A DNA stretch of 64,000 nucleotides from an uncultured Muribaculaceae bacterium. GTDB lineage: Bacteria; Bacteroidota; Bacteroidia; Bacteroidales; Muribaculaceae. Numbering within the stretch: position 1 is the first letter of the stretch; every line of letters begins with the position of its first letter. The position numbers and the translations under genes are program-made. Below, in pieces: positions 1 through 64,000 of this stretch. The stretch lies in the NCBI GenBank assembly GCA_947625935.1, contig CANQQE010000007.1, positions 13,724-77,723 of the forward strand, read 5' to 3'. The notes below the pieces were generated by a model. That model searched no databases and had not been told where the DNA came from. It saw nothing but the letters and a program-made list of their open reading frames with translations.

Positions 1-2453
1 AAATAAAACGTCTTGACCAGCATACCTGAACCCGTATCTTTGATCTGGAGCCTTACCCATGCCTTCTCGCCGGAATAGATTCCTTTAAAGAAATACCTCG
101 CCCAGCCCTCACGGGAAACTGTATCTTCGTGATAAAAATCCTTGCCCATGTTCTCTTTGAATTCGGGATCCTTAAAGGATTCCCAAATACACTGCATGCC
201 GACAAAATGCTGGGACTTTAAATAATCCATGTGGAACCGGACGCCGAATCTTCTGGGGAAGGACAATCCCGCCAGGTCGACGTTCTGAGAGAGCGTGCCG
301 GAAGTCAACGTCGAAATCGTAGGATCCGTAAAGAATGCCATGGCCGTGATAGCTATACCGTATACCGAAGCCATCATCTTCTCAGCCCCGCCCATTGCTT
401 TCAAAGCATTATTCGCATTTGACACCAGCGTCCTCATGGAATTCTTCGGCAGCATATCCGTAGCGTTGAAATACAGCGTCAACAGATCCGGCTCTTTCTG
501 ATGGTCCCATACAGGCTCACGTTCCAATGCTTCTTCTGAAAGACGTTCTATTTCAGCCTGTTCTTCTGCTGAAAGCTCCGTATAATCACGCCCATGCGCG
601 ATTTCATCCGCTTTCTCTTTTGCCAAAGTCGTCGGCGGCTGTTGTTTCTTGGAACTCATCTGGACAAAAAGCTGGTAACAGTTATACAGCGTCACCTTGC
701 CCCACATCTCGTCGATCTTGAGTTCCAGCACCTTACGATCGATATTTTTGACCGCAGCTAAACGGCGCATTTCTTTCTCTTCTTCCAGGTAATAGTCGAT
801 CAAGCCGTAAGCCGCACGCTTAAACGCATTGTTTGCCGCATTAGGCCACACCGGGTCTTCTCCGCCGTCTACCGGGAAAAAGACTTCCGCGATATTTTCG
901 ACGTACATAGCGCACTTCGTAGAGTTTCCATCCCGTGCCGCGTCTGCCGCCAGTGCCAGAGGATTATAGATATCCGTTTTCATCGGGTTGATGAGGTTGA
1001 ACTGCACGATCGTAAAACCGCGCACCGTGCCCCTCACGTAATTTTTAACCAAAAGCTCGCCTTTTGGATCGTTGATGACCATATTATTCGGTCTATTCTC
1101 CCGCGTCCACATGTCGATCGTCGGTTCGATAATGGTCTGACCTTTACCTGCACGAGTGATAGCAAGGACCATCGTGTTGACCGGCGCCGTATCAACGATG
1201 TAAATGCCGCCGGGCCTCTGAGGCTCATATACCGGAAACGTCCAGTCTTTATTGATCAGAGCGTCCACGGTATCGTAATCCTTTAATTTATCCAAATTAG
1301 CGTTACCGGGATTATAAGGAATATCCGTAGCGTTATAATACTTCCGGGCATATTTCTCTTTCGGCACTTTAGAAGAATCGAACAACGCCTCAGAAAAAGA
1401 GTTATCGATCATCGGTACCATAGTCGTAATCGGCTCTCCATTTTCGTCACGCAGGATGTCGCCTTTGTAAGTGATGATGTCGCCGTCCTCGTCTTTGATG
1501 TCTTTATCCGCACGCTTTGCCAGCGCGATCTTTTTCAGTCCCTTGTTCGTGATCATCATATGCGAGATCATCGAACTCACCATTACGTTGCTGTGCGCTC
1601 CCACGTCCGGAAAAATATCGTACATGGTCTGCACTTCTTCAGGGAGGGCAATATGCTGATCATTGTGATACTGATTGATATCCGAAGTATCAGACATGAT
1701 ATTCTGTGCATCCAGGTTCTTCTTAGCCACCATATACATAATGGCGAACACGCCCATTGCAACAATAAAAGAAAATACTAATTTAATAGGCGTCGGCCTT
1801 AAATCCAGAAGCCTTTTATGAAACAGCTTATCTGCTGTGTCAACCGGCTGCATTTTATGATCCAGGATCACATAACGGTATGCGTTCTGATCAAGCACAA
1901 AGCCGTAATTTGCCAGATAGACGTTGTCCTGAATGCCGTTCTCGATCTCGATATCGTCAGCATTGCCGTATTCATTATCATAGTCGATATACGTATGCAG
2001 TGCGGCATCGGTATAAACATCGCCGTATCCGTCCACCGTTCCGAGATAATACTCTTCGTTAATGTCCAGCTTTTGATAGATGCGGGAATATACCTGTTCC
2101 GTCTCAATATCCTCTTTTGTTTCAGGCGTGATATAAGACGGCATCTTCCGGTCCGTAATATTGATCAGAACGCCGCTCGTCTTATTGTAAATATATTTTG
2201 TGAACTGATTCTCCGTAACGACGTTACCCTCTTCGTCATACTGGATCTTCTCGTATTTAAGAACAGGTACCTGCGTCCGGATCGTGACATATTGATAGTT
2301 CGACTCGATCTTGCTCGCATCGTAGAACTTTTTGTTCCACGCAGCGTTGATCCCGTCACAGACGCCGGTCATCTCGACCAGCGCAACGATCCAGTAAACC
2401 AGCGCGAACACAACCAGCGACAACGCCAGCACCATAAGAGCGCGTGACGTCAT
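1..2453 (-). CDS. Type IV coupling protein (VirD4/TraG family), C-terminus cut by the window edge
   Basis: Minus-strand frame is open from ATG 2453 to position 1. It is missing from the ORF track only because it has no in-window stop. My translation shows an N-terminal TM helix MTSRALMVLALSLVVFALVYWIVALV, P-loop LAITRAGKGQTIIEP, NDPKGELL, and EDPVWPNAANNAFKRAAYGLIDYY, all typical of T4CPs. Confidence 0.8.
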   Translation of the reverse strand, partial: MTSRALMVLALSLVVFALVYWIVALVEMTGVCDGINAAWNKKFYDASKIESNYQYVTIRTQVPVLKYEKIQYDEEGNVVTENQFTKYIYNKTSGVLINITDRKMPSYITPETKEDIETEQVYSRIYQKLDINEEYYLGTVDGYGDVYTDAALHTYIDYDNEYGNADDIEIENGIQDNVYLANYGFVLDQNAYRYVILDHKMQPVDTADKLFHKRLLDLRPTPIKLVFSFIVAMGVFAIMYMVAKKNLDAQNIMSDTSDINQYHNDQHIALPEEVQTMYDIFPDVGAHSNVMVSSMISHMMITNKGLKKIALAKRADKDIKDEDGDIITYKGDILRDENGEPITTMVPMIDNSFSEALFDSSKVPKEKYARKYYNATDIPYNPGNANLDKLKDYDTVDALINKDWTFPVYEPQRPGGIYIVDTAPVNTMVLAITRAGKGQTIIEPTIDMWTRENRPNNMVINDPKGELLVKNYVRGTVRGFTIVQFNLINPMKTDIYNPLALAADAARDGNSTKCAMYVENIAEVFFPVDGGEDPVWPNAANNAFKRAAYGLIDYYLEEEKEMRRLAAVKNIDRKVLELKIDEMWGKVTLYNCYQLFVQMSSKKQQPPTTLAKEKADEIAHGRDYTELSAEEQAEIERLSEEALEREPVWDHQKEPDLLTLYFNATDMLPKNSMRTLVSNANNALKAMGGAEKMMASVYGIAITAMAFFTDPTISTLTSGTLSQNVDLAGLSFPRRFGVRFHMDYLKSQHFVGMQCIWESFKDPEFKENMGKDFYHEDTVSREGWARYFFKGIYSGEKAWVRLQIKDTGSGMLVKTFY

Positions 2454-2594
2454 CGTCTGTTTTTCTTCGATATGGGAACGGTCTAACTGCTGGTCCTCGT
2501 AGACGTCGCGGTACCTGGCGTCGTCCTCGGCCTTTTGATTTTGGATCTTATTCCAGTTGGTTTTCTTCGCCATTTTGTTCAATCCTTTCCGGGT

Positions 2595-2774
2595 TTAATT
2601 TTGATCACCCTGCGTACAGTAATTTAAGATCGCACGCTCAATGGCCTTGGTCTTGGACTGGCCGGTTATTTCGCAGTGCCGGATCAGTGCGTCATATGCC
2701 GGTTTCTCGACATACGCGCTGACCAGCGTACCCTCTTTTTTATGTCTTTTTTCCTCAGATCTTGTTCCGTTCAT
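2595..2774 (-). CDS. Ribbon-helix-helix (CopG/MetJ-like) DNA-binding protein, 59 aa; candidate relaxosome accessory protein or regulator
   Basis: Below the 60-aa cutoff of the ORF track. SD GGGAGGAC lies 6 nt upstream of ATG 2774. Translation: MNGTRSEEKRHKKEGTLVSAYVEKPAYDALIRHCEITGQSKTKAIERAILNYCTQGDQN. It is a clear paralogue of CDS 43105..43296 (shared motif HCE(I/V)TGQ(S/T)KT.AIERAI). Confidence 0.7.
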   Translation of the reverse strand: MNGTRSEEKRHKKEGTLVSAYVEKPAYDALIRHCEITGQSKTKAIERAILNYCTQGDQN

Positions 2775-2788
2775 GTTAAAAGTCCTCC

Positions 2789-5239
2789 CTATTCTTGAAT
2801 CTCAGAATCCTGAATCTCAGAACTCATGCCATCATGGATCTGCATATCTTCGTCAAGCTCGTAGTAATGCACAATAGGTGCTGTCTGTGTATCGTTTCCA
2901 CCGGCCATGATCCTGCAGCCGATCAGGATGCCGATGCCCAATGCAGCGGCCACGCCGACCACCATTACCGAAATTTTGATCTTATCGGTATATCTATGCA
3001 GGTTCTTGATCTGATTTGCGCGATCTGTCCAGGCTTCCCGCTCGGATTTCAGCATGTCGATCTGATTTGCATATTTCCTGCCGACTTTTTCATCAAGCTC
3101 GGCATATTTCTTGGTCATGACTTCGATCCGGTTGTTTGCGGAACTGAGCTGTTCTTCCAGTGTCTGAACTTCTTTTGCCTTGAGATTCATCTGTTCTGCA
3201 TGACGGTCACGCAGCGTCTGCATATCTTTTTCATGGGCATCCTGCATTGCCTGGATATGGTTCTCATGTTCTGCGTTATTCTGAGCGATCTCCGCCCGAA
3301 CAGCTTCCAAACGCATTTCGAAATCGCTTTTCGCAGCATCGAGCTTGGCGTCATATTCATTCTGGGCATTTACGACTTCGTTGCTGCGGCGCTGCTGTTC
3401 CGTAAGAGCCATGATACGCGTATGCTCAGCGGCCATGTTCTCATTCTCAAAGTTTGTGATGACCTGCTGCAGCCGGACATATTCGGCACGCTCATTGGCC
3501 ATCATCTTCGTGTACTCATCGGCACATAATTTCAAGGCATCGGTGATACCTACATCCAGCTGCCGCTTTGCCTCATTCTTGCGCTCTTTTTGAAGATTCT
3601 CATATGCGGCCACATATTCAGATTCAATATTGCTGCGCAGATCCATCTCAATATCGCGCATCTCGCGCTCATGTTCCTTGCCCCATTTGTTGATGAAGTT
3701 GATCTTAGCAACATTCGCACCGTTCGCCATTTCCTGCTGCAGCCTGTCCTGGTAATTCTTCTCTTTCTCGCGCTTATACGCCTCTGCTGTCTGCGCAATG
3801 CCTGCCAGCTGCTCTTCTTTGACCTGACGAATCGCTTTTAACGCATAGCCGAACCGACTCTTAGGATCGTCTGTGGCCACGGCTTTTACGATCTGCTCAC
3901 AGTGCTTGTTGATGATCAGCATGAACCTCTCACGCATGAGCAGCAGATTTTCCTGATGCAGTTTTGCGAGCCTTGCGTTCGCGTCCCGTCTTAAATTATT
4001 GACCTGCCCTGCCAGCCATCCGCCGCTCGTATCCTCAACAAAAGGCACATAAGTATTATTCTGCAGAAACATCGCGTCAAACGGCTGAGAAGAGATTTCA
4101 AGATCCAGCTCGTCAGAATAATATTTTCTTGTAATATAGGAATCCATTTCCTGCACATCAAATGTCGATACCGTCGGAGAAATCAGGTTTGACGCCGCGA
4201 TATCGGGATCCTGCTCTGCCTCAGAAACAGCCTGCGCCGTGGCGTTTTTTAACGCAGCCAGCTTATCCGACATGGCGCCGGCCTCAGGATTCGTATCCGC
4301 GGAAGCCTCAGCAGGCGTCTCATCCGGATTTTCGCCCGCGATCTCATTCTTCGTCTCGTGCATACGGTTCTCTGCCGCAGCCGCTTTATTTGCCGCTTCT
4401 GTCACGGTCTCAGCCAGCTGCTCTTTCTTGGTCTCGACATTTTCAGGATCGATCTCATCAAGTCCTGCCTGGTCATCCGGGATATCTTCATCGTCATCAG
4501 GCTCTTCGTCGTCAGGCTCCGCTTCATCCCCAGGCTGCTCTTCAGGTGTCTCATCAAGTTCTGCCTCAGATTTCGACTCGTCCGGACAGATGATTTCCCG
4601 CTCACCGGTCAACTCATTGATCTCGCCATACTGGATATTAGACTGCAGACCGCGGATCCATTCTTCCACAGAAATATGATTCTTGATCTTTTCGTGAATG
4701 CTGTTCATATCAGTGTAAATCGGATCTTTAGTATCAATATAAGTCTCAATCGAGATATCATGATTATCGTTCACATATATGATAGAAAACTTGAGATCAA
4801 AAGTCTCCTCAAATTCTTCCAGGGCATGAATCGTCTTTTCCGTAGGAATCAGTAAGATCAGTTCGCTGTCGAAAAGCGCGTTTTCGATTACAGCATCCAT
4901 AGAACTCTTGATCGCCGTCATGATCGAGCCGATATCGTCATCTGCCTTGTTCGAGAAATCATCGACAATCTTAGTGTCAAAACCGAGCAAGACGTATTTC
5001 GTTCCCTGGGTGCCGTCATCGTAATCCTCGACCATGACGAAATCAGGAATATCGGTCTTCATGATATCCAGCACGCTGTTCCACACTGTCTCATCGAATT
5101 TCTTCTTCATGTTTTTGATCTTTTTGATCCTCTGCCTGTCAATCTCAGGCTCTTTCGGCTGCTTGGACTCCTTGATGTTCTCGTCTGTCCCGTCCTCTGT
5201 CTTCGTCTTTCTTTTGAATGAATTTTTAAAAAATCCCAT
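2789..5239 (-). CDS. Tail-anchored coiled-coil protein of the transfer operon (function unknown)
   Basis: 816-aa ORF with an AAAGGA SD. It has an N-terminal globular part, an acidic P/E/D linker, a roughly 450-aa E/K/Q/A-rich coiled-coil-like region and a C-terminal TM VMVVGVAAALGIGILIGC. Confidence 0.7.
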   Translation of the reverse strand: MGFFKNSFKRKTKTEDGTDENIKESKQPKEPEIDRQRIKKIKNMKKKFDETVWNSVLDIMKTDIPDFVMVEDYDDGTQGTKYVLLGFDTKIVDDFSNKADDDIGSIMTAIKSSMDAVIENALFDSELILLIPTEKTIHALEEFEETFDLKFSIIYVNDNHDISIETYIDTKDPIYTDMNSIHEKIKNHISVEEWIRGLQSNIQYGEINELTGEREIICPDESKSEAELDETPEEQPGDEAEPDDEEPDDDEDIPDDQAGLDEIDPENVETKKEQLAETVTEAANKAAAAENRMHETKNEIAGENPDETPAEASADTNPEAGAMSDKLAALKNATAQAVSEAEQDPDIAASNLISPTVSTFDVQEMDSYITRKYYSDELDLEISSQPFDAMFLQNNTYVPFVEDTSGGWLAGQVNNLRRDANARLAKLHQENLLLMRERFMLIINKHCEQIVKAVATDDPKSRFGYALKAIRQVKEEQLAGIAQTAEAYKREKEKNYQDRLQQEMANGANVAKINFINKWGKEHEREMRDIEMDLRSNIESEYVAAYENLQKERKNEAKRQLDVGITDALKLCADEYTKMMANERAEYVRLQQVITNFENENMAAEHTRIMALTEQQRRSNEVVNAQNEYDAKLDAAKSDFEMRLEAVRAEIAQNNAEHENHIQAMQDAHEKDMQTLRDRHAEQMNLKAKEVQTLEEQLSSANNRIEVMTKKYAELDEKVGRKYANQIDMLKSEREAWTDRANQIKNLHRYTDKIKISVMVVGVAAALGIGILIGCRIMAGGNDTQTAPIVHYYELDEDMQIHDGMSSEIQDSEIQE

Positions 5240-5264
5240 CTCCGTAAATCCTTTCTTATTATTT

Positions 5265-7088
5265 TTATTGGTTCATAGTTTTTGCTATCTGGTTAAACGT
5301 ATTCTGCGTCTCATCGTCAAGCTCTACAAATTTCTCGCCCACAACAACGTATGCCTGTGTTTCCAGCTGTGTCTTATCCAGTACGGCCATCTTTCCGGCA
5401 ATGCTGACGTAGACATCTTTTTGCGTCTTGTGTTCGTTAATGTATCTCGAAAGCGGTACGATCAATTCACGCTCCAGCTTAGATACAACGATACGGGCAC
5501 CACCGGAATCAGAATCCGTATCCAGCTTATCATATATCAGATATAAAAATATATTCTTGTGGACATGCAGGTTCACATTATGCCGCTGCTTCACACGGTC
5601 TTTGAGCGACTGCAGCTTCATATTGACGATGCCCATCATCGTACGCTTTGACAGCGGCTGAAAAGGAACAATGCAGTCGATACGGCCTAACAGCTCAGGC
5701 GGAAACTTATTTCCTGATTGGCTCTTGATCGACTCACGGATCAGCTTATCGTACTTTTCCATCATACGGAAATCCGCTTTATCGGATTCGCCATACGCCG
5801 AAATAACTTTATAGATCTCATTACCGGCATTCGTTGTGATGATGATATAAGCGTTCTTAAATGTCACCTCACGCTCATTCTCATCCAGCAGACGGCCGTC
5901 ATCCAGCACCTGCAACAAAAGCCTTGTCACGGACGGCGCCGCTTTCTCGATCTCATCCAGCAAAATAATGCAATACGGCAGAATAGAGACCTTTCTGGTC
6001 AGCTCAGTCCTAAACCTGGCGATTGAATCATCCTGCGCATACTCTGTCATATCGAAACGGATCAGGTTACGGTCATCATCATATAAGATCTGGGCCAGCT
6101 GCTTTGTCGTCTCTGTTTTACCGGTACCGGTAGATCCTGTGAATAAAAACGAACTCATAGGCCGATTCGGGTTGTTCAGGCCGGCCACGCAGATCTGTAG
6201 TCTCTGCTCGATCATTGACGTGGCTACTTCCTGGGCCAGGACTTTTTTATCCAGCTCTTTTTTAATTGTCGTCGCATCTACTCGGAAGGCCACGTTGATG
6301 CCCTCTGTTTCGTAGATAACGTCTGCCAGGAGCTTAGAATCCAGGCGCCGCCCCGTAAGCCTGTACCAGCCGATCATGGAATCCAGGATTAAAATCGACT
6401 TACGCGGCTGGGAATTAGCCGGGATATACCGGTTCGTATACTCATAAATCGAGTGATAAAGCGACTCTTTATGCGGTTCCACACCGTAACGCTCGCACAT
6501 ATTTTTCAAAATCGAAACCACAACATCTTCACCCGGCTGTACCAGCTTAATACGCTGCAGACGTTCTACCAGAGGCAGGTTCGGCGCAATATACTGCTGA
6601 TACTCAACATGCGTGGTTGCAGCGATAACTCTGATGCCGCGGGTACCGGAATCAGCCAGCAGCGGCTTTAACACTTCGACTGCAGCCGGCGATAACTGCA
6701 CGATCTGATGGAACTCGTCAATGAATAACACGATTTCACGGTTCATGTTCACGCGGTATCGGGAAACCTCATCAAACAAAGTTTTTAATCGATCAGCCAT
6801 CTCGTTTTCATTTTTTAAATTCGCGATCATTTTGGAAAGATCAACTTCCAGATAAGTACGCCCGGTATCTTTGACCATGATGCCCTGCACCAGGGCTGTT
6901 TTACCGGCACCGGCCTCAGCCAGCAGCAGCACATTACAATACTCAGGCTTCAGCATGGCAGCCATGACCTGCTCCATCTCATGTTCCCTGCCGACGAGCT
7001 GTCTGGTCATGGGCTTCAGATGATTCGTATATTTGTTCATATACGGATACGCTTCAATCAGATCTGTATCTTTATCATCGAAAAGCAT
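5265..7088 (-). CDS. ClpA/ClpB-like double-AAA+ ATPase (no N-domain or M-domain)
   Basis: D1 has Walker A LLLAEAGAGKTALV and Walker B VLFIDEFHQ. D2 has Walker A FLFTGSTGTGKTETT, Walker B IILLDEIEKA, DGRLLD..REVTFKNAYIIITTN and PPELLGRIDCIVPF. GGAGG SD. Confidence 0.8.
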   Translation of the reverse strand: MLFDDKDTDLIEAYPYMNKYTNHLKPMTRQLVGREHEMEQVMAAMLKPEYCNVLLLAEAGAGKTALVQGIMVKDTGRTYLEVDLSKMIANLKNENEMADRLKTLFDEVSRYRVNMNREIVLFIDEFHQIVQLSPAAVEVLKPLLADSGTRGIRVIAATTHVEYQQYIAPNLPLVERLQRIKLVQPGEDVVVSILKNMCERYGVEPHKESLYHSIYEYTNRYIPANSQPRKSILILDSMIGWYRLTGRRLDSKLLADVIYETEGINVAFRVDATTIKKELDKKVLAQEVATSMIEQRLQICVAGLNNPNRPMSSFLFTGSTGTGKTETTKQLAQILYDDDRNLIRFDMTEYAQDDSIARFRTELTRKVSILPYCIILLDEIEKAAPSVTRLLLQVLDDGRLLDENEREVTFKNAYIIITTNAGNEIYKVISAYGESDKADFRMMEKYDKLIRESIKSQSGNKFPPELLGRIDCIVPFQPLSKRTMMGIVNMKLQSLKDRVKQRHNVNLHVHKNIFLYLIYDKLDTDSDSGGARIVVSKLERELIVPLSRYINEHKTQKDVYVSIAGKMAVLDKTQLETQAYVVVGEKFVELDDETQNTFNQIAKTMNQ

Positions 7089-7132
7089 AAAAATTCCTCC
7101 ATAACAAAATTATTAAGATTCTATCGAAACCT

Positions 7133-7161
7133 ATTTTATCATATAATTTTTTAAAAAACAA
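7133..7161 (-). promoter_or_regulatory. Sigma-A-type promoter for the Clp-like/coiled-coil/RHH/T4CP operon
   Basis: Read on the minus strand: TTGTTT - 17 nt - TAAAAT. Confidence 0.5.
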
Positions 7162-7191
7162 TATAAAAATGTATATTTTTATTAAATAATA

Positions 7192-7232
7192 ACATAAAAA
7201 AAGAACAATGTTTAAATCTAAACATTGTTCTT
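7192..7232 (-). terminator. Rho-independent terminator after CDS 7240..8340
   Basis: 14-bp stem AAGAACAATGTTTA / TAAACATTGTTCTT with a 4-nt loop and a U-run on the minus strand. Confidence 0.85.
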
Positions 7233-7239
7233 GAATTTT

Positions 7240-8340
7240 TTATGCGTTTGCTTTCGCAGCTGCCTGCAATACTTCGGATTTCAGATCCGAAACCGAATCC
7301 CTAAGATTCTTCGCCAATGTATCGCCTTGATGTTCCTGCACGATCATCTCGGACAAGACATCAATAGGAGCTGCTGTTCCGTTCGCCCTGCTCTTCACCA
7401 GCGCATCCAGATTTCCATCAGAATCAGAATGTTCAAGTTCCTGGTTATAAAGGTTCTCACAGTACTGAACGCCATAAGTGCTGTCTTTGCCGGTAATGTC
7501 GGACGCGCTGACAAGTGAAAGTGCCGTCGTCTGCGTACCCGTGTTAATCGCCTGATTTGAATTTACTGCTGAATCGCTTCTCGTCTCGCCGCTGCTCTCC
7601 GCATTCTCGTTGTCCGCGTCGTCATCATCGTTTTCGTTAAAGGATTCAGCGCCATCCGCATCACCTGTTCGACCACTCACAGCCGGTGCTGCACCGGTCG
7701 ACCTGTTGTTATCATAGCAGAGATGATCTTCTTTGTCAAGCGTTTCATAAAAAATTTTTACGAAATCACAGATCTCATCAGGATACATGCTCTGCAGCAG
7801 CTCTGTAAGGCCCTGATGCAGCTCGAACAGCACTGTTTTTCCATCCAGCCTCAGATAATCAAATAAAATACAGTGCGGCGATTTATAGATCATATCGCCC
7901 CGCAGCGGCGCATCCAAAAGCATCTTGTTAAAATTAAATTTCAAAACTTTGACAGGATTCATGAGTGAAATATCATGCAGTCCCATCTGCTGGAACATTT
8001 CTGCCAGATACGGATTGTTCTGATCCAGTTCCATATTTACGAAACGCTTATATTCCATCAAAAAGCCGTCGCCCCGCAACAGTTCTTTGTAAAAATGCTT
8101 CGAAAACCCATAATCCCGGCGGGCCATCAGGTCGACCAGCATTTTGAACGCGATATCTGAAAAATAGACGATCCCGTTATCTTCGTTCTTGACATACACC
8201 TGCCGGCTGCTCTTGCTGTGATCACCTTCTGCCTCAGAATAAGCGAACACGCCGACCTGAGCGAAAATATGCTCGCCGTCCGGCTTATATTCGTTAATTG
8301 CGTCAAGATCCAGAATATCATCATTGCATCGAATTTTCAT
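7240..8340 (-). CDS. Hypothetical protein (acidic central region)
   Basis: ORF track gives 7240..8361. I moved the start to ATG 8340 because AAGGAG lies 7 nt upstream. The gene has its own promoter and terminator. Confidence 0.7.
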   Translation of the reverse strand: MKIRCNDDILDLDAINEYKPDGEHIFAQVGVFAYSEAEGDHSKSSRQVYVKNEDNGIVYFSDIAFKMLVDLMARRDYGFSKHFYKELLRGDGFLMEYKRFVNMELDQNNPYLAEMFQQMGLHDISLMNPVKVLKFNFNKMLLDAPLRGDMIYKSPHCILFDYLRLDGKTVLFELHQGLTELLQSMYPDEICDFVKIFYETLDKEDHLCYDNNRSTGAAPAVSGRTGDADGAESFNENDDDDADNENAESSGETRSDSAVNSNQAINTGTQTTALSLVSASDITGKDSTYGVQYCENLYNQELEHSDSDGNLDALVKSRANGTAAPIDVLSEMIVQEHQGDTLAKNLRDSVSDLKSEVLQAAAKANA

Positions 8341-8388
8341 GGTCAATCTCCTTATATACAATTTTATATAAACTTATTATTTTTATTT

Positions 8389-8417
8389 ATTTTAATATAA
8401 AAGCACACACCTGTCAA
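8389..8417 (-). promoter_or_regulatory. Promoter for CDS 7240..8340
   Basis: TTGACA - 17 nt - TAAAAT. The -35 box overlaps the relaxase stop codon. Confidence 0.55.
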
Positions 8418-10762
8418 GAGAATTCGTTCGGATTTTCAACTTCAGGCTTGCTGCTTTCGCTCATGATTTTCTGAAGCGAAGCCATCACGTTCTTATCCGA
8501 GAGTTCTTCGTAGATCGGATTGTCGAGCCGCATTGTCGCGGTGTTCCGCCGCAGCTGTTCCGTATCATCGAATTTCGTCCGGTACATATTGTTATCGCCT
8601 TTTAACTCGTCGGCCAGACTTTTTGCCGTCATAATATCATTTACGTTCGTGATATCATTTAATAGCGACAGCTGCCCCGTATCTGACAAATATTTCTGAG
8701 CTTTTTGATACTGCTCATACCGCCGATTTGCCATTTCTGAAAATTTATTTACGTTCTCCAAGGCAATCTTAAAATCATAAGTGAAATCATAAGACATATG
8801 GTGCAGATCATACGCCTTCACGTCGTCAAAATCATACTCATATCCCTCAGATATCTTATCATTGTTCTCATCATACAGCATACCGATGACCGCCAGCCGC
8901 TCCCTGAAATTCCGCAGGCCCTGCATGTATTCCCGGTCTTCCGCCTGCTGCATCTGATTATATAACGAGATATTCGTACTCAGATAACCCGCACCTGAGA
9001 TCCCGTAGATTTCGCGCCCGGCCTGCTCCGCATTTTCAGGCGTCATCCGCCTCAAAGACTTATCGTTCTTCATATCACGCCTGGCCGTACTGCGGTGCCG
9101 CAGATACATCAGATCGTCATATTCGTCCTGATATTCATCTTTTACGTGATAGAAATGCAGAAACGTCTGGTATTTACACATCAGCGCATGATTATACTCC
9201 TGCTCGGTCTTCAAGAAATCATAAACCGAACGGGATTCCGGCGCATATCTGGACTGGTCGCCGTCCTCATACTGATGAATATATTCATTCACCTTTTTAT
9301 AATTGTTCTTATGATATTCCAGCCGGCTGGAGTACGAGCGCAGCTTAAAACCGAACTCGATCATCTTATCTTCTTTTACATAGGCAGCCATTTCTTCATA
9401 AGGCATGCTCATCGCGTCCAACAGCGGCGTATGCAGTGTGACCGTATTATCGTCGATATTCTTGAGGATATCGTAAACGGCGTTCATACCTTTCGTCACG
9501 ACCTCTTCCCGATACTTCTGTTCCTCTACACGAACTGCTTCATCGGGATTGATCCTGGTCTTCACGCTCTCTTTTTTGCTCCCGCGCAGACGCGTAGTAT
9601 AAATCGTATAATTTTCAAAGTCGCCGCGGTCACGGCGGGTTACCAGATATTCATGTTTTGCACGCATAGCCTCGGTAAAACCGGAATCCGGGCGGTTTAA
9701 CAGATCTGTCACATAAGACCGGACGATCTCGTTCGCCTTTTTCATATTACCGTGGATCTTTTTCACGGTATTTCCCTTGCGGACTTCCATGATGTTTTCC
9801 GCCCCGCCGTCCGTATTGATGCTGGCTTTCCATAAGGACTTATCATCTTTCGGAAGACATGCAAGAAGATACTGGGAAATTCCGCGCCCTTCCATTACAT
9901 GATAGGTAAAACGCTTAATGAAGCTGATCATGTTCCGCCGTTCGCTTTCCATCTGGATAGACAACGGCTTAATAAGCTGCGACTGATCCAGAGAATTATC
10001 AATTCCACGGCGGATCGCCATTTTCATCTCATTCGAGAGCATGCCTTTCTGCTCTCCATTCTTCGTAAAATTCTTACCAGGGCCTTTATCTACCATTGCA
10101 AGATGGCAGTGGATATGCTTCGTATCCACCTGAATCACGCCGATCCAGTCAAGATCTGAATAATTAGGCCGGATATTTTTTAACCCGTGCTGGATCGCAA
10201 GCCTTAATTTGGCCTGGTCCGCCTTTCCGTGCAGATCACCGCGCTTTAAAATAACAACGTCTTTTGGAAGCACGCCTTTTTCTTTTAAATACTCTGTATC
10301 AAAAGAAATAACGGTCTTTAATACCGGCTTGCCTTTCTCATGCTCCGTCTGAATCATTGCTGCTTTTTCTTTCACCTGGTCATGAGATAACGAAAGATTG
10401 TCTGCACCGAAAGCAACGCCGGACAATCCCTGGATATCATCGAACTCAGAAACCAATTCTCCGATGCTCGTCTCGCCGTCAAGCGACAGCATCTCTGTCG
10501 CTGTATCTCTGGCCATATATCGCACCACATAGTCAGATAGATTTTTATCAGATGTATCAGACTCAGCATTACGCTTAAATTCTTCGTGCATCTTTTTCTC
10601 AATCTTTTTGATCCTGTTAGAACGAACAAGAGTAGGCGTCAGATTTTCCGACGCCTGATCCCTTGCCATATATTCCAACACATAGTTTCCGGGCGTCGCT
10701 CCGCGGCTGCCACCGATCGTAAATTCATTTCGGACCACGATGTTCTGACTCAATTTTGCCAT
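8414..10762 (-). CDS. Conjugative relaxase (MobA/VirD2-type HxDxxxHxH nuclease domain) with a long C-terminal extension
   Basis: Metal-site motif IQVDTKHIHCHLAMVDKG. N-terminal Tyr motifs NYVLEYMARD and DYVVRYMARD. GGGAGA SD. Lies within the T4SS cluster. Confidence 0.6.
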   Translation of the reverse strand: MAKLSQNIVVRNEFTIGGSRGATPGNYVLEYMARDQASENLTPTLVRSNRIKKIEKKMHEEFKRNAESDTSDKNLSDYVVRYMARDTATEMLSLDGETSIGELVSEFDDIQGLSGVAFGADNLSLSHDQVKEKAAMIQTEHEKGKPVLKTVISFDTEYLKEKGVLPKDVVILKRGDLHGKADQAKLRLAIQHGLKNIRPNYSDLDWIGVIQVDTKHIHCHLAMVDKGPGKNFTKNGEQKGMLSNEMKMAIRRGIDNSLDQSQLIKPLSIQMESERRNMISFIKRFTYHVMEGRGISQYLLACLPKDDKSLWKASINTDGGAENIMEVRKGNTVKKIHGNMKKANEIVRSYVTDLLNRPDSGFTEAMRAKHEYLVTRRDRGDFENYTIYTTRLRGSKKESVKTRINPDEAVRVEEQKYREEVVTKGMNAVYDILKNIDDNTVTLHTPLLDAMSMPYEEMAAYVKEDKMIEFGFKLRSYSSRLEYHKNNYKKVNEYIHQYEDGDQSRYAPESRSVYDFLKTEQEYNHALMCKYQTFLHFYHVKDEYQDEYDDLMYLRHRSTARRDMKNDKSLRRMTPENAEQAGREIYGISGAGYLSTNISLYNQMQQAEDREYMQGLRNFRERLAVIGMLYDENNDKISEGYEYDFDDVKAYDLHHMSYDFTYDFKIALENVNKFSEMANRRYEQYQKAQKYLSDTGQLSLLNDITNVNDIMTAKSLADELKGDNNMYRTKFDDTEQLRRNTATMRLDNPIYEELSDKNVMASLQKIMSESSKPEVENPNEFS

Positions 10763-10765
10763 GTT

Positions 10766-12169
10766 TTACTCATCTCCCAGGGAATTGATAAGATCATCCA
10801 GATCCTTTCCTGAGAATCCTTCAGAAAATACGTCATTCTTGTCTTTTGACACAGTACGTTCCACTTTTGCGGTGTTCGGCATCTTTTCAGCCATTTCCGG
10901 ACTCATGGCAGGCGCGGTCTGATTTGCAGCCTCAAGCTGTTTCGCTCTTGTCGCTGCCTGATTCTTACGCCGCTGCGCCAGCTTATCTTTCCGGGAGAGT
11001 TTTGTAACGATGTCTTTTGCCGTTTCTTCGGCATCGAAGACCTTGCCGTGCATTTCCTGGGACTTATCTTCGATGATATTGGACGCGTCTGCCGTCTTGG
11101 TATCCGTCACGGGCGATGTCATACGAGCATCATTCTTACCCGGCTTCTTTTTATCGACCAAAGGCTCAGCCGGAATCTTTCCAGGATCCACAGAAATGTT
11201 CTCCGCGCCTGCGTATACGACACGCTGGGCCATATCAGACATCTTTTCGCTGAGGCCTGCCCCGTCAACTTTATCCGGGTCGTTATCGGCGTTGAGCAAA
11301 GCATTGCGCTTTTCTGTATTCTCCTGATTCTTGATCATAGTCAGCGTATCGACGATGTTAGCTGCGGTCTTATTGCCGGTATTGGTGCCGAGCACGTCGC
11401 CCTTGGACATACTGTCACGCAGCCGTTCCGTCATGCGGTCCTGGGCAACTTTGACGAAATCCGCGCCCTCACTCTGCTTAGAGTGCCGTACCGGCTCTTG
11501 AAATTGCAGAGCCTGCATCTCGAACGCATCACGCTGCCGAATAAGAGACTTCTTATCGTCCATCTTGCTGATGTGGATGACCTTCGCATGCTCTTCCACA
11601 TCATGCCTCTGCAGATCATAAGGCAGAAAAGTTGCTACCATGGTCTTATATCCTGACTGCTTGGTATTCGTCTGGATCGCATATTGGTCATGGATCCTGA
11701 TATATGTAATCGGCGTATTAGCGATCGCACTATAATCGATACGACACGGGATCTCCAAAAGATTACCGATCACCTTGCCCTGCAGGGAATAGTCGTTATG
11801 GTAAAGGCCGTTCGTCGCAAGCGTGGCGATCTCGATATCATTCAGGTCATAATTGACTTGCGTTTCTACCGGATAGTCCGGACGGAAGTCCAGCTGGTCG
11901 CATCCGTTTGGAAATAACAACCCGGTCTTCGGCTCAAGATAAACACCCTCGGCATTGCCGTACATGATCAGATACGGCCGGTGGTTCTCATTCATGTCGA
12001 ATTGCACATATGCCCCACGCACCCGCATAAGCATCGTACAATCCACATCATAGATAGTCATGAGCTCGGATTTCTTGAACCGGTGGATCAGGTCGTTCAG
12101 TTTGGGATCCCGCCTGTCAAAAACAGCGCTGTGGATCCGTCCGTCGTTGAATTCTTGTGCTGCTGCCAT
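10766..12169 (-). CDS. Hypothetical protein, translationally coupled to the relaxase gene
   Basis: ORF track gives 10766..12178. The second ATG (12169) has better spacing from the AAGGAG SD. The stop is 4 nt from the relaxase start. The C-terminal half is K/E/A-rich and low complexity. Confidence 0.65.
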   Translation of the reverse strand: MAAAQEFNDGRIHSAVFDRRDPKLNDLIHRFKKSELMTIYDVDCTMLMRVRGAYVQFDMNENHRPYLIMYGNAEGVYLEPKTGLLFPNGCDQLDFRPDYPVETQVNYDLNDIEIATLATNGLYHNDYSLQGKVIGNLLEIPCRIDYSAIANTPITYIRIHDQYAIQTNTKQSGYKTMVATFLPYDLQRHDVEEHAKVIHISKMDDKKSLIRQRDAFEMQALQFQEPVRHSKQSEGADFVKVAQDRMTERLRDSMSKGDVLGTNTGNKTAANIVDTLTMIKNQENTEKRNALLNADNDPDKVDGAGLSEKMSDMAQRVVYAGAENISVDPGKIPAEPLVDKKKPGKNDARMTSPVTDTKTADASNIIEDKSQEMHGKVFDAEETAKDIVTKLSRKDKLAQRRKNQAATRAKQLEAANQTAPAMSPEMAEKMPNTAKVERTVSKDKNDVFSEGFSGKDLDDLINSLGDE

Positions 12170-12174
12170 AGATA

Positions 12175-12597
12175 TCATTCTCCTTTATTGCTTTTCTTAG
12201 TTTCTTTCTCGCTGATATGAACACTCGTGATCGCGTCACCGTCACGATGCCAGAGACGCTTTTTTAATGCCCGGATCACAGCGTTCTCTAACTTAAACGC
12301 AAAGAACAGGCAGAATCCGGCAGTCATCAGCATGCACATCTGGAATACCAGAGCACCCGCGATCGTACTGGTATCATAGGCACCGTAATAGCCGATCATA
12401 GCCGCCGAAATCACGTTAGCCAGATGGCAGGCCCCGATGAAGATCAACGCCATTACAGCCAGATATACCGTTGTCAGGATACCGTTATGAGCCATGATCT
12501 TGCCGTTGATGAGCGAATTTTTACTGATTTCCGACATAATGCTTTTTGCTGTCGGATTCTCTTTCTTTGCGATTTTTTCTGCAGTCATTGCTTTCAT
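12175..12597 (-). CDS. Small polytopic membrane protein (T4SS-associated, function unknown)
   Basis: 140 aa with an AAGGAG SD. Hydrophobic helices include ILTTVYLAVMALIFIGACHLANVISAAMIGYY and GALVFQMCMLMTAGFCLFFAF. Confidence 0.7.
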   Translation of the reverse strand: MKAMTAEKIAKKENPTAKSIMSEISKNSLINGKIMAHNGILTTVYLAVMALIFIGACHLANVISAAMIGYYGAYDTSTIAGALVFQMCMLMTAGFCLFFAFKLENAVIRALKKRLWHRDGDAITSVHISEKETKKSNKGE

Positions 12598-12612
12598 GAT
12601 TACACTCTCCTT

Positions 12613-13305
12613 TTATTGCGTGATATTTGCCGTTTTTACCGGCCATACGTTGAAATTGTCGATCACCACATCATTTGTATCCAGATGCGTGATCTTGTAA
12701 GTGAACAGCATGACATTCCGGCCGTAATCTTTATACGCCTTGGAACTGTCAAAAGTTACGATGCCCATGTAAGAATATCCGTCTTCGGATAAACTCATCG
12801 GAATCGACGCGAATGAGCTGCTGCGAATCATCATTTCGTCATTTGCTTGATCCGGATTGTCGTAAGATTCTTTGTCAAAAGGCCCCATTACATTCGTAGT
12901 GAACAAGCAATAACCTAAAGAATCTACGTATTTCTGGCGAATTTCGTTATATTCGTCGCCGTTCTTAAAGCTGAACGCCGGAGACAAAAACTCCCAGAAA
13001 TACTGATCATCTGCCTGCCACAAGCCGATGTCGATCTTGTTGCCGACATATTCAACTTTGGTATTCGTATGTTCCGCCACTTGGTTCATCGTGTTTTGGT
13101 TAATGGCATCGTTGAGCTGGTTTGTCTGATTCCTGACGTCCGTGATCTGGCTGTTTACGGACACAAGGCCGTCTCGGAACACGCCCCGCACGCTGCTCGT
13201 GATGATCAGAACGATCAATAAGAGAACTGTGCCGACGCCTGTTACGATCAGGTTCTTTTTGTTTTCCTGTGCGAACTGCTTAAATAATTTGATACGCTGC
13301 TGCAT
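12613..13305 (-). CDS. Membrane-anchored extracytoplasmic protein (VirB8/TcpC-like topology only)
   Basis: ORF track start 13317 is a GTG sitting directly on the SD. ATG 13305 is better spaced from AAAGGGG. N-terminal TM LIVTGVGTVLLLIVLIITSS is followed by a soluble domain of about 190 aa. Confidence 0.6.
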   Translation of the reverse strand: MQQRIKLFKQFAQENKKNLIVTGVGTVLLLIVLIITSSVRGVFRDGLVSVNSQITDVRNQTNQLNDAINQNTMNQVAEHTNTKVEYVGNKIDIGLWQADDQYFWEFLSPAFSFKNGDEYNEIRQKYVDSLGYCLFTTNVMGPFDKESYDNPDQANDEMMIRSSSFASIPMSLSEDGYSYMGIVTFDSSKAYKDYGRNVMLFTYKITHLDTNDVVIDNFNVWPVKTANITQ

Positions 13306-13326
13306 AATTCTTTTCACCCCTTTATT

Positions 13327-14880
13327 TTATGGATTGCACTTTTCACACGGCGACCAGCCATTACTGATAACATCTTCTCTGGTGCCTGTAAATTTCGTCC
13401 AATTTGCTCCATCATGGTTTCCAATATAAGAACAGCTCTCATAGTGAAATTTTCCGGTATTACTATTTAACCAGTAAATCCATGTATCTCCAGAAGAATC
13501 AGATTGTGCCGTTGTGTTTGCCGTATTTGAGTTTTTAGGTGTTTCCGTCACTTTTTTTGCTTCAATTCCAGGTGTATGGCATTTCAAACAGCTGATGTAG
13601 CCTTTCTGCTGGATATACGAGTCTGACATCTGAGATGTAGGAATTACGGTATAAACTCTGGACGGATGATCCGAAATCTCTTTGCAGTCATGATAATGAA
13701 TGATATTGTACGACGTATCCAGCACATACAGCTCACCGTACTGCTCATATTCGCCCAGAGCATCACATATCGGGCAGGAATGATAACTGGAATTTAAACT
13801 CTTTAATGAAGATTCCGATATCTCTGTCTTGCTGCTGATATTTGCTACTGCCGGGCAGCCGCCGAGATGTATCGTATTAACCGTTTTGTCCAGATAATAC
13901 TTCCCATCGGCATAAGAATTTGTTCCGTTGTCATTAACGCTCATGTTATCGTCAGTATCGCCGGCATTAGCCTCAGATGATTTTTCAGATTCTTTTTCAG
14001 CATTATCACCATCCAGATCCATATCCAGCTTTACTTTCGTATCGGAATCTGCTTCGGATTCCGCATCGCTCTTCTTCTCAACATCTGTATCCTCAGCCTG
14101 TTCCGATTCGCTGTTATCGAACAAATCGCTGTTACTGAGTTCGTCTGCCAGATCATCTACCGTCTCAGCGTACACATTGCCGTTTTCGTCCGTATAATAC
14201 TGGTCAGATTCAATCGAACCGAACCGAATATACATATCACCGAATATCGTCGTATACTTGGACTTGATCTTGAACGAATCCGTCGCGCTCTCATAAACGC
14301 CTGTCACCAGCATCAAAAGATAAGACTCATCTTCTGTATAACAGCCCCAGGCCACATTGTAGCTTAAATTCGTCGTATCATATTCCGTGAGGAACTTCCA
14401 GACGATCGGTGATGTCTCAGGGTTTAACTTATCCCCATACCACATGGTCGTATCATTTGATAAGACCTGCAGCTCTGTTTTTAATTCCGACGTCAAATAT
14501 CCGTCGCCGCGCATTGCATATTCCGTCTGGATCTCTGCCACACGGTCGCCGGACTTCTTTGCTGAGTGCATCTGGATCTCCTGCGTCACCTGCCCCGGCT
14601 CCGTTGCCGGATTATCCGGATCGGCCAAAGCGCCTTCGGAATCCATAGCAGATTTCTTGCTGAGCACGTTCACATATTCCTGCTGCGCTGCTGCGTATTC
14701 TTCGTTTGCAGAAGCTATCTTTTTATTCGTGCTGACACAGGAAAAGACCGTATAGCCGACAATGCCGAGAATTAACATCCCGATCACGGCCCATGCGATC
14801 TTGAAGTTCCTGTTCCGTTCTTCCTGAACGGCAATCTGTTCTTTTTTTCTATCCTCAGAGATATCAAGTTTGAGTGCCAC
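13327..14880 (-). CDS. Membrane-anchored protein with an acidic linker and three Ada-like Cys3His (H-x3-C ... C-x2-C) modules
   Basis: GTG start with AGGAGG 8 nt upstream. TM helix FKIAWAVIGMLILGIVGYTVFSC. Three modules: IHLGGCPAV...SCPICDA, IHYHDCKEI...SCLKCHTP and FHYESCSYI...SPCEKCNP. Confidence 0.7.
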   Translation of the reverse strand: MALKLDISEDRKKEQIAVQEERNRNFKIAWAVIGMLILGIVGYTVFSCVSTNKKIASANEEYAAAQQEYVNVLSKKSAMDSEGALADPDNPATEPGQVTQEIQMHSAKKSGDRVAEIQTEYAMRGDGYLTSELKTELQVLSNDTTMWYGDKLNPETSPIVWKFLTEYDTTNLSYNVAWGCYTEDESYLLMLVTGVYESATDSFKIKSKYTTIFGDMYIRFGSIESDQYYTDENGNVYAETVDDLADELSNSDLFDNSESEQAEDTDVEKKSDAESEADSDTKVKLDMDLDGDNAEKESEKSSEANAGDTDDNMSVNDNGTNSYADGKYYLDKTVNTIHLGGCPAVANISSKTEISESSLKSLNSSYHSCPICDALGEYEQYGELYVLDTSYNIIHYHDCKEISDHPSRVYTVIPTSQMSDSYIQQKGYISCLKCHTPGIEAKKVTETPKNSNTANTTAQSDSSGDTWIYWLNSNTGKFHYESCSYIGNHDGANWTKFTGTREDVISNGWSPCEKCNP

Positions 14881-14925
14881 TTTTCAGACCTCCTATCAAA
14901 ATGTTTGCTTGTCTCGCTGAAAGAT

Positions 14926-14954
14926 ATTATAGCATATCTTTTTCTGCAAGACAA
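14926..14954 (-). promoter_or_regulatory. Promoter for the operon from 13327..14880 to the relaxase
   Basis: TTGTCT - 17 nt - TATAAT. Bracketed by the inverted repeat 14904-14914 / 14949-14959. Confidence 0.55.
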
Positions 14955-14991
14955 GCAAAACAATATAATTTTATTAAAATTATTAAAATAA

Positions 14992-17900
14992 TTATCTTGA
15001 ACTTTCCATCTGATCATTATAAGTGTCGATCAGGACTTTATACTTCCAGTCTGTCTGGTTCCAATCATCTCTCGTAGCAGTTTCCCGTGTCTTGCCTATA
15101 CTCTCTAATTCTTCGTCGATCGACTTCGGCGTGGACATGAACAGCATATACGAAAATTTCTTGCCTTCCTGCTCAAAAAATCCATAAAAATCCAGATATG
15201 CCACTTTCGGCCCGCGGGTGCCGCGCGATCCGTGGACTACCCAGTGTGCAAAGTCACCCACCGGATCTAAGATTTCGTTGCCGTACATATCATAATGCGA
15301 ATCCTCGTCACGCGCCACTCTCGGCGAATTGAGCCCGCCCAACCCGGCGTGCATCACATGGTCGCCGCCGGCAATCTTGCTGATAAGAGAATACGAACCC
15401 TGCGGATTGCCGAGCATATCAGGCTCTGAATGAATACCGTTGACATACTGCCAGTCTGCAGCCGTGCCAGTATATAACTCTTTGATCAGCTCTTTTGTAT
15501 GGACACCGAACAGATCTTCCACCGTTACATGTGTTGTACGCTGTGCATAATTGGCGATCGTATTCATCAGATAATGCTTGCCTTTTGTCTTATCCTGCAG
15601 ATAACTGTCCGTCATCGTACCTGTCCCGGCCGCATCGGATTTCAGATGCTCATACATCACAAGGCCGTCCGCGCCCACTGCAATAAACGCATACGCGTTG
15701 CCCGGATCATCCGCTGTTGCAGCAATATACGGCGCCGTCTTATCAGGTCTTGGATAGCCGTAAGATGGGGGCGGATCCCCTGCAGACCAGCTCTCGCCTG
15801 CCGAAGCCGTCCACTGGTTCGCCCAGTCGATATCCGTACGCTCACTGTCAAGGCTTTCAAACGTATATTTAATATTGTCCGGTTTTAACTGGACTACATA
15901 ATCCCTGTTCGGACGTCTGCGGCCGCTCATCTGAGACGGGCTGAAATCGCTGAACTCATCAAAATCTTTGTCGTTCATCTGAACATATACGACAATCTCA
16001 CCAGGCTCGATCCCCTCACCTGTTTCGTTATCATAGACTTCGCCCTCGATCACCTGGCCATCTTCTGTGGGATCTTCTTCCGGCGCATAATCTTCCGCCG
16101 GGAACCATTCTGTCTCAAATTTCTCGACCAACTCTTCCCAGGTCATCTCGTTGCCATTCTTATCCAAATAGCGCCATTGATAATAATCATCATCTTTATG
16201 GTCATATCCGGCATGTGCCCAGAACTCATCATAAGCCTTGATATCAAGAGACAGATCCACTTCGATGCCGCCGGTCTCAGGATTTAAACGGCCTGTTTTC
16301 TTCCATTGGAGTCTGAATGTCGTAGCAAGTACGGTATCCGGAATATTGGAAGTGTCAATTACTTCATAGTGGCCTTCTCTATCTTCGTGGCCAGGAATTT
16401 CAACCTCATAAGATAAATTTTTGTGTAATTCTTCTACCTGATCAAAATCTTCCCAGTTTGAATAAATGGACTCGTCGTAAACTTCTTTTGTGTCGATAAA
16501 AGGCTCGCGGCCTACATGGTCGGCATCCAGACCGAAATTGTCACCGTATTTATTTTTCCGACCTTCTTCATCCGTGATATCCGCACCGAGCATATCTGCC
16601 CGCTCCGTCTCGTCGTCATTCAAATGAGACTCATCGGCGTTGATGATCAGATAAACCTTTGGCATGTAAACGCCGTCAATATTCTCATAATGTTCATCGA
16701 GCCATGTCGGAACGCGGTCGTCTTCGTCTTCATAGACTTCTTCGGATTCCGGGTCCGGATTTTCTTCAGGATCATATGTGAACATCAAAGGATTGCTCTC
16801 ATATTCCGTATCTTCTTTTTCGATCGTAATCGGCACGAACAGATCGTTATATTCGTTAATTTGGTCCTGATAATCCTCATACCCCATAGAAGTAAATTCA
16901 ACTTCACGAAAATCCTCAGCCGTCACGCCCCAGGTCCGCCCCGCATCCTGATACACGTCTTCATCCAGGGCCTTTTGCTTTTTGGACCACATCTGCATCA
17001 AATCCTGGAACAAATCGTTCGAAATAACCGTATTGTACTGGAAAAACTCATGCGCATACGGCGCGGTCACATCATTGACCGGATCGTCGATCCAGTATTT
17101 TGCCCGCGGATTATCCTCGTCAAATAATGCTTCTTCTTCTTTTCCGAACAGTGAAAATTTATGGCTGATCAATTCACCGGAAGCGTCCACATGAGCCGGC
17201 ATATACTGATATCCGTTCACATAGGCATTTTGGTCGAGCCCCTCGGCATTATCGTAATAAGTACCGATGGCCGCATCTTCTTCATTCGGCAAACTGCAGT
17301 ACTGAGTAATCAACATCCATCTGTTATGCTGTTGCTGCTGATAGACCATATCCGTAAACGCTTCTACCTGGTCAGCCGACCAGCTGGGACAGGACTGCTC
17401 GATATCGTGCTTGATCTCTTCCCACGCTTTGAACGTGTTCAAACCGTTCTTTTCTTCCCCAGCCGTTAAGAACGATTCTTTCTGATCGTTGCCTTTCTTC
17501 GCGTATTTACGCTTGAATGAATTCCCAGCAGTCATAACTTCGTCAATTTTTGCCGTAAAATCGCCATAATCTAAGAAGAACGCGTTCTCACGGGTGCTGT
17601 TGGAAGTACCCTCGTAATCGTCCATATCCGTGTTATCCGGCTGATGATAGTCAAACGCTAATTCTTCTTTGATCCAGTTAAAGATCGGCACTTCCTGTCC
17701 CTCCGGCAGGTCTTCCGGTTCTGCAATATCTGAAGTCACGCTCTGCGACTCGTCTGCCGTTGCAGCATAATTGCGCTTCTGATCATAAATATAATCACCA
17801 TAATAGCTCTGTACGGCATTCGCCCCGGCATAGATCATGATATGTCTCGTCGTCAAGTTGCTCATATCTACGAACCGGGAAGGCAGATTGCCAAACCCGT

Positions 17901-19662
17901 TATCCTGGTTGCCCATGCTGACCATGATCGTACCGGAAGAAATATTTGCCGCACCGGTATAAGAATACAATACGTCGCCGCGCAAAAATCCAACAGGGTT
18001 CCATAATTCATTGCCGTCGGCGTTTCGTGTGCCCTCGGCTGCCGTCAGATCACCCGCATCATAGCTTTCATTTACACTGTCCGCGTCGTCTACCTCGCCC
18101 GCGTTGCTTGCCGAACCGGTCAGCATATAAGTAAGCTGCATCACAGGGTTTCCTGCGGGGAAATTTGCATCTGCCCCTGACATACGGACAGGGACGCATG
18201 CCGACCTGTCACAGGACGAGAAATAACCGTCACTGCCGATACCTGTTTCCTGCGGCAGTACGAACAAATGCGCCTGATAATAATACTGGGTAGACGCCCA
18301 TAGGTCACGTTTCTCGCCATGCGTGAAACTTGCATCGTTAATAATATACGGCGCAAAGAAGCTCCGCCTGAGGCTCGCCCCGGCCTCGTCATCATTTGCG
18401 TAATCACCGCCTTCCAGCCATGCCACAGAGAGAGCTGCGTCTACGATTCCGGAGGTCTGCAGCACATATCCGTTATCGCAAATCGTCGCATCTGCGTTTC
18501 TCGCGGATCCCGCAGCCAGATCCGAACCGGCTAAGATCGACGCCATATTATCTACATCGCTTGTGTACTGGCTGTTCGCCGCGGCGGCCATTACATAGCC
18601 CGTCGCTTCCGGAATATTATCTGTTCTCTGGCTCACCAGGGCAGGATCGCTGTTCCCGCCGCTGACAAAAGTTGTAAAGAAATTTACGGTGGAATTATAA
18701 GCATCCAGCCCCTGCCACTCACCGCTGTCCGGCGCGAGGCTTGGATAGCTGTTCTGAAACTCAGCCAATAAGAACGCAAGCTGATAAGCCAGGTCATACC
18801 AGTGATAATCGCCGGAAATAACATCCTGGCCGTCCAATAATTTATCGCCGCGCTCACCCGTCCACTGCACCAGGCCAAGACCTACGCAGACATTGCCGTT
18901 AGAATCCATATATCCGCTGTTCGCATTTGGGAACTGCTGCCCGTATGCCCAATATGCCTGTTTGGACGTATTGGCGTCTGCACCGCCGCTCGGAGACCCG
19001 CAGGCTGCGAAAAATGCCTGCTCTGCTGCTTCGCCCGCGCCGTGCTCGATAATCTCAGCTTGGACGTGCGACTCTGTAATAAAACATGAGATCATGCCGA
19101 TCAGGAACTGTTCGGAATAACCGTAATGGTTGACAAAAACATCATACATGATGTTCACGTTTTCCTGAATGTCCTCATCCTGAGAAGCCAATCCGGAATT
19201 TGTGTCGATCACGTCTCCCACGCAGGTCCATGGGATCTCGTTCTTGACCAGGCCTTCGTGCTTCCGATATTCAAACTGCGATAACGTGAACAACACACCA
19301 CCGCCTATGATGATAGATAAAAACATGATCGCCGTTTGATCTTTTACGCCGAACATGGACGCCACTTTTGTAATGCCGCCCATGATATTTTTACCCATAT
19401 TTGCTTTGAATGTGAAAAAACCATTTTTCGCACCCTGGGCCAGATTTGATGCCTCTTTATTGCCAGCGCCTAAAAGCCTTGACAATAAAGACTGTTTTTT
19501 CTTCCCAGAATTTTGAGTTTCCCGCGTCGCATTCTGCACATGCTCTTTATTCTGTTCCGTAGACGCCTTGACCTGCGCGGTTCTGTCTTGAATCGACTGA
19601 AACTGTTCCTGGTCTTCAGGCGTGATCTCTATATCACGCCTGTCTTTATCTTTTTCACTCAT
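14992..19662 (-). CDS. T4SS cell-wall hydrolase (lysozyme-like plus NlpC/P60-like domains) with a roughly 900-aa C-terminal extension
   Basis: 1556 aa with a GGAGG SD. N-terminal TM IMFLSIIIGGGVLFTL. GLGLVQWTGERGDKLL is a muramidase/phage-tail-lysozyme-like motif. Cys and His motifs YFSSCDRSACV and TRHIMIYAGAN resemble NlpC/P60. This two-domain layout is known from CwlT/TcpG/PrgK-type hydrolases. Confidence 0.7.
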   Translation of the reverse strand: MSEKDKDRRDIEITPEDQEQFQSIQDRTAQVKASTEQNKEHVQNATRETQNSGKKKQSLLSRLLGAGNKEASNLAQGAKNGFFTFKANMGKNIMGGITKVASMFGVKDQTAIMFLSIIIGGGVLFTLSQFEYRKHEGLVKNEIPWTCVGDVIDTNSGLASQDEDIQENVNIMYDVFVNHYGYSEQFLIGMISCFITESHVQAEIIEHGAGEAAEQAFFAACGSPSGGADANTSKQAYWAYGQQFPNANSGYMDSNGNVCVGLGLVQWTGERGDKLLDGQDVISGDYHWYDLAYQLAFLLAEFQNSYPSLAPDSGEWQGLDAYNSTVNFFTTFVSGGNSDPALVSQRTDNIPEATGYVMAAAANSQYTSDVDNMASILAGSDLAAGSARNADATICDNGYVLQTSGIVDAALSVAWLEGGDYANDDEAGASLRRSFFAPYIINDASFTHGEKRDLWASTQYYYQAHLFVLPQETGIGSDGYFSSCDRSACVPVRMSGADANFPAGNPVMQLTYMLTGSASNAGEVDDADSVNESYDAGDLTAAEGTRNADGNELWNPVGFLRGDVLYSYTGAANISSGTIMVSMGNQDNGFGNLPSRFVDMSNLTTRHIMIYAGANAVQSYYGDYIYDQKRNYAATADESQSVTSDIAEPEDLPEGQEVPIFNWIKEELAFDYHQPDNTDMDDYEGTSNSTRENAFFLDYGDFTAKIDEVMTAGNSFKRKYAKKGNDQKESFLTAGEEKNGLNTFKAWEEIKHDIEQSCPSWSADQVEAFTDMVYQQQQHNRWMLITQYCSLPNEEDAAIGTYYDNAEGLDQNAYVNGYQYMPAHVDASGELISHKFSLFGKEEEALFDEDNPRAKYWIDDPVNDVTAPYAHEFFQYNTVISNDLFQDLMQMWSKKQKALDEDVYQDAGRTWGVTAEDFREVEFTSMGYEDYQDQINEYNDLFVPITIEKEDTEYESNPLMFTYDPEENPDPESEEVYEDEDDRVPTWLDEHYENIDGVYMPKVYLIINADESHLNDDETERADMLGADITDEEGRKNKYGDNFGLDADHVGREPFIDTKEVYDESIYSNWEDFDQVEELHKNLSYEVEIPGHEDREGHYEVIDTSNIPDTVLATTFRLQWKKTGRLNPETGGIEVDLSLDIKAYDEFWAHAGYDHKDDDYYQWRYLDKNGNEMTWEELVEKFETEWFPAEDYAPEEDPTEDGQVIEGEVYDNETGEGIEPGEIVVYVQMNDKDFDEFSDFSPSQMSGRRRPNRDYVVQLKPDNIKYTFESLDSERTDIDWANQWTASAGESWSAGDPPPSYGYPRPDKTAPYIAATADDPGNAYAFIAVGADGLVMYEHLKSDAAGTGTMTDSYLQDKTKGKHYLMNTIANYAQRTTHVTVEDLFGVHTKELIKELYTGTAADWQYVNGIHSEPDMLGNPQGSYSLISKIAGGDHVMHAGLGGLNSPRVARDEDSHYDMYGNEILDPVGDFAHWVVHGSRGTRGPKVAYLDFYGFFEQEGKKFSYMLFMSTPKSIDEELESIGKTRETATRDDWNQTDWKYKVLIDTYNDQMESSR

Positions 19663-19677
19663 AATAGGACCTCCGTT

Positions 19678-21117
19678 TTAATACAAGAAGAACTTCGATG
19701 TATCCATATTCGTGGTCAGCATCTGGTTCACGGATTTTGCCTGATATTCCAGTGCTAAAAGCTCATCCAGATGCGTATAATAATTCTTCTTATTCGTCAT
19801 ATAGCCGTTCAGCGCCGACGTATATGCGTTAATATCAGCTACGAGAGAAGACATATAATCTTTGGCAATACCATCCTGCGAATTGTTTGTTGTCTGCATT
19901 TCAACATAACTTCCGTCGATCTGCCGCCAGCTGTCGTATTTAATCGTCGAAGGCATCAATGACGTATACTCATCCGACTGATATGTCTCTTTATCTCTTT
20001 GGTATTGCGCATAATATGTCAGATAATCCTGATCGGAGATCTGCTCGCCGCCTGCATACGCCTGGGCCAGCATACCGTAAGATAACGGCTTATTCTGCCA
20101 CTCGAAATCCACACATCCGGGATACAGATAATCAGTATGCAGAAAATAATAATTATGTTCGATCTCGTCTTTATCGGTGTATTTGATACCCTCTCCCGCA
20201 GCTGCTTCAACCATATTATCCGAAATTACTGTCTCTGATGTCTCGCCGATCTCAGCACCGTCATAATTAGAAGAAATGCCGCCAGTTGAATCATAACACA
20301 TTTCAGGCTCAAATTTCAACGGCTGCGTCTCAGCCGGCTCGCTGATGTCCACCACGTCGCTCGCTATGTAATACGGCAGCTCCGGCACCAGAACACTTAA
20401 AGCCAGACGCTCAGACGTTGAAGTAAAATCCAGATAATTCTGCCGCATGGAATTTGTATCATTGATAAGCCTCAGATTCAGATTATTATATTCATCTGCT
20501 AAGACAATATCGCCGTATACATCCGTAGGCGATACAACTGTCTTATCCAGACATTCCAGCTCTTCCATCATTGGCGAACCCAAATTAAACTGCAGTCTGA
20601 CCTGGTTATGATCATAGAACGACTGATCTTGTTCGATGTTCGGGTCAAACGTATTTGTATCGGCAATAATAGACGCTGCTGTATCATCACGGATGATCAG
20701 GCTGTACACCTGACTGGCAAAACCTCTGTTATCCGTCAATAAGATCCCGAAATATCCGGTATTGCCGTAAGAATACATAATACAAGTCGGCTTGTTGGTC
20801 ATCTTCGTATTCACGCCGCTCATATAAATAGAATAGTTGCCCGCATTGACCGAAGACTTACTGCCGTTGTGCAGCATGATGAACGCTTTTGTGTTGTCGC
20901 TGTTCGTGCGGACATCAACAACATTGCCGGTATCACCGGTACGTGACCATGTATAAGACGGCGTATAAATCACTGTATCCGACAAATGCGCTCGATTGGA
21001 CACTTCCTGCAAATGGATTCCATACACCGTGAAAGTGCAGATTAAAAAGAAAAACGCGAAGATCAGCGCAAAGAACCTTTCAGTTCCGTAGTGGCGCCCA
21101 AAAAATTTTCCGATCAT
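19678..21117 (-). CDS. Membrane-anchored T4SS-associated protein (function unknown)
   Basis: 479 aa with a GGAGGAGG SD. N-terminal TM FFALIFAFFFLICTFTVYGI is followed by a large extracytoplasmic domain. Lies directly upstream of the hydrolase gene. Confidence 0.7.
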   Translation of the reverse strand: MIGKFFGRHYGTERFFALIFAFFFLICTFTVYGIHLQEVSNRAHLSDTVIYTPSYTWSRTGDTGNVVDVRTNSDNTKAFIMLHNGSKSSVNAGNYSIYMSGVNTKMTNKPTCIMYSYGNTGYFGILLTDNRGFASQVYSLIIRDDTAASIIADTNTFDPNIEQDQSFYDHNQVRLQFNLGSPMMEELECLDKTVVSPTDVYGDIVLADEYNNLNLRLINDTNSMRQNYLDFTSTSERLALSVLVPELPYYIASDVVDISEPAETQPLKFEPEMCYDSTGGISSNYDGAEIGETSETVISDNMVEAAAGEGIKYTDKDEIEHNYYFLHTDYLYPGCVDFEWQNKPLSYGMLAQAYAGGEQISDQDYLTYYAQYQRDKETYQSDEYTSLMPSTIKYDSWRQIDGSYVEMQTTNNSQDGIAKDYMSSLVADINAYTSALNGYMTNKKNYYTHLDELLALEYQAKSVNQMLTTNMDTSKFFLY

Positions 21118-21156
21118 GGTTTTGATATTCCTCCTCCAGATTCAAAGTCTTTCTAA

Positions 21157-21185
21157 ATTATATAATAAAAATAATAAAAAATCAA
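21157..21185 (-). promoter_or_regulatory. Promoter for the 19678..21117 plus hydrolase operon
   Basis: TTGATT - 17 nt - TATAAT. Confidence 0.55.
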
Positions 21186-21299
21186 CAATTTTAATAAAAA
21201 TAAATATGAAAAAAGGCATCTGCCGGTCATGCCGTACAAATGCCATTTTTCTGATAGCCAATCTGCGCAGATGGTTATGTATGATAACCAGTCGATCTC

Positions 21300-21668
21300 T
21301 TATTGGCCAAGCTCTTCCAGCTCATTCGACAATGCGTTACCGAGACCGCTCTCATTAGATGCGGTCAAAGTGTCTTTGAAAAATGCACCGCCGGCACAGA
21401 ACAGAGCGCCGATAATGATCAACAGGATATTCACTACCCAGTTAACCTGAGTCTTACCATGAGAGATAAGGCCCTGTGCGATCTTGAAAATGCCGACGAT
21501 GATCATCACAATACCGATAACGATCATCAACGCAGCACCGATGTCGCGGAGTTTGTCACTCGCATTGCTAAGAACGTTCTCGATAGACCAGCCGCCGGAA
21601 CCGCTGAACATAATTCTTGTGAACGCCGCATTGCAGGCTGCTGCAGATTTTACGACCATAGAACCCAT
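21300..21668 (-). CDS. Small two-TM protein, candidate VirB2/TrbC- or Maff2-like component
   Basis: 122 aa with an AGGAGG SD. Two TM helices (GAALMIVIGIVMIIVGIF and WVVNILLIIIGALFCAGGAFF) are joined by a short KIAQGLISHGKTQ loop. Monocistronic, with its own promoter and terminator-like hairpins. Confidence 0.4.
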   Translation of the reverse strand: MGSMVVKSAAACNAAFTRIMFSGSGGWSIENVLSNASDKLRDIGAALMIVIGIVMIIVGIFKIAQGLISHGKTQVNWVVNILLIIIGALFCAGGAFFKDTLTASNESGLGNALSNELEELGQ

Positions 21669-21708
21669 CGCTGTTTACCTCCTTCTTTCATAATATCTTA
21701 CACGGCTT

Positions 21709-21737
21709 ATAATAACAAATCTGGTGCAGAATGTCAA
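21709..21737 (-). promoter_or_regulatory. Promoter for the small two-TM protein gene
   Basis: TTGACA - 17 nt - TATTAT. Confidence 0.55.
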
Positions 21738-21799
21738 TATATTTTTGATATTTTTTTTAATGGTTTTTATTATTTTAATAGTAAATTATATAAAAGAAA

Positions 21800-21827
21800 A
21801 TACCCCTTGACATTTATCAAGGGGTAT
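21800..21827 (-). terminator. Terminator after the VirB6-like gene (bidirectional shape)
   Basis: 11-bp stem ATACCCCTTGA / TCAAGGGGTAT, T-rich on both sides. Confidence 0.75.
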
Positions 21828-21831
21828 TTTT

Positions 21832-24800
21832 TTAAGAATTAGAATTCTGGCCGATCGAACCGTTCTCATAAACGCCTTCAACTTTCTGAGCCGTGTCGTT
21901 ATTATAAAGATCAATCTGATCGCCGTCACCGATACCGAGCTTAGCCGCCGTCGAACTTAAAGCATTATACGTCGTCGCCGCGGCTTCACGCAGCTTCATC
22001 TGAGCCGAAGCGTTGATCTGCTGTCCGCCCGATGTAGTTACGTTATCATGCAGACCTTTCTCCTCCATGCTGCCCGCTGAAAGCGTAACGTCCATGCTCT
22101 GATCTGAATACGTAGTTCCACCGCCTGCGATCCTTGCGTCAATGAAACTTGCGTCTCCGCCGTCAACGCTCATTGCGTAAGAAGCTGCTACCGCTCCGCC
22201 ATTCTGGCTGACATTTCCCGCTCCGCCGCTTGTCGAACCTATAGTCATCATGCTGCCGCGAGACACATCACCATAACTTGCCTGCATACCGGATCTTCCA
22301 GCGTGACTGTTGATTGCGTCGATCGAATCACGGTAATCTGCTGTTCCGAAATTACTCTGCGCCATCTGATCCATGCGTGAAGCGATTTCCTGTTTTGTTG
22401 CACCGTCTGCGACCATTTGGTCGATCTCTTCGCCCTGGACAGCCGTAAGTCCGTTGACATCATAAGTGTTGGCCAGCTTCGCCCATCCCTGATCGCTGTT
22501 CGTTTGATTCGGATTCGGCCTTGCCTCGGCTGTTTTCGCCTCGCCGGAATACTGCTCCCTGAACTGCTCTGCCCGCTCAGCATCACCGAAGTTCTCCTGA
22601 TCGTATTGGCCTTCCAGTTCTTCCGCGCCTTTCAGATCGCCGCTGTCCAATTTCTCGTTAATTGCATCCTGCTGCTCGTCTGTATAGCCGCTGTCGTTAT
22701 AGTTGCCAAATCCGGCCAGCGCCCGCCTTGTTGCATCGTCCTCTTCGTTGTCAACACCGGAAGCCTGCCAATCGCTGATATCGCCCTCTGCAGCCGCCTC
22801 GTCAACAGAACCGTCATCCATATCACCGCGGGGATCTGCTGCCGCACCGTCAACACCTGCGCTTCCGTCTGCACCGGAACTGCCGGAACCGCCGTTCTTG
22901 AGCGCATCTACGCCCTCAGCCATAGAGTCTACGGCACCGCTGATATCGCCGTCTTTGATCTTATCCATTGCATCTGAGAACGATTCACCTGCGTCACCGG
23001 CCATGTCGCGCACTACGTCGCCCAATGCGCCATCGGTATTCAAAGCATGGGCCGCCATAGCACCTGCACCCACTGCTGCGACAGCACCAAGCGTCCCGCC
23101 ATTCGCGCCCATAGGCATCTGAGCCTTTGTACCGAACATAGAGTTTAAAATCGTCGTGATGAAACTCTTGATCGTGATAATAATCGCTTTCCGCCAGCGG
23201 ATCAACTGCATCGTGCCCCAGAGAATACCGCATATTGCGACGGCATTGCCAATCGCCGTAGGAATATCATATCCGGCGCCGCTCAGAATACTGCTTCCGC
23301 CGCCACCTCTCAAGATACCCATGATGAATTGAATGGCCACTTTCATCAGACGGACGATGAAATCGACAATGTGGACTGCCAGGGAGTACAACAGGCCTGT
23401 CACGGCCAGCTCCGTAATAATCGCCATGACCGTTGCAAGAGACTCTACGAAGCCCTGGATCGAACCGACCATCATTTTGAAGATCGACGGGATCATCTTG
23501 ATCGACTCAACGATAATGTTCATCATCATCGAAATTCCGAACACCCACCCCAGCATGCCGAACGAAGTCAACATAACAAGCGTATAAGCCAGCTGAATGA
23601 TCTCGTTGAGACCAACATACGCCGCCGTCACGCTGTAATGCGCAACTGTAACACCGGAGCTGGACAACAAATCCCTTGCATGTACATGCACGTTACCGTT
23701 TTCAAATATGCTCTGCATATAGTTATACATAGACATAGCCGACATGCTGTTATGCACAGATAAGTCAAATGTAGCTTTTATAATTTCACCACTGCCACTA
23801 GCATCGTTGACACGTATGCCGTCAGCATAATTATCCCCGGCACGTAATGTATGCGTAAACAAATATTCGCCGCCGCCGCAATGCAATACGACACTTTGGC
23901 CAACGCCTGTGGTGCCTAATAATTCCAAGTATATGCGTTCATTTGAATCACTGGCATTGATATCTATTTCATTCTGATCACTATCAACGCCATCATCATA
24001 CATTGAAAAAGCCCATAAGCCGTTTGTGGCTGTATCTTTCGACAGTAACGCAGATAAAATTGCATTATATATTGATTGGTATTGTTTAAGCGTATCAGAA
24101 TCACTACCGTTTGAATATCCTGTAAGCGACTTTACTGCTTTGGATATTTGATTGATATCCGGAGTAATTGCGCCTGTATATGTATCAGGATCAATCGTTT
24201 CGCCCTGCGCATACCGCAGCACAAGGCTGCGGCAGTAATCATATAATTCTGCTGTATCAGCACCGGACGCAGCATTTCTTGCAACAAGATTAGCATAATC
24301 AATCGTCCGATCGCTGGTATTTGCCACATTATGTGTAGCCGATAACCCTGCAACTGAACCGCCTGAATTATAATTCAAATTATAAATCAGTTCTGCCATC
24401 TCAGGAGCGTTGCCATCGGCTAAAACGACCATATCATGAGTAACAACATTATATTCTATTGAAAGCGATTTACCTACAGGAAAACAATATTTTGGATTTG
24501 CTGTAGCTGAACCAAAATCACAGAATTCTTCATAAATATACGAAGAAACTCTGTATTGCGTAGAATCCGTATACGCACCGAGAATCGAAATACACTCATG
24601 GTAGATCATCATGACCAAAGGTACGCCGATGAACATTACGACAACCCGATAGAACAAAGTTTTAGCCTTTTGATATGCCACCTGCGTCGCGTTATAAGCC
24701 TTTGTCTTAAACACCGTAATAGATGCGACAAAAATAATGATCATCAAGCCCAGAATAACAAACCTAAAATTACCGAGAGCTGTATAGATCCTCTTTACGT

Positions 24801-25554
24801 CCTGCATAAGAGGTGCGCTCTGGATCGTCGATATGATCGTACTGTCACCGCCATTGATACCTGGTGAAGTAGAACCATTGAACAAATAACCAATGATATC
24901 CAAGCTGCCCATAGCTTTAATTACAGTCGATACCAATCCGGATGCCGTATATGCCAGTACATAGGCAATATAAATCGTATATCCAAAAAATACGCGGAAA
25001 ATATCATTTGAGTCGCCTGCATTCAAAGTCTCATCAAGACCCATATCAGCCCACATCTGGCCAAACATGATATATTGAATGAATTTATTAGCAGATGCAC
25101 CTGATAAATCTGTATATTTTTGTGCACCGTCTTCAGCATTCTGTGCATAATAAGACAAAAAAGTATCAATCGTTTTTGTATATGAATCCGCCGATTGACC
25201 GCTTGATACAGCTCCACCGGAACCTTTATCGCTCGTAGCCTCTTTATCTGACGGACCTAAATAATTACCAACCGTACCAAGTTTAACATTACCTAAAAAG
25301 GTATCATTACCGTCAGCTCCATGTGCCTGAAACCGCCCTTCAATCGTCTCTTCCGCCTGGCTCAGAAGATTTGCAAGATTCAAAAACGAAGTATTCGCCG
25401 TATCGCCTGAGGACGCGTTCCCGCCGTTCGCCGCGTTTACGACCATGAGAGAACAGGTACCTGCAACGACCAGAACGGCTAACAGAAGCGTCAGCCGGTC
25501 CGATACGTAAAAAATATTTCTGCATTTGTGTTTGATCTTATTTAAGAGTTTCAT
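21832..25554 (-). CDS. VirB6/TcpH/PrgH-like polytopic membrane protein with a Gly/Asp-rich C-terminal tail
   Basis: 1240 aa with many hydrophobic helices in two clusters (around aa 170-330 and 640-800). The start overlaps the stop of the VirB4-like gene (ATGA-type coupling). The size and position fit Gram-positive VirB6 analogues. Confidence 0.6.
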   Translation of the reverse strand: MKLLNKIKHKCRNIFYVSDRLTLLLAVLVVAGTCSLMVVNAANGGNASSGDTANTSFLNLANLLSQAEETIEGRFQAHGADGNDTFLGNVKLGTVGNYLGPSDKEATSDKGSGGAVSSGQSADSYTKTIDTFLSYYAQNAEDGAQKYTDLSGASANKFIQYIMFGQMWADMGLDETLNAGDSNDIFRVFFGYTIYIAYVLAYTASGLVSTVIKAMGSLDIIGYLFNGSTSPGINGGDSTIISTIQSAPLMQDVKRIYTALGNFRFVILGLMIIIFVASITVFKTKAYNATQVAYQKAKTLFYRVVVMFIGVPLVMMIYHECISILGAYTDSTQYRVSSYIYEEFCDFGSATANPKYCFPVGKSLSIEYNVVTHDMVVLADGNAPEMAELIYNLNYNSGGSVAGLSATHNVANTSDRTIDYANLVARNAASGADTAELYDYCRSLVLRYAQGETIDPDTYTGAITPDINQISKAVKSLTGYSNGSDSDTLKQYQSIYNAILSALLSKDTATNGLWAFSMYDDGVDSDQNEIDINASDSNERIYLELLGTTGVGQSVVLHCGGGEYLFTHTLRAGDNYADGIRVNDASGSGEIIKATFDLSVHNSMSAMSMYNYMQSIFENGNVHVHARDLLSSSGVTVAHYSVTAAYVGLNEIIQLAYTLVMLTSFGMLGWVFGISMMMNIIVESIKMIPSIFKMMVGSIQGFVESLATVMAIITELAVTGLLYSLAVHIVDFIVRLMKVAIQFIMGILRGGGGSSILSGAGYDIPTAIGNAVAICGILWGTMQLIRWRKAIIITIKSFITTILNSMFGTKAQMPMGANGGTLGAVAAVGAGAMAAHALNTDGALGDVVRDMAGDAGESFSDAMDKIKDGDISGAVDSMAEGVDALKNGGSGSSGADGSAGVDGAAADPRGDMDDGSVDEAAAEGDISDWQASGVDNEEDDATRRALAGFGNYNDSGYTDEQQDAINEKLDSGDLKGAEELEGQYDQENFGDAERAEQFREQYSGEAKTAEARPNPNQTNSDQGWAKLANTYDVNGLTAVQGEEIDQMVADGATKQEIASRMDQMAQSNFGTADYRDSIDAINSHAGRSGMQASYGDVSRGSMMTIGSTSGGAGNVSQNGGAVAASYAMSVDGGDASFIDARIAGGGTTYSDQSMDVTLSAGSMEEKGLHDNVTTSGGQQINASAQMKLREAAATTYNALSSTAAKLGIGDGDQIDLYNNDTAQKVEGVYENGSIGQNSNS

Positions 25555-27479
25555 ACCTGTTTAAACCTCCCGCGAATATTTCCAACCCCAAGAACCAGAT
25601 CCATGTTGAACAGCACGTTCGCGCCATTCCGCCGGATGAACGTCCTCATAGGGCCTTTCTTCGTCAAGCTGCGTGACAGATTATCGGGAATACGCTGGTT
25701 GATCAGCTTCTGATAAGCATCTACCTGCACCGGCGTGAACGATCCGAAGATCGTATAATCCGCCTGATCTATCTTGCAGAACCGGTTATCATCAAAAGAC
25801 TTGTCGATGCTGTCATATAAAAAGCATACCCGCCCGCCGCGCCGGTATAACGCGTCGAACTGCCGGTTCACATATTCTTTCACGGCGCCGTCGATATGCT
25901 CAACACCGTGGATCACGACCAGATCGCCCTTTGACAAACTACGCACCGCATACGAAACAATGTTCACGAACTGTGCCATAGCTAACCCGTTGCCACGGAT
26001 CAGCAGATCCGAAAAATTATAAATCACGCGCTTTGACCTGACCGCATCATCAATCTGAGAATTTGTAACTACGTTAAATAAGTCGCCGTCCGTATCCAGC
26101 ATCTCGGTAAATGCGATCTTTAATATTCCCAGCGCATCCACTCTCTGCTGATCTTTCACATCCGCCGCATTGGCCTTTTTATGTTCCATCTCGATATAGG
26201 CGTTGAACATCGCTAATTTGGGATACGAGGTATGAGGTAGGCCTAAAATCCTCAGCAGATGCTTTTGCTTCTGAGCATCTTTATACCACATGCCCTGGTC
26301 GATGTAATATTTCTCCAAAATTTCTTTCAACACGCCCAGTGTAACGCCGCGCTGCTCCTGTGTCAAGGGATGCACCTGTTCCAGCATCAACGATATTTTC
26401 TGCAACTGCTCTGAAAAAATCGAAAGCTCGTCATCCAGATACGGATCACCGAACATCTCGAACATGTTGATGTCGCCTTTGCTCAGATTCAAACGCCTTG
26501 TGATCCCGTTAAACTTCGGCCCCAGCTCATCCAGTTTGGTATCGTCAAAGATAAAATGCACGACACGCCCGTTCTGCATCAGCGTACTCTGCGCCAGCTT
26601 AGATCCCCAGTACGCCGAAACAGGATTTCTGGCATCCGTTTCGTCAAAATCGTTGTTCGCGATTACGACATGATGCTTGTAACCGTTCACATCAAACAAA
26701 ATCGCCGCGTTATTTACATCATCAGTCATAACGCCGACATACTCGCCATTCTTATCATCCAGGCCCTTTGTGACCAGATTATAAGAACCGGCAAATTCGA
26801 CAGATGTAAAACCGAACATCTTCCCGCGCTGCTTCTCAGGATTTGCCAGAAGAGAACCCAGTTCATCGCGCTGACAGGCATCCATCGGCCCTGCCTGCAG
26901 AGAACCGAAACGCTCGATATACGTCTGTTCCATTTTATCAACTGTCTTATCAAGCAGTTCCAGCGAATCCGCTTTGACAAGCATCTTATAGATAACTCCT
27001 AAATAACAGCCGCTGGACTGAAGTTCTTCAGCAATCCGCTGGAAATCTATGGCCTTTGTCCTGTTCCGCAGCTTTGCCGTAGACGTACCGCCGTTATTGT
27101 TGATCTCGGTCTCGTTCATCTGCGTGATGCCTTCGGCCTTGCTCTGATGGGAGCTGATCCAGCTCTCCGTAAAACGCTTGATATTTTCGAATGAAATAAT
27201 CGAGACACCGTCCGGAATGCTCATCACGACACGGTTGATGCCCCAGAACGCACCAAAATGATCGTCTACCCCGTCAGGGTGCATATAAGTCAGGATCGTA
27301 CAGTATTTACCGTCGATCTCAAAATAATCAGAATGAAAAACATATTTTCTTTTCGGCTTGATATTTAACAAAAACGGTTTCTCGTCATAAGTAACGCGCA
27401 TCATTTCATCCGCTTTGTCTTTGGACTTTTTCTTTGTCGCAGTCAGCTTCTGTGCCAGCGCATCCGTAAAATTCGGCAT
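25551..27479 (-). CDS. VirB4/TraE/PrgJ-like T4SS protein lacking recognisable Walker A/B motifs
   Basis: 642 aa with a GAGGAG SD. Position (between the VirB3-like and VirB6-like genes) and layout resemble VirB4. Where the P-loop is expected the sequence reads NGYKHHVVIANNDFDETDARN. Where DEAW is expected it reads LVVIHGVEHIDG. There is no GK[ST] anywhere in the protein. Confidence 0.5.
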   Translation of the reverse strand: MPNFTDALAQKLTATKKKSKDKADEMMRVTYDEKPFLLNIKPKRKYVFHSDYFEIDGKYCTILTYMHPDGVDDHFGAFWGINRVVMSIPDGVSIISFENIKRFTESWISSHQSKAEGITQMNETEINNNGGTSTAKLRNRTKAIDFQRIAEELQSSGCYLGVIYKMLVKADSLELLDKTVDKMEQTYIERFGSLQAGPMDACQRDELGSLLANPEKQRGKMFGFTSVEFAGSYNLVTKGLDDKNGEYVGVMTDDVNNAAILFDVNGYKHHVVIANNDFDETDARNPVSAYWGSKLAQSTLMQNGRVVHFIFDDTKLDELGPKFNGITRRLNLSKGDINMFEMFGDPYLDDELSIFSEQLQKISLMLEQVHPLTQEQRGVTLGVLKEILEKYYIDQGMWYKDAQKQKHLLRILGLPHTSYPKLAMFNAYIEMEHKKANAADVKDQQRVDALGILKIAFTEMLDTDGDLFNVVTNSQIDDAVRSKRVIYNFSDLLIRGNGLAMAQFVNIVSYAVRSLSKGDLVVIHGVEHIDGAVKEYVNRQFDALYRRGGRVCFLYDSIDKSFDDNRFCKIDQADYTIFGSFTPVQVDAYQKLINQRIPDNLSRSLTKKGPMRTFIRRNGANVLFNMDLVLGVGNIRGRFKQV

Positions 27480-27504
27480 GATACTCTCCTCTTTCTCTTA
27501 AATT

Positions 27505-28377
27505 TTATGCAGCGTAGATCGTGTGATATACGAACTCGACATCCTCTTTGTATAAGGCTTCGACCGTGTTGAACATCAGCGAAGAATTATGTACTTCATT
27601 GGATAAGATCGAATGAGCCTTGGCAGCATACTCTTTGGAGCCGGCTACCAGCAGTAAATACTGATGAATGCTCTTAAATTCCGAACCGACGAATTTGTCA
27701 AGCACATCATAAGAATCCTGCATGATCTTCTGGATGTCCTTATCGTTGTTATCGCGCTCACGAAATAATTTTTTGAAATTCATCTTTTGGCGGATCACTT
27801 TTTGCGGCTCTTTGACCGTAATATATTCGATCCGGATATATTCCGGCATTTTTCTATAAAAGTTATCCACGCGGTCGATGATCGCGGCTTTATCGCTGTC
27901 AAATAAAAGCGCCGACGCATTGCCTACGACGCGATACATAAACCCGCAGGTGCCATCCAGGAACGTAATGAGGCCGGTATTCTCATCAATATCTTTTACG
28001 CCGACCATGCGGTAAAACGCCGTGGGATTGTCGGTCCGCCTTGTCTTTAAGACTCTCGTGGACTTGTTGAACATATAAGTTGCCATATAACGCAGCGCCT
28101 TGAACCGGCTCTGCCCGCCTTTATCCGTCGTTGTGACCAAAAAGACGAACGCGAGAACACTTCCCATGAAAAGGACTTTGAACAACGGATTCAAATAATG
28201 AAACGGCAGCGCCTGTGTGAAACACATAATGAACGAACCGAATACCGCCGCGATCCAGACAAGAATCACCTTTAACGGTAAGGGCCGCAGGCCGACGCCG
28301 CCGTTCGTCTGCAGTGCCACTTCTGTATCAAGATACGAAACATCCAGGTTTGTGGGGATCTTATACGATGCTTTCAT
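27505..28377 (-). CDS. PrgI/TcpE (VirB3-like) membrane protein with an extra C-terminal cytoplasmic domain
   Basis: ORF track start 28383 is TTG; ATG 28377 is better spaced from the GAGGT SD. The N-terminus YKIPTNLDV...GLRPLPLKVILVWIAAVFGSFIMCF plus a second TM LFKVLFMGSVLAFVFLV forms the typical VirB3/PrgI hairpin. Confidence 0.5.
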   Translation of the reverse strand: MKASYKIPTNLDVSYLDTEVALQTNGGVGLRPLPLKVILVWIAAVFGSFIMCFTQALPFHYLNPLFKVLFMGSVLAFVFLVTTTDKGGQSRFKALRYMATYMFNKSTRVLKTRRTDNPTAFYRMVGVKDIDENTGLITFLDGTCGFMYRVVGNASALLFDSDKAAIIDRVDNFYRKMPEYIRIEYITVKEPQKVIRQKMNFKKLFRERDNNDKDIQKIMQDSYDVLDKFVGSEFKSIHQYLLLVAGSKEYAAKAHSILSNEVHNSSLMFNTVEALYKEDVEFVYHTIYAA

Positions 28378-28417
28378 AGACAATCTACCTCATTTTCTTT
28401 AAAAATTTCATGAAACC

Positions 28418-28446
28418 AGTATAACATAATCCGCTAAATAAATCAA
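28418..28446 (-). promoter_or_regulatory. Promoter for the VirB3-like/VirB4-like/VirB6-like operon
   Basis: TTGATT - 17 nt - TATACT, with an A/T-rich UP-like tract upstream. Confidence 0.55.
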
Positions 28447-28470
28447 TAAAAATAATAAAAATATATAAAA

Positions 28471-28503
28471 GGACTCAAATTTAATAAAAATAAACTTGAG
28501 TCC
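28471..28503 (-). terminator. Weak terminator-like hairpin after CDS 28512..29396
   Basis: 8-bp stem GGACTCAA / TTGAGTCC with a 17-nt AT loop, T-rich downstream. Confidence 0.4.
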
Positions 28504-28511
28504 GTTCAGAC

Positions 28512-29396
28512 TTACATGTACTTGGACATCTTGGACGCCAATGGTGAGATCAGTTCGTCATCCTGCGCCGCCTCAGGCTGCTGCTTATTCGGATCCTGCT
28601 CTTCTATTTGAGTCAAATCATTATAGAGCATCATGCGCTCATACGCAGACTTGGACGAATCATTTAATAATTTGTCCTTATCATAATTATCAGGCACCGA
28701 TTCGACCGGCCGCTCCACCCGCGCTTCTTTTAAATCAACATAGTTTTCCTGAATCTTCTCACGGTATTCCGTCTGATTCTGCCGTTCCGGATTCACGGTC
28801 TCCTGCATTTCCTGATCTAATTCCAGAGCGCCGGGATTAAAATCTTCGTATGTGATCTCATAGGGATCTTTGAAAAAATTATCGAAATCAGCATTTTCTG
28901 CCAGACAGTGAACCAGAGAAAGTCCTCTCGCCATCTCAATGATCGTCATCGGAAATCCGGAATCATTAGGTGAAGAATAGATTGCATATTTGGACGCCGG
29001 ATTCGCATTATCGCCCAGATAGCTGTCCGCGTCACCGTAGGCTGCCTGCGAGCGCATCTCTTTTAATATCTTCTGGAACTTGACCACGGCGTTCGGGGCG
29101 TTCAGATCGCCGGGCGTGAATACTGCCTGGAATCCGCCCTGGGCGTTCACCTGTTCCATAAATTCATCCGGAGTAAGTTCCAGATGTGTTCCTCTCACGG
29201 AATTGAACCCGTCCTTTCCGCCGAGAATGTAGTCCCCGGTGAACAGAACGCAGTCAGGTTCCACGATCGTCGGTCCGGTATACTGGAACAGACAGTTCTG
29301 ATAATCTCTCATAGTCTCGACGATCTCCTGCTGCCTGCGGGCGGACATTTTCTGCATATATTCAAAAGTATCCTGTGTATTGATATTATTCTGCAT
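28512..29396 (-). CDS. Hypothetical protein
   Basis: 294 aa with a GGAGGAAG SD. It has its own TTGACA-17-TATAAT promoter and a downstream hairpin. No motif recognised. Confidence 0.75.
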   Translation of the reverse strand: MQNNINTQDTFEYMQKMSARRQQEIVETMRDYQNCLFQYTGPTIVEPDCVLFTGDYILGGKDGFNSVRGTHLELTPDEFMEQVNAQGGFQAVFTPGDLNAPNAVVKFQKILKEMRSQAAYGDADSYLGDNANPASKYAIYSSPNDSGFPMTIIEMARGLSLVHCLAENADFDNFFKDPYEITYEDFNPGALELDQEMQETVNPERQNQTEYREKIQENYVDLKEARVERPVESVPDNYDKDKLLNDSSKSAYERMMLYNDLTQIEEQDPNKQQPEAAQDDELISPLASKMSKYM

Positions 29397-29421
29397 GGTC
29401 TTCCTCCAATCTTAAACTCAA

Positions 29422-29450
29422 TTATATAAATATATGAACGCCTTGTCAAG
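29422..29450 (-). promoter_or_regulatory. Promoter for CDS 28512..29396
   Basis: TTGACA - 17 nt - TATAAT (full consensus). Confidence 0.65.
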
Positions 29451-29465
29451 ATAACAGGTATCTTA

Positions 29466-30599
29466 TTATTTTTTCGATTCAGTGCAAATAGCCAGATCTT
29501 CCGTTGTGTGATAACCGGTATAATCTCCTTTTCGATTAAAAACACGTACCACCCGGTTATAATAATCGATCCCCGCAAAATTCATAAATTCCTGAATTGT
29601 ATGTTCTTTCCCCGGCCCATAAATACCAAGATATTCAGGACTGCCAAATTCACCAAATAATATCTGATTATGAACCTGTTCAGATGTTCGTTTAGAACAT
29701 CCGGTAGAACTTAACGCCGGTTCTTTTGTAAAAATAGGAATCTCAGGATATGTGTTCTGCCTGTGATATAAATGATAGATACATTCGATATGAGGTGCAA
29801 AAATACGCCACCCGTGTGTCCACAGCCGTGCGGCATAGGAACATTCATCTGACATATGGTACATATCCGGATCATTCAGTACTTCTTTATCAAATTCAGA
29901 CGGCCCGAACAAACACCCGCCGCTGATAAAAGCGCTCTCTGAATTATGCTGAGACGGTTTATATGCGAACTGGCACCGATACGTCATCGAAAGTTCATGA
30001 AAATCCAAAGCGGTCGCTAAAAAACAATAATGGACTGCTGTTCCTGATGTAAACGCTGTATCATAGATATCTGCCGTACGCATTTTTTCAGTCAAAGATA
30101 TCGGGTACCCGGAAATAACGGATTTTTTCACGGGGTTTTCTTTTAAACAGGCGATCAGTGCTGCATCCCAGAAATCAGCGAACCGCATGTGGCTGTCGAT
30201 ATGAAAAGAATACTGCTCATCATCCACCATCTGCTGGCAGATATTCCGCGCCGCGCATAGACCAGGCGCTTCTTCCGGCTGGATCTGTATATATTTGCAA
30301 TTCGGCAGTCCCATCACGAATTTAACGCGATCAGGATCATTATCCTGCAGACAGATACAGAAATGCAGACGTGAAGGATTTGCTGCTTTCGCCAATGCCG
30401 ATTGAATCGTAGGAATCAATTCCGGATCACAGAACGCCGGTATCTGTATCGCAATCTTGGACGTCAGATCCGGTTCTTTTACATTCAAAAGATAGGATAA
30501 GTACGGTATCGTTCCGATTTTTTGTTCCAGGGATTTTATCTTTTTGTGAAACAGTTCCGGCCGTCTCGCCTCCAATGCCGCTTTTTTATCAAAACTCAT
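29466..30599 (-). CDS. Glycosyltransferase, GlcNAc-transferase-like (GT-A fold)
   Basis: ORF track start 30605 is TTG; ATG 30599 is 8 nt from GAGAGG. Motifs IAIQIPAFCDPELIPTIQSAL..RLHFCICLQDNDPD and QYSFHIDSHMRFADFWD match the pattern of the 'glycosyltransferase (GlcNAc)' family as I remember it. Confidence 0.55.
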   Translation of the reverse strand: MSFDKKAALEARRPELFHKKIKSLEQKIGTIPYLSYLLNVKEPDLTSKIAIQIPAFCDPELIPTIQSALAKAANPSRLHFCICLQDNDPDRVKFVMGLPNCKYIQIQPEEAPGLCAARNICQQMVDDEQYSFHIDSHMRFADFWDAALIACLKENPVKKSVISGYPISLTEKMRTADIYDTAFTSGTAVHYCFLATALDFHELSMTYRCQFAYKPSQHNSESAFISGGCLFGPSEFDKEVLNDPDMYHMSDECSYAARLWTHGWRIFAPHIECIYHLYHRQNTYPEIPIFTKEPALSSTGCSKRTSEQVHNQILFGEFGSPEYLGIYGPGKEHTIQEFMNFAGIDYYNRVVRVFNRKGDYTGYHTTEDLAICTESKK

Positions 30600-30630
30600 A
30601 TGCAATACCTCTCTATGTTTTTATAAAAGC

Positions 30631-30659
30631 ATTATACCAAATAAAATTCTGTATATCAA
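30631..30659 (-). promoter_or_regulatory. Promoter for the glycosyltransferase gene
   Basis: TTGATA - 17 nt - TATAAT. Confidence 0.6.
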
Positions 30660-30705
30660 TAATATTTTTATATAAAATAATTTATCTTTGTTTATTCATA
30701 ACAAC

Positions 30706-30734
30706 AAAAACCCGCCTGTCGTATAACAGGCGGG
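30706..30734 (-). terminator. Terminator after the topoisomerase gene
   Basis: 9-bp GC-rich stem CCCGCCTGT / ACAGGCGGG with a 6-nt loop and a U5 run. Confidence 0.85.
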
Positions 30735-30741
30735 CCCGTTC

Positions 30742-32907
30742 TTATTTTACGAACTCTACGACCTCGATCTTCTCGGCAGATGCGTTCCATTTCACTTTTG
30801 CTTTGAACGCCTTGCCGGATTTCCCGATGAATTTATTTCCGAGAATTGTCTTCCCGGCCTTCAGATCGGCTTTCTCGGCATCTGTGAATGTGTACTGGCA
30901 CCAGCTGCTCGGTCCGTCGTTAATGAAACGCGTCCTGGAAAAACCGACGAACTCAACGCCGTTATAGGTCTGCTTCTCCAGTTTACCGGCACATTTGTAC
31001 GGCTTCCCTGCAGACGAGACCGCGTCGATCTGGATTTCTTCACCGTTAAGCAGCGCCTCGCATTCATCATCCGTAAAACGGTGTCCCGACCATATTCTTT
31101 TCGGATGCACTTCCTCACCGTTCCATGTTCCCTCAAATCTTTCCGCCTGATCTCCACTCATAGTTAAATTAAGCTCCTTTCTCATATTTTGGCCGTTTGT
31201 GTTCATAACGGCGATATCGTCCAGGACAAAACCTGCGACTTCTGCGAGGCATTCGTCCGGATCTTTTTTCTTCTCAGCGATCAGCTTCATGTCATCAAAG
31301 ACATGTGTCGTGATCTCAAGCGTGCCGATATGCGTTCCCGGCAGCAGCTTGTAGCTCATCGTGCCGTATTCCGTCATCGTGATCTTGCCCTTGCTGTCCT
31401 TCAATAACGGATATTTGGACTTCTCATTCGTGATCTCAGCGTATGTGCTCGTCCGCGTCGCACCGGTCCCCACGTCTGCCTTGTCAAGCTGGTTCATGAG
31501 CCACTTCATCGTAGGCGACTGCGGCTTCGGCGGAAATCCTTCGTAGATAAAAGGCGAACCCGTCATACCGAATCCCGCTGCATTTTCGGACTCATCCGGA
31601 TCATCGTCTGTCTGATACACCAGCTTCCATCCGGGCTTGACCGGAATGCTGACGTGAGACTTAAAATCCGGATATTTCTCTAAATAAGCGTCCTGCGCAT
31701 CGTACTCATAATCCTCGCACAGCATGGCCAGATACGACGTCGCCAGGATATAATAGATCTCTCCCGCGCACTTTCCATAAGACGCCAAGTCGTTTAATTT
31801 ATCCGGCACATTGGTTCCAGGCCGGTTCGCGCCGTGGGCCATGCCTTCTTTTACAAAGCCTGTCCTGGGAGATTTATTTGTCAATAATGCCGGATCTACG
31901 CCGACTACATTAGCGATTTTATCGCAGTACGGCAGCAGTTCATTGAACTGTTCCAGCGTAATTGCTTTATCTTCGGTCCTTGGATAAGACACTACCTGGG
32001 CTTCATACATCTTCTGATAAGTGTCCAGCACCTCTTTTGCTTTGTAGCCTTTTGACGACAATCTCGCGGATAAAGTCGCCAGGTCGATCAGCTTGGGCGG
32101 CGCTTTTTTCTTACGCGTCTTCCCGCCACAGATCACGGCCGAGTCATTGTACTTACCTTTCGGAACCTGGTTCTTGTCGTCGTATTTCTGCTCGTCCGGA
32201 TTCACAAAGATATTGGAGTTCTCGTCTTTGAACCGATACTGGTAATACGGGATCTTTTTGTATCCATTTACTTTGGCCAGCTGGTCGCCTACCAATAAGA
32301 TCATCGCTGATTTCAGCCGCCCCTGACGCAGCACCGCCTTTCCGTCCCCGCATTTTGTGGCCACTCTTGTGAACTGCATCGACAGAAAATCCCACTTAGA
32401 CCTGTAAAGCGCCTTCTGATAATCAGGATCGTCATAGATCGAAGCGAAATGCTTGCGGTTCACAAAGGCTTTTTGCAGCGAAGCCGGCGCCTCATCGGCA
32501 AAGAACATCCTGGAATACTTTTTTCCCGAATCAAAACCGAGATTGATGATGATCTCGTCTGCCAAAAGCGTTCCCTCACCGGAAGGGTCATCATCCGTCG
32601 CAATCACGATCTCATCGCATTTCAAAAACGTATCGCGGATCGCGTCCAACGTGTCCGTCACATCATCTTTTTCGGCATAGTCCCACTTGAAATCACCAGG
32701 ATCCCAGGGCATATTATTCAGCGCCCAAGAATGATACTTATCTTTTTTATCTTTCGGCACCTGATGTTCCGGATCTTTGAACTCATACAGGTGTCCGCGG
32801 GCGCAGCACAGCTGGAATGATTCACCGTTGTAAGTCCCGTTCGTCCCGCCGAACGCTTTGGCCATGTTCCGCATTGCGCTGGGTTTTTCTGCTAAGATAG
32901 CTAACAT
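30742..32907 (-). CDS. topB: Type IA DNA topoisomerase (topoisomerase III-like) of the conjugative element
   Basis: Toprim N-terminus MLAILAEKPSAMRNMAKAFGG. Acidic cluster VIATDDDPSGEG. Active-site tyrosine context QVVSYPRTEDKAI. Repeated C-terminal beta-rich modules. AAGGAG SD. Confidence 0.85.
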   Translation of the reverse strand: MLAILAEKPSAMRNMAKAFGGTNGTYNGESFQLCCARGHLYEFKDPEHQVPKDKKDKYHSWALNNMPWDPGDFKWDYAEKDDVTDTLDAIRDTFLKCDEIVIATDDDPSGEGTLLADEIIINLGFDSGKKYSRMFFADEAPASLQKAFVNRKHFASIYDDPDYQKALYRSKWDFLSMQFTRVATKCGDGKAVLRQGRLKSAMILLVGDQLAKVNGYKKIPYYQYRFKDENSNIFVNPDEQKYDDKNQVPKGKYNDSAVICGGKTRKKKAPPKLIDLATLSARLSSKGYKAKEVLDTYQKMYEAQVVSYPRTEDKAITLEQFNELLPYCDKIANVVGVDPALLTNKSPRTGFVKEGMAHGANRPGTNVPDKLNDLASYGKCAGEIYYILATSYLAMLCEDYEYDAQDAYLEKYPDFKSHVSIPVKPGWKLVYQTDDDPDESENAAGFGMTGSPFIYEGFPPKPQSPTMKWLMNQLDKADVGTGATRTSTYAEITNEKSKYPLLKDSKGKITMTEYGTMSYKLLPGTHIGTLEITTHVFDDMKLIAEKKKDPDECLAEVAGFVLDDIAVMNTNGQNMRKELNLTMSGDQAERFEGTWNGEEVHPKRIWSGHRFTDDECEALLNGEEIQIDAVSSAGKPYKCAGKLEKQTYNGVEFVGFSRTRFINDGPSSWCQYTFTDAEKADLKAGKTILGNKFIGKSGKAFKAKVKWNASAEKIEVVEFVK

Positions 32908-32940
32908 ATCGTTCGTCTCCTTATTTGTTGATTTTTAATA

Positions 32941-32969
32941 ATTATATTAAAAATAATATCAAAAGTCAA
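32941..32969 (-). promoter_or_regulatory. Promoter for the topoisomerase gene
   Basis: TTGACT - 17 nt - TATAAT. Confidence 0.6.
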
Positions 32970-32980
32970 TAGGTTTACGC

Positions 32981-33008
32981 AAAAAATCTGCCGTTTTTCA
33001 CGGCAGAT
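32981..33008 (-). terminator. Terminator after CDS 33015..33956
   Basis: 8-bp stem ATCTGCCG / CGGCAGAT plus a U6 run. Confidence 0.8.
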
Positions 33009-33014
33009 CTTAAT

Positions 33015-33956
33015 TCAAGCCTCATATTGTTCTTCAGATTCGGACTCAGGTGCTTCGGTACTCTTGCCTGTCGCCTCAAGCAGCTTTGCAAAACTCGTAC
33101 CGAGCATCTGCATCGTACCACCGCCGGTCTTTTCAGCAATACCTTCGGCGATGTTATTAAGCAGGCCGTCTTCATTTGTGAGCGATTCTGACGCCGCACT
33201 GAGGATCTTTGCTGCGCCAGGCGATGTCTGCGCAAGGCTGTCGCCGATACCGTCCAGTACATTGCCGAGCTCCGTCATATTCATAGAGAGAACATCGTCC
33301 GTGGTCTCAGCGTCCACAACAGTCTCTTCGCCGGGAACCGTTTTATCATCTGCGTCTGCCTCTTCTCCGCCGTTATCGACAACGGCGCCATCCGTCATTT
33401 CTTCATCCGAAGATGCGCCTGGAACATATTTAGCGTCTACGTCCGTTTCATTTTGGCCGTCTAAGAAATTAAACCCGTCAGCCCAGTTTTTAATGCCCAG
33501 ACCGACCAAGCCGAGCGCTCCGCTTGCTAAAAGTCCTTTCTCACCCACGTTATTCCAAACGGTAGACGCGAAACCAGCGCCGCCATGCAGGATCGTTGCG
33601 CCCATATCTTTCACGTCGGACCATACTTTCTTGCCGCCGGTCTTGATCATCTCAAACTTCGCCTGCGCAAGCTGTTTGTCCGCAGCAGACTCTGCATCGA
33701 CCATCTTTAAGGCATCCTCAAACGTCACATAAGATCCCTGCGCCACTGTGTCGCGGGCCGTCTCGTCCGCGTTAACGTCTTTTTCTTCCAGCTGTTTTAG
33801 GGTATTTTTTGCCGCCTCGTAGTTATCGTCGATCGCTGCCTGGTTATGCTCATAAGCATCTTTGGCATTTTCCGTCTGCGCTGCGATATTCTGATCTACA
33901 TTCCGTCTGGAATCAGATACAAGCTCCTGCTCTTTCTGCTTATTTTCATCACTCAT
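33015..33956 (-). CDS. Hypothetical protein (coiled-coil N-terminus, Gly-rich hydrophobic centre, acidic C-terminus)
   Basis: 313 aa with an AGAGGT SD. It has its own consensus promoter and terminator. Confidence 0.7.
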   Translation of the reverse strand: MSDENKQKEQELVSDSRRNVDQNIAAQTENAKDAYEHNQAAIDDNYEAAKNTLKQLEEKDVNADETARDTVAQGSYVTFEDALKMVDAESAADKQLAQAKFEMIKTGGKKVWSDVKDMGATILHGGAGFASTVWNNVGEKGLLASGALGLVGLGIKNWADGFNFLDGQNETDVDAKYVPGASSDEEMTDGAVVDNGGEEADADDKTVPGEETVVDAETTDDVLSMNMTELGNVLDGIGDSLAQTSPGAAKILSAASESLTNEDGLLNNIAEGIAEKTGGGTMQMLGTSFAKLLEATGKSTEAPESESEEQYEA

Positions 33957-34001
33957 AAAAACATTACCTCTTTTAATATCGGATTATCGTTCACACTGTC
34001 G

Positions 34002-34030
34002 ATTATATAATATATATATAACAGTGTCAA
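34002..34030 (-). promoter_or_regulatory. Promoter for CDS 33015..33956
   Basis: TTGACA - 17 nt - TATAAT. The -35 box overlaps the stop of the upstream gene. ACACTGT/ACAGTGT arms flank the -10 box. Confidence 0.65.
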
Positions 34031-35268
34031 GATTTAGACTTTGAAATGCGCAGCTTCTTCATATTTTCCTGTACCTGCTTTCCACGCGCGATCATATCCT
34101 GCGTGGATTCATGCCCCTGTTCCAGCTCGGCATTTGCATCGCCGTACACGCCGTTCATCATATCCTCCGTATCATCATAATCTATTTCCAGATCCGTATA
34201 TTCAGGTTCATCTTCATAATTATAATATCCATCATCCGGTTCATAGCTGTCTGATTCAGGCTGTGCATCATCTGACGAGACAGTCTGTACCGGCGGCGTA
34301 TAGATAGATGCACGAGTTTTCCGGCGCACCTGGTCTTTATACAGCTCACGGCCGTTCTTCGTTCTGAAATACTCATATGCCGTGTCCACGCCGGACATCA
34401 TATCCCACACCATACCGTTTGATAAAAAGTCTACGTCTGAAGGAGATTCTCCCGGCATGATGGGCGGAGCAAACGCCAACATGTTCAAGACATTGTAACA
34501 AATCGCAATATAGATCTTATCCAGCCGGACTTTTTCATCAACTGAATCTTTCGCCGCAGCAGTCATCAGAGTAGAAACGATGTTGATCTGGTTCTCCAAA
34601 GTTTCTAACTTATCGACCAGGCTGTTCGACGCATTGTAGCTCATCCGGTTCAACTTTGCCGGTGAAGCATGGATATCCAGGTTCTCAGCAATTTCAAAGA
34701 TACGTTCCAGCGTCTCTCGTGATTCAAACGCCACATCCTCAGGCTGTCCGAAATACCAGTACAGAAAGCCGGCCATGATCTCATTCTGCGTGGCCCGCGT
34801 CGAAAGCTGTCCGATTTCGCCCTGAACATATCTTAATAACTGCGTAGGAATAGCGATCGTGCTGACCTGATTCTTTGACACGACTCTTGCAGAATTACCG
34901 GATCTGGACATGCCGATCTCTTTGTTCATACCCCGCTCCTGGTTCATGCGCCTTATCATCGAAACAGAATTCTTCATGAGGGTAGCATTTAACAGTTGAG
35001 ACGCCAGCTGCTTCTGGACATCCTGATATTTCGTATCGAACTGCCCGGTGCCTAATTCTACTTCACGGCTTTCTTTTACCGATTCCGCTGCCTCGTCCCG
35101 CGCCTCTTGATTCACCGCCGCTTTCTCCGCATTTTTTTTAGAAATGATAGCATCTGATTTATTTTTGCTGGCCGCATTATTCAGATTTTCTTTTAACGTC
35201 TTCCCCTGCGTTTCACGCTGCCGCTCATCATATTCAGATAAGAAACCCTGCACATCATATCCATTCAT
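34027..35268 (-). CDS. Hypothetical protein
   Basis: 413 aa with a GAGGTG SD. Follows the RHH gene 35283..35615 in the same operon. Confidence 0.7.
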   Translation of the reverse strand: MNGYDVQGFLSEYDERQRETQGKTLKENLNNAASKNKSDAIISKKNAEKAAVNQEARDEAAESVKESREVELGTGQFDTKYQDVQKQLASQLLNATLMKNSVSMIRRMNQERGMNKEIGMSRSGNSARVVSKNQVSTIAIPTQLLRYVQGEIGQLSTRATQNEIMAGFLYWYFGQPEDVAFESRETLERIFEIAENLDIHASPAKLNRMSYNASNSLVDKLETLENQINIVSTLMTAAAKDSVDEKVRLDKIYIAICYNVLNMLAFAPPIMPGESPSDVDFLSNGMVWDMMSGVDTAYEYFRTKNGRELYKDQVRRKTRASIYTPPVQTVSSDDAQPESDSYEPDDGYYNYEDEPEYTDLEIDYDDTEDMMNGVYGDANAELEQGHESTQDMIARGKQVQENMKKLRISKSKS

Positions 35269-35282
35269 GCTGTTTCACCTCA

Positions 35283-35615
35283 TTATACCATATTTGTATC
35301 ATCATCTTCATACAAATAGTTATCGCCTTTTGTCAAATTGATCAAAGAGTTAAAACCCTCAATCGTAAGTTTTTCCAGATTAGCCACATTAGAACTCAGA
35401 ATGGCCAGATGATCCGTGATCTGATTGATCCGCTGCGCTTCGAGCTTTGCGAGAGGATAATAATCCTCGTTATCGTAACGGATCTCTAAGTCGATCGCCT
35501 CTCTCAATAATTCAGAAATAGAAATATTCTTCTTCTCAGCAATGTAGACCAGCTTATCGTATGTATTCGAGTCTACAGTTGCAGTGACTCTTTTATCACT
35601 CTCTTTTCGCGCCAT
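35283..35615 (-). CDS. Ribbon-helix-helix (CopG-like) domain protein
   Basis: 110 aa with an AAGGAG SD. The N-terminus RVTATVDSNTYDKLVYIAEKKNISISELLREAI has the RHH pattern. Confidence 0.55.
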   Translation of the reverse strand: MARKESDKRVTATVDSNTYDKLVYIAEKKNISISELLREAIDLEIRYDNEDYYPLAKLEAQRINQITDHLAILSSNVANLEKLTIEGFNSLINLTKGDNYLYEDDDTNMV

Positions 35616-35618
35616 AGT

Positions 35619-36482
35619 TCATTCTCCTTTATGGATCAGCGTTGCCGTGCGCGTCTTCACACAGACTACGATCAATCTGTTCGACGTTCCGGCACGCCCT
35701 TTGCATGTCGAAAGCACCAGGATGCGCTTTGCCGGATCGAACTGCATGTCGACTTCTACTTCACTGTTAGAAGCCAGTCCGTCCAGCAATTCCTGATACT
35801 CCGGCGTCTCTAATGAATAAGCGCCGAAATCGAACACCGGATGATGCTTGTCTACGACGCAGACGGCCACGGCCTTATATTCCTCACGGTATTCCGGCGT
35901 ATAGATATAAATCGGCGTCTCATTTGCAAATTTGGACTTCTCGAACTTATTCAACTGCGTGAACATGTCGCCGGACGCCATATGATGCCCGAATAAATAA
36001 TTCACCGTCGGCTCCGGCCCGCCCAGCTGCTCGTCGCATAATTCAAAGATCGAGCCGTATGCGGAATTATGGCCGTAAATATCGTGGCTCTGATAATAAT
36101 ACGCATAAGGCTCTGTTTCTTTCAGAACAGGATAATCAATATTCGTCCCAGGGACATAAATATATTTTGACACGTCGGCATTGATCGCCCGCAGGGCATC
36201 AAAATCAATGATGCGGTAAAGCGGATCTTCTGTCGTATTATCGACCGATACTTTTTTTCCGGAATCATCCATGAAATCCTGCTCTAATTCTGAATTATCG
36301 GCAATATCCTGGATCTCCCGCCAGAGCAGTCTTGTATTATACAGCTTCATGAAATCCATGATGCCGAACACCAGCAGAACGACGCACACGATGCTCGTAA
36401 CGCTGATCGCCGCAATCGTTTTTCTGTTGTATTTTTTATCGGGTTTCGGCGCAGAACCTGCATTTTTTAATTCAATAGCCAT
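35619..36482 (-). CDS. srtB: Class B sortase
   Basis: N-terminal TM. VPGTNIDYPV, LFGHHMASGDMF (catalytic His), ILVLSTCKG (TLxTC-type Cys) and SNRLIVV (Arg). AAGGAG SD. Adjacent to the surface-protein gene. Confidence 0.85.
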   Translation of the reverse strand: MAIELKNAGSAPKPDKKYNRKTIAAISVTSIVCVVLLVFGIMDFMKLYNTRLLWREIQDIADNSELEQDFMDDSGKKVSVDNTTEDPLYRIIDFDALRAINADVSKYIYVPGTNIDYPVLKETEPYAYYYQSHDIYGHNSAYGSIFELCDEQLGGPEPTVNYLFGHHMASGDMFTQLNKFEKSKFANETPIYIYTPEYREEYKAVAVCVVDKHHPVFDFGAYSLETPEYQELLDGLASNSEVEVDMQFDPAKRILVLSTCKGRAGTSNRLIVVCVKTRTATLIHKGE

Positions 36483-36486
36483 AGTT

Positions 36487-36843
36487 TTATTCTCCTTTTA
36501 ATTCAATATAAAATTCCGTGCATGTGAACACCGGCAGCTTTTTATCCGACACACCGAACAAAACGCCGTCCCGGACATAGATCTTTGATATGTCGTCATC
36601 CTCAAGATAATAAACAGCCGACCGGTTCCCGTTCACCGTTTCCAGAAAAACAGCATCAGAACATAAATATTCATATTCTTCGCCGTTCATGACCAGATAA
36701 ACGGTATCGTAGTTCTTTTCCTCGGCTTTCTCTTCTTTTGCCTCAGCCCGGAACCATACAGACGAATATGCAAAAGCAATAACCGCCAGCACCGCAAACA
36801 AGCTGATGATCTTCAAGGCTTTCGATGGTTTCTCTTCTTTCAT
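36487..36843 (-). CDS. Small membrane-anchored protein (sortase operon)
   Basis: ORF track gives 36487..36906, but the TATAAT box at 36878-36883 lies inside that extension. ATG 36843 follows AAAGGAAAAA. N-terminal TM ALKIISLFAVLAVIAFAYSS. Confidence 0.6.
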   Translation of the reverse strand: MKEEKPSKALKIISLFAVLAVIAFAYSSVWFRAEAKEEKAEEKNYDTVYLVMNGEEYEYLCSDAVFLETVNGNRSAVYYLEDDDISKIYVRDGVLFGVSDKKLPVFTCTEFYIELKGE

Positions 36844-36877
36844 ACACGTTTTTTTTCCTTTCACGAATTTTACAAAA

Positions 36878-36906
36878 ATTATAGCATATAAGATATTATT
36901 CGTCAA
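36878..36906 (-). promoter_or_regulatory. Promoter for the small-protein/sortase/RHH operon
   Basis: TTGACG - 17 nt - TATAAT. Confidence 0.6.
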
Positions 36907-36936
36907 TAAAATAATATAAAAATAATATTTTTGAAC

Positions 36937-36969
36937 ATAAAAACAGGACGGTCATAAAAACCGCCCTGT
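36937..36969 (-). terminator. Terminator after the adhesin gene
   Basis: Stem ACAGGACGG / CCGCCCTGT (one mismatch) plus a U-run. Confidence 0.65.
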
Positions 36970-36980
36970 CTGTAAAAACC

Positions 36981-39900
36981 TTATTCCTGATCATCGTTCA
37001 TGGTGTCCGCGATCTTTCTGCGTGTCCTGATGATATACCAGGTACATCCGCCGGCCAGTGCCAATACCGCACAGATGAGCCAGATATAATACTGAACTGT
37101 ATCTGTCTGAGGCACACCGTTCTGCGCGTTCGGATCGTCTGAATTTAACGAATCGTCTTCGCCTTCGCCCGGCGCAAAACCGGAAACCGTGACTGTCTGA
37201 GCCACGTCGCCGAGGTTCTCATGCTTGATGATCGTCGCGCCGCTGTAATTATCTTTGATCGTCTCGAACGCCGTCACTTTCTGGCCATTCAATGCTAAAG
37301 TGTCAACTACCATGCTGACAGATACGCGGCCGGAAGCCTCATCCGGCGTGAACTCGGTCTCCACGGGAGTACCGATCGCCGCGCCGCTTGCCTGTGCTAC
37401 GACAGAAGATTCGATCTTGTAAGTCGTTCCGGGAACCAGGCCCTCATATTCCAGAATGTCGATCACCGTAATCTCGGTGCCTGCCAAAATTGTCTTGTCG
37501 CTGCCGTTCTCACCTACCAGAGTCGTCTTTAATGTCGGAATTTCCAGCGTCTGCTTTTCATCCGAAGGATCGCAGTGGGACAGGATCAGTTCCAGGCCCT
37601 CTTCATCATAGACTTCCTCAAAAACGACTACCTTGCGGCCTGAGAAACCGCTGCTGTTCACCGGCAGATTTACGTCTACACGCCCCTGACCGAGATCATT
37701 TGTCGTAATCTTCGTCTCGACCATCGGCACCTGTGCGATCACGTTGCCGGTCTTTGCATCCGCCAGAGTCGTTCTTAACGTATAAGTCGTTTTGGCACGG
37801 AGTCCGGTATAAGTGACTTTATCAAGGATCGCCGCCTGAGAGTCGCATGCCAGTGTATGTGTACCGTTATTGGCATCCACAGCTGTCGTATAAATACCGG
37901 GCTCAGCCAGCTTCAGGTTAGCCGTAAATTCGATCATGTCGTCCTGCTCTTCGATGGAATCCGTAACGAACAGATCTCCGTCGATCTCATAGCCGTCAGG
38001 AATTTCTGTAAGGGCCACCAGATAACGGCCGTAAGGCAAGTCTGCCGTGATGCCCGCGCTCATCTGCCCGATAGGGATCACGATCTCACGGCACTTTGCG
38101 GCATTCTGAGCCAGCAGCAGGCTCTGCAGCTGTTTCATATCCATATTTTTGTTATTCGCAATATTCGTTTTATAGAGAGACTGCATGGTCTCATAACGCT
38201 CTTTGTTACCGTCCGCGTCGTATTCAGAAAGCGTGTCATAATATTTGCCGTCGCCCTTCGCGTCTGTCCAGACATAACTGTCTGAAATATTATAAACAGA
38301 GACAGTTACCGTATCCGCCGGGTCGAGCAGCTCTTCATTACAGTTGATCGTATACAGCTCGCCGCCAGTCAGAATCGTATTGGTCAGAAAAGTAGGCGCG
38401 GCATTGTTGTTCTTGATCCCAAGGATCGAAGGATATGCCGGATTCTCTTCAGTCTTATTTACCGTATTAACCATATCCGCCGGAACGTTCACATCAAAGA
38501 ACATACTGTCTTCCTGTGCCACGGTCACGCCGTCCACAGTCACGTCCTCGCCGCTGGGAGAAGAATATCCGTCACCCACTTTATACTGAGACAGCGTGTA
38601 CTCGCCATAAGGCAGGTAATCGCCCGTGAACTCGCTCAGGTTGCCCTCGTCATCCACGACCATCATGCCGTCCTTTGTCCAGCGCAGCGTGATGCTGTCG
38701 TCATCCAACTGCTTTTGATTGTAAATATCATATACAAAATAGCCGTCCGGAATCTCGATTTCGAACTCCGAACCGATGAACTTCGCGTCGCCCTGCGGCT
38801 CGTTAATATATGCCGTGCCTTTCTGGTTCTTGTTCTTGATATATTTCTTGGTCTCATATAATACCGGAGAACCGATGTCGTCACGGTCCGCCAGGTTCAC
38901 CTGGTTGCCGCCCCTGATCACGGCATCATATGCCGTGAACCGGTTATAGCCATTCATAGGTGCCATACGCTCGGCATCTGCCGCAAAGGTCACCTCGGTG
39001 CCGTCAGATAAAATTTCTGTCTTTTTCTGCACATGGGAGAACGATCCGGAAGCGTGCTGCAGCAGCTCCGTTCCATCAGAATCGCTTGGCGCCTTGCCGT
39101 AAATCAGAGCCTCACCGCCGCTGAGCGACATACTCAGCGTTACTTTGCTTGATCCGTTCTTCCATACTGTACTGATACCGCTCTGGACATCTACACCTTT
39201 ACCGGAAAAATTGATTGTCACGAGTTTATCTGTAGAACCGAGATCCGTGTTTGCATTCGTCGGGATCATGATAACGGAACACCCGTTTGATGCCGCAGCA
39301 TAGTCGCTGCTCTCGCTTTCGTCCGTGGGTTTCTGGATCGCACCGTTGTCACCGCAGGTATAGGTCCTTGATAATAAATCCCACCTATCAGGCACTGCGT
39401 CAATAGACTCCAGTTTTTCATCGCCTTCACCAAACTCAGATGTGCCGGGAGCGCTCGTGAATGTCGCCTGGAGCGTACGCGTTGCGTTCACCGTATATTC
39501 ATTGCCCGCAATTACTGCCGATCCGGAGCGGATAACAGACTCACCTGTCGTACCTGATGTCGGGTATATCGTATCAAAATATGTATGCCCGATGCTCACG
39601 ATCGGCCGGAAATTCTCGTCAATATAATAGCCTTCACCAGCAGACACCTGTAAGACCAGATAATTGCCCGCCGGAAGCGCCTGATCGGAACTGCATGCCA
39701 CATTGCCGGAATTATCGGCATCCAGGATCATAGCCGGAATGATCGGCACAGAACGGTTCGCCCTGGTCGTCGTGCCCAGGATAAACTCATCCTGCTCCCA
39801 TACTCTGACCGCATTACTGCCGGTGCCGTTGATATCCTTGCAGTTCTCTTCATAAGTATTACCGCTCTTGAGATAAGAATTATAAGCCTTCAGGATCTCC

Positions 39901-41063
39901 TCGACGCTGTAGGCGGGGACGAACTGGTTCCTGTTATCTTCCAGACCACCGTCGTTGTCGCGGTCCGAGATCACATAACCCTTGATCGCCTCAGACGCAC
40001 TGGTACCATGCTCGTTGATATTATAAACCGCGAATTTCGCCCCGGAATACATATCAGCCGCGCCCTGGGACTGCGTCCCGTCGGACTCGTTATCACGTAA
40101 ATTAAACGAAAATGCCCCGCGCTCGATGCGGTCAGCGAGGGGATAGTTGCACCAACGGTTTTTGACGTTCCCGCTGGTAGTACTAGGTGTCAGAGTCTGA
40201 TTATACTTCGTCCCGGAAGCAGCATATTCCATCATCCCGCCGGATTCAGCCGTCGTCCAGAGTGTACAGGACATATCGTCGTTCCACTGGATGAACTGGC
40301 ACGCGTCGGCGTCATATTGAAATACGCAATACCATCTGTCGGTATTCGTCAAATCCGTAATATGAGTTTTCGTCGTATTATCGCCGATCATCGGCAAATA
40401 CATGCTGTCCGGCGCGTTGGAGCCGTAGCGGTGGGACGTCGTTCCGTCTTTTGCATTATCCGGATTCGTCGCATACTGCGTCACCAGGATGTAATCACCG
40501 TCAGAAACACTGCCGCAGTCGCCGCATTTTTCCAGCATGTCTTTCGTGATGACGAAATACCCGTCGCTGTTGACCGTGACAGTGATCGCCTTATTCGTCG
40601 ACGTATCCTTCTGCATCAGCAGGTCTTTGACTTTATTGTCCAGATCACTCTCTGTCGATTGAAAATGTTCTACAACAAGCTGCTGGCCCTCGAAGCTGCC
40701 CGCGCCCTGCGGGGTAAGCGCAAAATCGCGGTACTTGGGGCCGACCACGCCCCAGAACTGGTCCGTGAACTTTCCGGTAGCCAGCGCATACGACGTTTCG
40801 TCGTTGACCGCACCGTAAGGCTTTGCAGGATTTGTAGCGGTTTTATGCTCGCCGTTGTCGGCCTGGGCGCCGTACACATCGGCGTCGCACATCTGGATCA
40901 CAATACTGCCCGGCGACGTATATTTATCAGGCACAGGCGTAGAAAGCGTATCAGCTTTCTCAGCTGCCGCGCTTGCCGTCAAAGGTGTGATGATGCCGAA
41001 CATCATGGCACACACGAGCAGTCCGGACAATAAATGCTTAAAATGCTTTGTCCTTGAAATCAT
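36981..41063 (-). CDS. Sortase-anchored surface adhesin with SpaA/Cna-B-like domains and VaFE (Thr-Gln ester-bond type) repeats
   Basis: Signal peptide MISRTKHFKHLLSGLLVCAMMFGIITPLTASA. Three LP.G.Y.L...(P/G)DGY motifs. Two repeats carry KVVVFEEV / KVTAFETI and H.D...QT (SHCDPSDEKQT, KHENLGDVAQT). The C-terminal sorting signal is VPQTD followed by TM IWLICAVLALAGGCTWYII and RTRRK. Confidence 0.85.
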   Translation of the reverse strand: MISRTKHFKHLLSGLLVCAMMFGIITPLTASAAAEKADTLSTPVPDKYTSPGSIVIQMCDADVYGAQADNGEHKTATNPAKPYGAVNDETSYALATGKFTDQFWGVVGPKYRDFALTPQGAGSFEGQQLVVEHFQSTESDLDNKVKDLLMQKDTSTNKAITVTVNSDGYFVITKDMLEKCGDCGSVSDGDYILVTQYATNPDNAKDGTTSHRYGSNAPDSMYLPMIGDNTTKTHITDLTNTDRWYCVFQYDADACQFIQWNDDMSCTLWTTAESGGMMEYAASGTKYNQTLTPSTTSGNVKNRWCNYPLADRIERGAFSFNLRDNESDGTQSQGAADMYSGAKFAVYNINEHGTSASEAIKGYVISDRDNDGGLEDNRNQFVPAYSVEEILKAYNSYLKSGNTYEENCKDINGTGSNAVRVWEQDEFILGTTTRANRSVPIIPAMILDADNSGNVACSSDQALPAGNYLVLQVSAGEGYYIDENFRPIVSIGHTYFDTIYPTSGTTGESVIRSGSAVIAGNEYTVNATRTLQATFTSAPGTSEFGEGDEKLESIDAVPDRWDLLSRTYTCGDNGAIQKPTDESESSDYAAASNGCSVIMIPTNANTDLGSTDKLVTINFSGKGVDVQSGISTVWKNGSSKVTLSMSLSGGEALIYGKAPSDSDGTELLQHASGSFSHVQKKTEILSDGTEVTFAADAERMAPMNGYNRFTAYDAVIRGGNQVNLADRDDIGSPVLYETKKYIKNKNQKGTAYINEPQGDAKFIGSEFEIEIPDGYFVYDIYNQKQLDDDSITLRWTKDGMMVVDDEGNLSEFTGDYLPYGEYTLSQYKVGDGYSSPSGEDVTVDGVTVAQEDSMFFDVNVPADMVNTVNKTEENPAYPSILGIKNNNAAPTFLTNTILTGGELYTINCNEELLDPADTVTVSVYNISDSYVWTDAKGDGKYYDTLSEYDADGNKERYETMQSLYKTNIANNKNMDMKQLQSLLLAQNAAKCREIVIPIGQMSAGITADLPYGRYLVALTEIPDGYEIDGDLFVTDSIEEQDDMIEFTANLKLAEPGIYTTAVDANNGTHTLACDSQAAILDKVTYTGLRAKTTYTLRTTLADAKTGNVIAQVPMVETKITTNDLGQGRVDVNLPVNSSGFSGRKVVVFEEVYDEEGLELILSHCDPSDEKQTLEIPTLKTTLVGENGSDKTILAGTEITVIDILEYEGLVPGTTYKIESSVVAQASGAAIGTPVETEFTPDEASGRVSVSMVVDTLALNGQKVTAFETIKDNYSGATIIKHENLGDVAQTVTVSGFAPGEGEDDSLNSDDPNAQNGVPQTDTVQYYIWLICAVLALAGGCTWYIIRTRRKIADTMNDDQE

Positions 41064-41111
41064 CTTTTTCGTCTCCTTTTTTTTAATTAAAATTTTATGC
41101 TAAGTCTGCCC

Positions 41112-41159
41112 AAAAAACTGAGCAATTTCAATATTAAATATAATACCAAAATTGCTCAG
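41112..41159 (-). terminator. Long-loop inverted repeat after the parM-like gene (terminator and/or operator overlapping the adhesin promoter)
   Basis: 11-bp arms at 41118-41128 and 41149-41159 with a 20-nt AT loop. U6 run on the minus strand (41112-41117). Confidence 0.4.
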
Positions 41160-41168
41160 CCCTGTCAA
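41140..41168 (-). promoter_or_regulatory. Promoter for the adhesin gene
   Basis: TTGACA - 17 nt - TATTAT. Embedded in the inverted repeat 41118-41128 / 41149-41159. Confidence 0.55.
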
Positions 41169-41197
41169 TACACAAACTTATACAAAACACATTATTT

Positions 41198-42460
41198 TTA
41201 AAGCCCCCGCAGGTCTTCCGTGCTGCGCTCTTCATCCGAGGAAACAAGCAGATATAACCCGTCCCGGTTCAGACATCTGGAATAACTGGAATCCAGGTAC
41301 AGCACGGGTACGAAAGCGTCTTCGCCGAAAGTTTTCTGGATCATCTTGATCAGCTTCGGATAGAGCGAATCCTGCACCGACGTCGCCCCACCGCCATATA
41401 CGTAGATCACTTCGGCAAATGCGCCATTGCGCTCAAGCACTCCGGAAAATTCTCTGGCAACTTCATCCGTGAAGATATTGATCTCGGCCTCGACCACCTG
41501 GAACACTTCTTTGCCGCGGGAACGCATCAGCGGCTTATCTTTCGCGTCGATGATCCATTCCGTTAATTTCTTTCTGGAATCGAACGGCCTGCCCATCTGC
41601 GCCAGCTGCGCCTGCGCCTCATCCATCACGGAACCGTAGCCTTTATTTAAGGTCTTGGACGTATCCGGATTAAACCGCATATCCTGGTAAATCGGGAAAT
41701 TTACAGTGCCTTCGCCGATGTCGATACCGATAATGCCGCCGGCATCCATGATATCTTTCACGGTAATACCCTCAGGCAGAGAGATCCCTGCATCCGTAGC
41801 CATCTTTTTGACCAGGGCATTCATAAATCTTTCGCCTTTTGACGCAATAGCGAACTGAGCGCTCGCCCCTTCAGGCGCCACGATGATTTCTGTAATGTGA
41901 ATATCCACCCGAATCACGTTCTGGAAATTATGGATGCGGACCAAATGCGGTTTCGCCTTATAGTTCCTGGGAACAGTGTTCTTGCTGCGCTTATACTCAG
42001 CAATCGGCAGGGAGACGGCCATCTGCGCCTGCACGGTCAGCGTCTCGTCCTTTGCGGGAAGCGTGCTGCCGTGCGTATCGTAATAGTCCTTTAACGCTTT
42101 TCCGGCCAAAATAGAGAGCGTCAGAATCGCGGACAGCTCTGTCTCGGACTTAGAACGCTGGCTCTCGCGAAGATTAAACTCCTGCAGGCTCTTTCCGGAG
42201 CGAACCGCCCTCTTGCCTACATAGAAACGCATTTCTTTATCGTCGATGAGCGGCGAATCGAACGACACCTCTAACTTATTATAGATATCCTCGAACTCAG
42301 CTTTGACCGCCGAAGGCTCGGTGATCCTTACGTCCGCGGAATTCGTGATAACGGCCGCCGCACTAGGCATGTCGACAGCCCTGGCCTTGTCGTCCAGATC
42401 GGGATTCTTGACCAGTGCCTTCACATACCCGTTGCCAATGTCAAGACCTGCTTTTAACAT
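41198..42460 (-). CDS. parM: ParM/Alp-like actin-family partition ATPase
   Basis: MLKAGLDIGNGYVKAL (phosphate 1), GIDIGEGTVNFP (phosphate 2) and VIYVYGGGA (adenosine). AGGAGG SD. Confidence 0.8.
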   Translation of the reverse strand: MLKAGLDIGNGYVKALVKNPDLDDKARAVDMPSAAAVITNSADVRITEPSAVKAEFEDIYNKLEVSFDSPLIDDKEMRFYVGKRAVRSGKSLQEFNLRESQRSKSETELSAILTLSILAGKALKDYYDTHGSTLPAKDETLTVQAQMAVSLPIAEYKRSKNTVPRNYKAKPHLVRIHNFQNVIRVDIHITEIIVAPEGASAQFAIASKGERFMNALVKKMATDAGISLPEGITVKDIMDAGGIIGIDIGEGTVNFPIYQDMRFNPDTSKTLNKGYGSVMDEAQAQLAQMGRPFDSRKKLTEWIIDAKDKPLMRSRGKEVFQVVEAEINIFTDEVAREFSGVLERNGAFAEVIYVYGGGATSVQDSLYPKLIKMIQKTFGEDAFVPVLYLDSSYSRCLNRDGLYLLVSSDEERSTEDLRGL

Positions 42461-42507
42461 AACTTATATCCTCCTATAAAATATTGGTTTACTGCGTTTA
42501 TGAAACA

Positions 42508-42536
42508 AGCATAACACATTTCAATCTATAAAGCAA
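42508..42536 (-). promoter_or_regulatory. Promoter for the ParM-like gene
   Basis: TTGCTT - 17 nt - TATGCT, with a TG extension. Confidence 0.5.
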
Positions 42537-42570
42537 CACATTTTTATTAAAAATATTAAAAATATTATAG

Positions 42571-42602
42571 AAAATCAAACAGCCGCAAAGACTGCGGCTG
42601 TT
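42571..42602 (-). terminator. Terminator after CDS 42621..43112
   Basis: 10-bp stem AACAGCCGCA / TGCGGCTGTT with a 5-nt loop and a T-rich tail. Confidence 0.8.
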
Positions 42603-42620
42603 CTGCATACGTTATAAAAT

Positions 42621-43112
42621 TTACATTCCGCCCATCATAGAGTCGATATCATCATTGCCTGAATCATCCGCGCTGCCGGGATCTTCCATTGAAAAACTTG
42701 TTTTTTCACCAGCCGTTGCATTGTGATAGGCTTCCCGCGCCGACTGCTGTTTCACAGGCTCGGCCTGCGGTTCCGGTTCATCGGTTTCAACCTGCAGTTC
42801 TTCCGATTCTGCCGGCTCTTCTTCAGAGACGACAGTAATCTCCGGAACCTCTGTATTATCAGGTTCTGTATCGTCTATCTGCAGTTCCTGCGCCTCCCGT
42901 TCGACTTCTATTAAAGATCTGTCGTCGATCACGCTGTTCTGCAGCAGCTCTTTGAGATCCATCACGGCAATGTCGGGGTACCGGTCTTTGTAATTTGACA
43001 AGAAGCCTTTGATCAAAAGCCTGACGGAAAGAGAAACATTTGACTGCGAATCAAGAAAATCGCAGAGCTGTTTATCCTGTTCCGGAAAATAGATGCAGTA
43101 TCGTTTATCCAT
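42621..43112 (-). CDS. Hypothetical protein with a highly acidic C-terminal half
   Basis: 163 aa with an AAGGAGAG SD. Overlaps the stop of the upstream RHH gene by 8 nt, which suggests coupling. The E/D/P-rich region runs through aa 75-125. Confidence 0.7.
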   Translation of the reverse strand: MDKRYCIYFPEQDKQLCDFLDSQSNVSLSVRLLIKGFLSNYKDRYPDIAVMDLKELLQNSVIDDRSLIEVEREAQELQIDDTEPDNTEVPEITVVSEEEPAESEELQVETDEPEPQAEPVKQQSAREAYHNATAGEKTSFSMEDPGSADDSGNDDIDSMMGGM

Positions 43113-43296
43113 TCGCTCCGCTCTCCTTCGTCATCTGTTCGATCGCACGCTCGATCGCAATAGTCTTTGTCTGCCCGGTAACCTCACAATGTTTGATCAG
43201 TTTTTCGTAGATATCGCTGCGGATATAGCAAGATATGGTCTTGCCCTCTTTGAGCTTGCCTCTGGGCCGGCCTTTCGCCTGCTTCACCTCATCCAT
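43105..43296 (-). CDS. Ribbon-helix-helix DNA-binding protein (paralogue of 2595..2774); candidate ParR-like adaptor or regulator
   Basis: 63 aa: KTISCYIRSDIYEKLIKHCEVTGQTKTIAIERAIEQM. GAGGT SD. TTGACT-17-TATACT promoter. Confidence 0.7.
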   Translation of the reverse strand: MDEVKQAKGRPRGKLKEGKTISCYIRSDIYEKLIKHCEVTGQTKTIAIERAIEQMTKESGANG

Positions 43297-43351
43297 TATG
43301 ATATACCTCGCTTTCTGTTACTATTTTGAAACTACGACTTAGCATATGCAG

Positions 43352-43380
43352 AGTATAACACAAAAATATACAGCAGTCAA
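43352..43380 (-). promoter_or_regulatory. Promoter for the RHH/acidic-protein operon
   Basis: TTGACT - 17 nt - TATACT, with an A/T tract immediately upstream. Confidence 0.6.
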
Positions 43381-43412
43381 TAAAAATAATAAAAAAATTT
43401 AAAAATATTATT

Positions 43413-43441
43413 AAAAATGCAGGATATAAAATATCCTGCAT
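43413..43441 (-). terminator. Terminator after CDS 43448..45865 (bidirectional shape)
   Basis: Stem ATGCAGGATAT / ATATCCTGCAT flanked by A5 and T7 runs. Confidence 0.8.
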
Positions 43442-43447
43442 CTTTTT

Positions 43448-45865
43448 TTAATACTCAAGTCCTGCATTTTCAGCTTCAAGTCCCACCACGGATATTGCAG
43501 CCGCATGATCCAGTTCTTTGAATCCGGGATATGTCTCGCCGAGCTTCTCGATGATAGCTGAATATTTACCCTGGCCCTCTGAATCGTAATTCAGCGCCGC
43601 CGTCTTGAGCTTCTGCTTGACATCCAGCAGTAAATCATGTCCAATCTCACCCTGGTCCGTTCTTTTATATTCATCTTTCAAGACCTCGATAAAAGGCGTA
43701 TCTTTTGTATATTCTCTGGAAGGCATCCGTCCGGGATCATTTGCGTAAAATGTTTTTAAGACCGCGGCTTCCATCTGATCTTTCGGCCGGTAATACATAT
43801 GGCCATCAGATCCGGCATTACGGATATCCTGATCCAGATGTTCAAAGATCGAATCTTTGCCGGAATAATAAACGTCGCTCATAGTTAGAAAATCATTGAG
43901 CCTGCACTGAGCCGTGAACTTTGCTTTCGGCAGCGTCACATCACGCTCGTCCAGCTCCTCTCTTGATAAAGACGGCCTTTCAGCATATTCTTTGAGCTGC
44001 CTGTTGCAGTCGGCGATCTCTTTCGTATATTTCTTGTAAAAGCGTTTATGCTCCCAATTCGGCCTCTCGTTTTCAGGTACGGCCTGAAGCCTTGCGTACT
44101 GGCACGCTGTCAGGTCTTTCCCGCGGAACGTGGCCGCCTTAGAGCAGAAACTGTTCTTTGTCTGAATATGCGCCGCTCCTGCTGCAGCTTTTTCATAATC
44201 CGTATCAGGCGCCAGCCTCATCCAGCCGTCAGGAAACCTCATACTCTGCCACATCCGTCCGCCCTCGAATTTCGTGAACAGATTCGGGTCACCGCTCAGA
44301 CTGTCCATTTTCAAACGGTCATAGACATTGCCTTTCGCGACATATCTAGCATACATATCCGCCCGCGCCTCCGTATACGCCTTTTCGATCTTAGACCGCA
44401 CATCGGATTTCGAGAACAGTTTCATGTCAAGCGCAGCTGCATCTACGTGATCTATAGGATTCGACCCTTTGAACGCAATATCGTTCAACGCGCCGGCCAA
44501 TTCTGCCGGAGTAGTGATCGCTGCGTCAATAAAATCAAACTTTTCTTTCTGGGAATTGCAGAACTCCTGCAGCGTATGAGGCGCCGGATTTCCATCGTAA
44601 CGGACGATCCAGCTGTTCGCGTCTTTATTATAGTCGAACATTGCCACCGGCAGCTCAGAAGGACCGTGCAGCTCATCATTCACGATCAGATCGTAATACT
44701 GATCCTCCGTCCGGTCACCGGATTCCGTTGCGTTCTTCATATCATAATACAATTTATACGAAACGTCTAAGCGGGGCGTATCTGCTGAGATCGTCGTCCC
44801 GAAATTGAGCCTGCGCGGACAGTGCAGAGCCGGATCGACGTGATATTTCACACACTGAGCCTCGAAATTGCGGCTGCTGTTCAGGCTTTCATACACGTTC
44901 CGCCTCGTGTTCGCATTTAATAAATTCCTGCAGGCCGTGTCCCTCTGCCTGGTCTGCGAGATCGTGTTATATTTCTTACATCCCGCATACTGCCCCAGCA
45001 TATTAAGTCCCGCATATGCAGAAGCGTTATTCTGAAGCGCGTCTTTTAAGTTAAATCCCGTACTGCCTGTAACATCCAGCCCCATCCTGCCGCATCGGTT
45101 CGCCGCGTTGTTTGCATTCTCTAAAACAGTTTTTAAGGCATTCAGATTATTTTCAGTTGCAATGAAAGTCTGTGCCGCCGCCCTGGCGTCCCATTCATGA
45201 TAATCTCTGAGACTGGAATTTTCTTTCGCCTGCTTGATATCAGCAATCGTATCCGCGATACGTTTCGGAATTTTAAGTCCTTCGGTATTAAAATCCGCCA
45301 GACCGTCTGCGTCTTTCACCATACAGAACGCGCAGGCTTCGCGGTAATCCTTGAATTTTAAGATATCTTCATTAGTAAAAGGCTTCTGTGCCAGCGCGGA
45401 AATCTCATTGTGGATATCCTGCCTGGTCAGATTTTTATTATCCTCAAAATCAAAATGATAGAACCAATACCCGGAATTTGCGTAAGGCGTTCCGATCGGC
45501 CTGTCGTTCCCGTTTCCGACATAATCCGTATTCGCGTTCTTGGCCAGGTCAAGCAGCATCTCATCCGAATCATTCTCTCTTACAGGCGCCGCCGTCCCGC
45601 CGTTCGGCTTCAGAATCGATTCAGCTTTGTTAAAATGCACGGACCGCATGCTGCTCTCTCCAAGATTGCTGATATCGAACTTATATGCAAGCACGTTAGA
45701 ACCCGCCGCTAAATTTAATTTGACGGAGTTCGAGTTCTTTAAACTTAAATTGATATCCGGCAGTTTGCTTTTTACATAACTCTCAAAATCAGCGAACAGA
45801 TTGACGATCTGATCGTTTAGTGCAATATCCGCTGCGCCGGGCCTTGTTCCATAGTTGAATCCCAT
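43448..45865 (-). CDS. Large hypothetical protein
   Basis: ORF track gives 43448..45931. ATG 45865 follows AAAGGATG with good spacing (MGFNYGTRPG...). 805 aa with its own promoter and a perfect terminator. No catalytic motif recognised. Confidence 0.7.
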   Translation of the reverse strand: MGFNYGTRPGAADIALNDQIVNLFADFESYVKSKLPDINLSLKNSNSVKLNLAAGSNVLAYKFDISNLGESSMRSVHFNKAESILKPNGGTAAPVRENDSDEMLLDLAKNANTDYVGNGNDRPIGTPYANSGYWFYHFDFEDNKNLTRQDIHNEISALAQKPFTNEDILKFKDYREACAFCMVKDADGLADFNTEGLKIPKRIADTIADIKQAKENSSLRDYHEWDARAAAQTFIATENNLNALKTVLENANNAANRCGRMGLDVTGSTGFNLKDALQNNASAYAGLNMLGQYAGCKKYNTISQTRQRDTACRNLLNANTRRNVYESLNSSRNFEAQCVKYHVDPALHCPRRLNFGTTISADTPRLDVSYKLYYDMKNATESGDRTEDQYYDLIVNDELHGPSELPVAMFDYNKDANSWIVRYDGNPAPHTLQEFCNSQKEKFDFIDAAITTPAELAGALNDIAFKGSNPIDHVDAAALDMKLFSKSDVRSKIEKAYTEARADMYARYVAKGNVYDRLKMDSLSGDPNLFTKFEGGRMWQSMRFPDGWMRLAPDTDYEKAAAGAAHIQTKNSFCSKAATFRGKDLTACQYARLQAVPENERPNWEHKRFYKKYTKEIADCNRQLKEYAERPSLSREELDERDVTLPKAKFTAQCRLNDFLTMSDVYYSGKDSIFEHLDQDIRNAGSDGHMYYRPKDQMEAAVLKTFYANDPGRMPSREYTKDTPFIEVLKDEYKRTDQGEIGHDLLLDVKQKLKTAALNYDSEGQGKYSAIIEKLGETYPGFKELDHAAAISVVGLEAENAGLEY

Positions 45866-45987
45866 AATGATTACATCCTTTCTTATTATAAAGATTGAAA
45901 AGCTAAGCCGTTCCGCCCCTGTCTCCGTCACAGAACAAACAGAGAGTCGATTTTAAAAACACGGCCTGGAAGATCATATACTTATAT

Positions 45988-46016
45988 ATAATAACACACA
46001 CAGGCGTATAAGGCAA
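45988..46016 (-). promoter_or_regulatory. Promoter for CDS 43448..45865 (leader of about 120 nt)
   Basis: TTGCCT - 17 nt - TATTAT. Confidence 0.5.
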
Positions 46017-46099
46017 TACCCACGCAGCCATCAAAATCATAAGAAGACTATACAGGACATGTTTTTGAATATGTGTATGAGGATAAAGGATTGGACCGA

Positions 46100-46139
46100 A
46101 TAAAAAACCATTTTTCCTGCGTCCGCAGGAAAAATGGTT
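46100..46139 (-). terminator. Terminator after the LysM gene
   Basis: Perfect 16-bp stem AACCATTTTTCCTGCG / CGCAGGAAAAATGGTT plus a U-run. Confidence 0.9.
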
Positions 46140-46165
46140 TTCTAATCGTATGAACTTACAAGGCA

Positions 46166-47116
46166 TCACAGAGAAGAAGTGATGCTGCTGTCTGATAAAT
46201 TCGGATAGCGTAAAGTCGTAAATGCGATGATCAGGTTTTTGTCTTGGATATGATTATATGCCGCCAGAAAATCGACGGAAAAACCAGTCGCATACGAGAT
46301 ATGGGATAAAGTGTCGCCGGGCACGATGTCGTATACGATGTCGCTGCCAAGATACCCGTTCCCGCCGGTGCTGATCCTCAAGGCCATCTGCTCAAGCAGC
46401 TCGTCCTCGATCTCTTTTGTCACCGGAAAATAAGTCTTATTGTTCTTTGCTTCATCAGCAGGCTCCTCGGCTCCATCGTTTTTAGATTTTTCCGTTTCAG
46501 CCTGCTCAGTGCTTTCTGTTCCACCGGTATCGTCCTCTTCTGTTTCGCTGTTCTGCGCTTCAGATGATTCGATGCCCTGCGTTGCATCGTTCGCTGCTTC
46601 ATCCGTTACTTCATTGTTGCCAGCATTGCCGGTCTCTTTTTCATCAGCCGGCTGCACTGCATCTTCACTGCTGCCCGTATCACCGGAATCAACAGGTTTT
46701 TCCGTAATTTGTTTTTCCGGTTTTTCCTGCGTTTCAGGCTTCACTTGTTCCGTGACATCGTAATCATTTACGTATACACGATCCAGGTCAGGCTTCAGGT
46801 AAACATCCATATGCAGGTCGTTTCCTACATAATAGGCCTGCAGCTCCGTGATCTGATGATTTCCGGCCACATAGACCGGATTTGTGTTGTTCGCGCCGCA
46901 CATCGTTTTAATACTCGACACGACGCACGCTCCTACGGCAGCGATACCTGCCAGGCACACAGCCATACACGCCAAAGTGAACGCCAGTTCTTTTGTGCGT
47001 GCCGGCTGCTTTTTTGGAAGAGGCTTTTGTACGGCAGGCTCTTCAGGCCCGGTATCATCATAGGAGTCGTCTTCCAGATCAAGATCCATGATTTCTTTAT
47101 CTTCGGGATCTCTCAT
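46166..47116 (-). CDS. Membrane-anchored LysM-domain protein with an acidic linker
   Basis: TM FTLACMAVCLAGIAAVGACVV. C-terminal LysM motif YDIVPGDTLSHISYATGFSVDFLAAYNHI. GGAGG SD. Confidence 0.75.
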   Translation of the reverse strand: MRDPEDKEIMDLDLEDDSYDDTGPEEPAVQKPLPKKQPARTKELAFTLACMAVCLAGIAAVGACVVSSIKTMCGANNTNPVYVAGNHQITELQAYYVGNDLHMDVYLKPDLDRVYVNDYDVTEQVKPETQEKPEKQITEKPVDSGDTGSSEDAVQPADEKETGNAGNNEVTDEAANDATQGIESSEAQNSETEEDDTGGTESTEQAETEKSKNDGAEEPADEAKNNKTYFPVTKEIEDELLEQMALRISTGGNGYLGSDIVYDIVPGDTLSHISYATGFSVDFLAAYNHIQDKNLIIAFTTLRYPNLSDSSITSSL

Positions 47117-47134
47117 GTTTGACCTCCATTTCTC

Positions 47135-47153
47135 ATGTCAATGAACTTGACAT
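47135..47153. repeat. Operator-like inverted repeat ATGTCAA-N5-TTGACAT; a third ATGTCAA box lies at 47198-47204
   Basis: Exact 7-bp arms at 47135-47141 and 47147-47153 in the divergent control region. Confidence 0.5.
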
Positions 47154-47175
47154 ATGTATTTTTTTATGTTATTTT

Positions 47176-47204
47176 ATATTAAAATAATATTCAAAATATG
47201 TCAA
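47176..47204 (-). promoter_or_regulatory. Promoter for the LysM protein gene
   Basis: TTGACA - 17 nt - TAATAT. Confidence 0.55.
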
Positions 47205-47218
47205 GTAGTTTTTATGAT
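47190..47218 (+). promoter_or_regulatory. Candidate divergent promoter for the plus-strand arm (SSB-like operon); implies a leader of about 250 nt
   Basis: TTCAAA - 17 nt - TATGAT. Overlaps the minus-strand promoter back-to-back. Confidence 0.4.
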
Positions 47219-47244
47219 TTTTCCGACATTTATACCGGTATGCT

Positions 47245-47274
47245 TTTCTGCAGGAACTTGCCAGCCTGCAGAAA
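47245..47274 (+). other. Perfect 10-bp hairpin in the divergent region or leader
   Basis: TTTCTGCAGG (47245-47254) pairs with CCTGCAGAAA (47265-47274), with a 10-nt loop. Confidence 0.6.
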
Positions 47275-47475
47275 TTTAAAACATACAACACCTTCCTTTC
47301 ATTATTGGGTTCCTTTTTGTCGAGGTATGAAAGGCCAGGACAGGCACAAGGCGCCAGCGAACAGCACCGGATCGGCCCCGGTTGTCCTGATTTGCGCTTC
47401 CGGCGGATACGCCGCATTTATCTGCCGGGAGCGCGTAACTGAAAATCAACCATCAAAGCAAAGGAGATTTAAAAC

Positions 47476-48204
47476 ATGAAACTTAACGAAGTAAGTTCCA
47501 AGATTAAGAACAAAACGAAGATTTTCGTGAACGGCGTTGTCAGCTATTCACATATCGCAACGAAGATCGCAGGCGCCGAGCTGGACCGTGCAAATCAGTA
47601 CACCAACTTCCCCAGCAAGGACCCGTATTTCAAGATGACCATCAAAGTCGACGGCAATGATCCCAAGCAGTACATCGAATTCGATCCCGGCAACGAGAGC
47701 GAGTGCTATCTCGCAGCTTACGCAGGCTCCCGCGTATATCAGAGTAAAAAAGAGGAAAACAAAGGGATCAATTACTTCACGGCGCTGTCCAAGGGTAATG
47801 AGATCCGCGTCTACAAACTGGGCGAGGACGGCAAGCTGCACAAGGTCGCGCTGAACGGCAACGAACTTGGAGACGGCTGCCAGGTGAAATTGGAGCTTCA
47901 GTATTTCGAGAGCAAGTTCGGTCCCGGCGTCGGCCTGAACTCTGTCGTGATCATCGGCGACATCAAGCTGTTCGAAGGGAGCAATTCCGTCAAGGGCTTC
48001 GATGTAGCAGACGATACCGTTACCCTGCCTAAGCGCGAATTTGCGCAGGCTGACATTGCACAGCAGGATGCTGTCGCAGAAGAGATGCCCGTTGCGGACA
48101 ACGCATCTGAAGTCGAAGTTGACGAGGAACCCGTCGGCTCCACGACTGCCGAGGCGAATACCGCTTTCGACCAGCTCCTCAAGGAATTCAAGGCAGGCAA
48201 TTAA
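47476..48204 (+). CDS. Putative ssDNA-binding protein (phage gp2.5/DUF2815-like OB fold with an acidic tail)
   Basis: AAAGGAG SD. The N-terminal pattern KIFVNGVVSYSHIA...DPYFKMTIKV and the acidic C-terminus AEEMPVADNASEVEVDEEP resemble that family. First gene of the plus-strand arm. Confidence 0.4.
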   Translation: MKLNEVSSKIKNKTKIFVNGVVSYSHIATKIAGAELDRANQYTNFPSKDPYFKMTIKVDGNDPKQYIEFDPGNESECYLAAYAGSRVYQSKKEENKGINYFTALSKGNEIRVYKLGEDGKLHKVALNGNELGDGCQVKLELQYFESKFGPGVGLNSVVIIGDIKLFEGSNSVKGFDVADDTVTLPKREFAQADIAQQDAVAEEMPVADNASEVEVDEEPVGSTTAEANTAFDQLLKEFKAGN

Positions 48205-48276
48205 GTACACGCGGCGGACCTGGCATGAAATATGCTGGGCCTGCTTCTTATATTATGCAGTATTGGAGGGCCGGCC

Positions 48277-49245
48277 ATGATTCCCGAACGGATAAAAAGA
48301 TATCAAAAATGGTGCGTGTCGAAAGAGAAGATGCCCCTGGACGTATTTGCTTTACAAAAAGGCTACGAATGGGGCGCCTCATTCAAACGTACCCACTCTG
48401 CGCATGCGGATTTTGATACGGTGAAAAAGATCTACGACCAGACAAGCTACCGCCCCACTCTATTCGTAGACACGGCGGAGCAGAACATCATGATCCTGGA
48501 TATTGAACCGGCCTGCCCGGTCGAAGTGCGTGAAGCGCTGCTCACCGGCCTGAAGAACGATATCCAGTATATCGAAAGGTCGATGTCAGGGCATGGTTAT
48601 CATTTGATCATAGGAGTAGACGGCAGCAGCCACCATCATACCGTGAAATACAAGAAATGGTTCGAGCTGCTGTCCAACCATCACTGCACATTCACCCTGG
48701 AAGAGATAGACCTGGCAACGGCGATGTCTGAAGACCACGGCACGCATGAGTCCATCACGGATGACGACAAAGATATCGAACTCCTCGAAAAACTCCGTCC
48801 CGGCATTTCTTCCGAAGAACTGTATCAGTATATCGGCGGAGATCGTGCCTCTGTTGCTGCGGCGGCAGCAGAGAGCGGCTCTTATGCTGAGTATAAAAGC
48901 GCATGTGCCGGTTTCGACGGACGCCACGCAGATCTGTTCTCACAGCTATGTGCCGTTGAATACCAGAAAACAGTAGACGGCGACTTTTTCGGCGATTATT
49001 CCAAATATGAGTTTGGGTACGCATCAAAGATGTATCACGCTTTAAAGCGCTTCAGCGCGAATATGATCGATTCTGACGCCAACTTTTACGAGCTGAAACT
49101 CAGTGAGAAAGAAACCATCATGCTGATCTACATGGTCTTGAAGCAGATGCTGCCCTACCGCCCAAAACACGACGAAACGCGGCGCGGGCTTCCCTGGCTG
49201 CTCTATACGGCGGAACAGGTATGTCTGAAGCAGGATCAGAAATAA
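48277..49245 (+). CDS. Archaeo-eukaryotic primase (AEP) / primase-polymerase-like protein
   Basis: ORF track gives 48232. ATG 48277 lies 7 nt after GGAGGG. Motif I is IMILDIEP (DxE/D) and motif II is SMSGHGYHLII (sGxGxH). Confidence 0.5.
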   Translation: MIPERIKRYQKWCVSKEKMPLDVFALQKGYEWGASFKRTHSAHADFDTVKKIYDQTSYRPTLFVDTAEQNIMILDIEPACPVEVREALLTGLKNDIQYIERSMSGHGYHLIIGVDGSSHHHTVKYKKWFELLSNHHCTFTLEEIDLATAMSEDHGTHESITDDDKDIELLEKLRPGISSEELYQYIGGDRASVAAAAAESGSYAEYKSACAGFDGRHADLFSQLCAVEYQKTVDGDFFGDYSKYEFGYASKMYHALKRFSANMIDSDANFYELKLSEKETIMLIYMVLKQMLPYRPKHDETRRGLPWLLYTAEQVCLKQDQK

Positions 49246-49266
49246 CGACTGGAAGGATGTGACATT

Positions 49267-49932
49267 ATGAACGCATTTTACTGGCTCGGCGTCCTGCTCA
49301 TTGCGGACATTGTCGTGATCTGCGTCTACAAGCTGCTGATCGGAATGCACGACCGCAGGCTGGACGAGATCGACCCTGTTCCGGAACGGAAAGGGCTCTG
49401 GGCGCGGCAGTTCTACAAGAGGCCGCGTACTTACAGGCGCATCATATTCGAGAACCTGATCATGATCGCCCTGGGCGGGCTTCTCATCGCCTTTGCGTGC
49501 GTCATGCACTGGTATGAAAAATACGGCGCCTTTTACGGAGATTATTACAAATACCCCGGTGTGGAAGAACACCTGATATTCGATGCAAAGGACAACGACT
49601 ATCTGGAAAAAGTTTATGAAAAAGACCCGGAAGGCTTTACGCTCGGACATTACAACATCGTGCTCGTCAAAATGGGCTGCGAGGATTGTGAACGCATGAA
49701 GGAAGAGATCAAAGATCTCCAGAACAGCGGCTATCTGCTGGTGTTCACCGACTCAAAAGTAGGCCGGCTCTGCCGTGAACAGTACCATATCGCAAATGTG
49801 CCATGCGTGATCGAAGAAGGTGCAGTCAGATATATCGACCAGGCAGGGATTTCAACGGATTACGGCGATATCGACAACTGCTCGCCAGAACAGGATCTGG
49901 AGCAGAACTGCGTCGAAGAATATGTTGAATAA
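49267..49932 (+). CDS. Membrane-anchored thioredoxin-fold protein (CxxC)
   Basis: Two N-terminal TM helices are followed by IVLVKMGCEDCERMKEE ... ANVPCVIEEG, a thioredoxin-like layout. Confidence 0.5.
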   Translation: MNAFYWLGVLLIADIVVICVYKLLIGMHDRRLDEIDPVPERKGLWARQFYKRPRTYRRIIFENLIMIALGGLLIAFACVMHWYEKYGAFYGDYYKYPGVEEHLIFDAKDNDYLEKVYEKDPEGFTLGHYNIVLVKMGCEDCERMKEEIKDLQNSGYLLVFTDSKVGRLCREQYHIANVPCVIEEGAVRYIDQAGISTDYGDIDNCSPEQDLEQNCVEEYVE

Positions 49933-49953
49933 AAAATTAAATAGAGACAAAAA

Positions 49954-50005
49954 GGCCGAGGAAGGTGTATGCTGGTAACAAGTGAATCCTTTCCCGGCCC
50001 TTTTT
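49954..50005 (+). terminator. Probable terminator after the thioredoxin-like gene
   Basis: 12-position stem GGCCGAGGAAGG / CCTTTCCCGGCC (one mismatch, one wobble) with a long loop, followed by T5. Confidence 0.5.
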
Positions 50006-50051
50006 ATGAAATTGCCCAAAAAATATCTTTTTCTATAGGAGGAAAAAAATT

Positions 50052-51224
50052 ATGTTATTAAATGATACTGGAATCAAGGTAATCGAGAGTGATATGCAGA
50101 ACGACGGGCTGATCCCTTTCCTGCTCGGCGCACCCGGAATCGGAAAGTCCAGCGTGGTACGCGCGATCTGCGAGAAGAACAACTGGGGCTTCCATGAGCT
50201 TCTCTGCAATCAGATCACCATGCCTGCCGACCTGACCGGCGCAAGGACCATCTCTGTCAAAGATGACCAGGGCGTTGACCACTTCAGGCAAACGTTCTTC
50301 CCGCATGCCGTTATTCAGGATGCGATCGACGAGGCGGAAGCAAATCCCAGCAAGACCGTAGTTCTCTTCCTGGATGAGATCAACAGGACTTCATCTCATG
50401 TAACTTCTGCCCTGCTGACCTTTATCACCGCGAGAACGATCGGTACCGAGAAGCTGCCCATGAACATCAAGCTGGTCGCTGCCGGAAACGACGATGGCAA
50501 CGTCATTGCTCTGGACCAGGCATCCATCACCAGATTCATGCTCAGACGCTGCGAGCCTGACGCACAGGTATTCTTAGGTCTCGGCAAGATCCATCCCGTG
50601 ATCGAAGACCTGCTCAAGCAGCAGCCTGCACTGATCTACCAGATCCACAATGCTGTCGTGGACGAGAACTCTGAAGAGATTTACTCTGAGGAAGAGAACG
50701 ACTTCCAGCAGATCGCGACACCCAGAACCATCATGGGCCTGAACAAGGCGCTGCTGAACAATTCCAAGATGGTGATGCAGATGGACGAAGCTGCCCTGAA
50801 GGAATATGTATCCGGCTTTACCGGCGATACCCTCTTTACCGAGGCTGTCGTTACGGCGATCATGGCCAACAAGTACAAACTCGCTACACCTGTCGGCATC
50901 GAAGCGCCTGCGAAGCCCGCATGCCTTGACATGCTGATGAATGCAAGCTCTATCACCGATATTCAGTCCATGGTGGCCGGCATGTCCGATGAGGACCGCT
51001 CTGCGGCAATGCTGTACATGCTGTACGACAAGAACACGAACTATACCAACGTAATGCCTGAGGTACTCCACGCTTACGGGAAGAACATGCTTCTCGGCGA
51101 CGGCCAGAGCAAGCTCACCACGATCATCAACAGCGGCGAGTTCAACCATGATGCGTACGACGTGATCATGAACGCCGACACGCAGCTGACAAACGTGTTC
51201 AAAATGGTCTACGGCGGGGTCTAA
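50052..51224 (+). CDS. MoxR/AAA_5-type AAA+ ATPase
   Basis: Walker A FLLGAPGIGKSSVVRAI. Walker B VVLFLDEINRTSSHVTSALL. AGGAGG SD. Followed by a VWA partner gene. Confidence 0.75.
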   Translation: MLLNDTGIKVIESDMQNDGLIPFLLGAPGIGKSSVVRAICEKNNWGFHELLCNQITMPADLTGARTISVKDDQGVDHFRQTFFPHAVIQDAIDEAEANPSKTVVLFLDEINRTSSHVTSALLTFITARTIGTEKLPMNIKLVAAGNDDGNVIALDQASITRFMLRRCEPDAQVFLGLGKIHPVIEDLLKQQPALIYQIHNAVVDENSEEIYSEEENDFQQIATPRTIMGLNKALLNNSKMVMQMDEAALKEYVSGFTGDTLFTEAVVTAIMANKYKLATPVGIEAPAKPACLDMLMNASSITDIQSMVAGMSDEDRSAAMLYMLYDKNTNYTNVMPEVLHAYGKNMLLGDGQSKLTTIINSGEFNHDAYDVIMNADTQLTNVFKMVYGGV

Positions 51225-51261
51225 TGCCCTGCCGGACCATATTCTATAAGGAGGTGCCAAA

Positions 51262-52851
51262 ATGCCTACAATAACGACGATTGCAAGCAAGCTGTCCGCT
51301 GCAAATTCCCAGCTGCAGACGCTGCAGTTATATCCCCAGGATGCTTCCGTCGATATCAACACGATGCTGAACGACATCCTGGCAAAGATGTGGACGGACA
51401 TCACTTCCGGCCAGCTGACACAGGACGAGATGGATCTGTGCATCGGCACGTTCGCCAACGCTATCATCACAAACCTGGTCGACCGGCAGGCACAGACAGA
51501 TCTGGACCTGCTGTTCATGAACACCCTGGCGTGCTACAGCGCGAACAAATTCGACGCGGTATATTTAAGCCAGATCCTCAGAGCGAACAAGATGCCGGAA
51601 CCCAGTTCCAAGTGCATCTATGTGGCAGGCGACGTGACGGACGCTGCGAAGAATTACGATATCAACAGGGACGCCCAGTCAAAATCAGCGCTCCTTGCGA
51701 CGCTCGGCGCGTTTTACAACAATGCGTCGGCAATGTATGTGCTGATGGACGACGACTTGGAATTAGATAATTTCAAGAACCTGATCAATCCGATGCTTCA
51801 GGCAAAAGGGCTCGACCCGTTCCCTGCGGACTTTAATCTGCAGGCCAAGATCAGCGACGGCGTGATTTTACGTCCGGATTACAAACTGAGCGACCAATCC
51901 AACGATCCGGATTCCAACGCAAGGATCGTGATGAGCGTGCTCACGAACGCATATGCGAACCAGATCCTGCCCACCAGGACGATCGACGCGCTCATTCCGC
52001 AGACGGTCGTGTTCTTTAACGCCAGAAAGCTCGCCCGCGCCACCAGTACTGAGATCATGAACGCCAAGAGCGACATCGGCAAGCTGGCCGGGATCGACAA
52101 GGCGCGTATCCTGAGCTTCAGCCAGATGGCCAGCCTTTCCCAGGTCGCGAAGATCATAAACAAGATGGCCGTCATGAACAACCAGCTCAACAACATCCTG
52201 GCCAAATCAGCACTCTCCCAGGCCACCGGTAAATTCGTGATCCGGCATATCAACATGAAGCGCGTGCAGAAGAAATTGGAACGCGCCCTAAAAGCCATGA
52301 AAGATGTAGCGGTGTCCAAGAATCCCAGAGAACATGAGTACGACACGTACCAGAGGCCGAACCGCCGCGATCCTGAGAACTGGGACCTGCCCGGCACGGT
52401 GACGGACTTCGGCTACTGCCCCGACATTCATCTTTATGTTGATACGTCAGGCAGTATCAGCCAGAAAGATTACGAAGATTCCGTAGCAATGCTTGTGGAT
52501 ATTGCAAAAAAGTTCAACTGCGATATCTATTTCAATTCATTCACGACGGATATTTCGCAGGAAACGCTGGTCAAGTGCCGGGACAAGTCCAAACACCAGA
52601 TCCAGAAAGCTATCGAGAAGATTCCGAAACTGAGCGGCGGAACCACGATCGACCAGGTATGGCAGTATATCAACTGTTCCAAGAAAAACCGCAGACAGTT
52701 AAGCGTGCTGATCTCCGACTTTTACGTGGATGTTCCCAGGTATATCAAACACCCTGACCACCTGTTCTACATTCCTACGAAAGATACGAGCGTCAAATAC
52801 GCCGAAGAGTTTGCGAACAAGCTGCCGAATCCCTGGCGGGTATTATTTTAA
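51262..52851 (+). CDS. VWA-domain protein (MIDAS DxSGS), partner of the MoxR ATPase
   Basis: C-terminal IHLYVDTSGSISQKDYEDSV is a MIDAS motif. AAGGAGG SD. Terminator lies directly downstream. Confidence 0.7.
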   Translation: MPTITTIASKLSAANSQLQTLQLYPQDASVDINTMLNDILAKMWTDITSGQLTQDEMDLCIGTFANAIITNLVDRQAQTDLDLLFMNTLACYSANKFDAVYLSQILRANKMPEPSSKCIYVAGDVTDAAKNYDINRDAQSKSALLATLGAFYNNASAMYVLMDDDLELDNFKNLINPMLQAKGLDPFPADFNLQAKISDGVILRPDYKLSDQSNDPDSNARIVMSVLTNAYANQILPTRTIDALIPQTVVFFNARKLARATSTEIMNAKSDIGKLAGIDKARILSFSQMASLSQVAKIINKMAVMNNQLNNILAKSALSQATGKFVIRHINMKRVQKKLERALKAMKDVAVSKNPREHEYDTYQRPNRRDPENWDLPGTVTDFGYCPDIHLYVDTSGSISQKDYEDSVAMLVDIAKKFNCDIYFNSFTTDISQETLVKCRDKSKHQIQKAIEKIPKLSGGTTIDQVWQYINCSKKNRRQLSVLISDFYVDVPRYIKHPDHLFYIPTKDTSVKYAEEFANKLPNPWRVLF

Positions 52852-52857
52852 ACAGAA

Positions 52858-52888
52858 AGCGCGGTCTGATTTCAGACCGTGCTTTTTT
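52858..52888 (+). terminator. Terminator after the MoxR-VWA operon
   Basis: Stem GCGCGGTCTGA / TCAGACCGTGC followed by T6. Confidence 0.85.
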
Positions 52889-52905
52889 CATGAGAAGGTA
52901 TCTAT

Positions 52906-53088
52906 GTGAAATATGAAGTAGAATACGACATAAAAACAAAATACGTATGCGAAGTCGAAGCCGGCAGCGTTTCGGATGCCATGAAACAGGCCGATGAGAA
53001 GTTAAAAGCCGTTTCCACCGGCGACCTTGCCGTAAAAGACTGCCGCACGAAAGCTGTGAGGGACGAGAACGGCAAGCGCTATTATTAA
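52906..53088 (+). CDS. Small hypothetical protein (60 aa), first gene of the RT operon
   Basis: GTG start 6 nt after GAAGGT. Follows terminator 52858-52888. Its stop is 19 nt before the RT start. Confidence 0.45.
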   Translation: MKYEVEYDIKTKYVCEVEAGSVSDAMKQADEKLKAVSTGDLAVKDCRTKAVRDENGKRYY

Positions 53089-53107
53089 AAAAAGGAGCTG
53101 CGGATCT

Positions 53108-54391
53108 ATGGACAAATTATTGGAACAAGTTTTCTCAGACCAGAAGATCTGGGAACAGGCGCTGTCCGACGGCATCGAGAAAAAGATTAAAAAAGAAGTC
53201 CTGATCAGCTATTCTGACCCGGCATACCGGGAAGAGATCAAGCAGCAGATCGCGGAACATGCCTATCAGGTCGTCCCGCCACACGAGGCGCAAATCCCGA
53301 AAGACGACGGCACCATGAGGACTGTCTATGCCAACGAAGCAAAAGACCGCGTCCTGATGACCGTGATCAACAATACACTGTTCAAACTCTGTCCGGAAAT
53401 GATACACCCGGCCTGCAAATCCTATCAGACCGGCATCGGCTGCGGCATGGTGGCGCGAAATGTCGTAAAAGATCTCAAACGACTGCAGATCCACGGCGAT
53501 AAACTCGGCTACAAGATCGACCTGTCCAAATATTTTGACAGCGTGCCGATCGAATACATCGAGCAGGCGTTCAAAGATATCGAGGCCAAAGTCGGAAAAT
53601 CAGCCGTCCTGGACCTGTTATGGGACTACTATCACGATAACCGGCTGTACGACCTTGACAAACATATCTTTGAGAAATACACGAGCCTCAGACAAGGCTG
53701 TGCCGTAGCGGCGTTTCTGGCCGACGTGGTATTGTACGATATTGATGCCCAGATAAGTGCAATGCCCGCTGTTTCTTATTATAGATACAGCGACGACATC
53801 TTGATATTAGGAGAAGCAAAAGATGCGGACGAAGCCTTCGGCATTTTAAGCGCCATGCTGGAAGAACGGTCGTTAAAGCTGAACCCCAAAAAAGTCGAGC
53901 AGATCGACGCTGACCATTGGTTCACGTTTTTAGGATTTTCGATCCGGAACGACCAGATCTCGCTCTCCAAAAAACGGACGAAGAACCTTCAAAAAGTAAT
54001 TCAGGAGCTGACTCTTAACGCAAAAACAAAAACCGTAGAATCAGCTGCCAGAAAAGTCTACCGGTATCTGTACGGGCAGTCGAATGTTCCATACAGTTAC
54101 TGCGAAGGCATACTCTCAGTGATCAACAACAAGCACGACATCATGATGATAGATACTTACATCATGGACTGCATCAGGGCCTGCGCGACACAGAAAACAA
54201 AAATCGGCGGGCTCGGCTATAACAAAACAGGAAAAGACGGCGTGATCGTGCGCGGCCTCGGCCGGAACGTGAAACAGAACAAGATCAAACTGCCGGAGAT
54301 CCCGTATACGACCATGTCGTTCATGCAGTCGCTCTTTAATTCCGATAAAGACGCCTATCATACTTACGCGAAATCACTGATATTAACTTAA
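53108..54391 (+). CDS. Reverse transcriptase (stand-alone; retron/DRT/group-II-like palm, no maturase or endonuclease tail)
   Basis: RT motifs IPKDDGTMRTVY, GYKIDLSKYFDSV, LRQGCAVAAFLADVVL, YYRYSDDILILG, LKLNPKKVEQI and FTFLGFSI. AAGGAG SD. Confidence 0.85.
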   Translation: MDKLLEQVFSDQKIWEQALSDGIEKKIKKEVLISYSDPAYREEIKQQIAEHAYQVVPPHEAQIPKDDGTMRTVYANEAKDRVLMTVINNTLFKLCPEMIHPACKSYQTGIGCGMVARNVVKDLKRLQIHGDKLGYKIDLSKYFDSVPIEYIEQAFKDIEAKVGKSAVLDLLWDYYHDNRLYDLDKHIFEKYTSLRQGCAVAAFLADVVLYDIDAQISAMPAVSYYRYSDDILILGEAKDADEAFGILSAMLEERSLKLNPKKVEQIDADHWFTFLGFSIRNDQISLSKKRTKNLQKVIQELTLNAKTKTVESAARKVYRYLYGQSNVPYSYCEGILSVINNKHDIMMIDTYIMDCIRACATQKTKIGGLGYNKTGKDGVIVRGLGRNVKQNKIKLPEIPYTTMSFMQSLFNSDKDAYHTYAKSLILT

Positions 54392-54413
54392 ACCGAAAGG
54401 AGGCATATCCTGT

Positions 54414-55037
54414 ATGCGGTATTTGAATAAACAGCTCAACGGCGCGGATACCCGCAACAACTTCGTCAGATCTATGGATCTGTACGGCGGAACGAGCTTT
54501 GAACAGGCATTAGAAAATTACAACAAAGAGTGGTTTTCCAGCAAACGCAAGCAGTATCTGAACCAGGCATTCAAGCTGGTATTGGAGAAACAGCTGTTCT
54601 GGCCTGCCAGAGTGATCCCTGAGATGCTTGACGAGATCTATGTCAACGAATCAGACCGCTACGATGCGAAAAAGATGGCCCAGGATATCGACAACTTGAA
54701 ATCCAAGTACCAGATCTGGGCGTCGAAGCGCAAGAACCAGCCGGTAACGAGCAATGATATCTTAAAAGAGATCAAGAGTTTCGAGATGAAATACCGGTAC
54801 TCCTGCCCCGAATCCTTTAAGTTTTACTGGATGAACAACGGAGCATTTATTACGTTATCTTATGGAATAAAATTCGAGGATCTGGTCTTTCCCGGCATGG
54901 ACCAGGCGCAGAGCCTATCAAAGTTACAGGCGATGGGCCTCGAAGTACTGACCGACCATGACCACGACGTCGATGAAAGGCTGTTCAAGCTCTGCTATTT
55001 TCTTTACAGCAAAAAAGCGATTGCAGCCGAAGCATAA
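54414..55037 (+). CDS. Hypothetical protein co-transcribed with the RT
   Basis: 207 aa. AAGGAGG SD lies 22 nt after the RT stop. No motif recognised. Confidence 0.7.
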   Translation: MRYLNKQLNGADTRNNFVRSMDLYGGTSFEQALENYNKEWFSSKRKQYLNQAFKLVLEKQLFWPARVIPEMLDEIYVNESDRYDAKKMAQDIDNLKSKYQIWASKRKNQPVTSNDILKEIKSFEMKYRYSCPESFKFYWMNNGAFITLSYGIKFEDLVFPGMDQAQSLSKLQAMGLEVLTDHDHDVDERLFKLCYFLYSKKAIAAEA

Positions 55038-55099
55038 CAAAATTTTTTATGATAAGAACTGCGCCGAACACACGGCGAAACGGCAAGCGAGACGGCCGC

Positions 55100-55145
55100 G
55101 CTCAAAGCCCCGCGAGGATGTAAATGGCGCGCGGGGGCTTTGAGC
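55100..55145 (+). other. Strong GC-rich hairpin without a U-tract at the end of the RT operon and start of the ORF-free region
   Basis: GCTCAAAGCCCC (55100-55111) pairs with GGGGCTTTGAGC (55134-55145). After a one-nt bulge (G55133), 55112-55114 pairs with 55130-55132 for 3 more bp. Confidence 0.6.
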
Positions 55146-56786
55146 AGGTACAAAATGCGTAGAATATATAAATCCATGATTTAGCGAGCCTAACGAGGGG
55201 AGTGAGACCACCTCTCCGGCTGGAACCCGCTTTACGCATTTTCGTTACACTCAGAGCAATGACTATCGGAATGTGTCATGGCCGCAAGCTGCCAGAAAAT
55301 TTCAGCCCGGCACAGGGCTGACAGCGGAAATGAGCGCACTCCCCCAGATCCGTAGGACTGGGGGAGTTAAACGAAGAGTAAGAACAGGGTTTTTTTTTAA
55401 AACGGGGTTGACGAGGGGACTAAATGTCACTTGAGAAACCGCATATGAGCGGTCTTCAAGGATCCATGAGAAGACGCGTCGGCGAACCAGCTGGCACCGC
55501 GGTATCAAGGAGGTTCTCCGAGGCAGGGTCTCGAAGATCGTATGATCACGATCATTCCGGATGACCCGTAAGTCCAGAGAGGCTGGAATGCCACGACCGT
55601 GCAGCACAGTGCACTATAAGTGAAAGTCCACCCAGTCGTATGAGCCCGGTGAATTCAGGATCATTATCAAAACTCCCTCTGGGATTACAGCGTAATTAGC
55701 TGCCTGGAAGGCGAGCTGATCATGAGCTTGAACCTTGGACCAGGATGAATTCACTCGCAGGTCACCGTTCAGCTGGAGGAAAGATGATTTGGACGCCGTC
55801 AATCCTTGGCGCCAATGAATCATGATCACGTACGTAAATTCCAGAAGGCCTGAACCAGAGCTCCATGAACCATGGAATTTCGAGTCGGCAAAGCCACCGG
55901 CAATGCGAATCTGATCAAAACGTTCGCGATGAAACAGGCATGCCTGATGCAGGCGACACTGCCGTAGCTGTCGAATGAACTCGGATGGTGATGCTTCCGG
56001 TAGGACCCGTACTCACAATTGTACAACCAGGACAATCCGGATGAATTCCAGGGATGCCGTTTATGATCATGTTTGATATCAAAAGACAAAGCATTCGTAG
56101 AAGCCGTCGGCTGGATCCGCAATCATGAATCATGTGACTTATAGTCGACTAGGCTGCCCGCGATAGCGAACTTCAACGCACCAGTGTCAATCCGCCAGGC
56201 TTAATCATGATCGAAATGATGTCCAGAACAACTGGATAAACACATGCTGCGGGACACAGGTCCGAGCAGGTGATGGATCCTGGCTGGGATACCTGGCTTA
56301 GGCGCCTTTCTTCGAGCAACAAATGCTGCCATATGAAGAGCATCAGTTACGATCGGAATCAGACGACCTGAAGAAATGACTGATCAGTCAGCTGTTTCGG
56401 AACCTGATCCAATCAAATGCCTCAGGTGCGTGCGATCAAAGTTTCGAGACACGTGGAATAACTTCAGAAATGTTGGAATATTTGTGAGGACCATGCAATG
56501 GATCTGGGATTAACGCGCGCCAGCACTGTGAAATATTCCATGTGGCCTGTAACAATTCCAGACCGGTTGTTGAAGACGAGGATCATCCATCCGGATACGA
56601 TCAGTCGCTCCTCCCTGCGGTACCATGGAACTTCGCATCCACGGTCCGTCTCCAAGGACGTCCATGAAAACCGGCTGCCCAATGATGAGTCGAGTTCCGA
56701 ATGCTCAGCCTGACCCGTTTAAACTTTTCGCTATGAAACAACGATTATCTGAATGTGCTGTGTTCAGACCCGCTGTCACTTTTTTT
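55146..56786 (+). ncRNA. Candidate very large structured non-coding RNA, or an extremely long structured leader of the Clp-like/helicase operon
   Basis: The 1.77-kb gap has no ORF over 101 aa and no SD-led ORF. Its base composition is coding-like, unlike the AT-rich spacers elsewhere. It contains several exact helices and repeated sequence modules (see findings). It ends in T7 at 56780-56786. The strand is inferred from flanking gene polarity only. Confidence 0.4.
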
Positions 56787-56806
56787 CAAATAGGAGGTAA
56801 ACAGTT

Positions 56807-58537
56807 ATGCCCTTAGATTTCAGACAAAATCAGAACAACGCTCCGGGAACGATGGGGCCGCCCCCTGGTGCCGTCACGCCCAATCAGGCCATGCAGGCAG
56901 TACAGAACTCTGCGACCGAAGAGCTGATGATCAACTACAACAAGAAATTCGCGAACGGCATGCCCGCCAAATACCGCGACAAAGAGATCTTCACGGTTAT
57001 CTCGCAGCTCATGATGAGCCAGAAATCCTGTTCTTTATTGGTCGGAGCGCCCGGTGTCGGCAAGACCAAGATCGTTGAGGAGATCGCCCGCCTGATCGCG
57101 GCGAAATCGCCTTACACCAATACGCTCAATGAATATACAGTCTACGAACTGCCGCTGACGAACCTGATGTCCGGCACAAGCTACCGGGGCGACTTGGAGC
57201 TGCGCGTGAAGGAGCTGGTCGAGTACTGCGAGAACAACAAAGTGATCCTGTTCATTGACGAGATCCATCAGCTGATCGACGGCCAGGCAAGCATGTCGGG
57301 CATCGCGCAGATGCTGAAGCCGGCTATGGCCAGAGGCTCGATCAAGATCATCGGCGCGACAACCACGCAGGAGTCCAAGAACTTATTGGACGATCCTGCT
57401 TTCAACCGCAGGTTCAACAAAGTCCAGGTATGCGAACTCTCTATTGAACAAACCGTGGACATCATCCAGACCGTGTATATTCCGAAAATGGGAACGTTTT
57501 ACGGCTGCTCCTTTGCAAATAACCTGGCAAAAATCGTCGTTGAGGCTGCTGAGCGGTCCAAAACAATCACCTGCCACCGCCCCGACAACGCGATCACAAT
57601 GCTTGACCAGATCTGCGCAAACACCGTCCTCACCAGGAACTATAACATAGCCACCTGCCAGGATCCGGCCGTCAAGCAGACGCTGCAGGCTACGCCGTGC
57701 GTCGTGAACGCCAACCATGTGGAACTGTTCAACCGTGAAGCCAATTTCACGCTGCCTGACAGCTTTGACAGCTTGAAATCCAAGCTGCTCTATCAGGACA
57801 AAGCGGTCGACGCACTCTATGAGAACTTAAAAGAGTTCGTCCAGATCAACGAACTGTTTCCTGAGAAAAAGCCGCTCGTGCTGAAAATTTTCGGCGCGGA
57901 CAAGACAGGCAAAACGACGCTGGCAAAGCTGGCGGCCGAGATGATCGACGAATCTCCGGTATATCTCGATCTGGCCGATTATTCCGACGCACCCAGCCTG
58001 AACCGTATCATCGGCTCTCCCATGGGCTATGTCGGATCGGATTCCAAGAAAGAAATGCCGTTCGACATTATCGAGTCTTCGCCGAGAAAAGTGATCATCT
58101 TAGACAATCTGGATTGCTGTCACGCCGTCATCCACGACTTCTTTGAGTCCGCGATCGACACGGCGCTGATCAAGTATGCCGACAACCGGATGATCGACAT
58201 CTCGAAGTGCATTATCATCATTACGAGCCATATGGAGAAAAAGACCGCCACGATCGGACTGGTCGTTCCTGAAGCAAAGACCGCGAAGAACGAGATCACT
58301 ATGGAAATACTCACGGACAACGAGCTCGTCGACGGCACAAAGACGATCATGCGCCAGCTTATTGCAGGCATGAAATCGTCCCATACAAAGTATTCCAGCC
58401 TTCCGGATGAATTGGACTTGACTGCGGAAGACGAAAAAGGCATTATAAATGTTGGTGATATGACGCGGACAGCGAAAAATGTGATCCTGCGCTATATCAA
58501 CCAGCCTGTAACAGCGGCCGCGGCAGAGAAAAAATAA
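56807..58537 (+). CDS. ClpA/ClpB-like double-AAA+ ATPase, second paralogue (D2 Walker B degenerate)
   Basis: D1 has LLVGAPGVGKTKIVEEIA, VILFIDEIHQL and IIGATTTQESKNLLDDPAFNRRF. D2 has KIFGADKTGKTTLAKL, but the Walker B position reads VIILDNLD. AGGAGG SD. Confidence 0.8.
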   Translation: MPLDFRQNQNNAPGTMGPPPGAVTPNQAMQAVQNSATEELMINYNKKFANGMPAKYRDKEIFTVISQLMMSQKSCSLLVGAPGVGKTKIVEEIARLIAAKSPYTNTLNEYTVYELPLTNLMSGTSYRGDLELRVKELVEYCENNKVILFIDEIHQLIDGQASMSGIAQMLKPAMARGSIKIIGATTTQESKNLLDDPAFNRRFNKVQVCELSIEQTVDIIQTVYIPKMGTFYGCSFANNLAKIVVEAAERSKTITCHRPDNAITMLDQICANTVLTRNYNIATCQDPAVKQTLQATPCVVNANHVELFNREANFTLPDSFDSLKSKLLYQDKAVDALYENLKEFVQINELFPEKKPLVLKIFGADKTGKTTLAKLAAEMIDESPVYLDLADYSDAPSLNRIIGSPMGYVGSDSKKEMPFDIIESSPRKVIILDNLDCCHAVIHDFFESAIDTALIKYADNRMIDISKCIIIITSHMEKKTATIGLVVPEAKTAKNEITMEILTDNELVDGTKTIMRQLIAGMKSSHTKYSSLPDELDLTAEDEKGIINVGDMTRTAKNVILRYINQPVTAAAAEKK

Positions 58538-58579
58538 ATCTGCCGCCCCGCGATTCGCATAAAAGGAGGAAAAAAAGTT

Positions 58580-60217
58580 ATGCCACTTATTTTGGAAGAC
58601 ACCGCTGCCGAAAAACAGCCAAACGGCGGCACAGTTCCTGCAGCGCTCCAGTACAGCCCGAAAGATTACAGTTCGATCTTAACAGGCAACGGAGTCAACC
58701 AGGGTCTTCTGCGCAGCATTGTAACGGCCGGAGGCTCTGCAAATGTTCCCAACCATATCATCCAGACCATTGATGACGAACGGTACAATGCAAAAAACCA
58801 TGCGTATCATGTTCATGACGACGTGCGCTCTTACACCGTGCTGCACCAGGACATCTCGCTCTGCGGCGGACTTAGCTCAAACGCTTCGGCCGTCCCCGCC
58901 CACCTGCTCAGAGACCATTTCATGACACTGGAGGACGCAAACGGCAATACCGTAACATACAGATCAAGGCTGTTCCTGAAAAAGATCTATGTCTATAAGG
59001 CAGTCAACAACTATGTACTGGGAAGCTATATCCTGATCGCCGCAGACGAGGCAAACCCGTTCAACTTTGTGATCGCCTCAGAAGATGCGCTCTTCACAAA
59101 AGGACAGAACGGCCTGATCACCAAGCTCTACAAAGAAGTGGAGGGCCAGGTCATCGCAAAATGCCGGAAGAACGGCTTTACGGTCAAGATCAATGACGCC
59201 GCGATGCTCGCCCAGGACGAAGAAAGCCGCACGATGTACGAGCTTATCATGTCCGAACTGGAAATCATCAAGACGCAGGGCCTGCTCAAGCAGACGCTGC
59301 AGAGTCTTTCCGCGAGCAGCTATGATGCGCTGAGCTACGCCAACGGCATCCTGAATCTGATCAACCTGCCGTTCGCGCTCTATCAGACCGATGTCATTGA
59401 TGTCGTAAACAGCAGATCGGCAGATGAAGCAGTAATGCTCAAGAACGCGAACATGTCGCTCTCTCTTGCTGACACGCTGAGCGCGATGCAAAACCGCAGC
59501 AGCATGGTGATCCCAGAGCTTACCGGCAAACATTACACCACGAACCAGATCCATCTGACGACCGAACAGATCGCTGCCATTGAGGCCGACTCGAAGATCA
59601 CGATCATAGCGGCCGGAGCGGGGACCGGAAAATCATCCAGCATCATCCATAGGCTTCACTTCATGGAGGAGAACGGCTGCAACATGCACCAGACCTATGT
59701 ACTGAGCTTTACAAAAGCAGCCGCGGGACATATCAAGAAGCTGTTCAAGGCGTGCAAATCCTGTACGATTGCAGATTTTACGCACAGCTTTGTGAACGTG
59801 ATATTAGACGACGGCTCCGGCACGCACGTGGACATCATCGCGCACTCTGACTTCGTTCAGAAATTAAGGATCCAGATCGACGACCTGGTGAACGCGAACA
59901 TTTTACAGAAGGCAACAGAAGACGCGCTGCTCAAGTTCCTGCAAGCATGTGCCAACATCGAAACCCAGCAGAACACACTGCTCAACATGCTGGACGCTTC
60001 TTTGAATCCCGAAGCAATGAACATCTTATCGGTGTTAAAGATGATGCGCGTTTCTTCTTTGGAACTGGATCCCATTATTTTCCACACGCAGCTTTCGGTG
60101 CTTACACCAAACATCGAGCACATCGTTATCGACGAAAGCCAGGACTCGAACCGGCTGGAATTCCTGACGATGCTCAAGATGGCAATGCTGCATGATATCA
60201 GTATCTACGTAGTGGGT
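58580..60217 (+). CDS. UvrD/PcrA-like superfamily-1 helicase, exon 1 (N-terminal unknown domain plus motifs Q, I, Ia, II)
   Basis: IIAAGAGTGKSSSI (motif I), VLSFTKAAAGHI (Ia) and HIVIDESQDSN (II). The reading frame runs into intron sequence after ...ISIYVVG and stops at 60224-60226. Confidence 0.8.
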
Positions 60218-61390
60218 AAGGCATAATTGCCCACTTTAAACCCTACTAACTGCGGGAAACCGACATGAAAAAATCATGTAAAACATACCTGCTACCGCGC
60301 TGTTTTAGAAATAGAACAGGCAGCACAACGGATAACGCCGTTGGGATGGTAAAAACGCAGGATCATGGCGGCAATCACGAAAACGCAGCCAGACAGCATA
60401 ACGTAAAGACGATGCTGTAAGGTTCATCGACTATCGAAAGCTATAAATCCATAAGAGTCAAGCGATTGACGGGGTTGAAAATAAGGGTAGGTGAAAACCT
60501 ACCGCGAAGCAAGTAGAGTAGCGCCCGGCGGCATGACCGGGTCAGTCTTCGGCTGAGATTAGGCCGGAATAAGCCTGTTAAAGCGAAATGACGGGCTTGC
60601 ATGTCTTAACGGATTTAATATTATTCGGTAAAATAAGACATACAAGATGATATAGTCAAAAATTTGGAGAACGGAGGGACCTCATGCAGACCTCAACACA
60701 GGTAAACAGAAAACATACAGTGAATGAATCTTATTTTAACAATATCGACACGCAGGAAAAGGCATACTGGCTCGGTTTTATCTGGGCCGACGGCAGCATC
60801 TCAAAAACGAGCAAACGGTCAAGCGGGCCAAACAGACTGCGAGTTACACAAAAAGATGCAGAATCTGACCATCTTAAAAAATTCAAAACCGCGATTGGTG
60901 CTGATAACGAAATTAAATTCGTTGACAAAGGGAACGGCCATATTATTGCGCAGCTTGACATCAACTCCCGCTTATTGTGTGAGTCGCTGCAGAAATTAGG
61001 ATATGGGCCAAAAAATGTCAGAGTTCATATTCCAAAGATCCGAAAAAACCTGCTGCACCACTTCATACGAGGTTATTTTGACGGCGACGGATGTTTATCG
61101 GTATACGAACAAAAAGTCAAAAAGTATATGATAAACAAACAGGAGTGGTCGCTGACAGGAAACAAAATCCTCATGCAGGAAATACAAGATCTGCTGACAG
61201 TTTCGGCACAAGTCACACCGACAGTTGCTTTAAAAGATTACAAAAAATCACCTGCGACCGCCTCGCTCCGCTACGGTAAAAACATCGATATTATACTGCT
61301 GTATGTTTATCTTTACAAAAATGCTGCTGTTTATCTACACACAAAGCACAATAAATTCATAGAATTTTTCTCCAGATCCGCGTCAAAAAG
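60218..61390 (+). mobile_element. Group I intron (1173 nt) interrupting the helicase gene between motifs II and III
   Basis: The 5' exon ends in U (60217). P1 forms between GUGGGU (60212-60217) and GCCCAC (60229-60234), with the U.G wobble at the splice site. The intron ends in G (61390). Joining the exons restores YVVG|DCAQTLYEFRDAD (motif III). The intron carries a LAGLIDADG ORF. Confidence 0.75.
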
Positions 61391-61442
61391 GATTGTGCCC
61401 AGACGCTCTATGAATTCAGGGATGCCGACCCGCGCATCCTGA
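60684..61442 (+). CDS. LAGLIDADG homing endonuclease (double-motif), intron-encoded
   Basis: Motifs YWLGFIWADGSI and IRGYFDGDGCLS. GGAGGG SD. The stop codon lies 52 nt past the predicted 3' splice site. Confidence 0.85.
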   Translation: MQTSTQVNRKHTVNESYFNNIDTQEKAYWLGFIWADGSISKTSKRSSGPNRLRVTQKDAESDHLKKFKTAIGADNEIKFVDKGNGHIIAQLDINSRLLCESLQKLGYGPKNVRVHIPKIRKNLLHHFIRGYFDGDGCLSVYEQKVKKYMINKQEWSLTGNKILMQEIQDLLTVSAQVTPTVALKDYKKSPATASLRYGKNIDIILLYVYLYKNAAVYLHTKHNKFIEFFSRSASKRIVPRRSMNSGMPTRAS

Positions 61443-62401
61443 ACAACTTGACGAAACTGTTCAACACGTTCGACCTTACGATCAACCATCGGTCCACCCA
61501 GATCATTCTGGACGTGGCCAACCTGATCAGCAACACGATGAACATGCACAAAACAACGCTCAGGTCCAACAACCTGACGCAGCCTATCACCAAAGCCGAG
61601 ATCGACAAGACCATTACGATCAACACTTATAATAAAGTGACCGATCCGGATACCCAGCTCATTCTGGACAACTACCTGGAAAAACATCTCGGCAACGCGA
61701 ACGGCGAAACGATCGCTGTCATCGCCCGCTCCGGAAACGATGTGGTGCATCTGTATGAGTATTTGGAAACTAAATACGGCTCCAAATACGAAATCCAGAA
61801 CATCACGTCCCAGCGGCGGAACGACATCACGATCCTGTCTGCCATCGGCAACAACCTGCAGACGCTTGTCAACAACACGGCGATCCAGAGCTGGAATGAT
61901 TTCGAGAGCATGATCACGACCGAAAACCTCAGGCTCAATGCAAACAGCCGCCGCAACCGTACCAACGGCACTATGCCCAGCGTCAATAAAGTAACGATGG
62001 AATGGCTGGCGGAGCAGCAGGCCGACGCGGCCAATATTATCGCGGAATTAAACGATCCGAACCAGCAGGCCGCCCGCGTACGCAAACTCCAGATGTCCCT
62101 GCTCGATACGCAGACCAAGAAGAACAATCTGCTGCAGAGAGTCATGGACGCGAAGAATGCAAAACTCAAAGAGAAAAAGGCAGACATCGTGGTCTGCACC
62201 GTGCATGGCGTCAAAGGCCTGGAATACGATCATGTGGCATGTTTCATCAACACCGAAGCTGAAAAATCTTATTCCGTAACGGATGAGAACAAACGTATCG
62301 CGTACGTAGCGCTCACCAGAGCAAAACAGACGGAATGCGTATTCTGCACCAGGGAAAAGCTCGTAAAGGATTTCGAGGCTTATTACCAGGCGCAGCCGTA
62401 A
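61391..62401 (+). CDS. UvrD/PcrA-like helicase, exon 2 (motifs III-VI)
   Basis: In frame with ORF 61448..62401. DCAQTLYEFRDAD (III), TINHRSTQIILDVAN (IV), VCTVHGVKGLEYDHV (V) and RIAYVALTRAKQ (VI). Terminator lies downstream. Confidence 0.8.
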   Translation, partial: DCAQTLYEFRDADPRILNNLTKLFNTFDLTINHRSTQIILDVANLISNTMNMHKTTLRSNNLTQPITKAEIDKTITINTYNKVTDPDTQLILDNYLEKHLGNANGETIAVIARSGNDVVHLYEYLETKYGSKYEIQNITSQRRNDITILSAIGNNLQTLVNNTAIQSWNDFESMITTENLRLNANSRRNRTNGTMPSVNKVTMEWLAEQQADAANIIAELNDPNQQAARVRKLQMSLLDTQTKKNNLLQRVMDAKNAKLKEKKADIVVCTVHGVKGLEYDHVACFINTEAEKSYSVTDENKRIAYVALTRAKQTECVFCTREKLVKDFEAYYQAQP

Positions 62402-62411
62402 CAACTGACCT

Positions 62412-62447
62412 CAGCGGGAGAGCTGAACTGCTCTCCTGCTGTTTTTT
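62412..62447 (+). terminator. Terminator after the helicase gene
   Basis: 12-bp stem CAGCGGGAGAGC / GCTCTCCTGCTG (one mismatch) followed by T6. Confidence 0.8.
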
Positions 62448-62469
62448 AAGACAACATAGGAGTGAAGAT

Positions 62470-62790
62470 ATGCCGAAAAACGACGACCCTTATATTCGAT
62501 TAAATGGCATCCAGGGCGACAGCCTGGAAGATTACAGTACGGTCTTTGCCGAAATTCAGAAGATCTTGAAAAAAGACGTCCCGCAATACGATCCGCAGCA
62601 CATGTACATCGAAAAACAGTCATTCCACCCTGATGACTGGTATTTATGGTCAGTAGCGGCCCGAAAACGGAGCGACCCGGACAAGTACGGTGTGTGGACG
62701 GCCAACCTAAGCCTCAGCGGCCTGTATAACGGTCATTACGACGTTCCTGTTACCGAAGTAACAGGGTTTTTGAATGAAAAAAGGAGGTGA
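62470..62790 (+). CDS. Hypothetical protein (106 aa)
   Basis: ORF track gives 62335, but that start lies inside the helicase gene and its terminator. ATG 62470 follows AGGAGTGAAG. Confidence 0.6.
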   Translation: MPKNDDPYIRLNGIQGDSLEDYSTVFAEIQKILKKDVPQYDPQHMYIEKQSFHPDDWYLWSVAARKRSDPDKYGVWTANLSLSGLYNGHYDVPVTEVTGFLNEKRR

Positions 62791-62794
62791 CATT

Positions 62795-63649
62795 ATGCCC
62801 GACATTGAACAGAAACCGGAATTTACCGGTTTCATAGGCAATTTCGTTCTCACGCCTGAAAATTATTACTCTGACGAGGCCAACAAGCGTTTTCTGTCAA
62901 ACTCGCTGTTTAAATCATTATACGGCTATCCCGCCCATCCGCATCCATGCCAGGCAGCAGCTGTTTACGGCGGAAAAGAAACAACAGAGGCGCTGCTGGT
63001 CGGCTCTTATATGGACGCGTGGTTCGAGAGTACAAATGCTTTCGAGGATTTCTGCCGGGAACATGAGAACCAGATCTATACAAAATCCGGCAAGACCAAG
63101 TATAAGTTCATCATCGACGCAGATAATGCGATCAACCGTGTCAGAAAAGACAAGACGTTCATGCGTTTCATGGGCGGCAGCCACCAGACCGTATTGACCG
63201 GAACGATCGCGGGGCATCCGTTTAAGATCAAGATGGACGCGTACCACCCTGGTGAAATGATCGTAGACCTCAAATACGTGAAATCGTCGATGCCGGTATG
63301 GAACGAAGTCTTGAAACAGCGTGTCAGCTTTATCGAAGATTACGGTTACACGATCCAAGGTGCGATCTATCAGGAAGTCGAATACCAGAATTCCGGAAAG
63401 AAACTGCCGTTCTATATTGCCTATGTGACAAAAGACGCGGAACCGGATTTCGGCGTGGTACAGATCCCTCAGGAACTTCTGGACGAGGCCCTTGAATTCG
63501 TAAAGATCAACCTGACCGCAAAACCCTACCAGTCGATCCTGATGGCGCCCAAAGCCTGCGGACGGCGCTCCTGCCCTTACTGCAGGAAGAACAAAAAGCT
63601 CTCCGGCCCGATGGACTGGAAAACATTTACAGAGTACATTGCATCTTAA
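62795..63649 (+). CDS. PD-(D/E)XK nuclease (RecE/exonuclease-VIII-like or Cas4-like with a Cys cluster)
   Basis: ATG 62795 follows AAAGGAGG. Core KMDAYHPGEMIVDLKYVKS (D...D/ExK). One N-terminal Cys (HPCQAA) plus C-terminal CGRRSCPYC suggests an Fe-S or Zn cluster. Confidence 0.6.
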   Translation: MPDIEQKPEFTGFIGNFVLTPENYYSDEANKRFLSNSLFKSLYGYPAHPHPCQAAAVYGGKETTEALLVGSYMDAWFESTNAFEDFCREHENQIYTKSGKTKYKFIIDADNAINRVRKDKTFMRFMGGSHQTVLTGTIAGHPFKIKMDAYHPGEMIVDLKYVKSSMPVWNEVLKQRVSFIEDYGYTIQGAIYQEVEYQNSGKKLPFYIAYVTKDAEPDFGVVQIPQELLDEALEFVKINLTAKPYQSILMAPKACGRRSCPYCRKNKKLSGPMDWKTFTEYIAS

Positions 63650-63657
63650 ACCAGAAT

Positions 63658-63693
63658 GGGGCTGCCGCGACACACTCCGGCGGCTCCGTTTTT
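63658..63693 (+). terminator. Terminator after the nuclease gene
   Basis: 10-bp stem (two G.U pairs) GGGGCTGCCG / CGGCGGCTCC, followed by G and then T5. Confidence 0.7.
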
Positions 63694-63803
63694 AAAAACG
63701 AAAAAAGTTCTTGCCAAAAGATAACGGATATGATATTCTATTTTTGGTATTAAAAATAATAAAATTATATATCGTAAATTTCACAGAAAGGAGGCGCCCT
63801 TTT

Positions 63804-64000
63804 TGGAGACACTTCAGCGTATCATTGTCGAAGAAACGCAGAAGTATGTCGCCACCCTGAATGTTGGAGATGATGATTATTTACAGATGGAAGAAGATCT
63901 GATGAAACGAATAAAAGTCAGGATCACTCAGACGAACCAGGTGAGGAATCAAGGAGACGCTCGTCTGTCAATGCCCAAGTACCTGTCTTTCGGCCAGATC
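63804..64000 (+). CDS. Hypothetical protein, 5' part only (runs off the window)
   Basis: TTG start 8 nt after AAAGGAGG. The frame stays open to the window end (LETLQRIIVEETQKYVATLNVGDDDY...). Confidence 0.4.

What the first reader, a model, noticed from the sequence alone, without database searches (positions are those of the whole stretch)
25551..27479. VirB4-position protein with no Walker A or Walker B
This protein sits where VirB4/PrgJ/TcpF normally sits, between the VirB3-like and VirB6-like genes and translationally coupled to the latter. Its motif layout parallels VirB4. However, the expected P-loop reads NGYKHHVVIANNDFDETDARN and the expected hhhhDEAW reads LVVIHGVEHIDG. The 642-aa sequence contains no GK[ST] at all. 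VirB4 is regarded as the universal T4SS ATPase, so an apparently ATPase-dead homologue in an otherwise intact-looking transfer locus is unexpected.
Basis: partly seen in the sequence, partly recalled or inferred. Interest (0 to 1): 0.6.

Follow-up and report, generated by a model that had tools for sequence, protein, structure and literature searches.

The report
ATPase-dead VirB4 in a conjugation locus
This gene encodes a structural copy of VirB4, the motor ATPase thought to power every type IV (conjugation) secretion machine, yet it and all of its several hundred relatives on Gram-positive plasmids lack the ATP-binding residues and are the only VirB4 copy present, so these machines probably run on other motors and escape standard detection.

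Summary
It matches no Pfam, NCBIfam or PHROGs family. Its AlphaFold model matches VirB4 structures first (R388 TrwK, E 2.5e-18; Thermoanaerobacter VirB4, TM 0.78). A broad VirB4 profile aligns with it collinearly (hhalign E 2e-5) and places ANNDFDET where the P-loop GxxGxGK[ST] should be. The upstream 290-aa gene encodes a VirB3-like two-helix hairpin plus the missing VirB4 N-terminal subdomain, so VirB4 is split here. The family is large: at least 498 clusters at 90% identity and 321 at 50%. It spans Bacillota and Actinomycetota, and none of the 269 members retrieved has a P-loop at that site. No canonical VirB4 was found in the host genome, in Gordonia plasmid pGKT2 (experimentally transferable) or in a complete Staphylococcus plasmid. 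An intact VirD4-type coupling protein was found in 9 of 10 records and an element-specific ClpB-like double-AAA+ ATPase in 10 of 10. Most likely this VirB4 is a non-catalytic scaffold, and those two ATPases supply the energy. That mechanism is inferred, not shown. I rate it a new variant of a known system, of fairly high interest.

The parts
25551..27479 (-). Pseudo-VirB4 (642 aa). It corresponds to residues ~211-779 of an 824-aa Nocardiopsis VirB4 (~224-814 of TcpF), and holds neither Walker A nor the Walker B DE pair.
   Evidence: sequence and motifs; AF2 model and Foldseek matches to TrwK and 4AG6; hhalign; family-wide loss.
27505..28377 (-). 290-aa protein: a VirB3-like two-TM hairpin (about residues 30-85) fused to a VirB4 N-terminal-like soluble domain. 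Together with the next gene it makes a split VirB4.
   Evidence: TM segments; hhalign to TcpF residues 16-175, E 8e-4; AF2 model; the top 10 Foldseek hits are all TrwK/VirB4, E 1e-3 to 1e-2; a homologue lies within 10 kb of the VirB4-like gene in 81 of 83 related loci, directly upstream in most.
21832..25554 (-). 1240-aa polytopic membrane protein (about 7 predicted TM helices) in the VirB6 position, translationally coupled to the pseudo-VirB4 by an ATGA overlap.
   Evidence: BLAST homologues next to the VirB4-like gene in 41 of 83 loci. No Pfam hit. The VirB6 assignment rests on position and topology only.
21300..21668 (-). 122-aa protein with two TM helices in the same operon.
   Evidence: conserved in 6 related loci.
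19678..21117 (-). 479-aa protein with one N-terminal TM helix, conserved beside the module. Its role is unknown.
   Evidence: (24 of 83 loci).
14992..19662 (-). 1556-aa cell-wall hydrolase, the VirB1 functional equivalent, with a Phage_lysozyme2 domain.
   Evidence: PF18013, E 5.8e-12. 'Phage tail tip lysozyme' genes are annotated in the related clusters of the Staphylococcus plasmid, pELF and pGKT2.
8414..10762 (-). MobL-family relaxase (782 aa).
   Evidence: PF18555, E 5.7e-37. A 'relaxase MobL' is annotated in the syntenic pGKT2 cluster.
5265..7088 (-). ClpB-like double-AAA+ ATPase (607 aa) with both Walker A and both Walker B motifs intact. It is the candidate replacement motor.
   Evidence: An element-specific orthologue (32-82% identity; six of the ten at 48% or more) occurs in 10 of 10 records that carry the pseudo-VirB4.
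3..2582 (-). C-terminal 860 aa of a 1455-aa VirD4-type coupling protein. The gene runs past the left end of the window (contig C7:11932-16296). It has Walker A ITRAGKGQT and Walker B YMLDELGNL.
   Evidence: PF02534, PF12696, PF10412. An orthologue lies next to the ClpB-like gene in 9 of 10 records.
30742..32907 (-). Type IA topoisomerase (TopB-like), the most conserved neighbour of the module.
   Evidence: present in 61 of 83 loci at a median 50% identity.

Best explanation
The ORF encodes a true but catalytically inactive homologue of VirB4. It belongs to a previously unannotated type IV secretion (conjugation) system of Gram-positive bacteria. In this system VirB4 is split. The upstream 290-aa gene supplies a VirB3-like membrane hairpin plus the first ~200 residues of the VirB4 N-terminal domain. 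The 642-aa protein supplies the rest, including the RecA-like C-terminal domain. That domain keeps its fold and several VirB4 sequence blocks (GD..G.Y[VI]G, hhhhD after strand 2, GD.N.FE.F, and the R.GGR strand). The P-loop is replaced by a variable loop without lysine or glycine, and the Walker B DE pair is most probably replaced by an almost invariant H-G. I propose that the protein no longer hydrolyses ATP. Instead it would serve as the cytoplasmic and inner-membrane scaffold that organises the VirB3-like hairpin and the VirB6-like channel protein and docks the coupling protein. Energy for substrate transfer would come from the intact VirD4-type coupling protein and from a co-conserved ClpB-like double-ring AAA+ ATPase, for example through unfolding and feeding of the MobL relaxase. 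Shown here: homology, motif loss across the family, absence of any other VirB4, and co-occurrence of the two ATPases. Inferred: lack of ATPase activity, the scaffold role, and compensation by the ClpB-like ATPase.
For: Fold: the AF2 model has mean pLDDT 75.6, with most 10-residue blocks over residues 260-640 between 80 and 97. The top 16 Foldseek PDB hits are all VirB4: TrwK in 8rtd at E 2.5e-18, and 4ag6 with target-normalised TM 0.78 and rmsd 3.9 A. HerA and VirD4-type hits rank lower.

Sequence: hhalign of the family against a broad canonical VirB4 profile gives probability 77% and E 2e-5 over 493 collinear columns. In all three alignments HHVVIANNDFDET falls on xxxxGxxGxGK[ST].

Split gene: the upstream protein aligns to TcpF residues 16-175, and its model hits only TrwK/VirB4 in the top 10.

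Family-wide loss: none of the 269 retrieved members has a Walker A at the site. The P-loop-equivalent loop is the most variable of the thirteen CTD segments scored (3.43 bits against a CTD mean of 2.56). Its length ranges from 6 to 62 residues and it is only 6.5% glycine, while the neighbouring core strands are the most conserved (1.4-1.6 bits).

Purifying selection: identity is 43-45% between Oscillospiraceae and Streptomyces, Nocardiopsis and Arthrobacter.

Sole copy: no PF12846 hit over the cut-off in the host genome, no TcpF-HMM hit, and none in pGKT2 or in Staphylococcus plasmid NZ_CP150776. Those two plasmids also lack FtsK/SpoIIIE.

Transfer: pGKT2 transfers to Gordonia, Rhodococcus and Nocardia (Jung et al. 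2011, as cited in PMC5640721).

Other motors: the coupling protein is intact. A ClpB-like orthologue occurs in 10 of 10 records and a coupling-protein orthologue in 9 of 10, the two lying side by side wherever they share a contig.
Against: No biochemistry exists, so ATP binding through a non-canonical site cannot be excluded. Several polar residues near the former site are conserved: D519, H524, G525, R550 and R616/R617, plus S293 and K294 within the close subfamily. I could not read model coordinates, so the Walker B register rests on the order of secondary-structure elements and on spacing. hhalign has no confidence in the C-terminal third and offers other registers, though none of them contains a DE pair. 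The N-terminal half of the model has low confidence. The link between the ClpB-like ATPase and the pseudo-VirB4 is co-occurrence only; in two actinomycete genomes the two genes lie 100-160 kb apart. In pELF plasmids the genes shown to be essential for transfer lie elsewhere (PMC13492992), so there the homologous cluster may be dispensable or vestigial. The host assembly has 150 contigs, and the operon runs off the end of contig C7.
Confidence: 0.6

Rival explanations
1. The protein is still an NTPase and uses a non-canonical nucleotide site. Conserved residues such as K294, R284, H524, D519, R550 and R616/R617 would replace the classical Walker residues.
For: The strands around the former site are the most conserved parts of the protein. 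D519, G525 and R617 are at least 95% conserved across 106 cluster representatives. S293-K294 are invariant within the close subfamily. The R.GGR strand resembles the canonical RMGRS motif.
Against: The loop in the P-loop position varies in length (6-62 residues) and sequence and is poor in glycine. In the model K294 sits about six residues into the helix, not at its N-terminus, and it is not conserved in the distant subfamilies. No candidate Walker B strand has an acidic pair.
Confidence: 0.15
2. A canonical VirB4 is supplied in trans, either from an unassembled part of the element or from another co-resident conjugative element. The pseudo-VirB4 would be an accessory paralogue, like RvhB4-II of Rickettsiales.
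For: The operon runs off the left end of contig C7, and the assembly has 150 contigs. Two of the seven genomes checked (Nocardiopsis, Paenibacillus) carry strong, full-length canonical VirB4 genes on other contigs, and a third (Streptomyces) has a weaker partial match over the cut-off. RvhB4-II is a precedent for a dead VirB4 beside a live one (PMC4676284).
Against: The host genome is rated 99.99% complete and has no AAA_10 or TcpF-like hit. The complete plasmids pGKT2 (182 kb) and NZ_CP150776 (55.5 kb) have none. Four of the seven genomes checked have none over the cut-off. The gene occupies the VirB4 slot itself, between the VirB3-like and VirB6-like genes.
Confidence: 0.07
3. The locus is a decaying, non-functional transfer region, and the gene is a relic that has lost its catalytic residues.
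For: MOB-suite types the related Staphylococcus and pELF plasmids as non-mobilizable. In pELF a group II intron follows the homologue, and transfer depends on other genes. The coupling-protein orthologue in Evansella is in pieces.
Against: All the ORFs are intact and translationally coupled. The family keeps 43-45% identity across two phyla and has superfamily-wide near-invariant residues. Every member shows the same motif state, which points to an old, stable condition rather than recent decay. pGKT2 transfers.
Confidence: 0.03
4. The protein is a HerA/FtsK-clade pseudo-ATPase with a role unrelated to secretion, such as defence or partition, and only happens to sit in a transfer operon.
For: HerA and DndH chains also appear among the Foldseek hits, with E-values from 1e-12 to 1e-8.
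Against: VirB4 chains score best, and about 620 columns align, N-terminal domain included. The profile alignment to VirB4 is collinear along the whole length. The VirB3-like partner is present in 81 of 83 loci, directly upstream in most. Relaxase, coupling-protein and lysozyme genes are syntenic in three distant plasmids.
Confidence: 0.05

Closest known systems
Canonical Gram-positive VirB4 ATPases: TcpF (pCW3), PrgJ (pCF10), TraE (pIP501), ConE (ICEBs1); Pfam AAA_10 (PF12846)
   Same: The same fold and domain order. The same place in the operon, after a VirB3-like hairpin and before a polytopic VirB6-like protein. Shared blocks such as GD..G.Y[VI]G and hhhhD after strand 2.
   Different: There is no Pfam or NCBIfam match. 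Walker A is replaced by a variable loop, and the Walker B DE pair is most probably replaced by HG. The first ~200 residues are encoded by the upstream gene. A 2025 review states that Gram-positive VirB4 homologues retain all Walker motifs (PMC12857230).
TrwK/VirB4 of plasmid R388 (PDB 7o41-7o43, 8rtb, 8rtd) and the VirB4 C-terminal domain of Thermoanaerobacter pseudethanolicus (PDB 4ag5/4ag6)
   Same: These are the best structural matches: E 2.5e-18 for TrwK, and target-normalised TM 0.78 with rmsd 3.9 A for 4ag6. The upstream protein also matches TrwK best.
   Different: Sequence identity is 10-14%. Those proteins are active ATPases with intact motifs. HMM searches of PDB sequences do not find them.
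RvhB4-II of Rickettsiales (a VirB4 paralogue with defective ATPase sites)
   Same: A conserved VirB4 homologue that lacks the catalytic residues and is presumed to assemble into the machine as a non-catalytic subunit (PMC4676284).
   Different: RvhB4-II always coexists with an intact RvhB4-I. Here the dead copy is the only VirB4 homologue in the element, and in several host genomes and complete plasmids.
ClpV of type VI secretion (a ClpB-family AAA+ ATPase dedicated to a secretion machine). This is an analogy for the partner ATPase only, and rests on my own knowledge.
   Same: A ClpB-like double-ring AAA+ ATPase without a protease partner, encoded inside a secretion-system locus and conserved with it.
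   Different: The secretion system is a different one. No role of a Clp-type ATPase in a T4SS is known to me. Function here is untested.
TraC ('VirB4 analogue') and TraD of pELF2 linear plasmids
   Same: Another Gram-positive transfer system in which the VirB4-like partner has no sequence similarity to VirB4 (PMC13492992). pELF plasmids also carry a distant homologue (24% identity) of the protein studied here.
   Different: TraC is a 420-aa protein with a partial ATPase domain, encoded at 72.7-74.0 kb of pELF2. The homologue of this family (seen in the related plasmid pELF_GK941) is a different, unstudied 652-aa gene near 26 kb.

Membership tests
VirB4 family (T4SS ATPase) | VirB4 fold: an N-terminal domain plus a RecA-like C-terminal domain with an inserted helical bundle | tested here: met
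   Foldseek on the AF2 model: the top 16 PDB hits are VirB4 chains (E down to 2.5e-18; TM 0.78 against 4ag6).
VirB4 family (T4SS ATPase) | Match to curated sequence models (Pfam PF12846 AAA_10, PF03135; NCBIfam VirB4/TraC models) | tested here: not met
   No Pfam or NCBIfam family for this protein, and none for ten diverse family members even at E up to 1. Only profile-profile comparison reaches VirB4 (E 2e-5).
VirB4 family (T4SS ATPase) | Walker A P-loop GxxGxGK[ST] after strand beta-1 | tested here: not met
   The aligned position reads ANNDFDET. None of 269 family members has the motif there. The loop is variable in sequence and length.
VirB4 family (T4SS ATPase) | Walker B hhhhDE | tested here: not met
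   The most probable strand reads LVVIHG, with G525 at 96% and position 524 H, or Y in a few members. The alternative strand reads RVIY[D/N]F. Neither has a DE pair. The exact register is not settled.
VirB4 family (T4SS ATPase) | Encoded within a T4SS gene cluster, next to VirB3-like and VirB6-like genes and with a coupling protein and a relaxase | tested here: met
   the synteny is repeated in pGKT2, the Staphylococcus plasmid and pELF.
VirB4 family (T4SS ATPase) | ATP hydrolysis and hexamer formation | not testable with these tools
   This needs purified protein. No multimer prediction tool was available.
Pseudo-enzyme (non-catalytic homologue kept under selection) | Catalytic residues lost in all members while fold and length stay conserved across distant hosts | tested here: met
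VirB3 (two-TM partner of VirB4): the upstream 290-aa protein | A small protein with a two-TM hairpin encoded directly upstream of VirB4 | tested here: inconclusive
   The two-TM hairpin and the position fit. However, the protein is about three times longer than a VirB3, and its soluble part matches the VirB4 N-terminal domain. No VirB3 profile match was found.

The most novel reading that the evidence does not exclude
A whole class of Gram-positive conjugation machines works without any VirB4 ATPase activity. The class combines a MobL relaxase, a long VirD4-type coupling protein, a ClpB-like AAA+ ATPase, a split pseudo-VirB4, a VirB6-like protein and a lysozyme. It occurs in gut Clostridia, Bacilli, staphylococcal and enterococcal plasmids and many Actinomycetota. 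In it, VirB4 has become a pure scaffold and a dedicated ClpB-like unfoldase has taken over as the second motor. This would amount to a new mating-pair-formation class that VirB4-based detection tools (CONJScan, ICEscreen, MOB-suite) cannot see.
Probability: 0.4. Interest if true: 0.85.

Novelty: new variant of a known kind. Interest (0 to 1): 0.7.

Why it matters
VirB4 is described as the only protein with recognisable homologues in all known T4SSs, and its phylogeny is the basis of T4SS classification (PMC4027160). VirB4 profiles are also a signature for detecting conjugative elements (ICEscreen; PMC9513070). A 2025 review says Gram-positive VirB4 proteins keep all Walker motifs.

A large family conserved across two phyla, in which the only VirB4 is catalytically dead, asks directly what VirB4 ATP hydrolysis is for in bacteria without a pilus. 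It also asks whether another motor can replace it. pGKT2 offers an experimentally transferable test system.

There is a practical side. Plasmids carrying this system are typed as 'non-mobilizable' or merely 'mobilizable'. The mobility of such elements may therefore be underestimated, including those in Staphylococcus and gut bacteria. In Enterococcus pELF plasmids the homologous cluster may be vestigial, because the genes shown to be essential for pELF2 transfer lie elsewhere.

Tried and rejected
Sequence searches gave nothing for this protein and its unannotated neighbours: Pfam, NCBIfam and PHROGs. Searches of PDB sequences with the single protein and with the family profile also gave nothing relevant.

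A profile search of 1.84 billion cluster representatives returned only 321 proteins, all of the same family. It never reached a canonical VirB4.

hhalign against a profile built from TcpF relatives alone was weak (probability 9-15%). It became convincing only after actinomycete and Paenibacillus VirB4 sequences were added.

An hhalign run restricted to the C-terminal third was not significant and gave a different register. The Walker B position therefore rests on secondary-structure order, not on an alignment.

I checked whether the pELF2 genes traC, traD and traG correspond to this system. They do not; they lie in another region.

I checked whether the element is one of the 'Hodor' gut megaplasmids (PMC12934698). 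GC content, sortases and lysozyme domains are similar. However, the host assembly has no protein longer than 3475 aa, while Hodors encode proteins of more than 7300 aa, and Hodors carry a MOBH-like relaxase rather than MobL. No Hodor sequences were available, so the question is unresolved.

A search of 401 genomes of the same class found the family only in the host genome, so it is rare among species representatives.

Contig C7 has no terminal overlap, so its topology is unknown.


Full report
**What is in the sequence.** The finding corresponds to a 642-aa ORF on the minus strand, 25551-27479. It starts at an ATG behind a GAGGAG ribosome-binding site. Its TGA stop overlaps the ATG of the next ORF as ATGA. 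There is no GK[ST] anywhere in the protein.

**The gene's surroundings.** The gene lies in a run of minus-strand genes about 61 kb long on a 138-kb contig (the window is C7:13724-77723). In transcription order the run encodes:
- an actin-like partition protein, a TQ-ester/SpaA adhesin and a sortase;
- a type IA topoisomerase and a GlcNAc transferase;
- two unknown proteins, the second being the 290-aa protein discussed below;
- the 642-aa protein;
- a 1240-aa polytopic membrane protein;
- a 1556-aa protein with a Phage_lysozyme2 domain;
- a MobL relaxase and a ClpB-like double-AAA+ ATPase;
- a 1455-aa VirD4-type coupling protein that runs past the left edge of the window. It matches PF02534, PF12696 and PF10412 and has Walker A ITRAGKGQT and Walker B YMLDELGNL.

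This is a Gram-positive conjugative transfer locus.

**Is it a VirB4 homologue?** Sequence libraries say nothing. There is no Pfam, NCBIfam or PHROGs family and no PDB sequence match, even with a family profile.

Structure gives a clear answer. An AlphaFold2 model built on 26 family members has mean pLDDT 75.6, with most 10-residue blocks over residues 260-640 between 80 and 97. Its 16 best Foldseek matches in the PDB are all VirB4. TrwK of R388 matches at E 2.5e-18 over about 620 columns. The crystal structure of the Thermoanaerobacter VirB4 C-terminal domain matches with target-normalised TM 0.78 and rmsd 3.9 A. HerA, DndH and VirD4-type ATPases follow with much weaker scores.

Profile-profile comparison agrees with the structural result once the VirB4 profile is broad enough.
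- Against TcpF relatives alone the match is weak: probability 9-15%, E 2e-3 to 4e-3.
- After adding actinomycete and Paenibacillus VirB4 sequences it reaches probability 77% and E 2e-5.
- That alignment covers 493 collinear columns, pairing residues 26-620 with 211-779 of an 824-aa Nocardiopsis VirB4.
- Shared blocks include GD..G.Y[VI]G before strand 1 and hhhhD after strand 2.

**VirB4 is split.** The 642-aa protein lacks the first ~210 residues of a canonical VirB4. The upstream 290-aa ORF (27505-28377) has two TM helices (about residues 30-85) and then a soluble domain. That domain aligns with TcpF residues 16-175 (hhalign E 8e-4). The ten best Foldseek matches of its AF2 model (pLDDT 76.8) are all TrwK/VirB4 chains, though weakly (E 1e-3 to 1e-2). 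A homologue of this gene lies within 10 kb of the VirB4-like gene in 81 of 83 related loci, directly upstream in most. The 'VirB3-like' gene therefore also carries the beginning of VirB4. A first-reader note on another genome had suggested the same split, and I tested the idea here.

**The catalytic motifs.** All three profile alignments put HHVVIA-NNDFDET on xxxxxG-xxGxGK[ST]. In the model this is strand 270-274, followed by a 13-residue loop and helix 288-301. The loop has no glycine-lysine signature.

The Walker B register could not be fixed by alignment, because hhalign has no confidence in the last third. After the helical insertion the model has this order of elements: strand 484-488, helix, strand 520-524, helix, strand 550-555, strand 575-578, then a hairpin. 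This matches one-to-one the canonical order:
- 'RLNILQI' strand, then a helix;
- the Walker B strand, then a helix;
- the 'RMGRS...hhhh' strand;
- the motif D strand, then a hairpin.

This step is inference. The alternative strand reads RVIY[D/N]F. Neither strand has the acidic pair.

**A property of the family, not of this gene.**
- The word-indexed search found 498 cluster representatives at 90% identity among the 8000 candidates scored, so the family has at least that many.
- The exhaustive profile search found 321 clusters at 50% identity, and no canonical VirB4 among them.
- None of the 269 sequences retrieved has a Walker A at the homologous site.
- In an alignment of 106 full-length representatives, the P-loop-equivalent loop is the most variable of the thirteen C-terminal-domain segments scored (3.43 bits per column against a domain mean of 2.56).
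- That loop ranges from 6 to 62 residues and is 6.5% glycine.
- The neighbouring core strands are the most conserved parts, at 1.4-1.6 bits.
- D519 and G525 are conserved in at least 96% of representatives; position 524 is mostly H, sometimes Y.

**Distribution.** Relatives occur in:
- uncultured Oscillospiraceae and Lachnospiraceae;
- Paenibacillus and Evansella;
- many Actinomycetota, including Streptomyces, Nocardiopsis, Arthrobacter and Kribbella, at 41-45% identity;
- plasmids of Streptomyces, Rhodococcus and Gordonia (40-44%), Staphylococcus (about 26%) and Enterococcus faecium pELF-type linear plasmids (24%), everywhere annotated 'hypothetical protein'.

Ten diverse members also have no VirB4-related Pfam match. 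Among 401 species-representative genomes of the host's class, only the host genome carries the family. It is a sporadic trait of mobile elements.

**Is there another VirB4?**
- The host assembly (3.69 Mb, rated 99.99% complete) has no PF12846 match over the cut-off and no hit to an HMM of TcpF-type VirB4s among all ORFs of 120 aa or more.
- In the transfer operon the only P-loop proteins are the coupling protein and the ClpB-like ATPase.
- The complete plasmids pGKT2 (182 kb) and Staphylococcus aureus NZ_CP150776 (55.5 kb) have no AAA_10 match and no FtsK/SpoIIIE match.
- Four of the seven genomes checked also have no canonical VirB4 over the cut-off.
- pGKT2 carries the same gene order: topoisomerase, 296-aa partner, VirB4-like, 1272-aa membrane protein, lysozyme, MobL.
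- pGKT2 was transferred experimentally to Gordonia, Rhodococcus and Nocardia (Jung et al. 2011, as cited in PMC5640721).

**Candidate energy sources.** An orthologue of the ClpB-like ATPase is present in all 10 records examined. It is 32-82% identical to the window's protein, six of the ten at 48% or more (the Staphylococcus and pELF copies are 36% and 32%). Housekeeping Clp proteins in the same genomes match at 33-40% and only over single AAA+ domains. An orthologue of the long coupling protein is present in 9 of the 10 records, and wherever the two genes share a contig they lie side by side. Both AAA+ rings of the window's ClpB-like protein have intact Walker A and B motifs.

**Interpretation.** The most likely reading (about 0.6) is that this VirB4 is a non-catalytic scaffold of the inner-membrane complex, and that the coupling protein and the ClpB-like ATPase supply the energy. 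Homology, motif loss, sole-copy status and co-occurrence are shown. Inactivity and compensation are inferred. The rivals are:
- a non-canonical nucleotide site (0.15);
- a canonical VirB4 supplied in trans or hidden in unassembled sequence (0.07);
- a role unrelated to secretion (0.05);
- a decaying locus (0.03).

**Comparison with the literature.**
- VirB4 is called the only protein with recognisable homologues in all known T4SSs (PMC4027160).
- A 2025 review states that Gram-positive VirB4 proteins retain all Walker motifs (PMC12857230).
- The known precedent for a dead VirB4, RvhB4-II of Rickettsiales, coexists with an intact paralogue (PMC4676284). Here the dead copy is the only one.
- The recently defined pELF2 transfer genes traC, traD and traG lie in a different region from the pELF homologue of this family (PMC13492992).
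- The 'Hodor' gut megaplasmids (PMC12934698) share some features, but identity with this element could not be established.

I found no description of this family. I rate it a new variant of a known kind of system, with interest 0.7.

Noticed in passing
L086:3597-11846 (contig C7, just left of the window; minus strand): A 2750-aa ORF at the far end of the same operon has a single Pfam match, to RNA_pol_Rpb1_2 (E 3.4e-6, residues 1995-2058). This may be a giant protein with an RNA-polymerase-like catalytic domain on a conjugative element.
   Followed up: no
Genomes G001 (C1:1761552-1764428 and 1767392-1771915) and G003 (C8:18306-22301), reached through loci L028 and L004: Orthologues of the ClpB-like ATPase (both genomes) and of the coupling protein (Streptomyces G001) lie in single open frames much longer than the query (1427, 1374 and 1712 aa). 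The matching pieces are separated by 1-2 kb of in-frame sequence, which suggests inteins inside these conjugation ATPases.
   Followed up: no
window 29466-30605 (minus strand): A GlcNAc-type glycosyltransferase (PF11397, E 6e-37) sits inside the transfer operon, between the topoisomerase and the VirB3/VirB4 module. No homologue was seen in the 83 related loci.
   Followed up: partly
L085:22806-24668 (pELF_GK941, NZ_AP026662.1): In the E. faecium linear plasmid a group II intron reverse transcriptase lies directly after the VirB4-like homologue, where the VirB6-like gene would be expected. The pELF copy of this module may be disrupted.
   Followed up: no
Genome G002 (Evansella clarkii) C2:194503-203405: The coupling-protein orthologue is broken into four separate open frames of 214-404 aa. 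These may be a pseudogene or may contain interrupting elements.
   Followed up: no
window 3-2582 and L086:11932-16296: The coupling protein is unusually long (1455 aa). The VirD4 core lies at about residues 460-1150, flanked by large N- and C-terminal extensions of unknown function that are conserved (56-69% identity) in actinomycete and clostridial orthologues.
   Followed up: partly

What the first reader, a model, noticed from the sequence alone, without database searches (positions are those of the whole stretch)
52906..55037. Orphan reverse-transcriptase operon immediately upstream of the giant RNA candidate
The 427-aa RT has all palm motifs, including YSDD. It has no maturase or endonuclease tail and is not embedded in an intron. 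It has its own SD and sits in a tight three-gene operon (60-aa ORF, RT, 207-aa ORF). The operon is bounded by terminator 52858-52888 and the U-less hairpin at 55100-55145, so read-through into the RNA region is plausible. Stand-alone RTs paired with a neighbouring ncRNA are the signature of retrons and DRT-type defence systems. Those ncRNAs are about 0.1-0.3 kb, and here the partner would be more than 1.6 kb. The locus also lies on the presumed early-entry side of a conjugative element, next to Clp-like, UvrD-like and nuclease genes. This combination could be a new RT-based defence, anti-defence or establishment system.
Basis: partly seen in the sequence, partly recalled or inferred. Interest (0 to 1): 0.8.

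Follow-up and report, generated by a model that had tools for sequence, protein, structure and literature searches.

The report
UG27 reverse transcriptase with giant palindrome-rich RNA
This is a divergent member of the recently characterised UG27 reverse-transcriptase family, carried on a conjugative-type element, whose partner RNA has grown from a roughly 60-base template hairpin into a 1.3-kb fast-evolving stretch packed with restriction-site-like palindromes.

Summary
The ORFs, the YSDD motif, the SD, the upstream terminator-like hairpin and the 55100-55145 hairpin are all present. The RT is not an orphan. It matches the UG27 model (class 2 UG/Abi) over its full length (E=1.7e-153). UG27 was described in 2022 and shown in a Sept 2026 preprint to copy arrays of ~150-nt ncRNA units into short cDNA hairpins.

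This locus is an atypical variant:
- The 207-aa ORF is a remote, shortened homolog of the UG27 large accessory protein.
- The canonical small accessory protein is absent.
- The 60-aa ORF is not conserved in any relative.
- The setting is a MobL-relaxase element, not a phage.

The 1.77-kb spacer holds two UG27-type units rather than a tandem array. Unit 1 is about 215 nt. Unit 2 is about 1.48 kb. Its stem-hexaloop, pseudoknot and two helices pair across 1.3-3.2 kb in all 10 related loci (169/190 Watson-Crick pairs versus 114±8 for permuted partners).

The enclosed domain is non-coding and cannot be aligned between relatives. It holds 42 six-mer palindromes per kb, versus 15 per kb in flanking DNA and 14 per kb in canonical arrays.

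That the RT copies this domain into cDNA is inferred, not shown. Verdict: new variant of a known kind.

The parts
52862..52889 (+). Terminator-like hairpin (CGGTCTGA-TT-TCAGACCG) followed by a T6 run, after the vWA gene. This is the upstream boundary of the module.
   Evidence: Sequence read. The hairpin was also picked up.
52906..53088 (+). 60-aa ORF (GTG start). It is strain-specific and not part of the conserved system.
   Evidence: ORF. No Pfam, PADLOC or PHROG hit. No tblastn homolog in any of 12 subclade loci, where this slot is empty or holds unrelated ORFs.
53108..54391 (+). UG27-family reverse transcriptase (class 2 UG/Abi), 427 aa, with a YSDD active site.
   Evidence: PADLOC RT_UG27 E=1.7e-153, residues 2-424 against profile positions 3-420 of 420; the next best model is UG26 at 1.7e-40. 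Pfam RVT_1 E=5e-23. It is 44-50% identical to RTs of canonical UG27 loci.
54414..55037 (+). 207-aa all-helical accessory protein. It is a probable remote, shortened homolog of the C-terminal half of the canonical UG27 large accessory protein (bORF).
   Evidence: Conserved at 53-62% identity directly after the RT in all 12 subclade loci. hhalign against the canonical ~348-aa family gives probability 90.7% and E=1.5e-7 over columns 189-414 of 428. The AF2 model has pLDDT 89, is all-alpha, and has no fold match in PDB or BFVD. The family is rare.
55063..55076 (+). ncRNA unit 1: 5' stem-hexaloop (GCCG-AACACA-CGGC). The loop bases ACACA form pseudoknot 1 with 55272-55276.
   Evidence: Loop/motif pairs are 49/50 Watson-Crick in 10 loci, versus 33.4±2.9 for permuted partners.
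55100..55145 (+).
   Evidence: I5. Relatives have hairpins with different sequences at the same position, judged by eye on the alignment.
55152..55242 (+). Unit 1: central hairpin closed by a 10-bp stem (AAAATGCGTA / TACGCATTTT). It is the presumed short template domain and contains the conserved GGGGAG.
   Evidence: I14. Alignment. MFE fold.
55239..55277 (+). Unit 1: 3' internal-loop region, with the conserved UUUUCGUUAC box (55239-55248) and the motif UAUCG-GA-AUGUGUC (55264-55277). The latter is a degenerate form of the canonical UANAG-NN-AUGUGCC.
55305..55318 (+). Unit 2: 5' stem-hexaloop (GCCC-GGCACA-GGGC). Loop bases 55310-55314 form pseudoknot 2 with 56754-56758.
   Evidence: helices 1 and 2; 48/50 Watson-Crick versus 38.4±2.2, p=1e-4.
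55319..55335 (+). Unit 2: 5' strands of the long-range helices. P0 is 55319-55327 (TGACAGCGG). P2 is 55331-55335 (TGAGC).
   Evidence: helices 3-5, 83-98% paired, with compensatory changes at all 9 P0 pairs. (P0 78/90 Watson-Crick versus 46.6±5.4; P2 43/50 versus 29.2±3.0).
55338..55367 (+). Unit 2: conserved 10-bp hairpin (ACTCCCCCAG...CTGGGGGAGT), followed by UUAAACGAAG.
   Evidence: I16. helix 6: 90% paired, with compensatory changes at 6 pairs.
55375..56713 (+). Unit 2: giant hypervariable, palindrome-dense central domain (analysed as 55401-56696). It is non-coding. It contains 21 perfect palindromes of 8-14 nt with 16 distinct 6-nt cores.
   Evidence: No conserved ORF. No open frame under any stop-codon reassignment. 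Not alignable between any two loci. Palindrome statistics.
56714..56759 (+). Unit 2: 3' internal-loop region. It comprises a possible inner closing strand CCCGUUUAAA (pairing with 55397-55406), the UUUUCGCUAU box (56725-56734) and the motif UAUCU-GA-AUGUGCU (56746-56759).
   Evidence: I22.. Duplex z-scores for the inner helix range from -0.6 to -3.7 over 10 loci, which is only suggestive.
56762..56786 (+). Unit 2: 3' strands of P2 (56762-56766) and P0 (56770-56778), then a U7 run (56780-56786) that is the likely 3' end of the RNA. The SD of the next gene follows.
   Evidence: (I2).

Best explanation
The locus is a divergent UG27-family (class 2 UG/Abi) reverse-transcriptase system carried on a large MobL-relaxase, conjugative-type element. 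Its conserved parts are the RT, one helical accessory protein and two UG27-type ncRNA units encoded directly downstream on the same strand. The accessory protein is a remote, shortened relative of the UG27 large accessory protein. Each unit has the family's scaffold: a 5' 4-bp stem with a hexaloop, a pseudoknot between that loop and a 3' AUGUGY motif, and closing helices. Unit 1 (about 215 nt) encloses a ~90-nt hairpin. Unit 2 (about 1.48 kb; 1.4-3.3 kb in relatives) encloses a 1.3-kb domain. That domain evolves too fast to align and is densely packed with short perfect palindromes of many different sequences. All of the above is shown by sequence analysis. The following is inferred by analogy with canonical UG27, where the RT starts in the 3' internal loop and copies the enclosed hairpin. 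Here the RT, with the 207-aa protein, would copy the enclosed domains into cDNA: a short hairpin from unit 1, and a long cDNA (or a set of cDNAs) rich in palindromic sites from unit 2. The biological role is unknown. Given the setting, a role in establishing the element or countering defence in a new host is the leading guess.
For: RT classification: (UG27 E=1.7e-153, full length). Published UG27 biology: PMC9226505 and bioRxiv 10.64898/2026.09.22.753630. Positive control: the canonical motif array appears every 150-180 nt downstream of the RT in IMG/VR relatives. In my own alignment of 22 canonical units, the stem-hexaloop is 87% paired and the pseudoknot 99% paired, both with compensatory changes. 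The subclade scaffold is 94.4% paired, versus 28-53% when partners are slid. 23 of 33 pairs show compensatory changes, and 0 of 500 shuffles reach the observed values. Own-versus-other-locus permutation gives 169/190 Watson-Crick pairs versus 114±8, p<1e-5. Recurrent G-U pairs, such as column pair 37-206 (GU in 6 of 10 loci), indicate a plus-strand RNA. RT, 207-aa ORF and spacer are adjacent in all 12 subclade loci, and the full two-ended scaffold is present in all 10 complete spacers. Accessory-protein homology. Palindrome density: 42 per kb versus 14-15 per kb in shuffles and flanks; enriched 4-fold for 8-mers and 10-fold for 12-mers; seen in all 10 loci; absent from the scaffold and from 95 canonical arrays. 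The spacer is the top outlier in the window and among 222 loci. Conjugative context.
Against: There are no expression or cDNA data for this locus. The published start motif (AUC-N7-UANAG) and stop motif (UUYA) are absent from the spacer, so the start site cannot be placed. The canonical small accessory protein, which is required for cDNA synthesis in two tested systems, has no detectable homolog here. The link between the 207-aa protein and the canonical bORF rests on one profile-profile hit; an exhaustive profile search retrieved only short proteins. The giant domain is not more stably folded than coding controls (z=-2.1, versus -1.9 to -5.3). One of the two conservative covariation measures, the count of further pair types, is not above the shuffles. 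Only 64 kb of an element of at least 138 kb was seen, and no T4SS ATPase or coupling protein was recognised, so 'conjugative' could mean mobilisable or phage-plasmid.
Confidence: 0.7

Rival explanations
1. The spacer is an ordinary UG27 array of 8-10 tandem ~150-nt units that have diverged too far for the published motifs, so there is no giant unit.
For: The preprint reports clades whose units escape its covariance models. 1.3 kb would fit about 8 units.
Against: Only two stem-hexaloops and two 3' AUGUGY motifs occur per spacer (three in L218, which has a duplicated unit 1), and never inside the middle. Hexaloop 2 and the strands next to it pair specifically with the far 3' end, not with the nearby motif 1. 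No ~150-nt periodicity, tandem repeat or internal repeat family was found. The middles share no alignable sequence.
Confidence: 0.1
2. The palindrome-dense middle is a DNA-level element that merely sits inside a tolerant part of the RNA gene and is not a reverse-transcription template. It could be a cluster of protein-binding, methylation or restriction sites, or a replication or transfer-related locus.
For: Perfect palindromes are a double-stranded DNA symmetry feature. The middle is not unusually structured as RNA. Pairing probability at the palindromic words is only slightly raised (0.69 versus 0.59).
Against: In all 10 loci the middle is enclosed precisely by the covarying RNA scaffold, at the position where canonical units carry their template hairpin. 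There are no iterons or direct repeats. The palindromes have many different sequences (59 of 64 possible 6-nt cores), which does not fit a single binding protein. Sequence turnover is complete between relatives.
Confidence: 0.15
3. It is a retron or a DRT-type anti-phage defence system of the host or element.
For: It is a stand-alone RT with an adjacent structured ncRNA. Related class 2 UG RTs (DRT2, DRT9) are defence systems. Weaker PADLOC hits to Drt9 (1.4e-26) and to retron-type RT models were found.
Against: The best model is UG27, by more than 110 orders of magnitude. UG27 showed no defence-island enrichment and lies on mobile elements (PMC9226505). There is no msr/msd-like arrangement and no effector gene of a known defence type next to the RT.
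Confidence: 0.04
4. It is a group II intron or DGR reverse transcriptase.
For: Generic RVT_1 domain.
Against: No intron RNA family was found at any threshold. There is no maturase or endonuclease domain. The RT matches the UG27 model over its full length.
Confidence: 0.01

Closest known systems
Canonical UG27 systems of gut phages and prophages (Mestre et al. 2022, PMC9226505; Li et al. 2026, bioRxiv 10.64898/2026.09.22.753630)
   Same: The RT belongs to the same family (UG27 HMM, full length). The ncRNA lies directly downstream on the same strand. The unit scaffold is the same: a 5' 4-bp stem with an RRYRCA-type hexaloop, a pseudoknot to a 3' UANAG-NN-AUGUGCC-type motif, and closing helices. 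The enclosed domain is sequence-hypervariable. There is a probable homolog of the large accessory protein.
   Different: There are two units instead of a tandem array of about 5-6 units. One unit is about 1.48 kb (1.4-3.3 kb in relatives) instead of 135-167 nt. The AUC-N7-UANAG and UUYA motifs are not present. The small accessory protein is undetectable. The large accessory protein is shortened to about 207 aa. The enclosed domain is palindrome-dense, which canonical arrays are not. The carrier is a MobL-relaxase element rather than a phage. RT identity is only 44-50%.
DRT2 / DRT9 (UG2 / UG28, other class 2 UG RTs with ncRNA templates)
   Same: Each is a single RT with an adjacent structured ncRNA that serves as its own template. 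They belong to the same RT class.
   Different: These are host defence systems. According to the preprint's summary, they make long or concatemeric cDNA from a short template. The HMM matches are far weaker (Drt9 1.4e-26). Neither has a kb-scale unique template.
Retrons
   Same: An RT plus a cognate ncRNA produces multicopy single-stranded DNA. The RT has a YxDD active site and no endonuclease domain.
   Different: The RT clade is different. There are no msr/msd inverted repeats and no branching-G architecture. No retron effector is present. The scaffold is pseudoknotted.
Anti-defence genes of plasmid leading regions (Samuel et al. 2024, PMC11541004), such as DNA-mimic anti-restriction proteins
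   Same: This is only a possible functional analogy. The locus lies on a conjugative-type element among helicase, nuclease, primase and ClpB-like genes, including a polyvalent-protein-associated domain (LPD24).
   Different: No homology exists. The proposed decoy would be nucleic acid made by an RT, not a protein mimic. The transfer polarity and the leading region of this element are unknown.

Membership tests
UG27 RT system | RT belongs to the UG27 clade of class 2 UG/Abi RTs | tested here: met
   PADLOC RT_UG27 E=1.7e-153, covering 2-424 of 427 residues and 3-420 of 420 profile positions. The runner-up is UG26 at 1.7e-40. No tree was built.
UG27 RT system | Large accessory protein (bORF, about 348 aa in the canonical loci I collected) | tested here: inconclusive
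   hhalign of the 207-aa family against the canonical family gives probability 90.7% and E=1.5e-7, covering the C-terminal half only. The canonical HMM gives weak but consistent top hits (E=0.003-0.14). An exhaustive profile search retrieves no long members.
UG27 RT system | Small accessory protein (sORF, about 156 aa in canonical loci), required for cDNA synthesis in two tested systems | tested here: not met
   There is no HMM hit in any ORF of 35 aa or more in the window or in 11 subclade loci (best E about 1). No profile-profile match to any conserved neighbour was found. The window's 60-aa ORF is unrelated and not conserved.
UG27 RT system | ncRNA unit scaffold: basal hairpin, pseudoknot and conserved 3' internal-loop motif | tested here: met
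   The stem-hexaloop and loop:AUGUGY pseudoknot are supported in canonical units and in both units here. The 3' motif is degenerate in the window (UAUCG/UAUCU) but is UAUAG or UAAAG in relatives. The published covariance models were not available to run.
UG27 RT system | Tandem array of 135-167-nt units | tested here: not met
   There are two units, of about 215 nt and about 1.48 kb. No periodicity or tandem repeats were found.
UG27 RT system | Start motif AUC-N7-UANAG and stop motif UUYA flanking the template hairpin | tested here: not met
   The spacer has no exact matches, and the 7 subclade spacers examined at that point have at most chance matches. Canonical loci have 4-6 regularly spaced matches each.
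UG27 RT system | RT-dependent short (50-100 nt) cDNA hairpins | not testable with these tools
   This needs expression and strand-specific DNA sequencing.
UG27 RT system | Located in a phage or prophage | tested here: not met
   A MobL relaxase, a type IA topoisomerase, a sortase with adhesin and a ParM-like protein are present. No phage structural or packaging hit was found in 64 kb. This is typical context rather than a strict criterion.
Retron | Retron-clade RT with msr/msd and an effector | tested here: not met
   The best RT model is UG27. No retron ncRNA family was found.
Group II intron | RT embedded in intron RNA domains, with a maturase (X) domain | tested here: not met
   Rfam finds nothing. 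Pfam finds RVT_1 only.

The most novel reading that the evidence does not exclude
The giant unit may be a template for RT-made 'restriction-site decoy' DNA. After entry of the conjugative-type element, the RT would mass-produce cDNA carrying dozens of different 6-14-nt palindromes; 59 of the 64 possible 6-nt palindromic cores are used across relatives. These self-complementary sites could form duplexes that titrate or distract Type II restriction enzymes, or other proteins that recognise palindromes, while the element is established. The arms race would drive the complete sequence turnover seen between relatives. If true, this would also suggest a function for the diverse cDNA hairpins of canonical UG27 systems, namely short double-stranded decoys.
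Probability: 0.12. Interest if true: 0.9.

Novelty: new variant of a known kind. Interest (0 to 1): 0.72.

Why it matters
The biochemical output of UG27 systems is known, but according to the 2026 preprint their biological role is not. This variant changes three things at once. The carrier is a conjugative-type element instead of a phage. The protein set is RT plus one shortened accessory protein. The template is a kb-scale domain in place of a ~60-nt hairpin. Its template also has a simple, measurable and unexplained property: about three-fold enrichment of diverse perfect palindromes, rising to ten-fold for 12-mers. That gives a concrete hypothesis that can be tested with standard restriction enzymes and conjugation assays. 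It also shows that the UG27 RNA scaffold tolerates inserts of more than 3 kb. That could matter for using such RTs to make long, programmable single-stranded DNA in cells.

Tried and rejected
1. An exact or spacing-relaxed search for the published motif in the spacer found none.
2. MFE and local-hairpin enumeration to find repeated hairpin modules showed no recurring module.
3. The spacing of enriched words and of TCCGGA sites, which hinted at ~500-nt sub-units, showed no extended consensus or consistent period.
4. A hidden protein gene was ruled out. No ORF is conserved, and no frame is open under TGA, TAG or TAA reassignment.
5. An unusually stable RNA fold of the middle was not supported (z about -2, like the coding controls).
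6. The palindromes are not tips of long hairpins; their extension scores are barely above the shuffles.
7. A second giant-unit clade (L082, L088, L109, L117) was rejected. Those loci have coding ORFs downstream of the RT and ordinary ~170-nt units further on. The high counts in L072, L074 and L107 come from an (AT)n repeat.
8. A covariance model of canonical units from a MAFFT alignment was abandoned. Only the pseudoknot columns align, and the window lacks the sequence motifs that would dominate such a model.
9. A column-based test of unit 1 on alignment A5 was abandoned because of misalignment, and was replaced by an anchored permutation test.
10. Nucleotide searches of phage and plasmid collections found no match. 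The IMG/VR, JGI metagenome and GTDB scans did not contain the subclade.
11. A fold search with the 207-aa protein found no match.
12. The identical contigs L046-L049 carry no microdiversity.
Full report
OBSERVATION. The gaps between them are 19 and 22 nt. The 427-aa protein contains YRYSDDILIL. Pfam finds only RVT_1, at residues 63-279. Rfam finds nothing in the window at gathering thresholds, and nothing at E<=1 between 55000 and 61600. The RT is therefore not inside a known intron. A hairpin with a T6 run follows the upstream vWA gene at 52862-52889, and AAGGAG precedes the RT start codon. The 55100-55145 hairpin has perfect 12-nt arms. The next gene, a ClpB-like AAA+ protein, starts at 56807, which leaves 1769 nt with no credible ORF.

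WHAT THE RT IS. Against PADLOC models the RT matches RT_UG27 over its whole length (E=1.7e-153). The next model, UG26, scores 1.7e-40. UG27 is a class 2 UG/Abi RT described by Mestre et al. 2022 (PMC9226505). It occurs mostly in human-gut phages, shows no defence-island enrichment, has two associated proteins of unknown function, and has a putative ncRNA next to the RT. A preprint of 24 Sept 2026 (bioRxiv 10.64898/2026.09.22.753630) shows that UG27 loci encode an RT, a small and a large accessory protein, and an array of about 150-nt ncRNA units. In that work the RT starts at AUC within AUCNNNNNNNUANAG and stops after UUYA, and it produces 50-100-nt cDNA hairpins. Production requires YSDD and, in the two systems tested, both accessory proteins. 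The biological role of the cDNAs is stated to be unknown.

POSITIVE CONTROL AND CANONICAL ARCHITECTURE. RT relatives fetched from IMG/VR and from an Alistipes MAG are 44-47% identical to the window's RT. They carry the published motif every 150-180 nt directly downstream of the RT. In 169 such loci the conserved layout is RT (about 422 aa), an array of about 0.9 kb, a ~156-aa ORF and then a ~348-aa ORF. I take the two ORFs to be the preprint's small and large accessory proteins. In 22 non-redundant canonical units, a 5' 4-bp stem with a hexaloop is 87% paired, with compensatory changes at all four pairs. The loop pairs with the 3' AUGUGCC motif at 99%, with compensatory changes at four of five pairs.

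THIS LOCUS BELONGS TO A DISTINCT SUBCLADE. The published motif does not occur in the window's spacer. A search of 5.8 billion proteins found the identical RT on eight contigs, the longest about 138 kb, and a subclade at 56-62% identity. I fetched twelve subclade loci. All share the order MoxR-AAA, vWA, RT, ~205-aa ORF, gene-free spacer, ClpB-like AAA, UvrD-like helicase. The ten complete spacers are 1.7-3.8 kb long, with GC from 0.40 to 0.59. The subclade is absent from IMG/VR, from the JGI metagenome set and from GTDB representative genomes. The four other contigs of this element that I fetched are 100% identical to the window over their overlap.

PROTEINS. The 60-aa ORF has no homolog in any subclade locus. 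The slot between vWA and RT is either empty or holds unrelated ORFs of 132-205 aa. It is therefore not a conserved component. The 207-aa ORF is conserved at 53-62% identity in all twelve loci. BLAST finds no counterpart in canonical loci. However, the HMM of the canonical 348-aa family ranks the subclade's post-RT ORFs on top (E=0.003-0.14). Profile-profile comparison gives 90.7% probability (E=1.5e-7) over the C-terminal half of the canonical protein. The canonical 156-aa family has no detectable relative in the window, in the subclade loci or among the conserved neighbour genes. The 207-aa family is rare. It has 12 clusters at 90% identity, all 202-221 aa, and only 6 representatives among 1.84 billion, none longer than 214 aa. 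Its AlphaFold2 model is confident (pLDDT 89, pTM 0.85) and all-helical. It has no structural match in PDB or BFVD.

THE RNA REGION: TWO UNITS, ONE GIANT. Aligning the subclade spacers shows conserved blocks only at the two ends. A UANAG-NN-AUGUGC-like motif occurs twice per spacer in the loci where it could be matched. One copy lies about 200-250 nt in, and the other about 50 nt before the end. The window's versions are UAUCG-GA-AUGUGUC at 55264-55277 and UAUCU-GA-AUGUGCU at 56746-56759. Each spacer also has two very specific 4-bp stems carrying an RRYRCA-type hexaloop. In the window these are at 55063-55076 and 55305-55318.

Hexaloop 1 is complementary to motif 1 in all ten loci examined, across seven different loop sequences. 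The score is 49/50 Watson-Crick pairs, versus 33.4±2.9 when partners are permuted among loci (p<1e-5). Hexaloop 2 is complementary to the far motif 2 (48/50 versus 38.4±2.2, p=1e-4) and pairs less well with the nearby motif 1 (mean 3.4 of 5).

The strand just 3' of hexaloop 2 (P0, 55319-55327) pairs with the strand just 3' of motif 2 (56770-56778). A second short helix (P2, 55331-55335 with 56762-56766) lies inside it. On a concatenated 5'+3' alignment of ten loci, the whole model is 94.4% paired, versus 28-53% when the partners are slid. 23 of 33 pairs have compensatory changes (shuffle mean 13.1±2.0, reached in 0 of 500 shuffles). All nine P0 pairs covary. One conservative measure, the number of further pair types, does not exceed the shuffles. 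Permuting partners among loci gives P0 78/90 Watson-Crick versus 46.6±5.4, P2 43/50 versus 29.2±3.0, and all long-range pairs 169/190 versus 114±8. Recurrent G-U pairs argue for an RNA on the plus strand.

Unit 1 therefore spans about 55063-55277 and encloses a ~90-nt hairpin (55152-55242). Unit 2 spans about 55305-56786, and its scaffold closes around about 1.3 kb (1.2-3.0 kb in relatives). A U-run follows the last helix in most loci. An inner closing helix (55397-55406 with 56714-56723) is only suggestive. L218, with a 3.8-kb spacer, has a duplicated unit 1.

THE GIANT DOMAIN. It is non-coding. No ORF is conserved, and no frame is open under any single stop-codon reassignment. No two loci can be aligned across it. 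Its predicted folding energy is unremarkable (z=-2.1, versus -1.9 to -5.3 for coding controls). Its striking property is palindrome density. The ten middles (16.6 kb in total) hold 696 six-mer palindromes, against 375 expected from their own fourth-order Markov model. That is 42.0 per kb, versus 15.2 per kb in 166 kb of flanking DNA. Enrichment grows with length: 16.5 versus about 4 per kb for 8 nt or longer, 6.4 versus 1.1 for 10 nt or longer, and 2.65 versus about 0.3 for 12 nt or longer. It holds in every locus (34-49 per kb). It is absent from the scaffold plus unit 1 (18.8 per kb) and from 95 canonical UG27 arrays (14.0 per kb).

The palindromes are discrete and are not the tips of long hairpins. 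They are also very diverse. 273 palindromes of 8 nt or more use 59 of the 64 possible 6-nt cores. TGATCA, TCATGA and TCCGGA recur in 9-10 of the 10 loci. In the window, 55401-56696 contains 21 of them, including cores such as GAATTC, GTCGAC, GATATC, GCATGC, CAGCTG, CCGCGG, GGCGCC, CAATTG, TGTACA, GACGTC and GTGCAC. In 1-kb sliding windows the spacer reaches 18 palindromes of 8 nt or more, versus 4.0±2.2 elsewhere in the window. The top windows among all 222 fetched loci are all subclade spacers. Apparent exceptions were an (AT)n repeat, or AT-rich coding DNA in loci that have ordinary arrays further downstream. The preprint does not mention palindromes, restriction, plasmids or conjugation in connection with UG27.

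CONTEXT. The window encodes the following:
- a MobL relaxase (8414-10762, minus strand; Pfam E=6e-37), 31-34% identical over 76-92% of its length to MobL of large actinobacterial plasmids;
- a type IA topoisomerase;
- a glycosyltransferase;
- a sortase;
- a T-Q-ester adhesin;
- an actin-like partition protein;
- a 1556-aa protein with a lysozyme domain;
- two ClpB-like ATPases.

Downstream of the RNA lie a UvrD-like helicase, an LPD24-domain protein, a DUF3799 protein and a D5-type primase. No phage structural or packaging family was detected. The RT has no homolog in 72,556 PLSDB plasmids. In the phage collection it has only two hits, at 44-48% identity, one of them a Bacteroides phage. However, no T4SS ATPase or coupling protein was recognised, and only 64 kb of at least 138 kb was seen. 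Where the leading region lies is unknown.

MECHANISM. Shown: the family assignment, the conserved gene pair, the two-unit RNA architecture with long-range closure, and the hypervariable palindrome-dense domain. Inferred from the canonical system: the RT, together with the 207-aa protein, initiates in the 3' internal loop near the conserved UUUUCRYUAY box and copies the enclosed domain. That would yield a short hairpin cDNA from unit 1 and a long, palindrome-rich cDNA (or several cDNAs) from unit 2. Not inferable: the start site, the processivity, how synthesis works without the small accessory protein, and the function.

The most novel reading compatible with the data is an RT-made nucleic-acid decoy for enzymes that recognise palindromes, such as restriction enzymes, acting during establishment of the element. 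It fits the diversity of the palindromes, their length bias, the rapid turnover and the carrier element. It has no direct support. I give it about 0.12.

VERDICT. The locus is a new variant of a known kind (UG27): it meets the RT and RNA-scaffold criteria, but it fails the criteria for array form, start/stop motifs, the small accessory protein and phage context.

Noticed in passing
window 58580-62401: The UvrD-like helicase is a single 885-893-aa ORF in relatives, but in the window it is split. The N-part aligns to residues 1-559 and the C-part to 579-893 of the intact relative. About 1.2 kb is inserted next to the DExx motif and carries a 252-aa ORF with a faint LAGLIDADG_3 match (60684-61442). 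This looks like an intron or homing-endonuclease insertion, but Rfam finds no known intron family there.
   Followed up: partly
window 50052-52851 and 56807-58537: A MoxR-type AAA+ / vWA gene pair upstream and a ClpB-like double-AAA+ gene downstream flank the RT module in every subclade locus. Because the synteny never breaks, I could not tell whether they are functionally linked to the RT system.
   Followed up: partly
L218:7909-11677: This relative has a 3.8-kb spacer with three stem-hexaloops. Two have the same GGTACA loop and a repeated UAUAGAUUAUGUACU motif, which suggests that unit 1 is duplicated. This would be an example of unit gain within the subclade.
   Followed up: partly
L055:7947-8260 and L219:7982-8300: In these two relatives no stem-hexaloop lies 5' of the first motif. 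Instead, an ATAT-GGCACG-ATAT stem-loop lies just 3' of it and is complementary to only 4 nt of the motif. This may be a rearranged or degenerate unit 1.
   Followed up: no
window 35619-41063: A sortase gene lies next to a 1360-aa surface protein with T-Q ester-bond and SpaA-like domains. This points to a Gram-positive host and a conjugation or adhesion function for the element.
   Followed up: no
window 5265-7088 (minus strand) and 56807-58537 (plus strand): One element carries two separate ClpB-like double-AAA+ proteins. The first also matches a phage 'ATP-dependent protease' PHROG (E=4e-103).
   Followed up: no
window 33501-35000: This region has the second-highest palindrome count in the window, with 11 palindromes of 8 nt or more per kb against a mean of 4. 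It lies in and around the ORFs at 33015-33956 and 34027-35268. It is well below the spacer's 18 and may be chance.
   Followed up: no
L117:10372-10900 and L088:10499-11000: Some UG27 loci with RTs about 43% identical place several ORFs between the RT and an ordinary ~170-nt unit array. The 3' motifs there read UAAAG-AA-AUGUGUC, but the exact AUC-N7 motif is missing. This illustrates the variation in gene order and motifs within the family.
   Followed up: partly
window 55390-55398: A T9 run lies 22 nt after the conserved unit-2 hairpin and just before the possible inner closing strand. It is not conserved in relatives and its significance is unknown.
   Followed up: no

What the first reader, a model, noticed from the sequence alone, without database searches (positions are those of the whole stretch)
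55038..56806. 1.77-kb ORF-free, non-AT-rich gap: candidate giant structured RNA
Elsewhere in the window almost every base is coding. Every other intergenic spacer is 360 nt or shorter and strongly AT-rich, consisting of promoter and terminator blocks. This gap is 1769 nt with coding-like composition. Its longest ORF in any frame is 101 aa; that ORF is antisense, has no SD and is R/S/L-rich. The gap opens with a strong hairpin (55100-55145). It contains exact complementarities at 55152-55161/55233-55242 (10 bp), 55303-55308/55315-55320 (6 bp), 55339-55346/55359-55366 (8 bp), 55836-55843/55873-55880 (8 bp) and 56474-56483/56531-56540 (10 bp). It also holds two perfect 12-nt palindromes, CAGGCATGCCTG (55935-55946) and GACTGATCAGTC (56378-56389); about 0.4 would be expected by chance. 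It ends with T7 (56780-56786), just upstream of the SD of the Clp-like gene. The known giant bacterial RNAs (GOLLD, ROOL, OLE) are roughly 0.6-0.8 kb and GOLLD and ROOL are often carried on phages or prophages. This region would be about twice that size and I cannot match it to any of them by eye.
Basis: partly seen in the sequence, partly recalled or inferred. Interest (0 to 1): 0.85.

Follow-up and report, generated by a model that had tools for sequence, protein, structure and literature searches.

The report
Reverse-transcriptase template RNA with palindrome-rich insert
The 1.77-kb gene-free stretch is most likely the non-coding RNA template of a neighbouring UG27-type reverse transcriptase, in an undescribed form where the usual short hairpin template is replaced by about 1.4 kb of unfolded sequence with many short palindromes.

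Summary
It lies directly downstream of a UG27-class reverse transcriptase (53108-54391, PADLOC E=1.7e-153) and a 207-aa accessory gene. UG27 systems are known to carry arrays of ~150-nt ncRNA units that are copied into short cDNA hairpins.

This gap holds only two such units. Unit A (~55062-55290) is of ordinary size and well folded. Unit B (~55302-56790) is giant. Both have the family's basal hairpin, whose loop pairs with an AAUGUGC motif. In unit B the partners lie 1.44 kb apart and covary across 10 syntenic loci.

Between unit B's brackets lie ~1.37 kb that fold no better than shuffled sequence and cannot be aligned between relatives. This insert carries a 2-3-fold excess of diverse perfect 6-8-nt palindromes (z = 5-10 in all 10 loci). 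The excess is absent from 49 canonical arrays.

The inferred mechanism is that the RT copies the insert into a long cDNA. The role of the palindromes is unknown, and a restriction-site decoy role is disfavoured. The surrounding genes look like a conjugative plasmid rather than a phage. I rate it a new variant of a known kind.

The parts
53108..54391 (+). UG27-class reverse transcriptase, 427 aa, with a YSDD active site
   Evidence: PADLOC RT_UG27 E=1.7e-153 over the full length. Pfam RVT_1 E=5e-23. The YRYSDDIL motif is visible in the translation.
54414..55037 (+). 207-aa accessory protein specific to this RT clade
   Evidence: A ~203-221-aa gene directly follows the RT in all 10 syntenic loci; for the seven loci tested it is a blastp homologue, 53-62% identical. 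No library family matches it. Only 5 clusters exist among 1.84 billion representatives. It weakly resembles the C-terminal part of the canonical UG27 bORF (hhalign E=7.5e-4, probability 25%).
55062..55077 (+). Unit A basal hairpin, CGCCG-AACACA-CGGCG. The loop ACACA (55068-55072) pairs with TGTGU at 55272-55276.
   Evidence: Pair probability is 0.95. In the 5 loci where both partners could be found, all cells pair and 4 of 5 pseudoknot pairs show compensatory changes.
55100..55145 (+). Strong hairpin inside unit A, conserved across the clade as a CUCCCC...GGGGAG stem
   Evidence: Equivalent hairpins are visible near the start of the six other gaps whose 5' parts were printed first (L048, L050, L132-L135).
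55152..55242 (+). Long hairpin of unit A (12-bp closing stem 55152-55163/55231-55242). It encloses the conserved GGGGAGUGA motif at 55197-55205.
   Evidence: Pair probability is 0.95. The motif recurs in relatives. Unit A as a whole (55058-55285) folds with z=-2.59 on the plus strand and -1.94 on the minus strand.
55265..55278 (+). Unit A 3' motif, AUCGGAAUGUGUCA, the counterpart of the canonical ...UANAG-N-AAUGUGCC
   Evidence: The clade tail HMM hits 55238-55280 on the plus strand (E=0.1), one of the single head hits seen in 8 of 10 gaps. Relatives carry TAAAGAAATGTGCC or TATAGCAATGCACC at the same relative position.
55302..55321 (+). Unit B basal hairpin, UCAGCCC-GGCACA-GGGCUGA. The loop (55309-55314) is the 5' partner of the long-range pseudoknot.
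   Evidence: Pair probability is 0.97. The hairpin is conserved with compensatory changes in 7 aligned loci. For pseudoknot covariation.
55338..55367 (+). Strong conserved hairpin (ACUCCCCCAG...CUGGGGGAGU) followed by UUAAA. This is the presumed 5' boundary of the template.
   Evidence: Pair probability is 0.98. RNAalifold over 7 loci predicts 17 pairs, 9 of them with compensatory changes. This is one of only two alignable parts of the gap.
55372..56745 (+). Insert of unit B: ~1.37 kb, non-coding, not stably folded, hypervariable and palindrome-rich. It is the presumed RT template.
   Evidence: It holds 40 palindromes of 6 nt or more per kb, against 14 per kb in the rest of the window. Fold z-scores average about -0.5. 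It is unalignable between relatives. No further 3'-motif copy lies inside it.
56704..56764 (+). Conserved 3' bracket of unit B: ...AUUUUC...GAAAC...AUC(56747-56749)-UG-AAUGUGCUG(56752-56760). UGUGCU (56754-56759) is the 3' partner of the pseudoknot.
   Evidence: The clade tail HMM scores E=1.7e-9 here, and the same element sits at the end of all 10 gaps. Pairing with 55309-55314: 95% of cells pair and 3 of 6 pairs show compensatory changes; slid controls pair 23-45%.
56780..56806 (+). T7 run and Shine-Dalgarno sequence (AGGAGG) ahead of the ClpA/B-like gene. Possibly also the 3' end of the ncRNA.
   Evidence: Read from the sequence. T-rich tails followed by AGGAG are conserved in relatives.
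50052..52851 (+). MoxR-type AAA+ ATPase (50052-51224) and a 529-aa protein with a weak VWA-domain match (51262-52851), always directly upstream of the RT. Possible further components.
   Evidence: Pfam hits. The same pair in the same order occurs in all 10 syntenic loci. Functional linkage is not shown.
56807..58537 (+). ClpA/ClpB-like double AAA+ protein, always directly downstream of the gap
   Evidence: NCBIfam ClpA E=4e-69, below the family cutoff. Conserved position in all 10 loci. Functional linkage is not shown.

Best explanation
The gap is the non-coding RNA part of a UG27-class reverse-transcriptase system, read on the same strand as the RT gene. It contains two tandem UG27-type units rather than one large fold.

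Each unit is bracketed as in the known family. A small basal hairpin lies at the 5' side. A conserved 3' motif ends in AAUGUGC, and the hairpin loop pairs with that motif to form a pseudoknot, which brings the two ends of the template together. Unit A (~55062-55290) is compact and well folded. Unit B (~55302-56790) uses the same brackets, but where known units have a 43-99-nt hairpin it encloses ~1.37 kb of unfolded, fast-evolving sequence packed with diverse perfect 6-8-nt palindromes.

By analogy with UG27 systems tested experimentally, the RT (with the 207-aa protein) would start just upstream of the 3' motif. It would copy the insert toward the 5' bracket and so make a kilobase-long minus-sense cDNA instead of 50-100-nt hairpins.

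Shown here: the RT family assignment, the conserved gene order, the absence of coding signal, the bracket elements and their covariation, the lack of excess folding in the insert, and the palindrome excess. Inferred: transcription, reverse transcription, product length, and any role of the palindromes.

The confidence of 0.68 is for the overall reading. By component it is about 0.85 that this is the RT's ncRNA region, about 0.65 for the two-unit architecture and about 0.4 for a long cDNA product.
For: RT family and literature:
- The RT matches RT_UG27 at E=1.7e-153 and has a YSDD motif.
- UG27 RTs sit next to a long intergenic region predicted to encode ncRNA (PMC9226505).
- That region was shown to be an array of ~150-nt units whose central hairpins are reverse-transcribed. 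Synthesis starts at the AUC of AUCN7UANAG and stops after UUYA (bioRxiv 10.64898/2026.09.22.753630).
- Control: the canonical motif recurs every 150-180 nt after the RT in locus L005.

Conservation:
- Ten loci with RTs 52-62% identical share the order MoxR, VWA, RT, ~205-aa gene, ORF-free gap of 1.7-2.6 kb, ClpA-like gene.
- The gap has no coding signal.

Bracket elements:
- The canonical 3'-motif HMM hits the clade's gaps only near the head and the tail.
- A clade-specific tail HMM finds one tail copy per gap plus one head copy in 8 of 10 gaps, and nothing in between.
- Unit B loop and tail pairs covary: GGCACA/TGTGCT, GGCGCA/TGCGCC, GGTACA/TGTACT, GACACA/TGTGTT and GACACG/TGTGTC. Overall 94.5% of cells pair against 81.7% in shuffles (0 of 500 shuffles reach it), and slid registers pair 23-45%.
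- Unit A shows the same geometry (100% paired), as do 11 canonical units (pseudoknot 100% paired, 4 of 5 pairs compensatory).
- Unit A folds with z=-2.59.

Insert:
- Palindromes reach 43.3 per kb pooled over the ten inserts, against 22.1 per kb in the heads and 12-19 per kb in the flanks.
Against: - The exact canonical motif AUCN7UANAG is absent from the window's gap. The window's own tail has UUAUC where relatives have UAUAG or UAAAG.
- The canonical accessory proteins sORF and bORF were not found by blastp. The 207-aa protein resembles bORF only weakly.
- I picked the covariation segments by eye. Unit A partners could be identified in only 5 of 10 loci. Two loci have one mismatch in the unit B pseudoknot.
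- A 1.4-kb distance between pseudoknot partners has no precedent in this family.
- There is no transcript or cDNA evidence.
- The surrounding genes point to a conjugative plasmid (MobL relaxase, topoisomerase, actin-like partition protein, surface adhesin). Described UG27 systems are mostly in phages.
Confidence: 0.68

Rival explanations
1. The body is an ordinary UG27 array of about ten ~150-nt units. Their motifs and hairpins have diverged too far for the searches used here.
For: The preprint says some clades have structured units that its covariance models miss. The gap's length corresponds to 10-12 canonical units. I could not run the authors' models. My own attempt at a full-unit alignment gave no consensus structure.
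Against: Canonical arrays fold far better than shuffled sequence (z -1.6 to -2.5), while the bodies of five clade loci do not (-0.3 to -0.7). Neither the canonical nor the clade-specific 3'-motif HMM finds any copy inside any of the ten bodies, although both find the head and tail copies. No periodic motif emerged from k-mer or gapped-dyad searches.
Confidence: 0.13
2. The gap is one giant, globally folded RNA in the manner of GOLLD, ROOL or OLE.
For: It is long, non-coding, conserved as a gap and has coding-like composition. Its two ends are joined by a covarying long-range pairing.
Against: Rfam gives no match even at E<=10. The central 1.3 kb has no excess folding energy and no strand asymmetry. 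Neither sequence nor helices are conserved between relatives in the body. Same-sequence palindromes are not paired within 150 nt.
Confidence: 0.04
3. The insert encodes decoys for host restriction enzymes. RT-made DNA copies carrying many type II recognition sites would soak up restriction endonucleases.
For: The excess is specific to perfect zero-spacer palindromes of 6-8 nt, the size of type II sites. Inverted repeats with zero spacer are 3.3-fold enriched, against 1.1-1.6-fold for spacers of 2-7 nt. Each gap holds 34-48 of the 64 possible hexamer palindromes, against 20-28 expected for the seven loci simulated. The rest of the window shows strong restriction-site avoidance, so the element is under restriction pressure.
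Against: Seven hexamers are absent from the other 62 kb although 5-16 copies are expected (AAGCTT, ATGCAT, ATTAAT, CTCGAG, CCCGGG, CTTAAG, GCGCGC). Six of them are also absent from the gap. Gap counts follow genome counts (Spearman 0.43, p=4e-4). The gap therefore carries the tolerated sites, not the targeted ones. Palindromes are not duplicated within 150 nt, so they would not form double-stranded sites within a folded single strand. A decoy made only after entry comes late.
Confidence: 0.08
4. The palindromes are a mutational by-product, not a selected feature. An example would be short snap-back or template-switch events during repeated RT-mediated rewriting of a fast-evolving template.
For: The bodies are hypervariable. 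In the one near-identical pair of contigs available, 7 of 9 differences fall in the 2.1-kb gap and only 2 in 5.7 kb of flank. One-nucleotide-spacer inverted repeats are also enriched 1.7-fold.
Against: The excess has a length optimum. A 4-mer palindrome extends to 6 nt in 48% of cases and a 6-mer to 8 nt in 39%, but an 8-mer extends to 10 nt in only 21%; 25% is expected by chance. Total 4-mer palindromes are not enriched. Canonical UG27 arrays, made by related RTs, show no excess (observed/expected 0.84, mean z -0.65 over 49 arrays).
Confidence: 0.12
5. The gap is a decayed or recoded protein gene.
For: Composition is coding-like. TGA is about twice as frequent as expected, and one frame has 19 TGA stops against 1 TAA and 4 TAG.
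Against: There is no period-3 signal and codon scores are negative in all frames. The gap is ORF-free in all ten divergent loci. Flanking genes use the standard code. The TGA excess is explained by the frequent palindromes TGATCA and TCATGA.
Confidence: 0.02

Closest known systems
UG27 reverse-transcriptase systems with ncRNA arrays (Mestre et al. 2022, PMC9226505; Minerva preprint, bioRxiv 10.64898/2026.09.22.753630)
   Same: The RT belongs to the same family (E=1.7e-153, YSDD motif). A long non-coding region follows on the RT strand. Units are bracketed by a basal hairpin whose loop forms a covarying pseudoknot with AAUGUGC, next to a UANAG-like motif. Template content is hypervariable between relatives.
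   Different: There are two units instead of 3-7 or more. One unit is about 1.49 kb, against the published 135-167 nt. Its template is unfolded and palindrome-rich instead of a 43-99-nt hairpin. The exact AUCN7UANAG motif is missing in this copy. The canonical sORF and bORF are replaced by a single 207-aa protein. MoxR, VWA and ClpA-like genes are constant neighbours. The host element looks like a conjugative plasmid rather than a phage.
DRT2 (UG2) and other class 2 UG/Abi RTs with dedicated ncRNA templates
   Same: It is a class 2 UG RT that uses an adjacent structured ncRNA whose fold juxtaposes the template ends. Those systems are reported to make long or concatemeric cDNA (cited in the preprint).
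   Different: The RT scores far below the Drt2 family cutoff (41.9 bits against 390). The ncRNA lies downstream of the RT, not upstream. Nothing here suggests rolling-circle synthesis or an ORF created in the cDNA.
Retron msr-msd
   Same: An RT copies part of an adjacent structured ncRNA into multicopy single-stranded DNA.
   Different: The RT is not of retron type (retron_St85 61.8 bits against a cutoff of 235). Rfam finds no retron RNA match. The template would be more than ten times longer than an msd.
GOLLD, ROOL and OLE large structured RNAs
   Same: Long non-coding regions on mobile elements.
   Different: Rfam finds no match. There is no conserved global fold or excess stability, and the locus is linked to an RT.
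Diversity-generating retroelements
   Same: An RT with a small accessory protein and a non-coding template, together with hypervariability.
   Different: No template/variable repeat pair exists: no repeat of 24 nt or more links the gap to any other part of the 64-kb window. The RT belongs to a different family.

Membership tests
UG27 RT system | Reverse transcriptase of the UG27 group with a YSDD catalytic motif | tested here: met
   PADLOC RT_UG27 E=1.7e-153, covering residues 2-424 of 427. YRYSDD is in the translation.
UG27 RT system | Two conserved accessory proteins (sORF ~150 aa and bORF ~330 aa), both required for cDNA synthesis | tested here: inconclusive
   blastp with L005 sORF and bORF finds 79 and 73 ORFs in canonical loci but none in the clade loci. 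The 207-aa family against the bORF profile gives hhalign E=7.5e-4, probability 25%, over 91 columns. Against sORF it gives E=0.05.
UG27 RT system | Long ORF-free region adjacent to the RT, on the RT strand | tested here: met
   The gap is 1769 nt here and 1.7-2.6 kb in nine syntenic relatives. All motif hits lie on the plus strand.
UG27 ncRNA unit | Basal hairpin and a pseudoknot between its loop and the AAUGUGCC motif | tested here: met
   Unit B: 95% of pseudoknot cells pair and 3 of 6 pairs are compensatory. Unit A: 100% pair and 4 of 5 are compensatory. Eleven canonical units show the same geometry. Segments were chosen by eye.
UG27 ncRNA unit | AUCNNNNNNNUANAG initiation motif | tested here: not met
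   The pattern has no match in the gap, while 12 matches elsewhere in the window are at chance level. Relatives have TATAG or TAAAG before AATG in head and tail; the window has TTATC or ATCGG.
UG27 ncRNA unit | Central hairpin of roughly 40-100 nt as the template, with unit length 135-167 nt | tested here: not met
   Unit B spans about 1.49 kb, and its insert folds no better than shuffled sequence. Canonical central hairpins measured here are 43-99 nt. Unit A (~230 nt, z=-2.59) is closer to the norm.
UG27 ncRNA array | Tandem array of several similar units | tested here: not met
   Only two 3'-motif copies occur per gap, one in the head and one in the tail.
UG27 RT system | RT-dependent short single-stranded cDNA products | not testable with these tools
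   This needs expression and strand-specific DNA sequencing.
UG27 RT system | Carried by a phage or prophage (typical of the family, not strictly defining) | tested here: not met
   Of about 30 ORFs scanned, none hits a capsid, portal or terminase family. The window instead has a MobL relaxase, a topoisomerase, an actin-like ALP protein, a T-Q ester/SpaA adhesin and a 1556-aa protein with a lysozyme domain. A phage-plasmid is not excluded.
GOLLD / ROOL / OLE | Match to the family covariance model, with a conserved global fold | tested here: not met
   Rfam gives no hit at the gathering threshold or at E<=10. The body is unalignable and not stably folded.
Retron | Retron-type RT with msr-msd RNA | tested here: not met
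   NCBIfam retron_St85 scores 61.8 bits against a cutoff of 235. Rfam finds no retron RNA.
Group II intron | Intron RT/maturase with intron RNA domains | tested here: not met
   TIGR04416 scores 103.9 bits against a cutoff of 300. Rfam finds no intron match.
Diversity-generating retroelement | Template repeat and a near-identical variable repeat in a target gene | tested here: not met
   No direct or inverted repeat of 24 nt or more involves the gap anywhere in the 64-kb window. Sequence outside the window was not examined.

The most novel reading that the evidence does not exclude
A lineage of UG27 reverse transcriptases carried on large conjugative-plasmid-like elements has replaced the usual array of short hairpin templates with one kilobase-scale template. 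That template is selected to be unfolded yet to contain dozens of different self-complementary 6-8-mers. Because each palindrome can pair only with its own copy on another molecule, the RNA or its long cDNA would be a multivalent, self-associating nucleic acid, or a broad platform for dimeric DNA-binding proteins. This would be a kind of RT product and mode of action not described for any retroelement.
Probability: 0.25. Interest if true: 0.85.

Novelty: new variant of a known kind. Interest (0 to 1): 0.72.

Why it matters
UG27 systems are widespread, and their cDNA products were demonstrated only recently. The preprint itself says their biological role is unknown.

This clade offers a natural contrast: the same RT family and the same bracket elements, but a template ten times longer with a very different, statistically extreme sequence property. 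If the palindromes are selected, they are the first concrete sequence clue to what UG27-type cDNAs interact with. They point to duplex-forming or dimer-recognised elements rather than complementarity to a target.

The giant unit also suggests that the basal hairpin, pseudoknot and 3' motif form a portable cassette able to present arbitrary kilobase inserts to the RT. That is of interest for making long single-stranded DNA in cells. Finally, the plasmid-like context widens the known ecological range of the family.

Tried and rejected
- Rfam at the gathering threshold on the whole window, and at E<=10 on the gap: nothing.
- blastn of the gap against 50,697 phage records: nothing.
- tblastn of the RT against phages: best hit 44.5% identity, no member of this clade.
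- Stop-codon recoding: rejected. All frames carry all three stop codons and no frame has a coding signal.
- Chains of small ATGA-coupled ORFs: considered, then rejected for the same reason.
- Tandem repeats: only one trivial 13-nt repeat.
- Periodic unit markers (GGATGA/CCGGAT, ATGATC/TGATCA/TCATGA, CCRGAAG, ATC-N-AATG): no regular spacing.
- MAFFT plus RNAalifold on 65 canonical units: no consensus structure because the central hairpins do not align. I therefore built no covariance model.
- A metagenome scan with the RT alignment returned only canonical-type relatives (49% identity or less).
- Palindromes as paired double-stranded sites inside hairpin stems: rejected (66 same-core pairs against 71 +/- 7.5 expected).
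- Restriction-decoy reading: weakened.
- Single-sequence AlphaFold model of the 207-aa protein: pLDDT 43, unusable.
- Supplementary files of the preprint are not held. I cannot tell whether its figure S34 already shows this clade.
Full report
**Observation.** The stretch 55038-56806 has no ORF longer than 101 aa, and that ORF is antisense with a GTG start. Its GC content (0.47-0.53) matches the flanking genes. I tested coding potential directly with codon statistics trained on 32 long ORFs of the window. The gap scores negative in all six frames (-0.39 to -0.62 per codon), while neighbouring genes score +0.38 to +0.58 in frame. Its period-3 signal is 2.7, against 19-37 for the neighbours. The gap is therefore genuinely non-coding. 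TGA is about twice as frequent as expected, which I later traced to the frequent palindromes TGATCA and TCATGA.

The ORF at 53108-54391 is a reverse transcriptase. It matches the PADLOC model RT_UG27 over its full length at E=1.7e-153 and has a YSDD active site. It falls far below the family cutoffs for group II intron, retron and DRT2 enzymes. A 207-aa ORF with no family match follows at 54414-55037, and then the gap.

**What is known about UG27.** Mestre et al. 2022 defined UG27 as a class 2 UG/Abi RT found mainly in gut phages. It is associated with two proteins of unknown function and a long intergenic region predicted to encode a structured ncRNA (PMC9226505). A preprint dated 2026-09-24 (bioRxiv 10.64898/2026.09.22.753630) reports the following:
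- The region is an array of sequence-diverse units of about 135-167 nt.
- Each unit has a basal hairpin, a pseudoknot and a main hairpin.
- The RT, with both accessory proteins, copies the central hairpin into 50-100-nt ssDNA. Synthesis starts at the AUC of AUCNNNNNNNUANAG and stops after UUYA.
- The biological role is unknown.

As a control, that motif recurs five times at 150-180-nt spacing directly after the RT in the IMG/VR locus L005.

**Relatives.** The RT is found on contigs that match the window 100% over the 6-9 kb fetched (contig lengths up to 138 kb). Its clade relatives are 52-62% identical. I fetched nine of them. All share the order MoxR-type AAA+, a 527-532-aa VWA-like protein, RT, a 203-221-aa protein, an ORF-free gap of 1.7-2.6 kb, a ClpA/B-like protein, then UvrD. 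The gap is thus a conserved feature, not a decayed gene. Its sequence is not conserved, however. blastn aligns only a ~90-nt element about 250-390 nt into the gap and the last ~80 nt.

**Is it a giant folded RNA?** No.
- Rfam gives nothing at the gathering threshold or at E<=10.
- Nine 150-nt windows across 55440-56720 have z-scores of -2.19 to +1.14 against dinucleotide shuffles. The mean is -0.54 on the plus strand and -0.34 on the minus strand.
- With Markov controls, the bodies of five clade loci average -0.3 to -0.7. The RT coding sequence scores -0.88, and four canonical UG27 arrays score -1.6 to -2.5 with the RT strand folding better.

**Architecture.** An HMM of the canonical 3' motif (ATC-N7-TANAG-N-AATGTGCC) hits the clade's gaps only near the head and near the tail. 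An HMM built from the ten tails finds each tail, plus one weaker same-strand copy in the head of eight gaps. In the window the head copy is at 55238-55280. Neither HMM finds anything in between. Each 3' motif has a small upstream hairpin whose loop is complementary to the TGTGC core.
- *Unit B.* The loop GGCACA (55309-55314) of hairpin 55302-55321 pairs with TGTGCT (56754-56759), 1.44 kb away. Across the ten loci the partners change together: GGCACA/TGTGCT (three loci), GGCGCA/TGCGCC (two loci), GGTACA/TGTACT, GACACA/TGTGTT and GACACG/TGTGTC. Two loci have one mismatch. For the whole structure (basal stem plus pseudoknot), 94.5% of cells pair against 81.7% in shuffles (0 of 500 reach it), slid registers pair 23-45%, and 7 of 11 pairs change on both sides; within the pseudoknot, 3 of 6 pairs are compensatory.
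- *Unit A.* The loop of hairpin 55062-55077 pairs with TGTGT in AUCGGAAUGUGUCA (55265-55278). In the five loci where I could find both partners, all cells pair and 4 of 5 pseudoknot pairs are compensatory.
- *Canonical units.* Eleven of them show the identical geometry, with the pseudoknot 100% paired and 4 of 5 pairs compensatory.

I therefore read this pairing as the basal hairpin and pseudoknot that the preprint describes. Unit A (55058-55285) folds with z=-2.59 on the plus strand. After unit B's basal hairpin come a TATAAT-like box, a strong conserved hairpin (55338-55367) and UUAAA. RNAalifold over seven loci predicts 17 pairs here, 9 with compensatory changes.

Caveats: I chose the segments by eye, unit A is supported in only half of the loci, and the exact canonical initiation motif is absent from this copy.

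**The insert.** Between the brackets of unit B lie about 1.37 kb (55372-56745). Canonical units have a 43-99-nt hairpin in this position. The insert is extraordinarily rich in perfect palindromes.
- *How many.* The whole gap has 61 maximal palindromes of 6 nt or more, against 27.1 +/- 4.8 expected, and 24 of 8 nt or more, against 6.9.
- *How general.* All ten loci show the excess: z = 5.1-10.5, at 32-46 per kb against 12-19 per kb in their flanks.
- *Where.* It is concentrated in the insert: 43.3 per kb pooled, against 22.1 per kb in the heads. In the 64-kb window, the two bins covering the gap (55001-57000; 34 and 31) are the only outliers among 1-kb bins, the rest holding 5-24.
- *How diverse.* Each gap holds 34-48 of the 64 possible hexamer cores, against 20-28 expected in the seven loci simulated. 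In those seven loci this exceeds all 200 simulations.
- *Not a side effect of hairpins.* Perfect inverted repeats with arms of 4 nt or more are enriched 3.3-fold at zero spacer, 1.7-fold at one, 1.1-fold at two, 1.3-1.6-fold at three to seven, and about 1-fold beyond that.
- *Length optimum.* A 4-mer palindrome extends to 6 nt in 48% of cases and a 6-mer to 8 nt in 39%, but an 8-mer extends to 10 nt in only 21%, against 25% by chance.
- *Not paired locally.* Identical palindromes do not sit in pairs within 150 nt (66 pairs against 71 +/- 7.5). They therefore do not form double-stranded sites inside local hairpins.
- *Specific to this clade.* Forty-nine distinct canonical UG27 arrays show no excess (observed/expected 0.84, mean z -0.65).

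**What the palindromes are for.** This is unresolved. A library of restriction sites serving as decoys was my first idea, because the insert reads like a cloning polylinker. The other 62 kb of the window do avoid particular hexamers. AAGCTT, ATGCAT, ATTAAT, GCGCGC, CTCGAG, CCCGGG and CTTAAG occur zero times where 5-16 are expected, and hexamer palindromes total 879 against 1187 expected. But six of these seven are also absent from the gap, and gap counts follow genome counts (Spearman 0.43, p=4e-4). The correlation with the observed/expected ratio is weaker (0.22, p=0.08). The insert thus carries the tolerated palindromes, not the targeted ones, which argues against decoys.

Two readings remain. 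One is selection for self-complementarity as such. Many different palindromes in an otherwise unfolded strand would favour pairing between molecules over folding within one, or would offer sites for dimeric proteins. The other is a mutational by-product of template switching. The length optimum and the absence of the excess from canonical arrays favour selection, but only population data or experiments can decide.

No repeat of 24 nt or more links the gap to any other part of the window. There is therefore no DGR-like target and no obvious complementary target.

**Accessory proteins and host element.** blastp finds the canonical sORF and bORF in 79 and 73 ORFs of canonical loci, but none in the clade loci. 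The 207-aa family resembles the C-terminal part of bORF only weakly (hhalign E=7.5e-4, probability 25%). It resembles sORF not significantly. It has only five clusters among 1.84 billion representative proteins.

The window does not look like a typical phage. Its ORFs hit a MobL relaxase, a type IA topoisomerase, an actin-like ALP partition protein, a T-Q ester/SpaA surface adhesin, a 1556-aa protein with a lysozyme domain and a second ClpB-like ATPase. None hits a capsid, portal or terminase family. A large conjugative plasmid or phage-plasmid of a Gram-positive host is the most natural reading, but I did not pursue this.

**Verdict.** The "giant structured RNA" reading is only partly right. 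The locus is best filed as a new variant of the UG27 reverse-transcriptase/ncRNA system. It has two units, one of them giant, with a kilobase-long, unfolded, palindrome-dense template. Membership of the RT family and the presence of the unit brackets are tested and met. Three features are tested and not met: the canonical initiation motif, the short hairpin template and the multi-unit array. cDNA synthesis is inferred, not shown.

Noticed in passing
window 58580-62401: The UvrD-family helicase gene is split. The N-terminal part is at 58580-60226, a LAGLIDADG endonuclease ORF at 60684-61442 and the C-terminal part at 61448-62401. Several relatives have an intact 891-912-aa UvrD gene (L048, L050, L132, L134, L138). 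This looks like an intron or intein-type insertion, but Rfam finds no intron at E<=1.
   Followed up: partly
window 1-55037 and 56807-64000: The element strongly avoids specific hexamer palindromes. AAGCTT, ATGCAT, ATTAAT, GCGCGC, CTCGAG, CCCGGG and CTTAAG occur zero times where 5-16 are expected, and ATCGAT occurs 9 times against 37 expected. GATC, by contrast, is over-represented at 9.1 per kb. This is a likely footprint of the host's restriction-modification systems.
   Followed up: partly
window 2789-47116 (minus strand): The gene content resembles a conjugative plasmid rather than a phage: MobL relaxase (8414-10762), topoisomerase (30742-32907), actin-like ALP protein (41198-42460), T-Q ester/SpaA adhesin (36981-41063), a 1556-aa protein with a lysozyme domain (14992-19662) and a second ClpB-like ATPase (5265-7088). 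UG27 systems have been described mainly in phages.
   Followed up: partly
window 50052-52851 and the same position in L048, L050, L132-L138: A MoxR-type AAA+ ATPase and a 527-532-aa VWA-like protein sit directly upstream of the RT in all ten loci of this clade. They may be part of the system, but this was not tested.
   Followed up: no
L065 6263-7100, L054, L100 and other canonical UG27 arrays: Some canonical UG27 arrays are depleted in palindromes of 6 nt or more (for example L065: 4 observed against 19.7 expected, z=-3.8). This is the opposite of the clade studied here.
   Followed up: no
L058 4995 (538 aa) and L069 943 (536 aa): In these canonical loci the sORF-like sequence is fused to the C-terminus of the RT ORF (blastp 38% identity over 89 aa).
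   Followed up: no
window 21151-21209, 28418-28499, 43352-43426, 63736-63764: An AT-rich element (...TCAATAAAAATAATAAAAA...) recurs in intergenic spacers. It is probably a promoter or regulatory motif of the element.
   Followed up: no
window 55197-55205 and the heads of the other gaps printed: The motif (U)GGGGAGUGA recurs in the gap heads downstream of a CUCCCC...GGGGAG hairpin. It could pair with the CUCCCC arm as an alternative structure. Its role is unknown.
   Followed up: no
L048 against L049 (L048 coordinates 8184-9184): These two near-identical contigs differ at 9 events in 7.8 kb. Seven of them fall inside the 2.1-kb gap, which hints that the gap evolves faster than its flanks.
   Followed up: partly
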